Shown piece after piece: positions 1-64,000 of a stretch of 64,000 nt of DNA; within the stretch, counting starts at the first letter, position 1, and every line of letters begins with the position of its first letter. Under the pieces are notes generated by a model. The model saw only the letters and a program-made list of their open reading frames with translations, had not been told where the DNA came from and made no database searches. The position numbers and the translations under genes are program-made. The DNA is from Squalus acanthias (Eukaryota), in NCBI GenBank assembly GCA_030390025.1, contig JASTWF010000166.1, positions 682,001-746,000 on the forward strand. The letters run 5' to 3'.

Positions 1-1654
1 TCACCTTGTCTGGTCCTTGAAGCAACGTGCCAATATTGACACCGATTCTGAAGTAACAACTGTTAAGAATCAGCGGGGAATCTATAGATTCTCCAGCCAG
101 GACTCTGTTAAATAGACAGGGGCCTGACTGCGTGATGTACGTTAGCACAGTTCTCCGTATCACCCGGGGGAAATAATCACTTAAATATTTTGAGGAATAT
201 AAACGCATTTCTGTTTCAAACTCACTTTTCCTGAGACAATACATAGAGACACTAATCATTCTTCACAGTGCGGCTTTCTGGACAGTTCGCTCAAGTGAAT
301 TGTATGGCGTAGGGGAACGATTTTGCCTCAGCGCCATGTATTGGAATTAGAGGGATGTTTTGGGGATGGAGTCACAAGAGGAGCCTTAGACAGCCCCAAC
401 CCCCCTCCCCATTTTTTACGCCATTTATAAAAAGAGTGAAATTCTGTTATTTTTATTCCACCCATTTCCTTCAAAGTCATTTCAATTTGACTGGAGTAAG
501 CAGATGTCCCTTTTGTGTTGGGTAGACCATAAATTTGTGAGAATGGATGGAGAAAGGGCACTCCAGCTTTCTATAGCAATACTATACTATATTATACCAT
601 AGCTGATATATTAAAACAATCTCTCCCTGCCGTCTGATTTACTGCAGTTTCAGTTTACTATGATTTCAAAAACTATCCTTTTTAAAGATTCCGATGAATC
701 CACTCAAGGGCTAGATTGTTCTCTCTTATCTAAAAATGCTAGGCCGGCTAATGAAATTGTGGCAACATGCAGTTCCTGAGAGTATGATTTTGTTTCTATT
801 TATGGAAAGAATAGTAACCAATTATAAGCACCGGTAATAACCATCATTTAATTTTTCTCTAGCAGTTAAGGAGCCACTGAACTGCTCCTATTGTTGAAAA
901 CATCACCAGTCTAGCTGTGGAGTGTGTCATTTTGGAGAAAAACACTCAATAGAAAATTCCAAAAAGCAGAATTGCTGATGAGACCCCACCCATGTTGGCA
1001 ATGGAGCAATGACAACTGGTATTTGGTGGTTGAGGACATTCCTCAAATTTGCCAAAGGAACAAGGGTAGCAATGTGTCACCAGTAGTACCAGTGGGGTGT
1101 GCCAAAACCCCCCAGAAAATATGGGAGTAGGTCTGAAATTGGTGGCAACACAGAAGAGCACAAAGGTAAGACTCGAATATAACCAGAAAGTACCAGCAGC
1201 GGATGCTTAGACACACAAAGGAATGTAGTACATCTGTAAAAATAACCACTGTGACAGCACAAAGAAATGTTATCAGAGATGTAAGAAGTAAGGTAGAAGA
1301 AAAATAGCAGGGTTTGTATTGTATTATACATCCTATGATGAGAAAAAGAATATATTGCAGGAAAGAACTTCCTTTGGTCAAATCATCCCGTCACAATTCC
1401 CTTTGCTGTTAGTTTTAAAGGCAAAGCTGACATATAACAATGTGGAAGAGATGTTTTTGGGATGTAAAGAACTACTGGTATATATTTTAATTTTCATGCC
1501 TACAAACACCAGGCATGTGATGTTCACACATGTGCACTTCCAGCAAAACTCACTGGATAGCAGACAGGAGTGGAATTCCAAACTGATTTTATCTATTTTA
1601 ACCAAGTTGCACTGAGGCCAATTGTATCCTTTCTACCACTCTCCCCAGTAGAAG

Positions 1655-2897
1655 CATAGAATCATAGAATTGTTACAGCACAGTAGGAGGCCATTCGTCC
1701 CGTCGAGCCCATGCCGGCTCTCTGCAAGAGCACTTGAGCTAGTTCCAATCCCCTGCCCTTTCCCCGTAGCCCTGCAAAATCGGGTATGTATTTAATTCCC
1801 TTTTGAAAGCCATGATTGAATCTGCCTCCACCACCCTTTCAGGCAGTGAATTCCAGATCCTAACCACTCGCTGCATAAAAAGCTTTTCCTCATGTCACCT
1901 TTGCATCTTCTGCCACTCACCTTAAATCTGTGTCCTCTGGTTCTCGACCCTTCTGCCAATGGGAACAGTTTCTCTCTATCTACTCTGTCGAGACCCCTCA
2001 TGATTTTGAACACCTCTATCAAATCTCCTCTCAATCTTCTCTGCCCTAAGGAGAACAACCCCAACTTCTCCAGTCTATCCACATAACTTAAGTCCCTCAT
2101 CCCTGGAACCATTCTTGTAAATCTTTTCTGCACCCTCTCTAAAGCCTTCACATCCTTCCTAAAGTGCGGTGCCCAGAATTGGACACAATACTCCAGCTGT
2201 GGCCGAACCAGTGTTTTATAAAGGTTCATCATAACATCCTTACTTTTGTACTCTATGCCTCTATTTATGAAGCCCGGGATCCCGTATACTTTTTTAACCG
2301 CTTTCTCAACCTGCTCTACCACCTTCAACGATTTGTGCACCCAGATCTCTCTGTTCCTGCACCCCTTTTAGAATTGTACCCTTTAGTTTGTATTGCCTCT
2401 CGTTCTTTCTACCAAAATGTATCACTTCGCACTTTTCTGCGATAAACTTCATCTGCCACATGTCCGCTCCTCCACCAGCCTGTCTATGTCCTGTTGAAGT
2501 TTATAACTATCCTCCTCACTGTTCACTATACTTCCAAGATTTGTGTCATCTGCAAATTTTTAAATTGTGCCCTGTACTCCCAAGTCCAAATCATTAATAT
2601 ATATCAAGAAAAGCAGTGGTCCTATACTGACCCCCGAGGGGCTCCACTGCATACCTTCCACCAGTCCAAAAAACAACCGTTTACCACTACTCTCTGTTTC
2701 CTGTCACTTAGCCAATTTTGTATCCATGCTGCCACTGTCCCTTTTATTCCATGGGCTTCAACTTTGCTGGCAAGCCTATTAGGTGGCACTTTATCAAACA
2801 CCTTTTTGAAGTCCATGTACACCACATCAACCGCATTGCCCTCATCAACCCTCTCTGTTACCTTATCAAAAAATTCAATCAAGTTAGTTAAACATGA
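1655..2897 (-). mobile_element. CR1-clade LINE, 3' part (decayed RT, CATAGAAT-type tail)
   Basis: ORF fragments VRPQLEYCVQFW, LERVQKRFTRMVPG, VYMDFKKVFDKVP; continues at 6304 after the Penelope insertion. Confidence 0.93.
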
Positions 2898-2961
2898 AAT
2901 AAAAACAGAAACTGCTAGAAATACTCAGCAGGTCAGGCAGCATCTGTGGAGAGAGAAACAG

Positions 2962-2998
2962 AGTTAACGTTTCAGGTCGATGACCCTTCATCAGAACT
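2962..2998 (-). ncRNA. Minimal type I hammerhead ribozyme motif (Penelope family A)
   Basis: AGTT-CTGATGA-AG-GGTC atc GACC-T-GAAAC-GTT-AACT: both core boxes, stem I, stem II and palindromic AACGTT. Confidence 0.75.
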
Positions 2999-5900
2999 GG
3001 AAAAAGTTGGAGATCGAACAGGTTTTTAAGCAAGTGCAGGGGCAGGGAAAGGGGGGAGGGGAGGAAAGAACAAAAGGGAAGGTCTGTGATAGGATGGAAG
3101 GAAGGAGAGATTAAGAGACATTAAGAGATGATGCAAGGCAAAAGGAGATGGTAATGGGACAAGTTAAGAAACAAAAGATGGATCTAGATGAAGTGTAACT
3201 AGCAGAATGAAAGACAGCTGCCATGTGGGAGAGAGAAATAAATAAATAAATAAATAATGAAATAAATGGGGAAAAAAAGAATAGGGGCAGAGGTTATGGT
3301 CTAAAATTGTTGAACTCTATGTTGAGTCCAGAAGGCTGTAAAGTGCCCAATCGAAAGATGAGGTTCTGTTCCTCGAGTTTACGTTGTGCTTCATTGGAAC
3401 AGTGTAAGAGGCCGACGACGGTGAGGTCTGAGTGGGAGTGGAGCGGAGAATTAAAGTGACAGGCGACCGGAAGCTCGAATGGACTGAATGGAGGTGTTCT
3501 GCAAAGCGATCACCCAATCTGCGTTTGGTCTCCCCAATGTAGAGGAGACCGCATCGTGAGCAGCGAATACAGTATACTAAATTGCAAGAAGTACAAGTAA
3601 ATCGCTGTTTCACCTGGAAGGAGTGTTTGGGGCCCTGGACAGTGGGAAGGGTGGAGGTAAAAGGGCATGTGTTGCATCTCCTGTGCTTGCACGGGAAGGT
3701 GCCGGGCGAAGGGGAAGGGGTGTAGGGGGTGATAGAGGAGTGGACCAGGGTGTCGCGGAGGGAGTGGTCCCTTCGGAATGCTGAAAGGGGAGGTAAGGGG
3801 AAGATGTGTTTGGTGGTGGGATCACGCTGGAGGAGGTGGAAATGGCGGAGGATGATCCGTTGAATGTGGAGGCTGGTGGGGTGAAAGGTGAGGACAAGGG
3901 GAACCCTATCGTGATTCCGGGAGGGAGGGGAAGGGGTGAGAGCAGAAGTGCGGGAAATAGAACGGACACGGTCAAGGGCCGTGTCAAGCACAGTAGAGGG
4001 GAATCCTCGGTTGAGGAAAAAGGAAGACATGTCGGAAGCACTGGTATGGAAGGTGGCATCGTCAGAGCAGATGCGGTGGAGATGGAAAAACTGGGAGAAT
4101 GGAATAGAGTCCTTACAGGAAGCGGGGTGGGAGGAAGTGTAGTCCAGGTAGCTGTGGGAGTCAGTGGGCTTGTAGTGAATGTTTGTCAATAGCCTATCCC
4201 CAGAGATGGAGACAGAGAAGTCAAGGAAGGGAAGGGAAGAGTCGGAGATGGACCATGTGAAGGTGAGGGAAGGGTGGAAATTGGAAGCAAAGTGAATGAA
4301 ATTTTCTAGTTCAGGGCGGGAGCAGGAAACAGCACCGATACAGTCATCAATGTACCGGAAAAAGAGGTGAGGGAAGGGACCTGAGTAGGACTGGAACAAA
4401 GAATGTTCCACATATCCCACGAAGAAGCAGGCATAGCTGGGACCCATGCGGGTTCCCATAGCAACAACTTTAATTTGGAGGAAGTGAGTGGAGTCAAAGG
4501 AGAAGTTGTTCAATGTGAGAACAAATTCAGCCAGGTGGAGGAGGGTGGTGGTGGATGGGGACTGGTTGGGCCTCTGTTCAAGGAAGAAGCAGAGCGCCCT
4601 CAGGCCATCCTGGTGGGAGATGGAGGTGGATGGAAGTGTAGAGGGATTGGACGTCCATAGTGAAATAAGACGGTTGGGGCCAGGAAACTGGAAACTGTTA
4701 AAGTGATGGAGGGCGTCAGAAGAGTCGCGGATGTAGGCGGGAAGAGACTGGACAAGGGGAGAAAAAATAGAGTCGAGATGGGAAGAGATAAGTTCTGTGG
4801 GGCAAGAACAGGCTGAAACTATGGGTCTACTGGGGCAGTCCTGTTTGTGGATCTTGGTAGGGAGGCAGAGCGGGCTGTGCGGGGTTGGCAGCCGTGGAGG
4901 GAAGATCTCCAGAAGAGATGAGGTCAGTGACAGTCTTGGAAACGGTGGCTTGATGTTCGGTAGTGGGGTCATGGTCCAGGCGGAGGTAGGAGCAGGTGTC
5001 GGACAGTTGGCGTTCAGCCTCCGCTAGGTAGAGATCGGTTCACCAAACAACAACAGTACCACCCTTGTCAGTAGGTTTGATGACAATGTTGGGGTTGGAT
5101 CTGAGAGAATGGAGTGCTGCAAGTTCAGAGGGAGGTAGGTTGGAGTGAGTGAGGGGAGCAGAGAAATTGAGATGGCCGATGTCACGCCGGCAGTTTGCAA
5201 TGAAAAGATCTAGAGAGGTTAAGAGGCCAGAGGGAGGGGTCCAGGCAGAACGAGAATTCTGAAAACGGGAGAAAGGGTCAGCTGTGCGGGGGGAAGACTC
5301 CTGGCCAAAGAAGTGGGCACGGAGACGAAGGCGGCGGAAAAAGAGCCCAGCATCGTGCCGAGCTCGAAATTCATTGAGATGGGGGCGTAAAGGGATGAAG
5401 CTCAGGCCTTTGCTAAGAACTGACCGTTCGGGGTCAGAGAAGGGAAGGTCAGAGGGGATGGTGAAAACACGGCAACACATGCCCTTTTACCTCCACCCTT
5501 TCCACTGTCCAGGGCCCCAAACACTCCTTCCAGGTGAAACAGCGATTTACTTGTACTTCTTGCAATCTAGTATACTGTATTCGCTGCTCACGATGCGGTC
5601 TCCTCTACATTGGGGAGACCAAACGCAGATTGGGTGATCGCTTTGCGGAACACCTCCATTCAGTCCATAAGGGTGACCCCGAGCTTCCGGTCGCCTGTCA
5701 CTTTAATTCTCCGCTCCACTCCCACTCAGACCTCACCGTCGTCGGCCTCTTACACTGTTCCAATGAAGCTCAAAGTAAGCTCGAGGAACAGCATCTCATC
5801 TTTCGATTAGGCACTTTACAGCCTTCTGGACTCAACATAGAGTTCAACAATTTCAGACCATAACCTCTGCCCCTATTCTTTTTTTTCCATTTATTTTATT

Positions 5901-6167
5901 ATTTATTTATTTATTTATTTTTTCTCTCTCCTACATGGCAGCTGTGTTTCATTCTGCCATTGCCATTTACACTTCATCTAGAGCCATCATTTGTTTCTTA
6001 ACTTGTCCCATTACCATCTCCTTTTGCCTTGCACCATCTCTTAATGTCTCTTAATCTCTCCTGCCTTCCATCCTATCACAGACCTTCCCTTTTGTTCTTT
6101 CCTCCCCTCCCCCCCTTTCCCTGCCCCTGCACTTGCTTAAAAACCTGTTCGATCTCCAGCTTTTTCC

Positions 6168-6204
6168 AGTTCTGACGAAGGACCATCGACCTGAAACGTT
6201 AACT
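6168..6204 (+). ncRNA. Minimal hammerhead ribozyme motif (family A, stem II partly mutated)
   Basis: AGTT-CTGACGA-AGGaccatcgaCCT-GAAAC-GTT-AACT. Confidence 0.65.
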
Positions 6205-6303
6205 CTGTTTCTCTCTCCACAGATGCTGCCTGACCTGCTGAGTATTTCCAGCAGTTCTGTTTTTATTTCAGATTTCCAGCATCCGCAGTATTTTGCTTTT
6301 GTA

Positions 6304-6855
6304 TTAGTTATACATGATTTGCCTTTAACAAATCCATGCTGGCTTCCCTTAATTAATCCACACTTGTCCAAGTGAGTGTTAATTTTGTCCCGGATTATTG
6401 TTTCTAAAAGCTTCCCCACCATGAGGTTAAGCTGACTGGCCTGTAGTTGCTGGGTTTATCCTTATACCCTTTTTTGAACAAGGGTGTAACATTTACAATT
6501 TTCCAGTCCTCTGGCACCACCCCCGTATCCAAGGAGGATTGGAAGATTATGGCCAGTACATCCGCAATTTCCACCTTTACTTCCCTCAGCATCCTAGGAT
6601 GCATCCCATCCAGTCCTGCTGAATTATCTACTTTAAGTACAGCCAGCCTTTCTAGTACCTCCTCTTTAGCAATTTTTATCCCATCCAATATCTCAACTAC
6701 CTCCTCTTTTACTATGACTTTGGCAGAATCTTCTTCCTTGGTGAAGACAGATGCAAAGTATTCATTTAGGACCTCAGCCATGCCCTCTGCGTTCATGCGT
6801 AGGTCTCCTTTTTGGTCCCTGATCAGCCCCACCCCTCCTCTTACTACCCGCTTAC
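6304..6855 (-). mobile_element. CR1 LINE continuation (5'-truncated)
   Basis: GVVPEDWKIVNVTPLFKKG...NYRPVSLTS and [11 protein letters not shown]; collinear with 1655-2897. Confidence 0.92.
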
Positions 6856-8059
6856 ATTGAGACCAGTTAACTCAGCAAATACCTTGGGATCTTACTGTGC
6901 ACTGAGTCGTGGGGGGAGCTGCTGATTATTTATATTTTTTGGTAAAATTTATATTGGCAGGAAAAAAACTCAGTTAATTTAATACAATAAAAAATACTTC
7001 ACAACTGTTAGATTATATTACATAATATATGTATAGCTTTCCACGCCTTTGCCCCATCATATCTCTGAAACCTCCATCAGCCTTATATTCCCCCATCTCC
7101 CCACAACTTTTGATCTTCCAACTCTTGCCTTTTGCACATTCCGCGCTCCCTTTATCACACCATTTGCGGATGAGACTTCAGACGCTCCCTCAGTAAGCCC
7201 CTCTGCCTCTCCACTTCTTTCTCCACCTTTAAAAACCTCAAAAACCCAACCTTTCAGCCATCTCTCCCAACTCTCCCACCATGGCTTGGTAGCCATTCCA
7301 TTATTTTATTTTTTTCTACCCCCTTGTCTTTGGATATTTTCTACATTAAAGATGTTGTATTAGCGCAAATTGTTGTTGTATGTATGTAATTTATTTGTAC
7401 TGGGATCCTGAGATTGATTGTAACCCACCTCTGACTTATCTGGTGAAATATTTCTCTTTTAAATGTACGTGGAACATATTGGCAAGGATTACAATATTAA
7501 GTGATGGTTAATACAGGGTACATCAGCTTTCTGTTATTACCACTTTCAATTTGCTGGCCAGAAAAAAATGTGATAATAGGGTAAAGAATATCTGCAACCC
7601 ATTACACAGCAGAAATTGTGAACTACAAATGGTTTATAATTTCCCCTCAAAATTACATCACAGGTATCCATTATCATTCACTGTATGTTCTGTTTCAATA
7701 TTATATGGGAGTTTTTTTGTCAATTTGTATACTTGCTATGCTGCCAGTATCAGTGTCCTCCATTTCCTTGTCGTATTGATATTCAGACAAGATTATTGGT
7801 TTATGAAATCATCACTATAGAATTATCAAGAAATGCTTTACATGCAGCATCATTACCAAGAAATTGCATGTTCAGTATTTATTACATGTTGGCTAATAGT
7901 TAACAAGCACTGAGTTACGAGGCAGTAAATCAATCTTGTGGCTTTGATGATCTCATAACCAGACAGGACAATTTAAGCAGTTCATAATAATTAATTAACA
8001 GTTTTCCAAAATGAATAATAGTTCACTGCTATGGCTCTGACAATGGTCAAATGAGTTTA

Positions 8060-8375
8060 TGAGCCATGCTGACCAGGCAGGTTCCAGGTACAATCTCCAG
8101 TTTGTGCTGAGTTACCTGAGATCAACCTAGGCATTGGTAGAGGCTCGATAAATGTCAGTACCCCGCAGTTAAGGAGAGGATTAATCAGCCCAGGTTCCAG
8201 CTGCTGATTACTATCCAGCAACTGCTACTGAAAGTACACATGGGAGGACGTTGATTGCACTTGCCTGTGATATGGTTACGGGCACGTACTTTGACAAGGT
8301 ATCAGAGGATGTCTGGTGACTATGGAACTACCCTAGCAAAGAGTTAACACTTTCATGAGAGGAGACAGAGAGAAA
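8060..8375 (+). repeat. Old dispersed SINE-like family, unclassified (related copies near 38320-38590, 44620-45010, 58500-58870, 62395-62725)
   Basis: Shared motifs tgtgctgagtta, agccagggttcc..ctcctgatcact, cttcaggaRRRgagg in several copies; ends approximate. Confidence 0.5.
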
Positions 8376-8902
8376 ACTGTTGTGAAAAAAAATACTTGCT
8401 TTCAGTGATATTTTAGTATAATGATCAACACCATTTAAAAATGTTATAATGCTATCACCCACTTAATTATTTTTAAGTAGATGTTACTGGAATTTGGAGA
8501 AGCTTTTGGTTATATATTATTGGGACTTTTGTTTGACTTATGAGACAAGAAAATTAAGAGTAAAGGGGACAATTGATATATTTCAGCTTAGGGCAATACC
8601 AGCTGGAGTTATGGTACATCTGCTCTTATAAAAGCTTTACTGTCTGTGTATTGTCTGTAACTGACCTGTGATATAGGTGAAAGGGTTCTATAGACAACAT
8701 TTGAGTTTCTTGTTCCAGTTTCCTCCCTCTTCTCCCTTCCACTCCTAAAGATACTGCCACAAATTGGAATATAATTCCATGGCACTCGTCCAAGTGATCA
8801 TTCTTTATATATGAGCCTGAAAAGTGAATGCTTATCAGGGTTTTTAACCATGAAGTACCACATCTTGCCGAGTCCTGTTATTATTCAAGACAGACACATA
8901 TA

Positions 8903-11270
8903 CGAGTTAGGACACGGGCAGCCGAGTTTTGGCTGAACTCAAGTTTACGTAGGGTAGAATGTGGGAGGCCGGCCAGAAGTGCGTTGGAACAGTCAAGTCT
9001 AGAAGTAACAAATGCATGGATGTGGGTTTCAGCAGTGGATGAGCTGAGGCAAGGGCGGAGATGGGCGATGTTACGGAGGTGGAAATAGGTAGTCTTAGTT
9101 ATGCCGCGGATATGTGGTTGGAAGCTCATTTCAGGGTCAAATATGACACCAAGGTTGCGAACAGTCTGGTTCAGCCTCAGACAGATGTTAGGGAGAGGGA
9201 TGGAGTCAGTGGCTGGGGAACAAAGTTTGTGATGGGGACCAAAAACAAAGGCTTCGGTCTTCCCAATATTTAATTGGTGAAAATTTCTGCTCATCTAGAA
9301 CTGGATGTCGGACAAGCAGTCTGACAATTTAGAGACTGTGGAGGGGCTGGGAGAAGTGGTGGTGAGGTAGAGCTGGGTGTCGTCAGCGTACATGTGGAAA
9401 CTGATGCTGTGTTTTTGGAAGATGTCGCCAAGGGACAGCATGTAGATGAGAAATAGAAGGGGACCAAGAATAGATCCTTGGGGGACACCAGAGGTAACGA
9501 TGCGGGAGCAGGAAGAGAAGCCATTGCAGGTGATTCTCTGGCTAGAACATAAGAACATAAGAAATAAGAGCAGGAGTAGGCCATACGGCCCCTCGAGCCT
9601 GCTCCGCCTTTCAATAAGATCATGGTTGATCATTGACCACAACTCCACTTTCCCGCCCGATCTCCATATCCCTTGATTCTCCTAGAGTCCAAAATCTATC
9701 TTTCTCAGCCTTGAATATACTCAAAGACTCAGCATTCACAGCCCTCTGGGGCAGAGAATTCTAAAGATTCACAACCCTCTGAGTCAAGAAATTCCTCCTC
9801 ATCTCAGTCTTAAATGGTCTACCCCTTATCCTGAGACTATGCCCCCTAGTTCTAGACACTCCAGCCAGGGGAAACAACCTCTCAGCATCTACCATGTCTA
9901 TCCCCTTTAGAATCTTGTATGTTTCAATGAGATCACCTCTCATTCTTCTAAACTCCAGAGAGTATAGGCCCATTCTACACAATCTCTCATCATAGGACAG
10001 CCCTCTCATCCCAGGAATCAATCTAGTGAACCTTCGTTGCACCGCCTCCAAGGCAAGGCTACGATTAGATAGATAAGAATGGAAGTCCCACCCAGCTGGA
10101 CGACGGTGGAGCTGCGTTGGAGAAGGATGGAGTGGTCAACTATGTCAAAGGCTGCAGACAAGTCAAGAAGGATGAGGAGGGATAGTTTACCTTTGTCACA
10201 GTATCAAAGAATGTCATTTGTGACTGATGAGAGCCGTTTCGGTACTGTGGCAGGGGTGGAAACCTGATTGGAGGGATTCAAACATGGAGTTGCGGTAAAG
10301 ATGGGCATGGATTTGAGAGGCGACAACATGTTCAAGGACTTTGGAGAGGAAAGGGAGGTTGGAGATGGGGCGGTAGTTTGTAAGGACGGAGGGGTCAAGG
10401 GTTTGTTTTTTGAGGAGAGTGGTGATGACGGCAGATTTGAGGGAGAACGGGACAGTACCTGAGGAGAGCGAACCGTTAACAATGTTAGCTAACATAGGAG
10501 CCAGAAAAGGAAGTTGGGCGGTCAGCAGTTTGGTGGGAATAGGGTCGAGGGAGCAGGAAGTTGGTCTCATGGACAAGATGAGCGCGGAGAGGTCATGAGG
10601 GAAGATCGGAGAGAAACTGGAGAAAGATGTGAGTTCAGGGCTAGGGATGTTTGGCCTGGTGGGCTAGGGGAAGGAAGGGAAGTGGCAGAGGCAGCTCAAT
10701 GGATGGTCTCAATCTTAGAGACAAAGAAGTCCATGAGCTCCTCACACTTGTTGTCGGAGGTGAAGGTGGAGGGTGGAGGAGACAGGGGAGAGGGGTTTAA
10801 GAAGATGGTTAGCAGTGGAGAATAGGAGCCGGGTTTTATCTTTGCATTCAAGAATTATTCTGGAATAATAAGCAATTTTTGCAGACGAGAGCAGGACCCG
10901 ATAATGCTTTTGGTGGTCCAGGTAGATCTGGCGGTGAATGGCTGAACCAGTTGTCTGCCATATCCGTTCAAGTCTGCGACCCTTGGACTTAAGGGAGTGA
11001 AGATGAGGGCCTTACCAGGGGAACAGTCAGGGTGAGAGAGAGTAATTGTTTTAATAGGGACTGGGGCATCAAAGGTGGTGGTGAGGGTGTGGTTGAGCAG
11101 ATCGGTAGCTGTAGAAATGTCATGGTGAATGGAGGGCCAAAGGCTGAAGAGTTGGGATTTCGTAAGTGCAGTTGTAAGAGAGTTGGGAGAGAGTTTTTTT
11201 CCAGGGGCGGACACAGAAGGAAGTAGGGTTGGGCGAATGGAGAGTTCTGAAAGAGTGACACTAAATCCAC
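8903..11270 (-). mobile_element. L2-clade LINE fragment (decayed RT), interrupted by CR1
   Basis: [52 protein letters not shown]; ends approximate. Confidence 0.92.
9545..10056 (-). mobile_element. CR1 3' fragment nested in L2
   Basis: CATAAGAA-repeat tail; ORF EAVQRRFTRLIPGM; 5-bp direct repeat ggcta at 9540-9544 and 10057-10061. Confidence 0.9.
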
Positions 11271-11479
11271 ACAATCATTTTTTTTTTGTCAGCTGGGTGT
11301 CTGACACATATGGAATCCTAAAAACAAGCTTAAGAATTTCCAACCCAAACCACTGATAAATCTACATAAGTATAGTTCCTGTTTACCTGATATGGAGTAG
11401 ACACTTACTCCCCATTGGGACACATCCCACTTACCCAGCCCCAGAGAACTTGGACACAAGTTGGCAAGAGAAAAGGCTT

Positions 11480-11830
11480 AGAAACATATAATTATAATTT
11501 TACAGCACAGAGGAGACCATTCAAGCCATTGCATCTATGACAGCTCTCTGAACGAGCTATCCAAATAGTCCCATTCCCTGCTGTTTCCCCATACCCATTA
11601 AAAAAATTATTTTCCAAATATTTATCCACTTTCCTTTGAAAAACTATTATGGATTCTGCTTCTATCACTGTTTTTGGTAGCCATTCCATGTCCTAAGAAC
11701 CCTGTGCGTAAAAAATCTTCCTCTAATCTTTCCCTTCATTTTTCTCGGGAATGATTTAAAATTTATGCCAGCTAGTTACCGATTTGGCAACTAGTGGAAA
11801 TAGTTTCTCCCTATTCACCTTCTCAAAAGC
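11480..11830 (-). mobile_element. Degenerate CR1 3' end
   Basis: Similar to 1670-2000 (ggagaccattcaagcc, ctgcttctatcact, gtttctccctatt). Confidence 0.65.
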
Positions 11831-12279
11831 CCCCGTAGTGACTTCTGATTGTGTGCAGGGATACTCTTAAAGTTTAAGCAGCTAAAATTGCATACCTTAC
11901 CAGTACAGAACACTGCTAAACCTTTCACTTTTTATCCGGCTGTGACCATCCCACCCATTAGGGCATTAGAGAGTTATCTGGAGCTGAATGGAAAGAATCC
12001 CAGTCCTCAGTGAGAGATCTGTGTCTCTTGGTTCCATTAGTGAGCCACACTGGCTGTTGAATCAGAATACCGCTAACCTTCCTGGCTTAGGTATCTGATT
12101 ACCAAGAGTAGCACAGAGCATCAACTTAGTTCCGATCTCCCATCACCAGGCATATCATTTCAGATCCAACCCGACCCCAAAGTGACCCTGTTGACCTCCT
12201 CCCCAAGGAGGACAGTCAAGTGATAATCCAAAAGATAACACTGAATATGGTCAACTTTTCACTTTCACAGGGTTCAACG

Positions 12280-12660
12280 GGGGTGAATTTCCACAGTGGT
12301 TCTCCCGATCATCAGTTGTAACTTCAGATGAGCTGTGGACATCGGAAAAACAGCGTAGATGGCATTTACATCATTTTGAAGGTTTCCAGAGCTTTTCCAC
12401 TGAAGTTATGGTGTTTGTTCGGGAGAAACCCCCGAGGAAATTCACCCCAGGGGTACATCTACGCAAGGCTTCTACTGATCGTCCACCATAGCCTGCACCA
12501 GAAGAGCTGCAAAAATCTGGAAAAACGTTGGGGATAAATTTCCCTGGGCTCTCCTTCTCGTCCATCGTAACTTTGGCGGAAGAGCCGTGGAAACCCCAGA
12601 AAAGCAACATATACACCGTTTATATCGTTTTCCCATGGTTATGGTGGGCAAGGAAATTCC
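12280..12660. mobile_element. MITE cluster: one complete element 12280-12448 plus adjacent partial copies
   Basis: Perfect 13-bp TIR GGGGTGAATTTCC / GGAAATTCACCCC; related element at 55460-55586. Confidence 0.75.
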
Positions 12661-15139
12661 TGGCGGGCCTTTTTACTGGCGACTATATCCTGAATAAGAA
12701 AACCAGGAGATTAAAAATAAAAGTGAGTTTTGGAAGCATGTGTCATTTAAATGTAAAGACTGCATATTAGCAACAGAACAAATTAATCTTGTTTTGTAGC
12801 TCAGTTTTATGTGACAGTAAGATTGTCAGTTCATCTGCCCCCATGGACAGTTGCTCCATCCTGGAGTCGCTGAGGTAGGAGTTTGACCTGTCAGGGATAC
12901 CTACAGTACCTTTGTCATGGCTGGGGCCTTTGTCAGATTAGCAATGATACAGTATGCTTTTGAACATTAAAGCCTGGAATTTTGCCTGCCCTGTTTAGAT
13001 ATTTAGAACATTTATTTCAAAAGATCCTGACTTCACAGACCAGTTTACGCCTCCTCATTACCGTTTTGTTAATAACCAGGATTTAGCATTTTCCTGTCGA
13101 CTCAAGTGATTGTTTCTTTACCACCTGTGTCAGGATTCTCACTTTCTTTCAAAGGACTGGAAGAGGTGAAAATTTCACAAGAGGCAAAGTGAGAATTCAT
13201 TAATTTATGAGGCAGTTAAAGGAGACTCTACTATCTAAAAAAGTCATTCTAAGCCTTTGAAGTAGAAAGTGATAGCAATTCTTTTCTAACCAAAATCTTC
13301 CTTTCTGAAGCAACCCATAAGAAAAAATAAACTTTTTGACTGCTAAATGCAAAGCACTTTTCGTTAAATTAAATTTGGTACAGACAATGGATGTCTGGGA
13401 GATAAAACCCTTCTTTTGTAGCAGCCCTTTCTGCAGTTTCATGTACATTATTGATTGACTTAATGATTAGTCAAGTAAATGCTTTGGTGGACTGGAAGTT
13501 AAATAATTCTGGTACAAAGACAATACCATACACTGTAAATACTGGGCTGAAAGGATATTGCCACAACTACAACAGTATCCCTCTGTAGGGACTGTCATTT
13601 GTTGTATTCAGTGGTGTGCTTTTCCCTGTTCTTTCCATACATGATGTGCACTATTGTATGGAGGGATCTTACACAATATGTAAAAGATTTATATGTACAG
13701 TTACTAGGTATTTAGAATAACCAGACTTGGATGTAAATGTAGCACAACAAATTGTAACACACCAGCAGTTTTTTTTCTAAAGTTGTTTTTGTTTGTTTTG
13801 AATAATTAGCTTACAATTTGTGTGCCTGAAAGTATAACATCTAATTCAAAAGATGCTAAAGCAACATGATAGGATGCCTTGAATTCTGCCATTCAGATTC
13901 ACCTTTTTAAAATACACCAGCATGACAATATACAGTAATCTATAAATCAGTTATAAAAGTAAAATAAAAATTGTATGGAATCCATATTTTTCCAATTTTA
14001 CCCACAAGAAAAATGTTATAAAAAGTCCCAATAACTTGGCTTTATACTCCTACATTACAGTAAATATTGCTCTTGCCACAGAAGAATTATATTTTCATTA
14101 TAAATAAATGGTACAACCCTTAAAGCTGTTTCCCTCTCTAATATTTATCTTCATATTGATCGAAGTAGAATATTATTACATGCCAAAATGCATGCTTAAT
14201 ATCATTGTGTTAGTGAGGTAATATGAATTTAAATAAAATGGTAACTAATGAAAACTAATTTCCTTCAAAGAATAAACTAATTTCGAGAAGCACAAAAGCA
14301 GCCCTCAAAGACTGTTCTTCAGTGCATCTTTGGTCAGTGACTTCCTGAACATTTGGAGGCTTTTGACTCTATTGACCCATGACAGTTCTGAAGTGTTAGT
14401 GACAAAGACGCTGACATCAGTCTAACGAGGAAAGCTTGATAGTTTGGCTAATTGCCACATAAATCAGGAAAGAAGTACCAAAAGAAAGAGGCCCTTTTCA
14501 CACTGAAATAAGACTAAAGAAGTCTGTTATAAACATTTATGGGAGCCCGCACACATAGCCAAGCCTATTATCCAGTCAAATCCTTGGTACTCAGCACAAA
14601 CAGGCTGAATTGATAGTCTTAATAATAGAGCCATCCCTAAGATGTAGATCTAAACATTTATTCATGCTTTCTTGAAGATCCAAATTAATTGTGTACTGAT
14701 TATTCAAAACAATCAAAAACTGCTTTAAAAATGTGGGTACCTTACATGATATAGTATTACATTTATATCCAGTTAGCTTGTCAACCTATTGACCAAATAG
14801 AATATCTAGTTTTATAATATTTGGGTTTATTACAATGATAATTTCTGATCAAATTCCATGATTATGTGCACATTTGTGTGGAAGATTTAAACCAATGATC
14901 TTGCGGAGTGAATTAAACATCAATGATACAGATAAACACTGTTTATCATGGTCAATGGAACTTTCTTTGGGGGGATGGTCAGTATTGTCTAAGGAAATGA
15001 GATGGCATAACATACTGAAACAAAAGAAATCTAGTAAAGAGTCATAAAAGTTGTGATGGAGCTGACAGGCACTTGAAACTTATCTGAATACTCTTTTTCC
15101 AGGATCACTACAGTCTATTGTGTAGTCTTCTTGTACTTC

Positions 15140-17140
15140 TTCAGGACTTCTTTGTCACTAAGATTGAGACCATCCATTCAGCTGCCTCTGCTGCTTCCCT
15201 CCCTTCCCCCAGCCCACCGGGCCAAACTTCCACTAAGGTTCCCCCCTGCCCTAGCCCTGAACTCGCATCTTTCTCTCGTTTCTCTCCTATCTCCCCTCAT
15301 GCCCTCTCTGAGCTCATCTTGTCCATGAGACCCACCTCCTGCTCCCTTGACCCTATTCCCACTAAACTGCTGACCACCCAACTTCCCTTCCTGGTCCCCA
15401 TGTAAGCTGATATTATTAACGGTTTCCTCTCCTCAGATACTGTCCCGCTCCCCTTCAAATCTGCTGTCATCACTCCTCTCTTCAAAAAAAACCCTTGAAC
15501 CCTCTGTCCTTGCAAACTACCGCCCCATCTCCAACCTCCCTTTCCTCTCCAAAGTCCTTGAACATGCTGTCGCCTCCCAAATCCGTGCCCATTTTTCCCA
15601 GAACTCCAAGATTGAATCCCTCCAATCAGGTTTACGTCCCTCTACCTAAATGGCTCTTATTAAAGTCACAAATAACATCCTATGTGACTGTGACTGTGGT
15701 AGACTATCCCTCCTCATCCTTTTCAACCCGTCTGCAGCCTTTGACATGGTTGACTACACCATCCTCCTCCAACTCCTCTCCTCCGTCATCCAGCTGGGTG
15801 GCATTCTAACAGCATTCAGCAGCCCAAAGTTTGGGACTAAAACAACTGCAACTTGCATTTATATAGCGCCTTTAATATAATAAACCGTCCCACGGCACTT
15901 TACAGGAGCGTTATCAAACAAAATTTGACACTGAGCCACATGGCAGATGACCAAAAGCTTGGTCAAAGAGATAGGTTTTAAGGAGTGTCTTAAAGGAGAT
16001 ATACTGGGTAAAGCATTCGCCTGGTTCCATTCTTATCTATCCAGTCGTAGCCAGAGAATCACCTTCAACGGCTTCTCTTCCCGCTCCCGCACCATTACCT
16101 CTGGTGTCCCCCAAGGATCTATCCTTGGCCCCCTCCTATTTCTCATTTACATGCTGCCCCTCGGCGACATCATCCAAAAACACGTTAGGTTCCACATGTA
16201 CGTTGATGACACCCAGCTCTACCTCACCACCACCTCTCTTGACCCCCACCCTCCCCCCCCCGGCTCTAAATTGTCATGCTGCTTGTCCGACATCCAGCAC
16301 TGGATGAGCAGAAATTTCCTCCAACTAAATATTGGGAAGACCAATGCCATTGTCTTTGGTCCCCGCCACAAACTCCGTCCCCTAGCCACTGACTCCATCC
16401 CTCTCCCTGGCAACTGTCTGAGGCTGAGCCAGACTGTTCGCAACCTTGGTGTCATATTTGACCCCAAGATGAGCTTCCAACCACATATCTGCGCCATCAC
16501 TAAGACCGCCTATTTCCACCTTCGTAACACCGCCCATCTCCGTCCCTGCCTCAGCTCATCTGCTGCTGAAACCCTCATTCATGCCTTTGTTACCTCTAGA
16601 TTTGACTATTCCAATGCTCTCCTGGCTGGCCTCCCATCGTTCACCCTCCATAAACTGGAGCTCATCCAAAACTCTGCTGCCCGTATCCTAACTCCTACCA
16701 AGTCCCGTTCACCCATCACCCCTGTACTCGCTGACCTACACTGGCTCCTGGTTAAGCAACACCTCGATTTTAAAATTCTCATCCTTGTTTTCAAATCCCT
16801 CCATGGCCTTGCACCTCCCTATCTCTGTAACCTCCCCCAGCCCTACAACACACCAAGATATCTGCGCTCCTCCAATTCTGGCCTCTTGCGCATCCCCGAT
16901 TTTAATCGCTCCACCATTGGCAACCAGTCCTTCAGCACTAAGCTCTGGAATTGCCTCCCTAAACCTCTCAGCCTCTCTTTCCTCCTTTAAGACACTCCTT
17001 AAAACCTACCTCTTTGACCAAGCTTTTGGTCATCCGCCATGTGGCTCGGTGTCAAATTTTGTTTGATAACGCTCCTGTAAAGTGCCGTGGGATGTTTTAT
17101 TATATTAAAGGCGCTATATAAATGCAAGTTGTTGTTGTTG
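15140..17140 (+). mobile_element. L2-clade LINE, 5'-truncated, with intact 3' end ((TTG)n tail)
   Basis: RT motifs [28 protein letters not shown]; ends tatataaatgcaagttgttgttgttg; carries an insertion at 15803-16017. Confidence 0.93.
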
Positions 17141-18744
17141 TAGTCCCAAACTTTGGGCTGCTGAATGCTATTAGAATCTGATATGCTGGGTAAAGTATTA
17201 AGAAACAGGTCATGTCTTGTAATAAGTTTTTAACTCCCAAGCTATGAAATTGGTCACAATTTTACATTACAGCAACAAAAGGACAATTTTGATCCTCAAG
17301 TGATATTAGAACACCTGCACATCCGAGAGATGTCCTGCTGCAAGGGCAAGCAATTATAAATACCTTTGAGTGAATTCAAGACAATAATCAAATCCAGAAA
17401 ATAATGCTGGTTCAAAGAAAGCAAACACTTTTTACCATGTTATGTACATTCTTACCCCATCCCTATTCTCAGCACATAGGATTATGCTTTCCTCAACTGA
17501 GAGGAGTTGCTTAGTCATTCAAACAACTCTAAATGCTACCAAGTTAATATATTCGTATGATAGCTAAGTGCCTACGTTAGTTTTATCCTTATAATAACTC
17601 ATCCTCAGTTCAGCTTTCTCTTGCAAACATGGATGTTTAGCTTTCATTTATAAGCCAAGTTTATAACAAAGAAACTGCTATGGAATGAGTGTCAAATCTG
17701 ACTTTCAATCAGAGATTCCGTTTTTGAAGGAGTATACTATTAGAATTATTTGGCCTTTTTCTCCCTGAATTTTTGAAGGATTCTGAGACAGAAAATGCTG
17801 TCATTGAGAATAACAACCTGTCCAGCGACCTATTCCTCAGGAAGGAGGGAAGGCTGTTGTTCTTGGATGTGACAAAAAGATCCATGTTTCAACAACCCCA
17901 TTCATGATACAGAAAATGATTACCTACTTGACAGGGACATCTTCATTCTTCAAATGGAAAGCATCCCTAACTAGGTTAAACCCTGATGGCAAATGAGAAG
18001 GGTCCCTTAAGAGTTGGTTTTCTTAGTATTCAATCTTAGTGATGTCAAATCATCAGACAGATGATGATGTCCTGTGTTATAAATAAATATTCTTCCTGGA
18101 CATCACTGACCTTTTCCCAGAAGCGATAGAAGTACTGAGGTATAACAACGTAGTATTACAACATACATCAGGAATAAAGTAGATAACTATACGAAAAGGA
18201 AAGGGTGGTGGATGGTATGAGAAGGATGTTTCCTGTTCAAAGGATTAAGAAGACACTACTGATACATAATCTTGCTCTCTTTATTTACATACGCCACTGG
18301 ATGTACTATTAGTTATACCACTTCAACGAACAACACATCCAGTGACCAGAAACGATCACAGTATAGTTGCCGTTAATAGAGAACATAAGGCAGGGGTAGT
18401 TGAATGGGCAGGGACTCTCAATAAATGTGTAAGCTTGATAACTGCCAGGGTGGATATAGGAGAAAACTATAAACTGGCGTGGGATCAGATCTGAAAGCTG
18501 TTAGTCACAATTGCATGTAATATATGCATCTGGGCATTACATTGCCAACATCTTTGAACTGTGTTAGAAATTCCTTCACAGAAGTATATGGATTCCTCTC
18601 AATGGCTTTTCTGGCTGACTTAATTAACTTTATCACACCTCGGCAGATAGTCAGGATGATTTAATTTAGTGGTCTGCAATTGTAAGGTACATATGCTTTG
18701 TTTTCTATCTATATATGCTTTGGCGATTCTGTATCTAATTTACT

Positions 18745-18786
18745 TCACCTGAGGAAGGAGCAATCGATAGCTCCGAAAGCTTGTGA
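18745..18786 (+). ncRNA. Minimal hammerhead ribozyme motif (family B, probable Penelope pLTR remnant about 18690-18830)
   Basis: TCAC-CTGAGGA-A-GGAGC aatcgata GCTCC-GAAAG-CTT-GTGA: stem I TCAC/GTGA, 5-bp stem II, palindromic AAGCTT. Confidence 0.75.
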
Positions 18787-20976
18787 TTTCAAATAAAACT
18801 GTTGGACTATAACCTGGTGTTGTGCGACCTCTCAATTTTTTCCTTTGCCACCAGGAATACCAACTTCTTGGGAGGTAAGAAGTCCAAGATCAAACATTTC
18901 CTTTTCCAGGAATCATGCCCTTGCCTTGAATGTGGTGGGGGTGAGGTGAGGGGGGGGATGCAGGAGGTGAGGTACAATTACTGTAGACAAAGGTTCAATG
19001 ATAACTAAATAGTGGAAGGGACCATGGACCCAAGTATAACTGAGGCCTGGGCAGGGCTTTGATCATTGATGAGGCCTTATTTCCAGTGGTAGCTGGGATG
19101 CGATTGGCTAACTGTTTGAGCAAAAATACTCTAAGGGATTTAGGCCTTAGCCTGCGGAATCTGTGTAACATTTCAGAAGCTGCACGATGCAGAGTGTCAG
19201 AAGACACTCACATCTGTAAATACATCTCTGGATGATCTTGCACTATGGTTTCTTTACTGGCCCATTGCTCTTTCTGGCTAATTTGAATAAGTCAGTCCTG
19301 AAGTTTAAAAATGATGCAAATTGCTCCAGTAGTGATGCTCTCTGCTTCCTTTCCAAAGCACACCAATTACATGGAGTTTGGCACATCCTTTGCTTTCCAA
19401 TGCAGTGTTTGATATTGTTGGGAAAAATCAGATCACTGGCCAGTTACTTTCTTCATCAAGGTTGCAGTTCTTAGCTGTCTTAGGCAAGATGCTGGCTTCA
19501 TGACAAAGAGTGACTGCCAAGTCCAAGTGGCTGGTGTTATCTGTGCTATAATTGATTGGGCCAAGGTGCTCGACCACAAGGATATTGTGACCATGAAGCC
19601 TGGAACTGGGTCAATGTGATTCCATCTGTGTAACTGTTAATAGGGTGGACCAAATAGCAGATGTGACCAATGATTTTCTCATCTTTGCAGCTGAAATCAG
19701 AAACAAATTGAAGCCAGAGCCAGCGAGATGCTCAATTGCCAAGCAGCTGCTTGTTCGAATAAAAAAGGGAAAGACAGCTCCATGGTGAAAGCAACGTGCC
19801 TTAAAATGGTACTTGAAGCCATTTTGAAATAATAGAGCTGCCACAATTGATATTCATTGGCAGTACCTGATACAACTAAATATCCATATGAAATAATTGC
19901 TGGGTAGCAATACATTTAGTTGTTAACTCTCCAACAGCAATGTAGAATTCTGTCCAGAGCTACTCCTTAGAGGCCTGGATTGCACAATTATGGTTCACAC
20001 ACCCATATTTCTTGCATTGTTTAGTTGGTCATCTGCTGTGGGACTGTTACGTGCCTATTGCCAGCAGAGGAAAGGTGAACTTCTTATTGGTCCTCCAATA
20101 ACAGAAGCACAGTGGTAAACCAAAATCGAGCGTGGACTTGGTGGTTCCATGTTTCCATTTCAGCACCACTTCCACAGCACTATAAAAAAGTCTTAAAAAA
20201 AGGTGTATGCACAATATAGGCAAATCACTGCTTTTGGTGTACTCCACATTACTGAGGCTATATTTTCAAATCTTTTATCTTAATGCACAAGTGGATAAAA
20301 CAGGCTTTTATTTTGCTAAAGTTTGAACTTGAGGATAGAATTATAATTATTATTTTCAGGATCCAGGGGAGAAAGTTACATCTACTCAAGGCTGGTTTCT
20401 GTGGGGAGAAGAAAAGGGAATGGAGAGGGGGAAGAAGGGGTGTATATGGTCACTGAGAATTTTGGAACAGTGCTTCCTTTTTCAGAGAACAGAATGCTGT
20501 CGAAGGGGAAGGATGGGGTCTCACTGCAATTTTGGGCTCTCTGTAGTGCGGCACTACAAAAAAAGGCACAAAGGCATTGATCATTGAGCAAGCAGACACC
20601 CATGAAGAGTGATTTTTTTGTAGCCTTCAAAATGCTTCGTCAAACAAAATAACTTTACCTTCAACTCCGAACGACATCTTGAACCATGAAGTTTGTTAAT
20701 TAACAATATTGTGGACATTTAATCATTGTTAATCAAAGAACTAAAAGCAACTGAGGAAAACAAGGTGGTTAGAAAGACACACATGAAGTTGAGGGAAAGA
20801 CACATCATTGCTTAATTATTTAGCGGTTAGGAAATCACTGGACAAGATCTGCTTAAGCAGAAGATTTAGTTTGTGGTGTACATTTTTTCCACACTTCTGG
20901 GCTTTCCAAACTACAAATTCTGACACTATGATACATTAAGACAAACGCAAAGCAGTTTAAGATCAAAGTGAAGCAG

Positions 20977-20982
20977 TTTATT
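20977..20982 (-). terminator. Candidate polyadenylation signal AATAAA (would give a 3'UTR of about 3 kb)
   Basis: AATAAA followed by GT/T-rich sequence on the minus strand, at the end of a repeat-poor AT-rich stretch; other AATAAA at 22332 and 23198 are alternatives. Confidence 0.4.
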
Positions 20983-23936
20983 TATAAAAAACTCATTCAG
21001 GTGTTTGCAATATAAAACATAATGAACAAAAGATGGCGCAACATAGACTTCTTCTATTTAACACATTAAAAGTGACCAAAATATATACTCTTCCTATTCT
21101 TTATGAATTCCTCAACAGACTGAGGGAAAGGTACTATAGGTTTGGCTGGCAGCAACCAAAACAGTAAGATAAACACTGCACAAATCCATTAAAGTTTATC
21201 ATTTAAAAAAAATGCAATCTCACTCTCCATTTTACATGAAAGGTAGAAATAAAAATTCCCCGTTAGAAGAGGAAACCTTCAATTGGGAACCAGCTCCAGA
21301 ATTTAAGGATAGCCACAAGGAAAGGATCTGTTTCCTCATTTCACAGATTCTATGGATTAAGGATAACAGCAATGCAAATTCAAGATTTCTATTTTTTCCC
21401 CTTTCTAAAAAACAAGGCCATAGCAAGATTAACTTCAAAAGAAACAATTCAATTCTACAGAATAACCAAAACAAAGATATATTAAAACAAGTCTCAACAT
21501 TAGGGCTTTTTTCTTAAAAAATAAAAAAGTTTAAGAGTTGTAGTTAATATTAAGATGCTTTTGGTAAATTTTGTATTTTGCGAGTATCCTTTGTTAAACA
21601 GTGGGCTGATGATATCGTGTGGGTATTGGTTTGGAAGAGTTACCCAGCTCAGCTGTGCCATGGAACTATGTACAATTGAGGTTAAATAACTCGTGGGTGA
21701 ATGTTCAACTCTACTGATGTCATTGATATCTTGCACTGTCACGCTCAGCATCTGCTTCAAGCCAGCATTCCAATGAAGCCACTGCTCAAAAATTATTCAG
21801 CAAAATGATAAGACTGTAGGTGATATCCCATACAGAAATATGAAAATTGAGCATTTTAAAATCAAACTGAACCCTTGGAGAAGGATCTGCTACACAATTG
21901 ACATGGATAAGATCAGATCTCTGTTCTACCTTCAGCACCTCCATTCTCTCAGCAGCCAGAAAATCAGGACACTGTTTGCGAAGTGGCAGAGTATCAAAAT
22001 CACAATTCCAAATCTTCAATTAAATGAGTTTGTGTAACCAAATCTTTCAAATATTAGAATGAAAATGTCAATAATCAAATCCATTGTACTTGCGAAACTC
22101 ATGCACAGCTCAATGGTACACAGCATCAACCAATATGCTCTACCGTAATATGGTAGGCATAGGTTGTGTGTTTTTGGCTATGATTCTCCATATAAGCTTC
22201 TGGTCAGAAAAAGAAGATCAGGAGAGGCTCCAAATAGAAATAAGGCACTTCCACATACAAGGGCATATGTGTGCTTGGAGACAGGGCAGATACCGAAGAG
22301 TAAATCAAACGGTGTTGTTTTTAATCAATCATTTATTGAGCAACACTAGCAAAGGCAGTGAACAGCCTTCAGTCTGGAACAGATCAGAGTTCAATCTTTT
22401 CAATTAGGGAACAGCATTTGGCATGGGAAACAAAATTATTAATATTCCGGGGCAATGTTGCTGGTGCGGACACTGGACCATCAATCCAGCTACTAAATTT
22501 CAAAATTAAAATTTTCTGGAGGAGAAAATAGGAGTGACCTGGTTTACAGAATGTTCCCATAATGAAAAATAAACCCTCTCACAAGGGAGGGCGGGGGGGG
22601 AGAGGAAGGAGAAGTCAGCAAAATGGCCACAAGGAGCACAGTAGCCAATAGAAATAGTTGCAGCACACGGTTCACATGGCACAGGGTATTGGGTGTGTGA
22701 CCAAGAGATAATGCCCACACTACAGTAAAATTTCAAGTGTTACTGGACACCAGCAATCCTAACTGTCAAATAAGGCAAATATTAAAACATATCCATTGTA
22801 AAATGATTACATTTCACACCACATTAACACGACTTGAGATAACTTTTAAAATACCTAGCATTTATGAACAAGTTATGTATAAAAAGTTTTAATTTCCATA
22901 AGGAAGTCTGACAAATAGGATGTTTTATGAAAACATGCCATTTTTTGAAATCTACATAACAAGCTAAAAAGTTTATAAATTGGTAAAGCATCGGCTACGT
23001 GTGGTCATGTGACACAGTGACTCCTCAAATACACAACTGCTACACGACTGCACTTCTTTCACAACAGCCAGAACACTATTATCTAGTAGGGGATTTAATG
23101 AAGCACTGGACCGTTGCTGGTTATGTGGGCTCCCAAGATTGGAAAAATTATCTACAAGCTTCATTTCAGTTTACTTCAGCCTTTCTTGGGCTCACTGTTT
23201 ATTCCTTTGGCCCAGAATTTGGAGTGTGTCACTGTAATTGCGCTTCTCCAACTTTTACTGTTGTGGACTTTGCTGGTCCACTCCAATGAGGTCCAAAGTT
23301 GAAAATACCAGCTTTAGTACATATTCCAATTAACATCCAGAAATTAGAATGAGTTAAAGCCTACAGCTGAATGTCCAGGTTCAGGGATCTGCATATACAT
23401 CTGAAACCACAATTATTCTTACAGCTCATTTCCAAGTCTCTAGTGTTCAGTGTATGTCTCCAACCAGTGGAACATTCTGCTAAAATATTTGATTTTATGG
23501 AACAGTTTCCCCCCTACTACTACAAAATTATACAGCTAGTTAATGGACTTTGTAAAAGGGATTACAAAACTCCACAAGGACATTTATCTATATGGTGAAA
23601 TGAATACATAATCAACTGTCAAATGAATTTCATGACTAGAATATCAAAAACTAAATACATTCAGAAATGCTAGTGTCTCATTTACAAAAGACATAGGTTT
23701 GTCAGATACAATAATACCAGACTCCATGAACATATACATTAAAAACTGCAGTTACATTTAGAAATAATTCAACTTGAAGTAACACAATTCATGGTATTAA
23801 ATAATACCTCAGTTTTAAAAAGAAATTCCACAAAATCTCTCACTTCTTCAGCTTAAGGGGAGATGCAATTTCTTGAAACTCCCAAAAAGGAGTTTTGTGC
23901 ATTCATACCTATTAAGCAGAAGTCCTTTTGCACACT

Positions 23937-24143
23937 CTAAACACTTTCAAATGCATTTGTTGCTATTTCCGGATTAGAGGTTGCTATTTCTGTATGTTTT
24001 TGCTCTTCAGTTGCAAAGATCAAGGGCTGATAGCCAACATCATGACTTGGCTCCATCATTCCTTTCAACTCCACATTATGGATTTCTACATCAAATGTCG
24101 TCGAGTTGCTTTGTGATGCATTTTTTTCACAGCAAACCGAATC
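23937..24143 (-). CDS. PER2: PER terminal coding exon, 207 nt (DSVCCEKN...[10 protein letters not shown]...AFESV*)
   Basis: ttaatttag acceptor, phase 0, 68 codons plus TAG; DSVCCE aligns to PER2 ECVYCE, and FDVEIH resembles fish PER C-termini as I recall them. Confidence 0.78.
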   Translation of the reverse strand, partial: DSVCCEKNASQSNSTTFDVEIHNVELKGMMEPSHDVGYQPLIFATEEQKHTEIATSNPEIATNAFESV

Positions 24144-27100
24144 CTAAATTAACAAGACGACTTAGAATCCAACATAAACTCAAAGCAGGCTGATGCAATT
24201 CCATAACCAGCCCCACCCCCAACCAAAATCATATATTATGAAATAAAAGATTACAAGCAAATACTTTAATATTTTTGGCTCCTCCGTTTCCTTTTTTCTA
24301 GTCGTTGCACATTTTTAATTATTCGAAGAGAACATGCTCCCTAAATTAGATAACCTGGAGATCTGCCCATTTTTGACTAAACCCAACATTTTTTCCATAA
24401 TCAGAAATAAAAGAGTCAGTTGACACCAAGATCGTATTCAATTCAGAAATGAATCCTCTTTGCCCATTTTGATATTTAACTATCTTGTCTGTCAAAAAAG
24501 TCACAGCCCTGATGGTTATTTATTCTTACTAGCGGTGTGTTGTTGGAATGAACATTGCAATAAAACGGCAAAATGTTCCACAGGAAATTACATTGGCTGC
24601 TTCGTTAACTCTGGAGCAAAATCCTATGCCTTACTAAACCATATGCAGTTCTGCTTGATCACCACCGTTCTCCCTACATATAGATATGTACAATAAACCT
24701 GTTCATTCTTATATTCTATTATATGCCAATGATAAATGAAGTTAGTTCTGGCTTCAGGACCCAATCTATTTTTCATTTTTATTATAATTTAATTTTCCCC
24801 CTTGACTTCTGTCAATCAGGAACAGACCCAATTCTCAATGTTTAATCAGAGATATTATTTTGTGCATTCGGACTAGTATATTCCACACACTGACTACCTG
24901 AAGCATGAACAATTGCACTCTATAATAAATCCTATGAAATTGCAATTTTGGCATTTTTGATCACATTCTCTAAAAAGGAAGGTTGAATAGTTACTCCAGA
25001 TTGCTTTTAGTAGATGATTCACAAGTAGCCCTGTAAAATTTCGATTTCTTTTAAAAAACACTTTAAGGCCATTTTCATACAAATCAAATCTGAATGTTGC
25101 CAAAATTTTAATAGAATCATGGAACCTTGCAACATCTTTTATGGTAAAAGAAAAATTGAGATGGCTGTATCTTTTCATACAAAACGGTGAATTTTGCACA
25201 CTGCAAAGTAATATAAGTTGCGATACTTCAGTTCAAAATTGAGTTTTTACATGCCAGCTGAAGTTTTCAAATTGTAGGTCAAATTACTCCTTCATATAAT
25301 GTTGAAGATTTCACATAATCAGATCTAAATATCCACGTACTGTTGGTAACTTTTCTACTTATTTGTAGTTTGGTATGTTTTTGAACCAAACAAAAAGGTG
25401 CAAGTAAAATTAAAACAGAAAATGCTGGAAATACTCAGCAGGTCAGGCAGCATCTGTGGGGAGAGAAACATTTCAGGTCGATGACCTTTCATTAGAACTG
25501 GAAGAAGGGATTGAACAGTTTTTAAGCAAGTGCAGAGCCAGGGAAAATGTGGAAGGGGGAGGAAAGAACAAAGGGGAAAGGTCTGTGATAGGGTAGAGGG
25601 CAGGAGTGTTAAATCTCTAACTTTTTCCAGTTCTGATGAATGGTCATCAATCTGAAACGTTAACTCGGTTTCTCTCTCCACAGATGCTGCCTGATCCAAG
25701 TGTTACCAGAATTTTCTGTTTTTATTTCAGATTGCCACCATCCGCAATATTTTGCTTTTGTGAAAATGTGTAATTGTGCAAATAAAAAAAAGTAATGTTA
25801 AAAGCATTGAAAATTTTCATGCCTTGTATATAAATCACCTCAAGAATGGGTTTCTACAAGCCACAAGTCTTCTACCTCATTTACAGTTACTCAACTGGGA
25901 GGGGGCGGAGAAAAGAACAAGCAAATTTTTAATCTTAAAACACTTTAGTATGGGAGGATAATTCCTTTCCAGGGTAGGTACTACTATTAAAAAAAATGGA
26001 AAACTGCCTGGTTAAGAAACTTCCCATTTCTGAAATTTCACCCCCAGGTTTGAGTATTGACGAAGTGTTAAGTTTAAAAGTTGGCACAGTAATGACAAAA
26101 CTGTGGGAGATTAGGTGGCAGATTGGATTGTCACACAGGCCTTTCACCCCAGTTAAAATTCAGCCTAGACTAATGGAATGAAAGTCTTTTGTCTGCAGAC
26201 TATAAAAATTTTGAAGTGAAGCAAGTTTGGGCAGCCTCAGCACTGTGCCCAAGGGCTGTGGGCCTACAGTAGCCTTGAAACTGGCAATCTCCCTCCAGAG
26301 CCCAAAAGGATGGCTGATTCAAGAATTGTTAAAATTCACAATGGTGCAGTCAATGGTGCTTGAGAGATTGGATTTAAGGGATATTGCTGAGACAGAAAGG
26401 AAGAAACTTTACTGTTCTAGTACTTGGCTGTACTATGCTTTGTCTGAGAGTACTGAATATTGACAGATGATAAAACGGGTGAGGACTTCACGATGAAAAC
26501 ATAATTCACTCCTCCTGCCAAAACAAATTAAAGAAATTTGGTAAAAAAACAATACTTACTGTGACATCGATGGTCTTTGGTAGTATACTTGTCTTAAACC
26601 AGGGAAAGACCTCGGAGAGTTCTATTTTTTGCTCCTCGGTGAATTTAGGTTGGTTTCTCTGCATCATTTTCAGCTTCTCTCTGTCCTCCTTTAGAACTGT
26701 TTCAATGTCCCTGAATTGTAACAATCATGATCAGCAAACTAATTGCACAGCACGTATAAACTTGCGTAGCAAAATATTAAAAAGCAAACCGGTCAATAAT
26801 ATTTGTACTTAACATATGAATCATAGTCGCTTAACAAGGTGACCACTCCAAAATGCCATGAGTCAATGTAAAAAAAAAACTAATCACACTTCAGCACTGA
26901 AATTTCGCTGCGCAATCCTTGCACATGATGCTTAACCTGTCAGTTGATAACTCTTTCTGCCATTTTAGTGAAGGCATAACCCATTTAAACTAGTCGGGTT
27001 AACACTCCGGGTAAAATGAAGAATAATTTCAAATGAGCACATTAACTGTTCAAATGCTAGTATCAGTGGGTTTGTACTGCCCTCTGCAAGCCTTAACTCA

Positions 27101-30100
27101 GCTATGATGCTTTGGTGTACTAATTCCCCATTTATTTCCCCAATATCTGAAGCACTGAGTGAGACCTATAACCTTTTTAAAAATTTTCTACAACTTGCTC
27201 CTACTATCAGCGGAGTTATATTAGACTATTTGGATAACTTTACATCTTGAAATGCAAATTCCACCATGAGACTTGTATGCAACAATTGTATGCAGGGAAT
27301 TACTGCAATGCCCGAAATCTAAATGTGGGGGTTAAGAATAAGTCCCAGTCATCTATCACAGATAACTAAAACATTTAGCAACTGAAACCAAGCCTAACAT
27401 CTGCTGGATTGCTGTCGCATGGTTGTAATATAATAAAGCATTAAAAAAAAAGTACATACTGGAACAGAACGCAACTGTATTCAGCACAGATAATTTCCAA
27501 AACACCTGCTGTAATTATCAAATTGCTTATCTTTTTGTGCAAGAATTATTCCATATCATGGAGCACAGATTGCTGGCTAACAGCTAATGTTGGCACAAAA
27601 GCAGACCATAAATCAGAAATCCATTTATAGTACATATAATTTACTTTATAACAGATAGCAGGGACTGATTTGAAAATGGTTCTCTTGTCTCTGGAGTTCA
27701 GAGGGTTATAAACTGCTTAATGTGGTGCTGGCTCTTTGATATTATCCAAAACCAAAGATTAGATTACTACCTTGCAATCGTCACCAGGTATCTTTTATTC
27801 TTTACAGAGAATTGCATTCAGAGAGCAATTAAATTATTTAACCATTGTCAGGAATAGAAACCCTATAAGCTCCCCAGGCAGATTAGTAGGACTGACATAA
27901 ACTCTGATCCTTAGTCTGCAGTTAATTAATCTCACCCAGGGCAAAGATTGGAGCACCCCTAAATGTGTCCAGGACCGCAGGGCCTGGAGTGGTGGGAATA
28001 AATGGGGAGGGAGGGGGTGGAAGGGAAATAAAATAAAAATCAGCCAGGTGTCAACTCCTATGCGGGGAGCCTGGCCTGGCATGTGTGCATGTCGGGTGAA
28101 GACGAGATCATGCGTGTGTCTGATGTCCTCCATGGTTGACTAGACTGCCACTCAATCACCGCCTAGCCTACATGCACACGGGTAGCCATGTTGATGAAAT
28201 AACAGAACTGCCAATGACCATGGAATTATACCACAGCAAGAGTCAGCACAGTCAGCAAAAAGGAGGAAATAAAAAACTGGAGTATAAGGAGCACTGTTTA
28301 ATATAGTGATGCGCCTGATACAGAAACCATGCTGCAAAAATAGTTCTGTCGAACATATGCAATTCCAATTTCTCATGCCCTCAGAAGAAAATAGGTCTTG
28401 CCGATATTTCTCCCGCCATTAGAGTACTGTTGTTCGAATATAGTGATGACCCTGCTGCAGTCAGAGACCATGGGGTAGATTTTCAACTTGCCACCTGAGC
28501 GTAAAACTGGCCTTGCAGATCGGCTGCCTGTTACAGAAACTGCCTGATTTTTATTTCGATGAAATCAACCGAAATAAAAACTGGGTGTTTTTCTATAACA
28601 GGCAGCTGATCCCGCAACACCAGTTTTAGACCTGGAAGATCTACCCCATGCTGCAAGAATAGTTCAGTTAAATATACACTATTCCAATTTCTCATGCCAT
28701 CAGTATATAAATTGGCCTTCCTGATATTTTTCCCTCCAATAGAGTAGCTATTTGAGATTCCCTTTTCTCTTACAGGCAACACACACTATTCCTGTATCTC
28801 TAGTGGAGAAATGCACTTTTCCAAACACAAAAGGTTTGCTTTTCACAGGATAGAGGAAGGAGGCAGGAAAGGTTAAATAAGATTATTGGGCAACTGTAGG
28901 CTACCAAATGGTCAACATTCTAACAAGTTATAAAAAGGAGATATCTATTTATTCCTCAGTCATCTCTTAACAAGTTTGTGCTTCAAAACTACCAGACAGA
29001 GGCAGCTTGGTAGCAAACAACAAGTAGCACCTCCTCTGACGTGACATCATTAAGTCGCGAACTGCACAGAATCCACCATTTTTGTTCAGTGGGTCAATTG
29101 AGCAGACTTTCAGATGATCACAGCAAGGAATTTCAAAATAAAATGTCAGTCTTGAGGCAGTCTCTACAGGTTTAAAATCATAAGCTATAGTAACATAAAA
29201 AACATTGGGATTAATGCAACGGTAACATTTAGGGTTAAGTGAAAATTGAGCAAAATAAGTTTCCCCTTAAAATTTTAGCATAATCGCAGACTGTCAGACA
29301 CACTGCTACCAGAATGGAGAGCTTTTTGAAATACCACTCTACAAAATCTCCACTTGGATTTTCAGCACTCACCTCGATGGAAGTTGGTAGGTCATCATGG
29401 TTCTCTCATCTGTATTCGCCATCGATAGCCAGACCGGGTCCTGGATGACACAATTAGTGAAGTGGACAATCTTCTCGGTGCTTGTTCTTATTTTTGACTT
29501 GTGGTCATTCTCAGAAGAGTCAATGCTTCCAAAATATTTGCTGGTGTTGCTTAGATGGCTACTTCCTAATAATGATTTAAAAAAGAACTCAATTTAGAGG
29601 AAAATAATCGTCAGTCAGTCAGTCAGACTAAAGAACAAAAACACAAGGAAACATAGAATTAATAAAGGCTATTCTGTCGATAAGGCTTGCTCCATCCACA
29701 GGAATATGCAATCTTCCTTAAAATGGAGTTTATCCCATTTCATCACCAAAGGGCAAGTTCTATAAAGCTTCCTTGGACAACCCAGCCTGCCCATATGCGC
29801 CATGGAGTATTTAATCAACACTTAAGTTAAAGGTTTAAGTCCATAGACTATGTAGGGAAACTGATCCCCGTCATGCCTCGTTTTTGGCCGTACAATTTCC
29901 GGGCGCAACCTCTCGCACCCGATTCCCCCCAGAAGTATGCCTTCTGACAAATTGGTAGCCGTAACTTCAGAGTGGCTGCAGCACCTGCCTAAAACAGGAG
30001 TTAGGCGGCTTGAATATGCCAATCAGGGACCTGGTTGTGACATGAGTCGGTAATTGGTTGAGAGATAGAAGGCAGAGCGTAGGGATAAAGTGAGCGGAAT

Positions 30101-33100
30101 CCGATTGGCAGGATGTGATCCAAGTTTGCAGATGACACTAAGTTGTGCAGATGGGAGCAGGAAATTACAAAAAGGGACATAGACAGATTAAGTGAGTGGA
30201 CAAAACAGTGTGTGAACAACCCACACACGGGTAGATCTTGACTTTGTGCGACAGTGTAAAACAGGCGATAGCGAATCCGCAGCCTGTTTTACATCTCTCT
30301 CGATTTTAAAAATCAGGAGAGTTGCAAGGCTGCCAACTCGCTTTTGCCCGTGTTACACTATTGCTCAAAGTCAAGATCTACACAACAGGCTCCAACTGTG
30401 AGCAGCAGTCAGAAAACCTACATCACTGAGGCTAATTCAGGGTTCCGAACAGTATACCCACTCTACAGCTCTAGCATTCTATATGGGCAAATCAGGAAAA
30501 GTAGGGAGCACTCACCAGGATAACGAAGAGAGATTTATTTCAGAAATTGAACTAACCTCTCAAGTCAGCTGAAAATGACTGGAGTTTGCACACAGGAAAC
30601 TGACAATTGTGTAAAAGTTTCTTTACAATAAAAGGAATAAATAACACTATTCTTTTCGCCCCATCCATAAACCCATCAAATGAACCTAGTAGTGCGGTAA
30701 TGTCTTCGCTTGTATTAATTTTGATTTGCAGCATGGTGGGTGGGGGGGGGGGGGGGGGGGGGAAAGAGAGGAAGTACTTCAAACTTGTGGCCATTTTTAA
30801 CCTTTGGTAAATCAAAGCAGATGTCAAAACTCTGCGACAGTAGAAACCATTATCTGTATGAAGTTACCTGTGTCAGTTCCTGACATTCCACAACCATTAG
30901 ATGGAGAACCTGAAGAACCCGAGGCTGTCGATCCGGCACTCCCTGAGCCTGATAGAGAATCCTGAAGTAACAGGTCCAGTAGGTCAGTAGAAGTGGAGTG
31001 AGCATCACTATTCTGGGCTTTAACAGGAGATTCAGCCTTTAGAAAACAAAGCAAATTAATTCAGAAATGTTTAGCCTACTGGCAGTCAATCATTTTACCA
31101 ATTATAATTTCAAACTGCGGCAATGACCAGAGTATTCAGTAGCAGATGCTTTGGATTGAATGGCACTGCAGTGTACAACATTCGTGAACCAACATGCTAT
31201 ACCAAGTAATGGGAGGACACAGGTACACCCACAATGTAAATTCTGCGACCTGTCTTTGCCACCTTGTAAGTTATCCTCCTGGGAACACAGTAGAGTATTA
31301 ACAGAGGCCTGGGTTTAGGGCACTCATCAGTCCACTCGTTTCAGGAATTGGTGGCAGGGGGAGAGAGAGAGAAAGAGAAAAAAAGGGAAGCAACAGGGAA
31401 AGAAAATTTGTGTCAAGACCCAACACAGTGAAGATGGTCAGATCCATTCAGTTCTGTGACCACTGTTAGCATACAGGGCAAACACTGGTGACGTCTGAGA
31501 CTACAGCAATAATGCAAAAACAGAATATATTTTCTCTCACACTTCAGGAATACGGTATCTCCCAGGAAGAGGAATCTTTTCATTTATATCCATTTTAAAA
31601 GCCAGAACAGTTAACTTTTTAAGGGTACTGATGTTATGAAGAAAAATGCTAAAACAAATGATTTGTCAAACGAAATGTGATGAGATTCTCCACTAGTTTG
31701 TATATAATGATGAAAATCACTGCCTTTTCCCCAACCCCAATAGCAACTTCAGCACTGATGGATAGTTTTATATAACAGCCCATTGTGCCTGAGGTGGTGC
31801 TCGCTCCACATTTCATGCTCTTGCGCTGTATTCTTCAATATTTAACCCGATGTATTTATCTTAATTCCCTTCTAAATGTCATGATCAACCCAGTTTCAAT
31901 AGCCACTTGCAGTGCATTCCATACCCTAATAACCCTTTCCATGTAAATTTTCTTCTAACCTCTCCCTTTATGCTTCTTGTACTAATTCCAATTCTATATC
32001 CTTTTATCCATAATTTTGCTATTCGGCCTCTCAAATCCTTTCATACTTCTGAACAGTTATTAGATCCCCCTCCTTAAATTATTCTGTCCCAGTGAATACA
32101 GTCCTAATTTTTCCAAGTCTCTTTGCGAGGAAAAGTGGACATCCAGCAGCCTGGGAGAACTATAAAAAAAAACAAAAAAAAAGGGACACAAAGAAAGTAA
32201 TGATGTTAAAAAATGGAGCAGATATCAAAGCTAACACTAAAAGTTTTTATAAATATATCAAGAGAAAGAAACAGGTAAAGGGGGAGGTGGGCCCATTAAA
32301 GATAGGTGCAGGTGATACTATAATGGATAATAAGGAAATGGCAGACTTGCTAAATGAACACTTTGTATCTTTTTTTTTTAAACAGTAGAGGCAGAGGACA
32401 AAACACAAGGGAAACCTAAAAATAAGTCAAGGAGGAACTTATTGTATTTAATACAATGAAAAAATGGTAATGGAGAAAATAAAAGGGACTTAAGATAGAC
32501 AAATCTCCGAGATCTGATGGTTTCCATCCTAGGGTATTGAAAGAAACAGGTGGGGAAATTATAGATGCATTAGTGCACAGCTCTCAAAATCTGGAATTGT
32601 GTTTTTGGATTGGGAAATCACAAATGTCACTCCAGTATTTAAGAAAGGAGGGAGAGAGAAACCAGGAAACTACAGACCTGTCAGCTTAATGCCAGTTGTG
32701 GGGAAATTACTGGAATCTAACAGCAGTGACAGTGTGACTGAGCACTTGGACAATATAAGTTGCTCAAAGAGAGTCAGCATGGATTTGTGAAAGGTAGCTC
32801 ATGTCTGACTAATCTAGGTGAATTTTCTGAGGAGTTCATGACATGGTGGACAGGGGAGTGTCTATGGATGTTGTCTATATGGACTTCCAGAAGGCATTTG
32901 ATAAGGTACCGCACAAGACATTATTAGCAAAAATAAAAGCGCAAAGAATTGGAGGCAGCCTTGAGGTAGGAAACTAAGTGTAGCTGTTAAAGGGAATGTA
33001 GTCTGATTGGCAGGATGCGACAAAGTAATGTTCCCCAGGGATCTATACTGGGACCTCAGCTTTTCACCATATTTATCAGTGACTTGGATGTAGGAAGAGA

Positions 33101-36100
33101 GAGTTGTATATCCAAGTTTATAGATGACACTAAATTAGGAGGCACAGTAAATTGTGTAGATAGAAACAGGAAGCTACAAAGAGACATAGGCCCAAAAATT
33201 AGTGCCGCTACGCGAGAGTGTGCACTGTGTACTCTCGCATATTCTGTCTCCAATTGCCGGTTTTCTGCATGCACTGCGCATGCGCTGAAAACCGGCACTT
33301 GGTGAATTCAAAAGGGGGCGGTTCCTAGGTGAACCGCGTGCGCGCTACAGGCTGCGCGCACGCAGTGCACTTAGTGCTTTGAACGCGCAGGTAAGCATGG
33401 AACATTTTAGACAAAGAAAGGAGGCGCAAGACCCTCTTTTAACAAGGTAAGTAGTTAATTAAGTATTATTTTGAATTTTTTTTAACAGGTATATCTTTTT
33501 TAGAGACTTTAAAGACAGGTAAGTTTATTTTTATAACTTTTTAAAAGATTTAAAATGTTTTCAAAAATTTAAATTTTTGTTTAAAATGGTTAATTTATTT
33601 AACTATACTTATTTTATTAATGTGATGGTTTTTTTAAAAATTTAATTGAGGTTTAGCTGTTCTTTTGGGGGGGTATAGATTCATAGCTTTCACAGCACTT
33701 ATGTGAAAGCTATGAATGAAAGATGGTGTGCTGCCATTGGCTCTAACTGAGTCACGTGATCCCACAGCTCGCACGAATTAACTACGCCTGTGGGATACGG
33801 AAGCCCTGCACAGCTGCTGTCCAGAACATCGAGTTCGTGCGAGCTCGGACTGAAAAAGCCAGCGCGCAGTGAGAGATCGCGGGGAGGCCTTACCCTCGCA
33901 CGAAGGCTCCCTCACGAATTTTTGGGCCATACAGATTAAGTGAGTGGGTAAACTGTGGCAGATAAGAGTTCAATGTGTGGCAGTGTGAGGTCATCCATTT
34001 TTTTTCCCTTTTCACACTAAATATAAACTCTGGGGAAAAAAAGGTTTTTAAATTGGCAATAAAACCAACTTTAAAAGGTCCTTAGGTATATTTATTTTCT
34101 GGGTTTCTCCCCCATCCCCCCAAAATGTAATACATCACATTTAACTTCACTGAATTATAAAATCTTACTAAACATTTTTTGATGACATTGCTCCTTTAAC
34201 ACCATTTTGCTATTTATATGCTCACTTTATCCCCACCGTCTTAATTCAGTTGTTTTATATTTAAACAGTGAGTGACAATGACATCTCCAGGAAATTCCAG
34301 CTTGTCGGATTGTACTAAGACAGGCATGGTAACAGAACTGAATTGAAGGAAAAGGCAAAGCCAAGGGTATGTGTTTATTAATAACAAGCACTTAGTCAAA
34401 GAATACCTCCGACAGGTCTGCTGAAGAAGAGGGCGTATCCAGAGCTTCCTGTGGGGCCCGCTAAATATAAACATCGCCCCAAAAAACTTTAGCTCCTTCA
34501 GGTTAGGTACCATAAACTATTCCAAGTACAGGAGTTAAAAAAACTTATTTGGTTACCTAATCATGCATCATCATATCTTTTTCAGTTTTTAAGATCAGTA
34601 GTCTTATTAAATCTGACCAAGATTTAATAAAGAGTCAAAGCCTTTTTCACCCTTTATTTTCTTTCACCCTGGGGCTAAAGATAGCTTTAGACATTGGGTC
34701 GGTGGGACTTTTGACTGCTACAGCCAGTTTCTACTTTTCTCTTAATTTTTAACCATCTCTGAATATCTCTTAATCTCTCCTGCCTTCCATCCTATCACAG
34801 ACCTTCCTTTTTGTTCTTTTCTCCCCTCCTCCCTTTCCCTGCCCCTGCACTTGCTTAAAAACCTGTTCCATCTCCAGCTTTTTCCAGTTCTGACGAAGGG
34901 TCATCGGCCTGAAACGTTAACTCTGTTTCTCTCTCCACAGATGCTGCCTGACCTGCTGAGTATTTCCAGCATTTTATGTTTTTATTTCTACTTTTCTCTC
35001 CTCTTTCTTCTACCTCTCTTCACACTACAAAACATTCAATGCCTATAAAATGAAAAAAATAGGCATTGAGATTTTCGGTGCCTTAAAAAAAAAATTAACA
35101 CAAGAATCCAATATGAATTGTAGGGAAAGATTTTATATGTTTTAAATTTCTAAGCCACTTACCAGTTCTGCTTCATCCTTTGCAATGATGTCCGCATTTG
35201 TAACGTTGGTACTGTTGCCCAACACTCCTCCATCAGCCATTGATCCATTACCACCTACAATTCCAACAAATGCAACTCCTGACGATTTGGGCATTTCTTC
35301 CAACTGCAGCAAGTTCAGCTGCAAAGGTGAACTGCACCTGGACTGGAATAACGGAGGGGACGCGTGGCCTTGTGGTCCTACAGATTGTGGAGTACAGCAA
35401 CACGACGGGGCACCTCGAGATTCTGAGGCACGTGCCTTCTCACCTTCTGCTGCTGGATCATAATGTGATGCGAACTGTGGCTGAGGCTGGAATGAAGTCG
35501 GTGTAGAAAATGGCGTTTGTGGCAGAAAGGCCAGTTGTGAAGGGAATGGCGACTGAGCCGCAAAAAATGGCCGGTGCACAGTGTCATTCATCTGAGGCAG
35601 TGCGTAATTAGGGAGCACGAATGCCACCATAGGAGTTACCAGGGGTGCAGAGTATTGTGGAGGCTGAGTGGTGCCATGAATACTCTGAGCATTTTCAAAG
35701 TTGGCCAGAGATGGGTCAATAACAGGAGGCATGCCTCCATGGGCAGAAAATACTGGCAGTTGATAGGTTGGCATAACTGTTGTAAACGGTATAGCAGAAT
35801 ATCTAGTCTGAGAGGCAGCAGATGGGGACCAAGAGGGAAGTCTATGATGGTTAGTGCGAGATGCAGTACTGTCAGATGATTCCTGCTGCTTGATGCGTTT
35901 TGATTTAAGCTTCCTATTCTTCCCACCTTTTTTGTACACAGGTTCTGCACGATTCCAGCCAGGTTTAAATCCTCGAGAGCCTGTAGTACGAGGAAACAGT
36001 CAGAAAGGTTGTCGGGATTCACTTCAAATTTTGTTTTGAACATTTTTACAGATGAAAATAAGCAGCTAAAGTGAGACAGATGGATTGACACAAATATTGT

Positions 36101-39100
36101 TGCCACAACTGTTGATGAAGTGGAAATTTTTAAATTGACATTATAACCCAACTCTTTCACCCTTACAGCTGTTGGCGACAGGAGACCGACAGATCTTCAA
36201 GAACTATTTCAGAAGCTTATTTTACTACAGCAACTTTTGGAAAAGTTGCGAGAACAGACAAGGCTTCATGGCATTATTGGTGCGTCATAATAAAAGGAGA
36301 AGGAAAATAACTCGTCAAACCGGGTGATTTAGTATTCCCTATCACCTTGGATTAAAAGATCAAAACACCACCATCAATATGAACATGCCTTCATATTAGT
36401 TTGAGTACTAGGATTGTTAGATTTAGTCTTCAAAAGTTTTATTCACAAAGGATGTGATTCTGGAAAAAAGTGTGGTCAAAATTTACCATACAATTTCAAA
36501 AACATACAGGGGGCCCATTTCCCCCGGATACTTTAGGCGCTAAAGCGCCTCTGGAGGTGGCCAAGATGGGGTATTAAGCTGAAACGCCGGTTTAGCCTGT
36601 GTTTAGCACAAGACACCATCTTGGTGAAGGAGGTGCCGCTTGCGCTAGGAACGGCTGCCTGGAGGATTGTTAAGGGGCTGACTGCCAATTACATTGCCTG
36701 CGAGTACTCATTAATGAGGCTGCACTTTGGTGGCTAGCACTTGAACTAATGTCCTCTCCTAACAGCGACCAGCTGACTGGGAGTAAACCAGTCGTTGCTG
36801 AGGATTTCGAGCACTACTTAAGGTATATCACCTTTTACTGTTCACTTGCTGCTGGAGGTTTGAAGAGAACTTTTGAAACACATTGGGCGACTTTCTGGGT
36901 CACACTTCCCCAACACTCTTAACAACATTTACTCTGGAAATTCTCCGAGGACTTCACCTAAAAAGAGTAAGTGCTGTGCTACTCGACCTTATTGGAGTTA
37001 CCAAGAGAAAGGGAGTGCTTGGTCATGGGCATCTTGCTAGGGGACCCCTTGGTCTGTAGGAGAAATGGGAGGCAGACTTGAGGCCAGGCAGAGCAGCACC
37101 TGCTGCTGCAGGAGAGGGGGACAGGAGGGCAAGGTGGACTCCTTCCCCCTGCAGGTATAGGACATCCCTCCTCCTCTGGACCTCCTCCACCAGGACCCCC
37201 AATGCCACGTCCAAGAACCTGTGCGCCCTCTCCCTCGGTCCCTGAACCATCCTGAAAATTGCTGCTGTCAGCCAGAGCACTCCACACCTTCAGTGGAAGT
37301 GGGTGCGTGGAGCCCACGTATACTGCTCCACAAAAATGGTGTCTAATCAGCACACGATTGCTAAACCTGCAGGTGTCTGTTTCAGCACCTCCAGGCAAGT
37401 TCAAATTATGGTAATCAGCAATTAGGCCCAAAATGGCATACTAGAACCAGACTTTCAAACAGGCGTGTCTTATTAGCACAGCACCCATTTAGCACCTGTT
37501 TTCACCCTTTCACCAAAATAATCCCCACAATTTATGAGCGGCATGGGGGGTCCCCGAGATACAAATTAATTTGTATCAAACTTTTTTTTTTTTTAAAACT
37601 GTACCAAATATATTACATTGCAAATTGTTATATGATAATGGGGCAATTTCCATCTATTACAGTCAAAACATCCATGTTCTCCGACATTAGCTACACTTTT
37701 TGTACCTCTAAAAAAAATTGATTCATAAATGAGATATATATTGTATTTGATCTATCATATGCAGTATTTTAGCGTACAGAAAGTGTAACAGTACATTGAG
37801 CCTCATCCTTCCCCTTCTCACATACTACATCAACAGCTCTTATACTGTATCCCACTTTGCACTTTTACAACTGAATGGAGGAAATAAAAGGAAGCCGTGT
37901 TTGTAGGTTCTTACCATAATCTCCTGAACATCCTTTGCATTGTTCGTGCAAATATGATTTGCAAGGAGCTTCAAATGTTTTTAGTTTACTTAGCTCCTTG
38001 AACTTGCTCAAGAATATCTGCTCTTCTTTCTGTGTATGAGCAGCTAAAACCTCTTTGGTGAGGCCAAGTTTCTTGTACGGTTCCTTTTCCTGGTTCACAG
38101 AAGGTGCAGTGGTGACCAGTGTAGCAGATGCCACGTTCTCTGCTGGATCAGCAATGCCAAGCCCATCCTCCAACAGGATTTCTATCAAATTTCAAGTTTA
38201 GAATTGTAGTTTAAGAAAGTGCAACATTTTTATATTATGGCAAACATATGCAAAAAATCTGATTTAGCAGTGGACAAAAGCTTAGGTTGGTGCCAAGTCA
38301 TATAAGCCAAGTATGATCTTAACTAGGGTCCCAAGGTCGCAGTACGGTTGCTTCAATTAGTATCAGTTCTCCTGAGCTGGGGTGGAGGGGAACAATAGGC
38401 ACCCCTGCTACTAAGTGCGTATAATGTGTGTGTGCGTTATGATGTATCAAATATAGCTACGGTGGCTTATAATGTTTGAATACCCTGAAACATTCATTAC
38501 TTCATGAAGAGTGGCTAACTGGAAGAGGTGGGCGGTCAACATGAATGGAACTTTACCCTAGAAGGAGTTTGTGCCTTTAGAAGGGGGAAGCAACTGGAGA
38601 TTAAAAAATAAACTTCACTTAATGTTACAAAAACAATTTGCATTTATATAGTGCCTTTAACATAGTAAAATGCTCCAAGACACGTCACAGGAGCGATTAT
38701 CAAACAAAAGAAATTGGAAACGGACGATTGCTAGTCTATCACACTGTAGAACTAAAATTGATTTTGACAAAATGATGCTTAAAGCAGTTCATTACTACAT
38801 TTTTAACTTGATAAAGTTAGTTCAGTTTTGAAAATGCTTTTTATTTAAAAAAAGTAACATTTTTAAAAAGACTCACAATTAGGAATGATTAAACTGTCCC
38901 ACCCCTACAGTTTGAGGATTTGTGTTTTCTTTCCATGTTTCAAAGTTTGTTTAGAGTGTGTGGAAGGATTACAACAACAACCTGCATTTATATAGCACCT
39001 TTAATGCAGTAAAACGTCCCAACTCGCTTCACAGGAGCATTATCAAACAAAATTTGACACCGAGCCATATAAGGAGATATTAGCTTGGTCAAAGAGGTAG

Positions 39101-42100
39101 GTTATAAGCAGCGTCTTAAAGGAGAGAGGGGTAGAGGCGGAGAGGTTTAGGGAGAGCCTTCCAGAGCTTAGGGCCTAGGCAGCTGAAAACACAGCTGCCA
39201 ATGGTGGAGCAATTAAAATAGGGGATGCGCAAAAAGGCCAGAATTGGAGGAGCGCAGAGGGTTGTAGGGCTGGAGGAGGTTTCAGAGATAGGGAGGGTGA
39301 GTCCAACAGGAACTGGAGGGCTGAATTAACTTAGGCAGGTGAACATGATCACAGAAACATCCAAGTTTTCCGCATGCCTCTCGATTAATGCTACATTGGT
39401 GCAGCTCCTCACACTGCTTTGCTCGGCAATTCTGACAAGATGGCTGCACCAATGAAGCCATATATTTTCAGTTTAAGGAAGGGGAGGGAATGCTTTCAAA
39501 AAAATAGTAACTGGAAAGAAATATGAAATTTAATCACAATTTTTTAAAACTGGTCCTAATGGCAAGACTATTAAAAAAATATTTTCAGGATTTGGGGCCA
39601 AGAGGGAAGTACCAACACCACTCACCAAAAAAAATCCATGTGATTAAGTCTAGATCTGAATTAAATATGAAGGTTATGCGATTACACACCTGCAGGTAAT
39701 TATGACTTTGGGTGATAAAACAGGTAATATCAGATCAGCCGCCCATTATACATCTGTCAATGGAATAGAAATCAGGAGATATATATAGGCTGACTTATCC
39801 AATATCACCCGTTTTACACTATCGCCCAAAGTCAAAATTATATCCTTAAATACTCAGAATGCCTTTTTCTCTGATCATGTCATTAGCAATCTACACATGA
39901 ATGCTACTAGGATGTAGGTTATCCAAACAATTTTCTTGTACTTTCTACTGATACTCTTTAGTAGGTGAAGTGCAGTACCTGCATCTGCTTGTAGTTTCTT
40001 GTCTCCCACGTGGACAATAGTGCTGCTGTAACTGCACTGGCTGGTGACACTTGCTGCCTTTCTTGGTAAGGAGAGTGGGGTCAGGGGAGTGCCAACAACT
40101 GCTCCAGTGGGCACCTCTTTTGTAGACTTAAATGGAACTCGGACAGTCTGATGTGGTAATGGCGATGCTTCTGCCAAAGTAACAGAAGATTCAATATACA
40201 ACTGATGAAACTTATATTTATTTTTATTTGGTTGCCAAAGTTATTATTGAGTAGTATCAATTAATGTGAAGAATTCAACAGCTGTAGCTTTTATGTGTCT
40301 TCCTTGCCATTTACAATCTTAAGCGAAGTATACATATTTTGCATGATCATTTTTGCCTGCAGAAGCTGGGAACTCCAAGGAAAGTTCTGCTGCAGGTCAA
40401 GTGTTCATAGTTACACTTTTATTGTAATGGATGTCCTTGTGGAACAAACTTTGATTTTGTGACAGGAGCCATAAACAGCTTGGGGTTGGTATACAGGCAG
40501 CAATAGAAATGTTGGTATCTGGGGTAAATATGCATTAATGATACTTTTAAGGCTAAAATACTGCAGAAACCTTGTGGCACCATCACCCTTGCCGATTAAA
40601 TTATTGACTTTCAGTAAAGTCAGAAATGTCAAATTATTCTACACATACTGTACGCTTGCTGGCTCATTTTCAACGAGACAAAGCATTTCAAAGTCAGTTT
40701 AGGTAAAGATCAAAATAGTATGAAATACCTTTTGCCACCTGCACGTTATGAACTTTTTGTTTGTCATCGTCAGATGCTGATGAAGACTCACACTTCCTTT
40801 TCACAGTGCTTGGAATACTGTAGCTGTCCAAATACCTGCATATGCAAAGAAACAAAAATCAACTATGCTACAAGTAAAGACACAGGTCTATTTATATCCC
40901 TCCCCTTTAAAATAGTCTATTGCCACTATACAACCCCAGCTCCCAAAAAGGGGTAATGACAAAAGTGTGGCATTTTATATGACTGCTTATTTGGTGAAGG
41001 AGCAATAACTGCATTCAGGTCTTATAAGGCACAAATGTGTCAGTGTAGCTCAATGGTAGCACTCTCGCCCAAGTCAGAATGTTACAGGTACAAGCCTCAT
41101 TCCAACCCTTGAACACAATCTAGGCTGATGCTTCAGTGCAGCACTGAAGGAGTGCTGTATTGCCAGAGATGTCTTTCAGGTGAGACATTAAATGGAAACC
41201 ACATTTGCCTGTTGGATGTAAAAGATCCCATGATACTTTTTCCCCCAAAGAGCAGATGCTCGTCCAGTATCCTGGCCAACATTTATTCCTCAGCCAACGC
41301 CACCAAATCAGACTAACTGGCCATTCATCTTACTGCCATTTCTGGAACCTTGCTATGAGCAAATGGGCTGTTGCACTTGCCTATAATACAACAGTGACTA
41401 ATTCATTGGCTTTGAAAACTTTGGGATTCCCAAGGATGTGGAAGGTGCTAGCAAGTTTCTTAGACAAAATTTTCTTTAGCTTTATCTGGTACTCCTTTAT
41501 AGTTTCAAAACTAAAGTTGGCCACATGCTTAATGTTGGGAAAAGCCATTGAAATCAACAGATTTTAAAAACTTTTTTTTGGCATTAATGCCACACAATAT
41601 AAAATCCCTTCACTCATTTTTGTGATGGCATTATCTTTGACAATGTCATTGAAAGATACTGTAGGATTTGTTAATACAATTTTACTGCAACTTGTACAAC
41701 ATGGATTTGTTGACCTGGGCAGTATATCTAAAAGAAGGGTGTTTTTGAAAGTATGCAAATAGGCTACAACAGCCCTTAAAAAATGAGACCCCATCTGCAT
41801 ACCTATGGGAACACAACCACTAGTCCAGGGTCCCACTCACCTTATTACACTGTCCAAGCAGTTGATTTGCTGATAACAATATACAGGCTGTTCCTTGCAT
41901 TTCGACTCATCCACAAGCATGTTCTTTACGACACTGCTGGGCGCAGCACCCTTGGATGGGCTGACTTTAAAATCTTTGGTCTGGCCGCTTGCCTCTTTAT
42001 GTTGTGTTACTGCAAAATATATGTATTTTTAGAATTAGAACAAGCTATTTCCAACATGAAGCTTAAAAAGAAACTGTAACATAACTGTAGAGGTGAAGTG

Positions 42101-45100
42101 ACTAGACCCTTTGGCCAAGACGCAGCCTAATTGGGTTATTTTCAGAAAAATACCCCTCACTTAAAAAGGAAAAAAAAACGATTTAGCTAGATCGACAGTT
42201 TCGTAGATGCTAGAGATTTAAGAAACATTTAAACAAATTATTTAACATATACAATTTAATATAAATTCCTTTATATTTCTCCAAGTTACAAAGTGTCCCT
42301 AAATTGAGTTTGAATATCCCCACTGGCACTTTCGCAATACAGCTGCTACAGGATGTGTGAATATGTGCGATCTTTCTGATCTACATGCTTGGGGTAGGAA
42401 CACCATTTCAAAAGAATCCAAAGCTAAGAAATGTCAGTTTAAAAATTAATTTTTTGGATTATAGGCAAACCTGTGTTAAAAATGAATTTGAAAATGTAGG
42501 TAGTGACTTGTATTGTGGTATGGCTCCTGGGATGCCAGCTGTTTTTCAGTACATTATCCAACTGACCGTTCTTCATGGTCAGCGAGTACTGACAGACTAT
42601 TCAACCATCATGATGAGTGCAGGATTGAGACGTTTAGCTACAATTTTCAAAAATTCTGCTTTTAAATAATTTAAAGTACTATGTGCAACCTGGTTAATAC
42701 TCTATTTACTGGAAATGCACTCCCGGAGGTTACACAGCACATGTACTTTTGGAATAGCATTCACATTTTCACAGATCTGAAGATCTTTCCCTATAGTTTG
42801 ATTTTTTTTTAAAGCAAAAAATGGGGAGAGGCGAGGAGAAATCAGAAATTATTTTATGTATGATGTTTTTTTCCTAATAGAGTTCAGGTAATGACACTTC
42901 CTATTTAAAATGACTGTCCTTCAAATACGGGTCATGAAACTGTAGTCCCTCATGTTGTCAAGCGTACTTCCTTCCTCCTATTCTTGCTTAATGTTGTTAC
43001 TCAGGAAAAAAAATCAAAAATGACAGGAACTGAATGTTTACACACATTAGGAAAGTACACTTGCATTCAAGTAGAATTATATTTCTGGAATATTTAAAAA
43101 TAAAACGGCAGCATTTTCACATTGTTGCTTTTACTGTGGTTTTCCAAGTGACCCCAAACTACTGCAGCCCGCCCACATAAACTGAATAATGTTCCTCCAC
43201 GTCAACTCTATGCAGCTACCAGACATGAATAGCTGCATCTGCAACAGCTGTGTTTGGACTCAAACACATGTACAAAATCAAGATGCATTGGAGTCAAAAT
43301 TATTTCAAGCCAATTTATTACGCATGTCTAGATAATGACTGCAAAATAATTAAGCCCATTACCAGTTTTGTGTCTGCGCTTTGATTCACTCTTTACTCTG
43401 CTCTCAATGAATATTGTTTGTCCTTGATTTTTCACCAGGTGCACATCCTTACAAATTTTCTGAAACGTCATCTGAAAGAAGGAAACAAAGGATTGAAGGC
43501 CAATAATTTTCCTCTAAAATTACTGAATTTTGTATAGGAGCAGATTCTGCTTTTGAGAGATGACAAAACTACACAGAATGAGACAAAAACACTTTTCAAA
43601 ATTCAGGATGTACAAGATTGAAAACTCAAAAACTAAATGAAAGCTTTGATGGTACAGAATCATTAAAGCACACTGTACTGTGTAACATTTTTACATTGCT
43701 TGAATTCAACTGGCAAATAGTATTTTTAGCTCTACTGATCAACATTCTAATTAGAAGGCGTCAGCCTTGTCTCAGTGGGTAGCACTCTCGCCTCTGAGTC
43801 AGAAGGTTGTGGGTTCAAGCCCCACTCCAGAGACTTGAGCGCATAATCTAGGCTGACATCGCCGTGCAGTACTAAGGGAGTGCTTAACTGCTGTCTTTCA
43901 ATGAGATATTAAACCGAGGCCCTGTCTTCTCTCTGTAAAAGATTCCCTTGCACTATTCGAAGAAGAGCAGACGAGTTCTGGCCAATATTTATCCCTCAGC
44001 CAACATCAGTAAAACAGAGAATCTGGTTAGGTATCTTGTTGCTGTTTGTGGGCAAAATTGGCTGCTGCAAGTCCCTTCATTGCAGTGACTACACTTCAAA
44101 AAGTACTTCATTGGTTGTAAAGCGCTTTGGGGCATCCTGAGGTCATGGAAGGTGCTATATAAACGCAAGTCCTTTCCTTGCAAGTCCTTTATAAGGCCAT
44201 CATGACTCATGATTAGACATCTCTACAATTCTAGAATTTTACCTAGAACAAATATTTCCATTACTACTTAAGCTACATTAATTTAATTGGCTTTCTGATT
44301 GACTAGTCTTTAGTTCTATTTGCTTAAAGTGCCGAGGTTTCAGGCTTGTAGATGGACTATGCCAACAACTATTTTTTTTTGCTGACTGCAAATATTTATA
44401 ATTAGTAAATAACATCAAAAGCATTATTCAATTCCCACAAAACAGACATTAAATGAATACTAATAGCTTCCTATTAAAACACTTCAATTTTGCATAGGTG
44501 GTATAAACCAAATGCTCAATGAGGAACCAGGAAATAGACACGGCATTTATTTCTCTTTTTGATGAAGAACTTGCAAGTTCTTCCTCAGATTTAATACAAA
44601 TAATGCACTCTGACCCATAACAAACCAGAAGGTTCTAGGTCTGACCCCAGTCTGAGCTAAGTTAGCGGATATCAGCTAGGATGGCAGCTGTGTTCTCTAA
44701 ATTGGCCTCAATGAGTCTGGGCTGTTGGGCTATGGGGGATGGGGGGGGGGGGGGGCGGTTGACGGCACAGGGAAGTTGTCACACATGGTCATTATTCAAT
44801 GGTTTCTGCTGGAAAATGCACATGTGGACACTGGATTGAAACCAATAGTGGGCTCAGCACTGATTTCCTCCATCGTAAAGTAGCTTTCCAATGCTCAAAG
44901 CTCAAAATGAAGATCAGCTGCTTGAAGTACCACAGAGCTGACAGAACCTATGTAACAGTACCCGAGCCAAAGTCAACACCATCAGGAAGGGCAGGGAGCA
45001 GAGAATTAGGGGAAAATACTTGCATTCTACAGTTCCTCGCTGAGAAACAGTTTTATATATTTGCACATGTAAACTCAATCCTTTTTCACCAACAGTTCAC

Positions 45101-48100
45101 GTAATATATAAAAGTTCAATTAGGGCCCAATTAAAATAATTGGGCTAGACTTTCAATGCCACCCAAGCAGATTGGCCGCCCGTAATAGAAACTGCCCGAC
45201 TTTAATTTCCATTAAAATCAATGCATATGTAAAGGGCTGGCCAGTCCACAACACTAGTTTTATGCCTGGGCGACAATCTACCGTATTTTGTTTGCATAAA
45301 CTAGGTCATAACAGAGATCAAACTTACAGGCTTGTCCCAGTGGCTCCCTTCAGTGATGTTGCCATTACTATCGCTGGAAGAGGCTATACTCATGAACTGT
45401 GCATGAGATCCATTACTGCCCAAACTTCCGTACCCACTGGAACCATTGTTGTAAACTGGCTAAAATGGTAAGGATAAAAGTTTTAATAGGCATTCAATGT
45501 ACTAATCAGACACAAATCATGTTTACATTAGAATACACCATGAACAATGTGAATTAGTTATACCTGTAGCAAGAGCTGATGAATCTGTTCAGTGATGGTC
45601 TGTATTTCAGGATTGAGCGTCTTCACTTCAGTCAACCCCGGAGTAACAAATACATCTTCATTCAAAGGACCCCTACATATTTTGAAGGTTAAGGGGAGAT
45701 TTTGTGCAGTGAGCATCCTTTTTATATCATTTAAAAACACTTTTCTGTAGATTTCTGATGCACGTGATTTCAAATACTTAACATTTTGAAGGTTATTTTG
45801 TTGTTATAAAAGTCATCGTTTGACGGTTAAGCATTCATAACAATAGACCACTTCTAATTTGGTTACTTGGATACTAGGACAGTAACTCTGGTCAGAGCAA
45901 CAGCGGTCAGAAACAACAATCGCTCCGTGATTTCTGTCCCTAACTTCATTCCAAATGGAAGAAACCCCGATCAAACAGCTAAACTATACTCCAAAAAAAT
46001 CATTTATTTTAAAGCTAGTTTAAAAAAAAAACAAGTTGATTATCTAACAGTTGTGATACATGGTCATTAATTCAGGAAATTTTGGGATTGATAGATGAAA
46101 ATTTTCCTTCCACATTCTCTCTCTATCTTCCTCCTGCTTCTCTTGCACCCAGCCACAGCTTACAATTTCTGCAACCCCTGGAGTGTCTGACCAACATCCA
46201 TGTGCTATAAATTGCTCATAACCCAATTGAAAACAATAATGCAGGGGAGAAAAAAACCCACACTTTTACACTGAAGCAGGAGACGCAAAAAAAAACCCCT
46301 AGGATTCCATTTAAAATAAAAAGTCCAAATGTCAAGTTCGATCAAATCATGAACATGTTCGTAAAAAAAGTAAAACTACTTACGTTCGGACTTTGTGCCT
46401 TCCAATTATGAAGGATACTTTTCTGCTCCAAGGATTAACAAAGCTTGACCAACTGGTGTCAATTGTGATGTATTCACCATTCTGAGTGCAGAATCGGACA
46501 GGTGAATGTTCAAAAGGTTGTCCAGCATGTTTCAGTACTGAAAGAATGAGGAACATGTTAAATAAGACTAAATTAAACCAATTTCCTTACGTCTGGTAAC
46601 TCAATAGCCAACAATTAATTAACCACTCAAACCAGAATGCTTAAATCTTGGAGTGATTGCATATTTTTGCATCATTAAAAACCTCATGGAACTAGCAATG
46701 TAATTCTTACTAAGGTATAACCTCCTTCACCAACCATTTAAAAAAAAAACAGTAGTTAGAATCAAAAAAAATGGTACAAGAGTTTAATACTAAACTAAAA
46801 TTTGACCGTATCTACACTGACTGCATGAAACACATGTAGAGTAATGACTATCCTTTCTTGAGACACTGAATTCATATAGGAATAGGAACAGGAGTAGGCC
46901 ATTCAGGCCCTTGAGCCTGTTCTGCCAATCAATTAGATCATTGGTGATGATCTGAAGCAAAATATCAATTGAGTTTTACTTCATTACGTCTCAATATAGC
47001 TCCTTTAGAAATTCAAGCTATTAGTTCTTACTATTGGAAAGAACGCATTGCTGCTGGTAGCAAATGAGTCCCATAGTCGATGTGGGAGGAAACTACATGG
47101 TACAATAATCATACATGGATTCGGGAAAGAAGAGACTTGATGAACTGAACTGGCCTTTTCTCATGTTTCTTAATTGTGGACACAACTGCTGCCAGCAGTA
47201 ACTTGACTTTCCAGCCTCTGGCTGCAAACAAATTCCAATTTTTCCATTTACATTAGCACCAATAATAAGTAGTCATCACTGGCCCCCAAAATGGGGAGAG
47301 GTTACTTAACCCAACCCACATAGAAAAGGGGACTGGCACCATAAGCCAAGACATGAAAAGTTTGAAAATTGGTCAGTCTTCCCCATGCTGGTTTAATTTA
47401 ACATCTTGGCCCTCTCTTCCTGTCCTCTTCAGTTCATCTTCATCCCCCAAAAAATCAATACACCAGCCTGATCCAATTGAAATAACATCCACATAGCTCA
47501 TGCTGCAGTAGGTATCTCTGGTCTGTTCCTTAGGAAAAATTGCTGACATCACTATCAGATTTATAGTAGCCAATCTGTTCCTAGGCAAGGAGAAAAATCA
47601 TGCTTGCCAATTTTTTTTTTTTAAATAGCATCAACAAACTTACTTTTCTTATGAATGCCTAGCATCAAAGGTTGATCATCAGGGTGCAGATGCATCAGCA
47701 CAGGTGTTCCTATGAGGTCCTGAGGCAAATAACCCAACAGAGGGACAGCCCTTTAAAAGAAAATGTAACATTCTGATATTCTGCAAAATGCACATCTACA
47801 ATAAGATTTTTTTTTAAGTGTAAAATGTCAAGTCTGTGCTTTGATACACAAAATAATGGACAAAAAGCACACAAACTGGGCAAACAGAACTGTAGTCAAA
47901 AACCCACTAATTTTGTAGATAATAACAAAGGAAACACCAATTTGGTTGTCATGGTAACATTTTGTTTCCCCAAGTTGGATATTTACCACCTTACTTCCCA
48001 TCCCTCAAAATCTATTCACCACCTGCTTGTCCCTCCTATAGGTCACAGAGTGGTGTACTTCATTGTTAAATTCAAGGAAGCGGGAGAAGGCAACTTAAAG

Positions 48101-51100
48101 ACGACAATTTGGCTTGGGGAAGAAAAACGGGAGGCAAAGTGAGAAGTGAATGAGGAAACCATTTTTTTTTGGAAATGATGAACAGTTCCGAATTATTCAA
48201 ACTGGTATTTTGTACCATTCTCATTAAAAATGTAAACATTGCATTTACACCATTTGGCCAGTAGGGGACATTGCAAACCACATACAAAGGCAGGTTTTCA
48301 AAACATTTTTTGGTCACCGAGAGGATAACTACTTATTTAGAATTAATAGTTTATCGGAACTTTAAAAAAATATGGGCTTGAAATTTTAGTAAAGAAAGCA
48401 CCAAGCTCTCCTTAAGTTGTTGTAAATGGTTTTCAAACCAATATGCATGTAAGAAATCTTAAGTAGTGCACTCATACCTCTCATCAACATCCTGGAACAC
48501 GCAGCTGGGTGTGTGAGTCGTGGTAAAAACCCGCTTATCATGAGGGATTCTTGGTGCTGAAAAAGGGTTATTTTTTTCAATAAAATTGGCAAAGACATAA
48601 AAATAGACATTGCAATTTTAAAAAGTTAACAATGTTGTGTACAATTTTGCTATTTGAGTCCACTTGGCTAAATTAGCCTGGGATCAGACCTCCATTATTG
48701 CAAAACAGCTTTCTAATGGCATCTAGAAACTAAAACTCTTAAAATATAATGCTCAACCCAACAATTCACATCTCCATGGTTTTACTCAAACACACTTGAA
48801 TACATAGTTAATAGACATGTCAAATGAAGTTTGTGTATATAAAAAAAATTCATACAAAATTTAAAACCTACTAAAACTTTAGAAATCCAAAATATTAATA
48901 ATTATTTATTTACTGTGAACTGAAAGTAATCTCACTGCACAAATATTTACAAATTATGGAATGTTATCTATCATTTTGGTGAGAATAATGTCCTCTATAA
49001 TCCTGACTGATAACTGATACATTTGCACTATACAGTCTTGATAATATCAAACTGCGTTATATTGAAGATCTTCCTATAAATCCAAGTTTCGGCCTGGTCC
49101 CATTCTCTAGAATAAAATTGTACTGAATTTTACTTTGATATGTCAAAGTAAAATCTCAATATATCAAAGTCATTTGTGGCTTCACTCAACTGTACGGACC
49201 TGTTTCTCATCCGATCCCATTCCCCTGGAGTATCTAGCTGGTCTCCCAACTGTCCTAGGTTGCTGCAATCAGTCGGAACAGTCAGCACTGCTTTTATGCG
49301 TCACTGGGTTTGTTGGCTGGAAAGTGGTGGGCCCAGCAGCATACAAAACAGATTTTAATAAGGGTCACTTATTGGTGGGTTTATCCATCAATAAGGAAGC
49401 AACAATGAGGCATTGTATGGGCTGTAGGAGACCAGGCCAGGAGCAGAAATCTCGATACAAAATTGGTGTTCCCTTGGACTTTAAAATATTGGAGACTCCG
49501 CTTTGCATACATTTTTGGAAATATAGATTTGTTTTATCTTGCTCTATAAAGTTGTGCAATTTGAACATTCATGGCTTTGTTTACATGTGGTACAGAGCCA
49601 GCAGTGAGATAATGAATGTATTTCTTTTTTATTCGTTCCTGGGATGTGGGCGTTGCTGGCAAGGCCAGAATTTATTGGCCATCCCTACTACTGCCCATCT
49701 CTACTCGCTCATATCTATACACATGATCAAACGCTATATGACGTATCGGTCTTGTGCTCCCAGGGTTCTGGATATGCCATGTGAAAAGTAACTGGTCAAA
49801 GTTGAATAAAATGGGTTACAAAATGTAAACTGATAACTAATAAATATTCACTTCTCTCAGGAAATTATTTTGGAGGAGGAGTGAAGCTGGCTCAGTGAGC
49901 TGAAGGAACTTTTCACCTTCCACATGTTCTTATATACAACATGTTATATTAAATCAGAAGACTCTTACCTTCATATCCCGAGTGCACCCTTTCAGCAAGC
50001 AACAGACAGCATAGTTGTTCATCATCATCTTCAGATGCTCGCACCTTTGTGAGATAAGGCGTCATACGAAAGGGATAGTAATGGATCCTGCGAACTCGCT
50101 GCTGGTCTCCACTGTGAAACAGATGCCAGCAATAAGTCCAGAGCAGGGGCCCCCAATATAATATGCACCATGAAAAGCAAGCACAGTTCCTCAATAGTAT
50201 AAAATACTCTTTAGTAGGAGGGAAGCCAAATTCTTCATCTTTAGCAAACTATAGCATTAACTGTTAAAATATGTACCATCATACACATTGTATTATTGCT
50301 AGTAAACTGTGGATTGACAATGAATTTGATGCATTACATCAGGTACTCCTTCGGTGCAGATATCATGCACCAACTACATGGTGTATCCTGGCTAACACCT
50401 ACCCTTAGAACCAGATTATAACCAGGTCAGTGAGACACAGAGCAAAAGGGGGAACAAGTACCAAAAGAAAACTACCCCCACCAACTTCTGAGCATATACT
50501 TAAGAGTGAGAAGGGGTTGAAACAGCATGTTAAACCACAAAAACAAAGCTCAAGTGGTTTGTCATCTCAATTCCAAAACAGTCTTTCAATTTCCAATGCT
50601 ACAATTCTCTTGTACATATAGTCCAATAATACATACCAAAAACAGCCAATATCACTAACAGTTTTACTTAAATTACACTGGCTTTGAATGGCAGTCTAGC
50701 AACAAGTAATCACTGCATTATATCACTAGCCAAATACTTTCTCGGCAACGACATGGTCGTCTGTTCAGTAAATAAAGTTTTTACTGCAACTTGAAAAATA
50801 TATTTCAATAATGCTTCTGTCGATCTTGAAAGGGAATTGTTTTAACTGTTCTCTCAGACAAAAAAAAAACAGGTCTGGTAAATGAAGATGCCAATGCAAC
50901 AAAGGGCCAAGGGATTTACAGTACAGTAGGACGATACAAGACCTGGGGGGGGGGCAGAAGAGAATAAATAAGGAACTTTGTCTCATCTACTAAACCCTGA
51001 AGCCTGCCTAGTCAGATTCAAACTAAAATAAAAAGCACAAACATACTCATGCACATTTTATTAATTTTAATAAAGCATTAGAAACACAAAATATGTAGAA

Positions 51101-54100
51101 ACTGTGGAGTACACTCACAATGTAAGGACATGAACAAATGAAGCCCTTAATTAAGTTGTCAATTTTGAGACGAGATAAGTGCAAACAGAACAAAACTCAA
51201 AAAGGGTATGATAGCAGATTAAAAAAGATCACACTACTCATTTACTACTCTGAGGTCACGGAAGTGTTCTGCTTAATGGACGATCCCCTTCTTGTGAATG
51301 TAAGATAATAGAACCGCACCTCCCCCTTAGTGTGGACCCCAAATCTTTCGGATTCAAGGTGCCCTTGTATTATAAATGCAAGTGCTTCAGCATACACGAG
51401 CTTTGGAAATCTTTGTAGGTAAACAGTACTTGTACCGATCAGCAGGTAGTGGAGGGAGTTTTAGCACTGAACTTTCATGTCGCACCAATTCCAAACCCCT
51501 TAAACCCAAAAAGCCACGAGTGGACATGGTGTGAATATTTAAAAAGCAAAATCGAAGGAATGCCTGGACGATTCTCACATGTTAAACCTATTATGATAAA
51601 TCTAATTCTCCTTTTCTCCACTCAGATCACATCATTGTCTATAAGATTTATTCCCAGTCTTCCTTCGCACACAAGCCTTTCCCTCCTTAGTTCACTAAAC
51701 TCCAGTCCTTCCAGTACTCACCTAATGCGGCAGAAGAAAGACTTTTCCTGCACACAGTCCGGAGGTGATGAACCTGAAAGACAGTTACAGTCACAAATTA
51801 CGGAATCACACTAAAATTGCTGGAAGGGGAGACAGGAAGGAAAGATTGTCTAAAAACTGTGCTGGTATAGTGAAGCTGCACAGAATATTCATTATTAATT
51901 AATAAAGTCTTTTGTGAAGGTCTAAGTGACCAGGTGCAAAAGATCAAATCGAGAATAGTCACATTTGGCAACAATTTTATCATCTGGTCCAATATTCTTT
52001 CCTGTGTATTTTGTCATTGAACCAGGTGTTACCAAGTTTAAAAAGAACACATTGGTAGTTACTTCCAAATGAAAAAAAGAAACACCAACATTTTCCAGTT
52101 GAGCTGTGGGGGGGGGGGGGGGGGGGGGGGGGCCCCCGAGATCCCCTGGTTTATAGGAATCAGGAGAGGCAGCGACACTGGCACTGTTGTATTCGGCTTT
52201 TTAGTTAATATGGAAGTAATACAAGGCCAGGAGCAAGGCTTCTGTATTAAGCTGAATGCAACAGTGCCACTGCCTCTCCCACTCTTGTCACCAAACTCAA
52301 AATTTCATGACCCATAGCCATTCACTTCCCATTTTGCTGCGAAGGAAGAAATTCCTTGGCGGAAGCAAATTCCCTGAAAATTTCCATGGCTGTAGAGATG
52401 AGGCACGTGTGGAAATGAGCAAACAGGTTAGATCAGGTGATGAGCAGGTGTAACATCGGGCTAATGCAAGTCACCTGTTCGAGGTTGGGAAATATAGGGG
52501 CTGATTTTCATCGCCTCTGGCTGGTGGGAACGGGGCAGTCATGAGATCTAAATAGCAGTCAATCATGTACCCCCTGACTTCTGGGTCTCTACCATTTTGG
52601 TGGGGGCCTTGAAATGGGGTCCACTGTAAATAGGCAGGAGCCTCATTAACTTATGAAAATTGGTATCCTACGCCATCAAAAAGGACCCCGTTGCAATTTC
52701 TAAGAACCAATGGACGAGTGTGCACGGCACATGATCCCCGCTGGTATTTGGCATGGGCCAGCTATCCTTGAAGGGACCACTGCAATCCACTCAAAGAAGT
52801 GGGAAATAAACATTTGTAAATAATTTTTGTGGGGCCAGAAGGAGCCCTTTCCCTGATGCTCGACCATCCCTCAATCCCAGATCCACCCCTCCAACTAACC
52901 TGCAAAGGCTAGGCTCCGCAGGGAAGCTGCTAGATTTCCCACCAGCCTCTCTGATCAGCAATCAGCTCGCCGAAGGAATACTAATGAGGCCTGACCGTGA
53001 TAATGGTTCGACCTCGGACCGCTTAAATTGGGCGGCCGATTCCCGCTTGATGGAAGCAGTCAATTGAAAATCCACCCTATGGAGTGCAGTTATGACCAAT
53101 CTCTGCAGAGACAAACTGCACAAACGGACAAGGAGACAAACTAACTCAGGCCTCAAGTATAAAGCATTATTAAGTTGATCTTAATGAATAATGCTAGTAT
53201 GATTTAATTGTGCACAACTCTAATCTATACACTTGGAACTTAGATCAATGGTGGTATCATATTTGGAATAAAAAGTGTGCAATTTTGGGCACCCTATCAT
53301 CAAGACGACATTGATAAGGCTCAGAGAAGAGTGACTAGGATTACTCTGGGATTTAGGAATCGAAGCCAAGAAAATTTAGCGCATGATCGTAGCTAAAGTA
53401 GACAAAGCAGCCTATGTGCCTGCGTCAGTACAGCATTTAGAAGACACGGGTTCAAAATGATCAAGCAAGACAAGAGATTAGATGAAACCTCAACAGACAA
53501 GTGAATACACAGAACAGACTCTCAAAGCTGCTAAAGCTGAATTAACTCCTCAATAATAACTGGATAAATAGTCATTTGGGAATGACGTTGAAGATTACAA
53601 GAGAAAGGACAGACAAAATATATAGAATCACATAGAATGTACAGCAAAGAAACAGGCCATTTGGCCCAATTGGTCCATGCTCCACACGAGTCTCATCCCA
53701 CCACACTTCCTCTAACCCTATCAGCATAACCTTCTATTCCTTCCTCCATGTGTTTATCTAGCTTCCCCTTAAATATATCTATTCTATTCACCTCAACTAC
53801 TCCATGTGGTAGTGTGTTCCACATTCTGACTACTCTCTGGGTAAAGAATTTACTCCTGAAATCAATATTGGATTTACTGAATTCCCTACTGGATTGGTTT
53901 AACCCCATTTAGAAACTTAGGGCTAAAAATTTGTTTGCCCCCAAAAACAGGTGCGGAGATCGCGATATGTGATCACCCTGCGCCCGTTCAAAGGAATTCA
54001 GGCAGCACGCTAACTTCATGCTGCCTGCTGATTAGCATGATTGTGACGTGCGGCTGAACACTCAGCAGGGGGCCCAAGTTTGTGCGAGGCTAGCACCAAT

Positions 54101-57100
54101 TAAAGGCAGTCTGCACCTCTTAAAGGGGAGGTGCATTCTGCCTGCAGCAGCTCATTCAACTGGCTAGGGCAGAGAGCGAGAGGAGAAAACTATTGTTCAA
54201 TGGGGAACTGGGGTTGCATTCACTGGTACTGCAGTCGGATGAGTGGATCACTGACAGTCCAGGCAGAAAGGGGCTGTCTGGGTTGCCTCCTCCCTTCCGC
54301 TTCTTTCTCCTCATCCTCAGCTGGTCGCCGTATGTCTGGCGTCTGGCACGACATGCACCAGAAGTGTGTGGACACCATTTTCATCACAAAATGGCACACG
54401 TAGCACCGAACAACCAAGCGCGACGGAGCCGAATTTCTAGCCCTTATTCTCCGAGTATGTGGCCTCCTTATTCTTCCTACCAAAATGCACCACTCACTTT
54501 TCTATACTGAAATTAGTTTGTCAATTACATGCCCATTCTGCAAGTTTATTAATGTCTTCTTGTAATTTGGTACTTCATAAAATAATGGTTCCTGTGCTGC
54601 TGACGCTAGTTGTGGGGGGTTGGGAGGGGGGTCCGGGGGATTTGAAAAAAAAGAGGAAGAAAAGGTGTGTCGTATATAGAGGGCAGGCAGTCAGCCAGGA
54701 CTGAATAGGAGATGCGAAGATGGGTAATTAATTTGGAGCTTTGCTCAATTACTTTTGGGAACCAGAATAAATGGCTAAGATAGAGTCCATGATATTGTAG
54801 GTCTATGGAAAAAGTGTGGTGATGAATGGCAAGTTCTTATTCTGGGTTCTCTCATGTTCTAAAGTCATTTGGAAAACTGATTACCGGATTACGTAATTGG
54901 ACAGCTGTACTTTGCAAATCCTTGTACAAAACAGCTGCTGGAGGAAGCATTTGCCAGTGGCAACCATTATAACACAAACTATATGTCAAGGGCGGTAAAA
55001 GGATCTGTTAATGTAATAATGCACACTCACCAGCAGCTGTGCACACACTCCACAGAGGGAGTTGAGATGGTTTTGTAAAGCTGTAGAAAACACCAACATC
55101 TTGTGGAGCAAGGAGCTCTGTGAACTTTACATTTTTGAAGACATCCTTATTGCAATTCAGAATTGAGGAGGCTTGGTCAGAGATGTATACAATCTGTCCT
55201 GTGATCAGGGAAACGGTTACAGCAAAGATATCCTGCAAAAACAGGCCCAAACCAGCAAGTTGAGAAAAACACAAATCAAAGCAAATGGACATTACTACAT
55301 TCAGTAGTTATATATACACACAAAACAGGTAAATCTTATGAATTCTCAATTTACCATTTAGAAACAAGACTAAGTTGTAAAGAAACGGAAGTGCTACGAT
55401 GGTGAAATGTACTGTATATCCTGTGCTGTAGGATCCAATATAGTTTTACAACAACTAGAGGGGCAAGTTTCCTCAGAGCTTCTCCCGCTCTACACTGTAA
55501 CTTCGGCGGAAACCCCATTTACATGTGGAACTGGGTTTCTGCCGCTGTTAGAGGTGGAACAGGAGAAGCCCCGAAGAAATTCGCTCGCATGATCTTGAAC
55601 AGCTTACAAAAAGACAAGATCCTACCTTATCACCTATCTATTTATATTCAAGTTGTCCAACTATAAAAATCAGTTTCACACATTAGGTGTACACGCCAAG
55701 CTTATTATTCAAGCAATTTATGCCCGCTGACAGATCTTCCGTGGCATTGCTGATGAGTCAGAGGATACACTGTTTTAGAATAGGGGCGTTTATGTCATGC
55801 AGGGTATAACATCAGGGTCCCCGATCTACAGTGAAGGAATAAAGTCGATTTCCATTTCTGTTAAACGGTATCCTAGGATTTTTACTGGTTGAAAATCATG
55901 ACTCTGCCCACTATTCTATCAAAACCATAACTGAATGGCCTTTTCATTTTTATTCCATACCATTTACAAAATGAAGGATTCACTACAAGATGGAATTAGT
56001 TGTCTGGGGCCAGTACTTCATCAGCGCTCTTTTACCAGCGGAATTCAGGCTGGGCAGGACTTCTTCCCACCTTGAAGTTGTGGAACTGACCCTGCTGTAA
56101 ATCGTGGGCTCAGCTAATTTAAATATGCAGAGGTTGGCAGGCTGTCAAAATATGGCCTGCAAAGCTAAAACAGATTTTGGCAACTTCCACAACTTAGGTT
56201 TTAAGATTTCCCGGTCGAGCAAATAAAATACATAAAGATCATTTAGACTGCATCAAACATGGGAACGCCCTTGCTGCAACTAGTGTAAATCTTATTGAGC
56301 TATGTCATACAGATACTGTTCCTTCTTTAAACCATGCAAAAGTTACTTGCAGCCAGCTTCTGACGCATTTAGAGAAATCTGATATGTAATTTCTTTTTTT
56401 TTTAAATATAGTGTCTGAGATCAAGGAAAGTTTTAAAATTTTAGTGGGCCCAAATGGGGTAAAGCAACTAAATAGAAATTGTACTAAGCACATTATATTT
56501 TATTACACACGTAGCACAGGAAAAGGTATATTTCACTGCGAGTGGCATATGCTTTCTTCTGTTGGTCATGCTGAAAGTTATACCTGCTCTGCATGGCTGA
56601 GTTACGACAATTATATACATTTTTGGATTATAATGCCACGTAAATCAGTATACTTACACTACCATAGTGACGCTACAAAAGGGGAGCTGAAAACATGCGC
56701 TAGCCCCAAAGGCTTAAAAACTGAACCGCAACAGAACAGAAAGTGCTACTCAAGTCAAATGATGTGACTCTTGTGTGTACAGCTTTGAAGACCTTCCAGG
56801 CTTCAAAACCCATCATCAGCAAGCAATATGCCCCAATAGCTACAAGATACAAAAAGTTCCAACTGATGAGATTTCATAAATTCTTGATGTTAAAATGATG
56901 CAATTTTACCAGAGTGCCTGCCAGTTGTAGAGGATGAAGTGTTACATCGGAACAGCATTAGGCCATTCAGCCCCTTGAACCTGTTCCGCCATTCAATTAG
57001 ATCATAGCTGATCTGAATCTTACCCACCTTAGTTATATATCCCTCAATACGATAACTAATTTTGGACAAGCTAGAAATTGCTTGGTTTTCTTTTAAGGAA

Positions 57101-59875
57101 TAATAGAGAAACGTTGACAAAAATAGCATTTGACTCAAAGTTCATATGAAGTCCTTCCTACGCAACACTATCACAAAGGTTATGTACTATATTTTGATAG
57201 TTTTCAGTACTTACAGCATTTTTCAAGGTGTATTCAGAGGTGATGTTCTCTACTTCGTCAACAGTGAAGGAGTTCATGCTCAAGCTACTCGGTTCAGAGT
57301 CATCATTCATTAGCAACTTGTAGTATTCTTCATTAGCTGCAGAAAATAGTAAAATTATAGTTGCGTTTAAACACTTGCTAAATTAAACGTGTAATAGTCA
57401 AAGAATATAAAACGACCAGTTGTATCTCAAAATGCTCAGCAAAGACAAAAGTTGTCTTTCTTTCTCTGATTCAGCACGCAAAAGCCTCCAAAAACTAAAC
57501 AAAAATAATGCTGGATATATCGAGGAGAGTCTAGTCAAATTAATGAAATGAAAACTTGGAGCGTACAACGGCTGGCATTTCAATGCTTTCCTCTAATGAT
57601 TCAACAGCTGATAAGAGAATGGGGGCGACTTTAACCCTATCCGCCCTGCGGAAAGCAGGCGAGTGTGCAGTTGAAATCGCCCAGGTTATTAACCTGCCCT
57701 GGAGCAGCTGGGAGGTGACCTGACCTAACCTGACTTTAACCTGCTCTACTAACCATGCAGCAAGCAAAACCCAGCCAAAACCGGCAGGGTCCTTCTTCAT
57801 ATATGCATATCAGGTCCCGGTGTGGTCATCGGGGCTGGACTGCAGTTTTACCTCAATGGCCTGGGTGGAAAGCTGCAGTGGTTTGAATTTTTTTTAAACC
57901 TCTCTCCACATAGCAACAACCAGCTTTTCTTATTCTATATATCCTCATGTTCTTGTCAGTCTATGGAGTTAGGATACACATGGAAGTACCTCTCTCTTGC
58001 CCATCCTCAAAAATGTTATTCTCTTTTTAAAAGTACTGTAAACCTACCTCTGACTTGTTTTACACATCGCAGTGCATACTTCAGTGTAGAAAGTGTCCCG
58101 GATTTTCCTTTAGTCATCTTCTCAGCTGGCAGGTGTCTTTTTAAGACACTCAGTGCTTTTATCAACTCTTTCTGTGTCTTTGCTTTAGCAGATTGATCAC
58201 TACTGCAATACAAATATAAACTCTCAGCTTTAATTCCATATTTAAAGTCATTTTTATAGGCAATGTTCATGGCCCTCAAGCTATAACCAAGCAAGCTGTA
58301 TGGATTAATGTAAGCAATATGAAAGCGAAAAGAAAGGTGGCTTTTCACCAATTCTTCTTGAGGTAGTCATTTCATTATCTGATTCAGTTCATTAAATTTA
58401 ACTTAAACAGGACAAAAATTGGAGAAGTTTATGGTGATGCTACTCTTGACTAGCCCTCACTCTCATATTATAGAAAAATAGCTTACAACTCCATAAATGG
58501 CTCATTGAGTTTATTCAGAGTAGCTGAGCCATAAAGACCAGTAACATCCCCCTTTTGTTCCCCTGTCTCTGCTGAGTAAGCTGAAGCCAGGCAATATTAG
58601 CGCTACAGCTGGGCATAGCTCCATTGGGTTTGAAAAGGGAGTGGAAGGAAAGCCAGGGCTCCCACTCCTGATCACAAGCTCGTGATCCTTGCTGGAAGTG
58701 TGGGTATCAGGTGACCAGATTAGTCCACATGCTTGATTATGCAGCTGACACTCCACTCTTCAGACTCTCAATGAAAAATAGGCACTTGGGTGAGTTCCCA
58801 TGGGGCAATTGGAGGTTGTAAAACCATATCTAGCAAGGGGTGAAGATCTTCAGGAAAAGGATGAGGAAAAATAGTAACTGACAACTAAACTGCCCCATCA
58901 GCCTATCAGGGTGTCTGGCACATCTGTAAATAACTTGCATGAACTGGTTTGGAGAAAGAACAAACCCACTTTATTGTAGGTGTTGTATAAAATTTTAATT
59001 AGCACACATCATGCTTCCAGGAAATGTTAAAACGGAATTTGTAATTAGGATAGACAGCACAAATGAAAATATCCTGCATTCTTTATTTCTTGTAGATTAT
59101 AACTGCAAAACAGATTGGGCTCGGGCCAGCAAATTGTACTTGTAATAGAACAGTATTCACCGTATTCACAAATGAAACAGATATAGAGCCTGTAAATACA
59201 ACATATCAATGTGTTGCCTTCACTGGTTGTACGAGGGATTGAAATCTGCAATACACTGTAGAAAGCTGGCAAAAACATATAGTATCTGTAAAAATGCACT
59301 GCATATCTTTCATTTGTTTACTGTTAATCCACTGTCCAGGTTGGATGGGTAGCGGGGCGGGAATGAGAGAAGGAAAAAGTTTACTTAAAAAGGGGAGGTT
59401 TACTAGTTCAGTGGCTTACAGACGGGGCTCAAATTTGATCTCATTGAAAATCTCCTGTCGGTAAGAATCCTACATGAACTGCCCATCACACAGCATTAAT
59501 TGGTACCTTACTCAAAGGCCAGTGCAGAAAATCAAAAATACTGGTGCAGTATGGGGTGCTTAACAGGTTGGGGTTAAAGCACATTGGTGAGCAGATTAGA
59601 GGGAGCTTTACTCTGCACCTACATATGGTGTACCTAGCCAGCAAGTACTTGGTGCCGACACTGAGTAACCAAAATGGAAAGTGTTCTACTTGCCATCACT
59701 AACATTCCTCACTTTGTTGAGCACAAAAATTACCCCCAAAAGTTAAAACACTTAACAGACAAGGACCAGCACCTACCTGCAACCACTTGTTGAGGGATTG
59801 TCCTGTTCCGAGCTAGCACTAATGAGGCTGAATCCATTTGAACTGCTGTGAAGTGACAGGCTCTGAGAATTGGAA
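23937..59875 (-). CDS. PER2: Period circadian protein, PER2-like (21 coding exons in window; 5' end outside window)
   Basis: Spliced exons give an uninterrupted frame (3736 nt = 1 + 1245 codons). It contains PAS-A, PAS-B/PAC, the SSGYGS degron, the CK1-binding region ([25 protein letters not shown]), [17 protein letters not shown] and the C-terminal CRY-binding domain. Most diagnostic motifs resemble PER2, some resemble PER1. PER family is certain; orthology is less so. Confidence 0.85.
25407..25761. mobile_element. Short inverted-repeat Penelope derivative in the last PER intron
   Basis: Two oppositely oriented copies of the terminal sequence seen at 2898-3100 and 6150-6303; hammerhead boxes at 25629-25665 (+). 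Confidence 0.85.
26560..26710 (-). CDS. PER2: PER exon, 151 nt ([28 protein letters not shown]...IDVT)
   Basis: AG/GT boundaries; CRY-binding coiled coil. Confidence 0.95.
28472..28647. mobile_element. 176-bp MITE (TIR GGGGTAGAT...ATCTACCCC); relatives near 30229-30382, 39695-39845, 45140-45285
   Basis: TIRs, internal dyad symmetry, and an empty paralogous site at about 28328. Confidence 0.8.
29373..29565 (-). CDS. PER2: PER exon, 193 nt ([16 protein letters not shown]...QDPVWL...MMTYQLPSR)
   Basis: AG/GT boundaries; start of CRY-binding domain; absent from the ORF track. Confidence 0.95.
30868..31036 (-). CDS. PER2: PER exon, 169 nt (...[18 protein letters not shown]...SG-rich)
   Basis: AG/GT boundaries; LxxLL motif and Ser/Gly tract. 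Confidence 0.93.
31850..34000. mobile_element. Decayed CR1: minus-strand 3' piece (about 31850-32120) abutting a plus-strand RT piece (about 32125-34000)
   Basis: [58 protein letters not shown]; ends approximate. Confidence 0.85.
33189..33928. mobile_element. 740-bp non-autonomous DNA transposon (PIF/Harbinger-like) nested in CR1
   Basis: Perfect 12-bp TIR GGCCCAAAAATT; 3-bp flanking repeat ATA; CpG-rich subterminal regions. Confidence 0.85.
34765..34988 (+). mobile_element. Penelope 3'-terminal fragment with intact hammerhead motif (34886-34922)
   Basis: Near-identical to 6045-6268; AGTT-CTGACGA-AGGGTCATCGGCCT-GAAAC-GTT-AACT. Confidence 0.88.
35163..35980 (-). CDS. PER2: PER large exon, 818 nt ([14 protein letters not shown], proline-rich region, [13 protein letters not shown])
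   Basis: ctacag acceptor, gtaagt donor; matches ORF 35142..35939. Confidence 0.95.
36509..37526. mobile_element. Harbinger-derived element with Myb/SANT-like remnant
   Basis: GGGG...CCCC ends flanked by ACA/ACA; minus-strand peptide [27 protein letters not shown] resembles Harbinger Myb-like proteins. Confidence 0.6.
37915..38181 (-). CDS. PER2: PER exon, 267 nt (...[27 protein letters not shown]...; CK1-binding B)
   Basis: AG/GT boundaries; matches ORF 37865..38188. Confidence 0.93.
38970..39300 (-). mobile_element. L2 3' end (another short piece at about 38630-38710)
   Basis: caacaacaacctgcatttatatagcacc, reverse-complement match to 16900-17140. Confidence 0.85.
39979..40170 (-). CDS. 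PER2: PER exon, 192 nt, with FASP-like cluster (...[25 protein letters not shown]...)
   Basis: AG/GT boundaries; [16 protein letters not shown] motif. Confidence 0.92.
40729..40835 (-). CDS. PER2: PER exon, 107 nt ([27 protein letters not shown]...)
   Basis: AG/GT boundaries; YLxS...KRKC motif. Confidence 0.9.
41040..41461 (+). mobile_element. DeuSINE/SacSINE1-like SINE (degenerate)
   Basis: tRNA-like head, ggatgtaaaagatcccatg core, L2-like tail; homologous to 43757-44176. Confidence 0.75.
41841..42009 (-). CDS. PER2: PER exon, 169 nt, ending [13 protein letters not shown] (CK1-binding A)
   Basis: AG/GT boundaries; phase-consistent. Confidence 0.9.
43363..43471 (-). CDS. PER2: PER exon, 109 nt ([25 protein letters not shown]...)
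   Basis: AG/GT boundaries, phase 0 to 1; TFQxICKDVH motif. Confidence 0.9.
43757..44176 (+). mobile_element. DeuSINE/SacSINE1-like SINE
   Basis: Pol III A-box-like TGTCTCAGTGG, B-box GGTTCAAGCC, Deu-like core (gcactattcgaagaagagcag), L2-type tail ggtgctatataaacgcaagtc. Confidence 0.8.
45328..45459 (-). CDS. PER2: PER exon, 132 nt, with beta-TrCP phosphodegron ([19 protein letters not shown]...)
   Basis: AG/GT boundaries; SSGYGS at 45424-45441. Confidence 0.95.
45564..45672 (-). CDS. PER2: PER exon, 109 nt (GPLNEDVF...[14 protein letters not shown])
   Basis: AG/GT boundaries; NES-like motif. Confidence 0.95.
46384..46537 (-). CDS. PER2: PER exon, 154 nt ([16 protein letters not shown]...[21 protein letters not shown])
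   Basis: AG/GT boundaries; PAC region with the conserved NPWSRK tryptophan. Confidence 0.96.
47644..47750 (-). CDS. PER2: PER exon, 107 nt ([35 protein letters not shown])
   Basis: AG/GT boundaries; PAS-B core. Confidence 0.95.
48478..48556 (-). CDS. PER2: PER exon, 79 nt ([27 protein letters not shown])
   Basis: AG/GT boundaries; start of PAS-B. Confidence 0.95.
49969..50111 (-). CDS. PER2: PER exon, 143 nt (...[10 protein letters not shown]...[14 protein letters not shown])
   Basis: AG/GT boundaries; conserved end of PAS-A. Confidence 0.95.
51722..51773 (-). CDS. PER2: PER exon, 52 nt ([18 protein letters not shown])
   Basis: ttcag acceptor, gtgagt donor; EKSFFCR motif. Confidence 0.93.
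52497..53077. mobile_element. Harbinger-like non-autonomous element (relatives near 57560-57900 and 60100-60670)
   Basis: Imperfect TIRs ggggctgattttca / tgaaaatccaccc; shared internal motifs such as tttgtggggcc(c)aga. Confidence 0.6.
53620..53900 (-). mobile_element. CR1 3' end fragment (shorter ones near 46875-46940 and 56950-57050)
   Basis: catagaat tail; [14 protein letters not shown] peptide. Confidence 0.8.
53920..54443. mobile_element. PIF/Harbinger-type MITE, 524 bp
   Basis: TIR GGGCTAAAAATT / AATTTCTAGCCC with TTA duplicated on both sides (53917-53919, 54444-54446). Confidence 0.85.
55031..55232 (-). CDS. PER2: PER exon, 202 nt, PAS-A ([21 protein letters not shown]...[10 protein letters not shown])
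   Basis: AG/GT boundaries; PAS-A motif; overlaps ORF 55008..55292. Confidence 0.95.
57215..57336 (-). CDS. PER2: PER exon, 122 nt ([10 protein letters not shown]...[10 protein letters not shown])
   Basis: AG/GT boundaries, phase-consistent, ANEEYY and ITSEYTLKN motifs; absent from the ORF track. Confidence 0.95.
58048..58202 (-). CDS. PER2: PER exon, 155 nt ([17 protein letters not shown]...[12 protein letters not shown])
   Basis: AG/GT boundaries; N-terminal helical region of PER proteins. Confidence 0.95.
59777..59875 (-). CDS. PER2: PER exon, 99 nt ([33 protein letters not shown])
   Basis: tgcag acceptor, gtaggt donor; conserved [12 protein letters not shown] motif. Confidence 0.9.
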
Positions 59876-62800
59876 CTGCATAATAATAAAAAAGTTGTAT
59901 TACAGCCATTATCCCTGTAATAAATGTCCAAAGCAACAGCAATGTTAAAACATATTCATTAGTTTCATACTGGCCTTTACACACACTAAACAAGCTACAC
60001 ACTGAGCATTACTGCTGACCAAGTTACAAAGTTAAGTTAGTGCCCAAAGCTCAAAAGGGAATGCTTTAGATGGAATTAGTTACCAGGCAGCTGAAACACC
60101 AGACTGCTGGAGAGCTGTGGTGGGAGGCACGGTTCCTTTCAGGGACCGGGCCTTATTAACGCAAAGGCGGAGAGCTGCACGCTCTCAAGGGACATACTAA
60201 TATAACTCACCAGTTCCAGGCCAGCAGAATATTGAGCGGCCCAGAGGCCGACCCAGCCGGGAAAAAGGTAGGTTGGGGGTGGGGAGTAACCCAGGGGCAG
60301 CAGTGGCCCACATTATTCTTGTCGAGTCCAAGGAAGCACTCCTGCTCCTCTGGGCCCCACAAAAATAATTTCAACACTTACCTTTTCAGGCCTCTTCTGC
60401 TGTAGTGCTAAGTTTCACTGAGCAGAGCGCCTTCCGCGAACACGCAAGCCAGCCTGGCCATTAAAATGGCACCAGGGTCCTATCTACATCATAGAATCCT
60501 GATTTGCATGAAGTCATGAGGCTCCCACCTGATTCAGCCTCGGCCGCTTATGAAAACACCAGAGGGTAATATGGCGGTGGACTGGAAACAAGGCGCCAAG
60601 TCCACCGCTACGATTTTAACTCCACTATTGCCTGGTTTCCGCTAGGAGGAGGGAATTAAAATTGGACCTTTCGTTTCATCAACTGGCAGAATTAACATGA
60701 TGGAAATTGCCTTCGCTGTGCCACAAGTGGTACTGAAGTAAACCCAGAAGCTGAGCCTACTCTATACATACACACAAGTGAACATTAATACTGTCTACAT
60801 TCAACATCGGGGTTTTACACACATTTTCTATCTTACAAGCCAAAATATAGGGTAACACATGGACCCAGTATAATTTACTATCATCTTGAGTTACATAAGG
60901 GGCGTCAACATAAAATTTCCAAACACACCCAGAAACACAACACAATAATAAAAGCCACAGGCTGTTGCTTAATTGGGATCTAGTTTATTCCGGAAGACTA
61001 AGTGCAAGTCATATACATACACTGAAACATTGGCGATAATATGTTTGCTATGAAACTATAAGCACCTGAAAAAAAACCCAGATGTAACAAAACTTAAAAC
61101 AAGGGGCTCTCACCAAAATGCTCTAAGAGTACCATGAGGTATTTTAAATGCTACATTGTCCAACAGCCTTTTGACTGGTTCAACAAAGCTATTCCCTGAA
61201 CTTAAAGTCCATCCTTATCCTAAAAACAAGGGGTAAAAGAAAATATCTATTTTGGGATAGGTTTCTTCTGTGCACTACTTGGTGAAATGGTCAGAAGGTT
61301 TCTGAAGAATCATGATTTTCCTGCAAAGAGCAGAGGAATTTTCCTCTCATGTTTATTTCTATCTCTCAACATTGTGTCATTTATTTTGTTGTCTTGTATA
61401 GTTAGCCATTTGTGTCTTCTTTCATGGTCTTTATTACTCCACTCATTTAGAACATCCTTCTGCAAAAAGCAAAGCAGTAAATGCCATTGGGTCAGGGCGA
61501 TGGTGATGAGTAGGGGAACGCCAATGGGAAAACATGTTTCTGCCATGTAGAGAATGGGCACTGGAGTACAAAGTTCTAATGCTATGGAAAATACTCCAGG
61601 GAATGTACTTTCTATAGAATTAGGACTGTATGTTTATCCAGGAATTGTGTATGCATATTCTGGGAACACCCCAAGTACAAAGATGCAGGATAGGAATCAC
61701 TGTAAGCGACATTATCCAATGAGTATTTTAAATATGCTCGTACCAAATTGCCCTCTTATTTTAAAAGAGGCATTATCTCATTTATTTGAACGGGTTAATA
61801 CCTCCAGTAAATAGTGGCAGAGGAATTTGATATGAGCGTATCAGCTTTTGTACAGTAATTACTACTCTCAAACCGCTTTTGAAATGGTTACGACTGCAGA
61901 TGCCTCCAGCAGTTATGTAACATTACTGCAGCACGTACCCGGCCTTGAAATCCTGCCTTAAGCAAATAAAGTACATGTGAGCAGCAGTCTGTTATACAAT
62001 CAGTTACGTGATATTTGCATGCTTCGTGGCCAATACTTCCTCAATCCAACTGGCTTTAGGAGGCACAGAAACACAAAACTTGTACCACTTTCCACGAGAT
62101 AAATCATTTTAAAGCAATAGCATTTTGCAAACCAAAAGAAACTTTTTTCTTCAGAAAACACTGTAAAATTAAGAGGGTAATTGCGGTCTTTATGCAAGAC
62201 CTATTAAGTGTCCCACCCCACTTCCTTCCAGAAATCCACGTAGTCAGCTTCATTGGAATGTGTTGACTCACTGTACACATATTGCCTAATTAGCCATTTA
62301 GTTCTCAATACAGGTCTTAATAAAAGGCTTGCATCTTATTTCAAGATATTTATTTTAAAACCATAATTTAAAAAAAAAAGACAAGAGTGAATAGCAGCCA
62401 TCCAGACCAGGACGGTCCCAGTTTCAGTTCACATTCTATGCCCAATTAGGATCTCAGCAGGCGGTGGTTGAAAAGCTCCGCGGCAGCTTAGGTTTAGGGA
62501 AAGGAAAGCCAGTCAGGGTTCTCGCTCCTAATCTTCAGCCAGTGACTAACGCTTGTGGGGATGTTGAATGAGGCTCAACTGTGATCCCTACCCCACAATT
62601 GAGGAGCTTGCTGACACTCCTCATTGAGACTCACAGGTACACAGTCACTTGAACGAGGTGCTGAGTGCGCATATGAAAAGGGACCCCAGCAACTAATCAC
62701 ATATCTTCAGGCAAGGAGGGGAGAAAATTAAAAAAAGATGTTTTAAGTAAGCATATGTATCTTGTAAAAACACTAAATCCTGCACATAAAACTAGTATTG

Positions 62801-64000
62801 TAGCCATGGCTCATTAAGCTAAAGAGGAATAGTGAGCTGCTGGATGTCACTATATAGGTTCGCTAAAAGGGTAATAATCATTAAAGCTAATAAATCGAGT
62901 GGCATATCTGTAAGAATAAAATGATGGTACTGTAAGTGCAAGAATAAAAAAAGCATAACTCCTTAGAACACGCTCATTTTATTTGGACTAAAAAATACAT
63001 TTTCTCAAAAGAAGGTCACTTAATAACCTCCTACAACTGTCCTTGTTATTGGTGTAACCATCTTTAATGCTGAGAAAAATGCATTAACCAGATGGAAAAG
63101 AAAGTGCCAACCCTCAATACTGTACATCCATATTACTTTAAATACATGAGTAGAAATTACTTGGAACCAACCTGGCAGTAGGTTTAAATTTTTCAAATGA
63201 GAGAGGCATGCAAGGAAGCCTCTTATTTCGGATATATACTTCAGCAAATCTTCGTTTTCTTTTCTTTGTATTAGTACTTCAGAAATTACACAGCAAACAT
63301 CAGAAGAATGTCATATTTTATAATGTTAAACATAAAAGACGACAAAGTATATTAACTATAATTTGATAGCTACAGCATAGTCATGCACCCAATTTATATT
63401 TTATATAAAATTAAACAAGGCTAAACATTTCATTTGTACACGTTATTTTCCCAAGTTATGAATAGGGAGTTTTCAAATGACAATTCAATTCAAATTTATC
63501 TCCAATACATGCAACAAGTTTAACACTGCCAAATATCTTAATTTCATTGCTCAAGCAATAGTGGAAGACAGTTAAAGATTGAGTTCCAAACTACTTAAAT
63601 TTGCCACATCTGAAACATTTAAAAAAAAATACAACTTTGTTTGAAGTGACTAATAGAAAGTAATGGATGATCAATATTTCAGCACTGAAATCAAGTTAAG
63701 AACTAAAGTGATGCAAAGTAAAATAACCAAACAGCACACGGCCAGCATAAATGGTCCAAATTCTTTTTGGGGGAGTGGGATAAGAGTAAGAAGTGTTTCG
63801 CTCTTCTTCCTTGGTCTCCCTGCATCACATGCGGTCGAGCTGGTGGGCCACCTGCTCGACCTCCAATAATGTTGCTATGAAACCTGCCATTAGGAAGTAT
63901 GCAAAATCAACCGGGATGGCTCTACCTTACAGTTTTCCTTCCATGTGGGAAAGTGCATGACCTCCATTCAGCATAAATCAAAAGCTTATCAGGTGTCTGC

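Follow-up and report, generated by a model that had tools for sequence, protein, structure and literature searches.

The clock protein PER2 has a five-serine FASP cluster that has been called highly conserved and in which a single change displaces human sleep by hours. In human PER2, the kinase CK1 slowly primes S662 and then phosphorylates the downstream serines, and the phosphorylated FASP product in turn acts as a CK1 inhibitor and shields the degron (bioRxiv 10.1101/2022.06.24.497549, available in part). According to the same partial text, three phosphoserines (3pFASP) fill the kinase's Site 1, its active site and also Site 2, and the 3p, 4p and 5p forms bind it in 1, 2 and 3 registers, respectively. 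It also reports that S671A and S674A cut the half-life of PER2::LUC, that in U2OS cells deletions leaving priming intact shorten the period less than those disrupting it, and that in human peptides fewer sites speed priming via relieved product inhibition. The determinants of priming are Lys at -3, Glu at -1 and, above all, Val at +1; when either -3 or -1 is changed to alanine in human peptides, the apparent KM of priming goes up about 10-fold, and an S662A peptide is rescued by a Val placed at +1 of its second serine (S662A/L666V; PMC12709424, partial text). S662G stops all downstream phosphorylation (PMC11223080, partial text).

A four-serine FASP cluster in a shark per2 gene

We analysed a stretch of 64,000 nucleotides from Squalus acanthias, here called the window, whose minus strand carries the FASP motif at 40060..40022. 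The codons read AAG GCA GCA AGT GTC ACC AGC CAG TGC AGT TAC AGC AGC, which gives four serines in SxxS register (40051, 40042, 40033 and 40024), with a Thr at 40021 directly after them, and a block 3 residues shorter than the usual cluster. An earlier note on this DNA had placed four such serines at 40022..40060 and an intact SSGYGS degron at 45424-45441, in a gene that it took for PER2. All of this proved correct; the strand, which the note had not given, is minus for the motif and also for the degron (45441..45424).

The PER2 identity is borne out by tblastn of the Pristiophorus (sawshark) PER2 against the window, which returned 21 pieces from 63278 to 23946, mostly 84-97% identical, as well as by the names of the best matches and by the tree described below. 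The best matches of the window's large exon were all shark proteins named PER2, at 76-90%, with Pristiophorus at the top (90%). As expected of PER2, degron 1 lies before the PAS domains and degron 2 (SSGYGS) after them. Because its exon is part of a per2 gene matched by 21 pieces, the motif is not a chance occurrence. A comparison of the FASP exon with PDB sequences gave 0 matches. The features of the locus are as follows.

23946..63278, minus strand: per2 coding exons, as 21 tblastn pieces (first 82 residues of the query unmatched)
59779..59844, minus strand: exon end with DNPSTSGC, the start of degron 1, intact, the rest being in the next exon (PMC11223080 Table 1, partial text)
45424..45441, minus strand: degron 2, SSGYGS, intact (mouse sequence: PMC11223080 Table 1, partial text)
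39979..40170, minus strand: 192-nt exon carrying the FASP cluster, of phase 1/1, preceded by AG and followed by GT
40022..40060, minus strand: four-serine FASP cluster (five serines in chimaera and in the majority of bony vertebrates)
40058..40060, minus strand: retained Lys three residues ahead of the first serine (-3; human K659) (role: PMC12709424, partial text)
40052..40054, minus strand: Ala at -1 (human E661 position), where 154 of 161 five-unit records and Heptranchias have Glu
40049..40051, minus strand: first serine, AGT, the putative homologue of the priming serine (human S662) by outgroup codons and gap placement
40043..40048, minus strand: retained Val (+1), then Thr; the junction of the 9-nt deletion fits best within the Val codon or directly behind it
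40019..40042, minus strand: downstream serines 40042, 40033 and 40024 (human S668, S671 and S674) and Thr (human T675) (numbering: bioRxiv 10.1101/2022.06.24.497549, partial text)
41840..42010, minus strand: exon ending in the first CK1-binding motif, intact (tblastn)
37913..38182, minus strand: exon with the second CK1-binding motif, intact (tblastn)

We take the motif in exon 41840..42010 to be CKBD-A, and that in exon 37913..38182 is presumably CKBD-B. The shark region thus resembles that of mammalian PER2 (human S662-S674) in its exon, in Lys at -3, in a priming serine with Val at +1, in SxxS spacing and trailing Thr, in both degrons and in both CK1-binding motifs, which flank the cluster as in the canonical arrangement. 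It differs in having four serines in SxxS register instead of five, Ala instead of Glu at -1, Arg at -4 (also found in chimaera) and no hydrophobic residue after the second serine.

The earlier note had allowed that the 9-nt gap might be an assembly error. The window contains no N, and contigs span the motif with 0 gaps in all four runs compared over 39700-40400 (4 studies, 3 species labels); these are 4 of the 23 runs listed for the stretch, and are represented by contigs, not raw reads. Over the motif the contigs cover 39812-40400 (run X1), 39873-40400 (X5), 39846-40101 (X6) and 39979-40172 (X10). X1 and X5 share one species label, X6 and X10 have two others, and X1 is possibly the window's own source. 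The 3257-nt contig of X10 agrees with 39979-40172 at 0 differences, the agreement ending at exon edges as in a spliced transcript, although that X10 is RNA is a guess. Gap-free contigs and the match across species refute an assembly error, and the occurrence of the short form in 18 named shark and ray species (see below) refutes a species-specific change. The chance that the short block is an error or an allele private to the source genome is, therefore, negligible.

Several other features of the window were noted. A short high-copy repeat lies at 39790-39841 and 39715-39760, in the intron that immediately follows the FASP exon; contig depth on the repeat reaches about 96,000, versus 12 on the exon. 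At 40306, also in an intron, the window has G where all three DNA runs have T, reflecting either allelic variation or one wrong base in the window. Long open frames on both strands at 1795-17063 look by eye like pieces of retroelement reverse transcriptase and endonuclease, and coincide with GC-skew flips at 4-18 kb. No neighbouring gene was recognized outside per2.

Distribution and origin of the short cluster

The earlier note had proposed aligning the exon with its counterparts in chondrichthyans and bony vertebrates. A comparison of records revealed the four-serine form in 18 out of 19 named shark and ray species; in the 19th, the whale shark, the gene model is without the block and hence uninformative. 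One window-type peptide is common to ten shark species, while seven rays and skates read KAAS(V/I)(T/I/V)S. The cluster of Heptranchias is KAESVTSRCSYSS, with Glu present at -1 (KAESVTS); the other 17 of the 18 short-form elasmobranch species have Ala there. Chimaera, in contrast, has five serines in 8/8 records. The 197 non-chondrichthyan records, which include many isoforms and unnamed fragments, were in part ranked by likeness to the short form and so do not give species frequencies, comprised 161 five-unit, 21 short and 15 block-less records. The net loss of one SxxS unit that the earlier note described is, thus, real when measured against chimaera and these 161 of 197 records. Lamprey PER is five-unit, as are those PER1 records in which the block is present. 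Five serines together with Ala or Gly at -1 occur in 5 of the 161 five-unit records (coelacanth, platypus, caecilian and tilapia), and the combination of a short cluster with Ala at -1 was confined to elasmobranchs among the records examined.

In a tree of 48 proteins (FastTree, midpoint root, with the window represented by its closest relatives), elasmobranch PER2 formed one clade with support 100 and chimaera PER2 as its sister, apart from the clade of PER1, PER3 and lamprey proteins, as befits PER2 orthologues. Given the spread of the four-serine form and the position of the five-serine chimaera as sister group, the 9-nt in-frame deletion is, on these sequence data, an event that arose once, after the chimaera split and before sharks and rays parted. 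That parting took place roughly 300 million years ago or more. As a shared character, the deletion cleanly sets sharks and rays apart from chimaeras.

Four-serine clusters were also found in teleosts: KADSVVSQCS in cypriniforms (20 records, in a cluster that includes loach 'period2b'), KAESITSQCS in Dallia and KAESATSQCS in Engraulis (anchovy). The tree requires at least 3 changes involving the short form, and all the teleost cases fall in one per2 duplicate clade, within which the anchovy, on a long branch, is unplaced. As in teleost per2b, shark PER2 has a net loss of one SxxS unit, but the teleost junctions differ from that of the shark, the acidic residue at -1 is kept and the origins are separate. 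These separate origins indicate that a four-serine state can be tolerated. Among the same four-serine, per2b-type proteins, degron 2 is decayed in Dallia (SGGYGR) and none is recognizable in anchovy; in Danio aesculapii it reads SSGCGS. Decay of degron 2 in teleost duplicates suggests that the switch may be relaxed there.

The PER2 model of Rhincodon typus breaks just before the cluster (LSLP to KILLED) and drops the FASP region, which may be an artefact of the model, an assembly fault or an internal splice site. Twelve PER2 records (turtles, birds, gar, paddlefish and a teleost) omit the whole FASP exon in frame, joining the flanking exons; if real, they may represent a FASP-less splice form of PER2. 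The window's FASP exon would likewise be skippable, since it is 192 nt long and of phase 1/1.

Identity of the lost unit

The earlier note proposed that the ESV priming unit had been removed, and gave in brackets the alternative of an internal unit lost together with a change of Glu to Ala. Serine codons belong to two classes, AGY and TCN, which no single base change connects. Outgroup DNA came from 3 loci identified by a pattern scan of metagenome contigs, all of them five-serine PER exons; judged by peptide they are a bird-like PER2, a PER1-like gene and a teleost-like per2, and none is chimaera. In 3/3 loci an AGT codon encodes the first serine, with a GTN Val codon next to it, and a TCN codon encodes the second. 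In the window, AGT encodes the first serine and GTC comes next. When a 9-nt gap was slid along the three loci, the best gap started 13-15 nt after the Lys codon, with 8 mismatches at codon positions 1 and 2 and 40-42 in all, versus 15 and 49, respectively, for the placement that removes ESV. Val follows the first serine in 161/161 five-unit records and the second in 0/161, where the residue is Ile (99 records), Phe (36), Leu (24) or Tyr (2). In Heptranchias, loss of the second unit needs no further upstream change.

Codon class, gap placement, the kept Val at +1 and the KAESVTS of Heptranchias argue that the unit lost was most likely V-S-x, which contained the second serine (human S665), and that the priming serine was spared; loss of the priming serine was rejected on these grounds. 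The same evidence does not support the main proposal of the earlier note and favours its bracketed alternative, and we infer that the change of Glu to Ala at -1 was an event separate from the deletion. No direct or inverted repeat that explains the deletion was found at the junction in the present sequence.

Deletion of the ESV unit would have left the cluster unprimable, a natural equivalent of the advanced-sleep-phase allele S662G. The window's KA and ASVTS can indeed be derived from the KAESVASVTS of the PER1-like locus minus ESV with 1 amino-acid mismatch, and for that locus taken by itself, removing ESV is the placement with the fewest amino-acid changes, but not the fewest base changes; codon class and the placement of the gap in the DNA are contrary to it. 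The codon class of a serine can switch, as shown by the TCG codon of the third serine in the PER1-like locus. The acidic residue at -1, which is gone in the window, is kept in Heptranchias. Val after the second serine, often present in PER1 and also in lamprey PER, so that S-V-T alone is not decisive, is missing from PER2 in all 161 records. Moreover, even a surviving second serine would be primable, judging from the rescue by S662A/L666V (PMC12709424, partial text), because the shark has that Val. Deletion of the ESV unit is, then, very improbable.

By comparison of sequences, the short cluster is neither a natural S662G-like allele nor special to this genome. The absence of the priming serine that characterizes S662G is not what codon class, gap placement and the survey of records indicate; the priming serine appears to be kept and an internal unit lost.

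Predicted consequences for the CK1 brake on PER2

The shark shares with human S662G and with priming-disrupted CRISPR deletions a change in the same cluster and the same predicted direction of effect; unlike S662G, it keeps the priming serine and its +1 Val. The nearest laboratory counterparts are the U2OS clone P2E17-25, with an in-frame PER2 deletion that leaves priming intact, and the E661A peptide. As in the clone, whose short period is milder, a priming serine is followed by fewer downstream serines. With the E661A peptide, whose apparent KM is about 10-fold higher, the shark shares Ala at -1. Unlike P2E17-25 and E661A taken singly, sharks combine both changes, and do so fixed in nature.

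The old in-frame 9-nt deletion cut the FASP serines of PER2 from five to four in sharks and rays. Extrapolating from human biochemistry, Lys at -3 and Val at +1 would keep the first serine primable by CK1, which would then still proceed along the cluster, and Ala at -1 would lower the affinity of priming and, as a result, slow it. Four phosphoserines would fill the three pockets of the kinase in two registers, not three, giving weaker self-inhibition, and a weaker CK1 brake would tilt PER2 mildly toward degradation. On balance we lean towards this reading, that is, a cluster still primable but forming a slower and shorter CK1 brake, with a mild shift to degradation predicted. By analogy with human PER2, the shark brake on PER2 breakdown would likely be weakened, not removed. 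The direction suggested by the earlier note, 'biased toward degradation', is plausible when human data are carried over, and the bias would be mild.

The net effect of the shark changes on the switch could also be nil, because three phosphoserines fill the pockets and fewer sites speed priming. The same deletion would then be neutral, with four serines and the trailing Thr being enough for a CK1 that is tethered to PER2, so that its lower affinity for the peptide would be of no consequence and the switch would work as it does in humans. 3pFASP already occupies the kinase's Site 1, its active site and also Site 2, and the rate of priming rises with fewer sites, yet human cells with downstream serines removed show a shorter period and half-life (all from sources available in part). 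The CK1-binding motifs are intact in the shark, the short state is ancient and, on the tree, the short form was gained or lost independently at least 3 times; however, all the other short forms found belong to a redundant teleost duplicate, and the serine count is kept exactly in 161 five-unit records. Sharks have daily rest-activity rhythms (PMC11213526, partial text), which is compatible with neutrality; no usable value of the free-running period of an elasmobranch was found in the literature searched. Clade-wide fixation, Ala or Gly at -1 with five serines elsewhere and recurrent teleost per2b clusters point to tolerance of such changes. Neutrality is, thus, a serious rival to the weakened brake, although one that we would bet against.

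Several rays (Pristis, Hemitrygon, Hypanus and both Mobula species) have Cys in place of the final degron 2 serine (SGYGC), while SGYGS is kept in Narcine, Rhinoraja and the sharks. The change may offset a weaker FASP brake.

Ensembl counts for chimaera are 0 for Per1, 1 for Per2 and 0 for Per3 (PMC11457068 Table S1, partial text). Of 2270 matches to coelacanth PER1, the best 120 include 117 with names, none of them a chondrichthyan PER1, though these 120 already reach PER2 paralogues at 1115 bits and so do not show that sharks lack PER1. It is possible that PER1 and PER3 were lost, or are poorly assembled, in cartilaginous fishes. A wider suggestion, which we make tentatively and regard as rather doubtful, is that evolution tunes the vertebrate clock through how many serines FASP contains. 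Sharks and rays would then have a doubly weakened brake (four serines, Ala at -1) in a PER gene that is possibly the sole or principal one they have, with compensation at other sites such as the SGYGC of several rays. The literature searched, which covered few subscription journals and left alignments in figures and bioRxiv supplements outside, held no description of an elasmobranch four-serine FASP.

If the shark and ray form is neutral, the fifth serine would be dispensable outside mammals. A whole vertebrate clade with one serine fewer and an E661A-equivalent, together with the teleost forms, provides natural alleles with which to study the influence of serine number and of priming strength on the half-life of PER2, on period and on temperature compensation.
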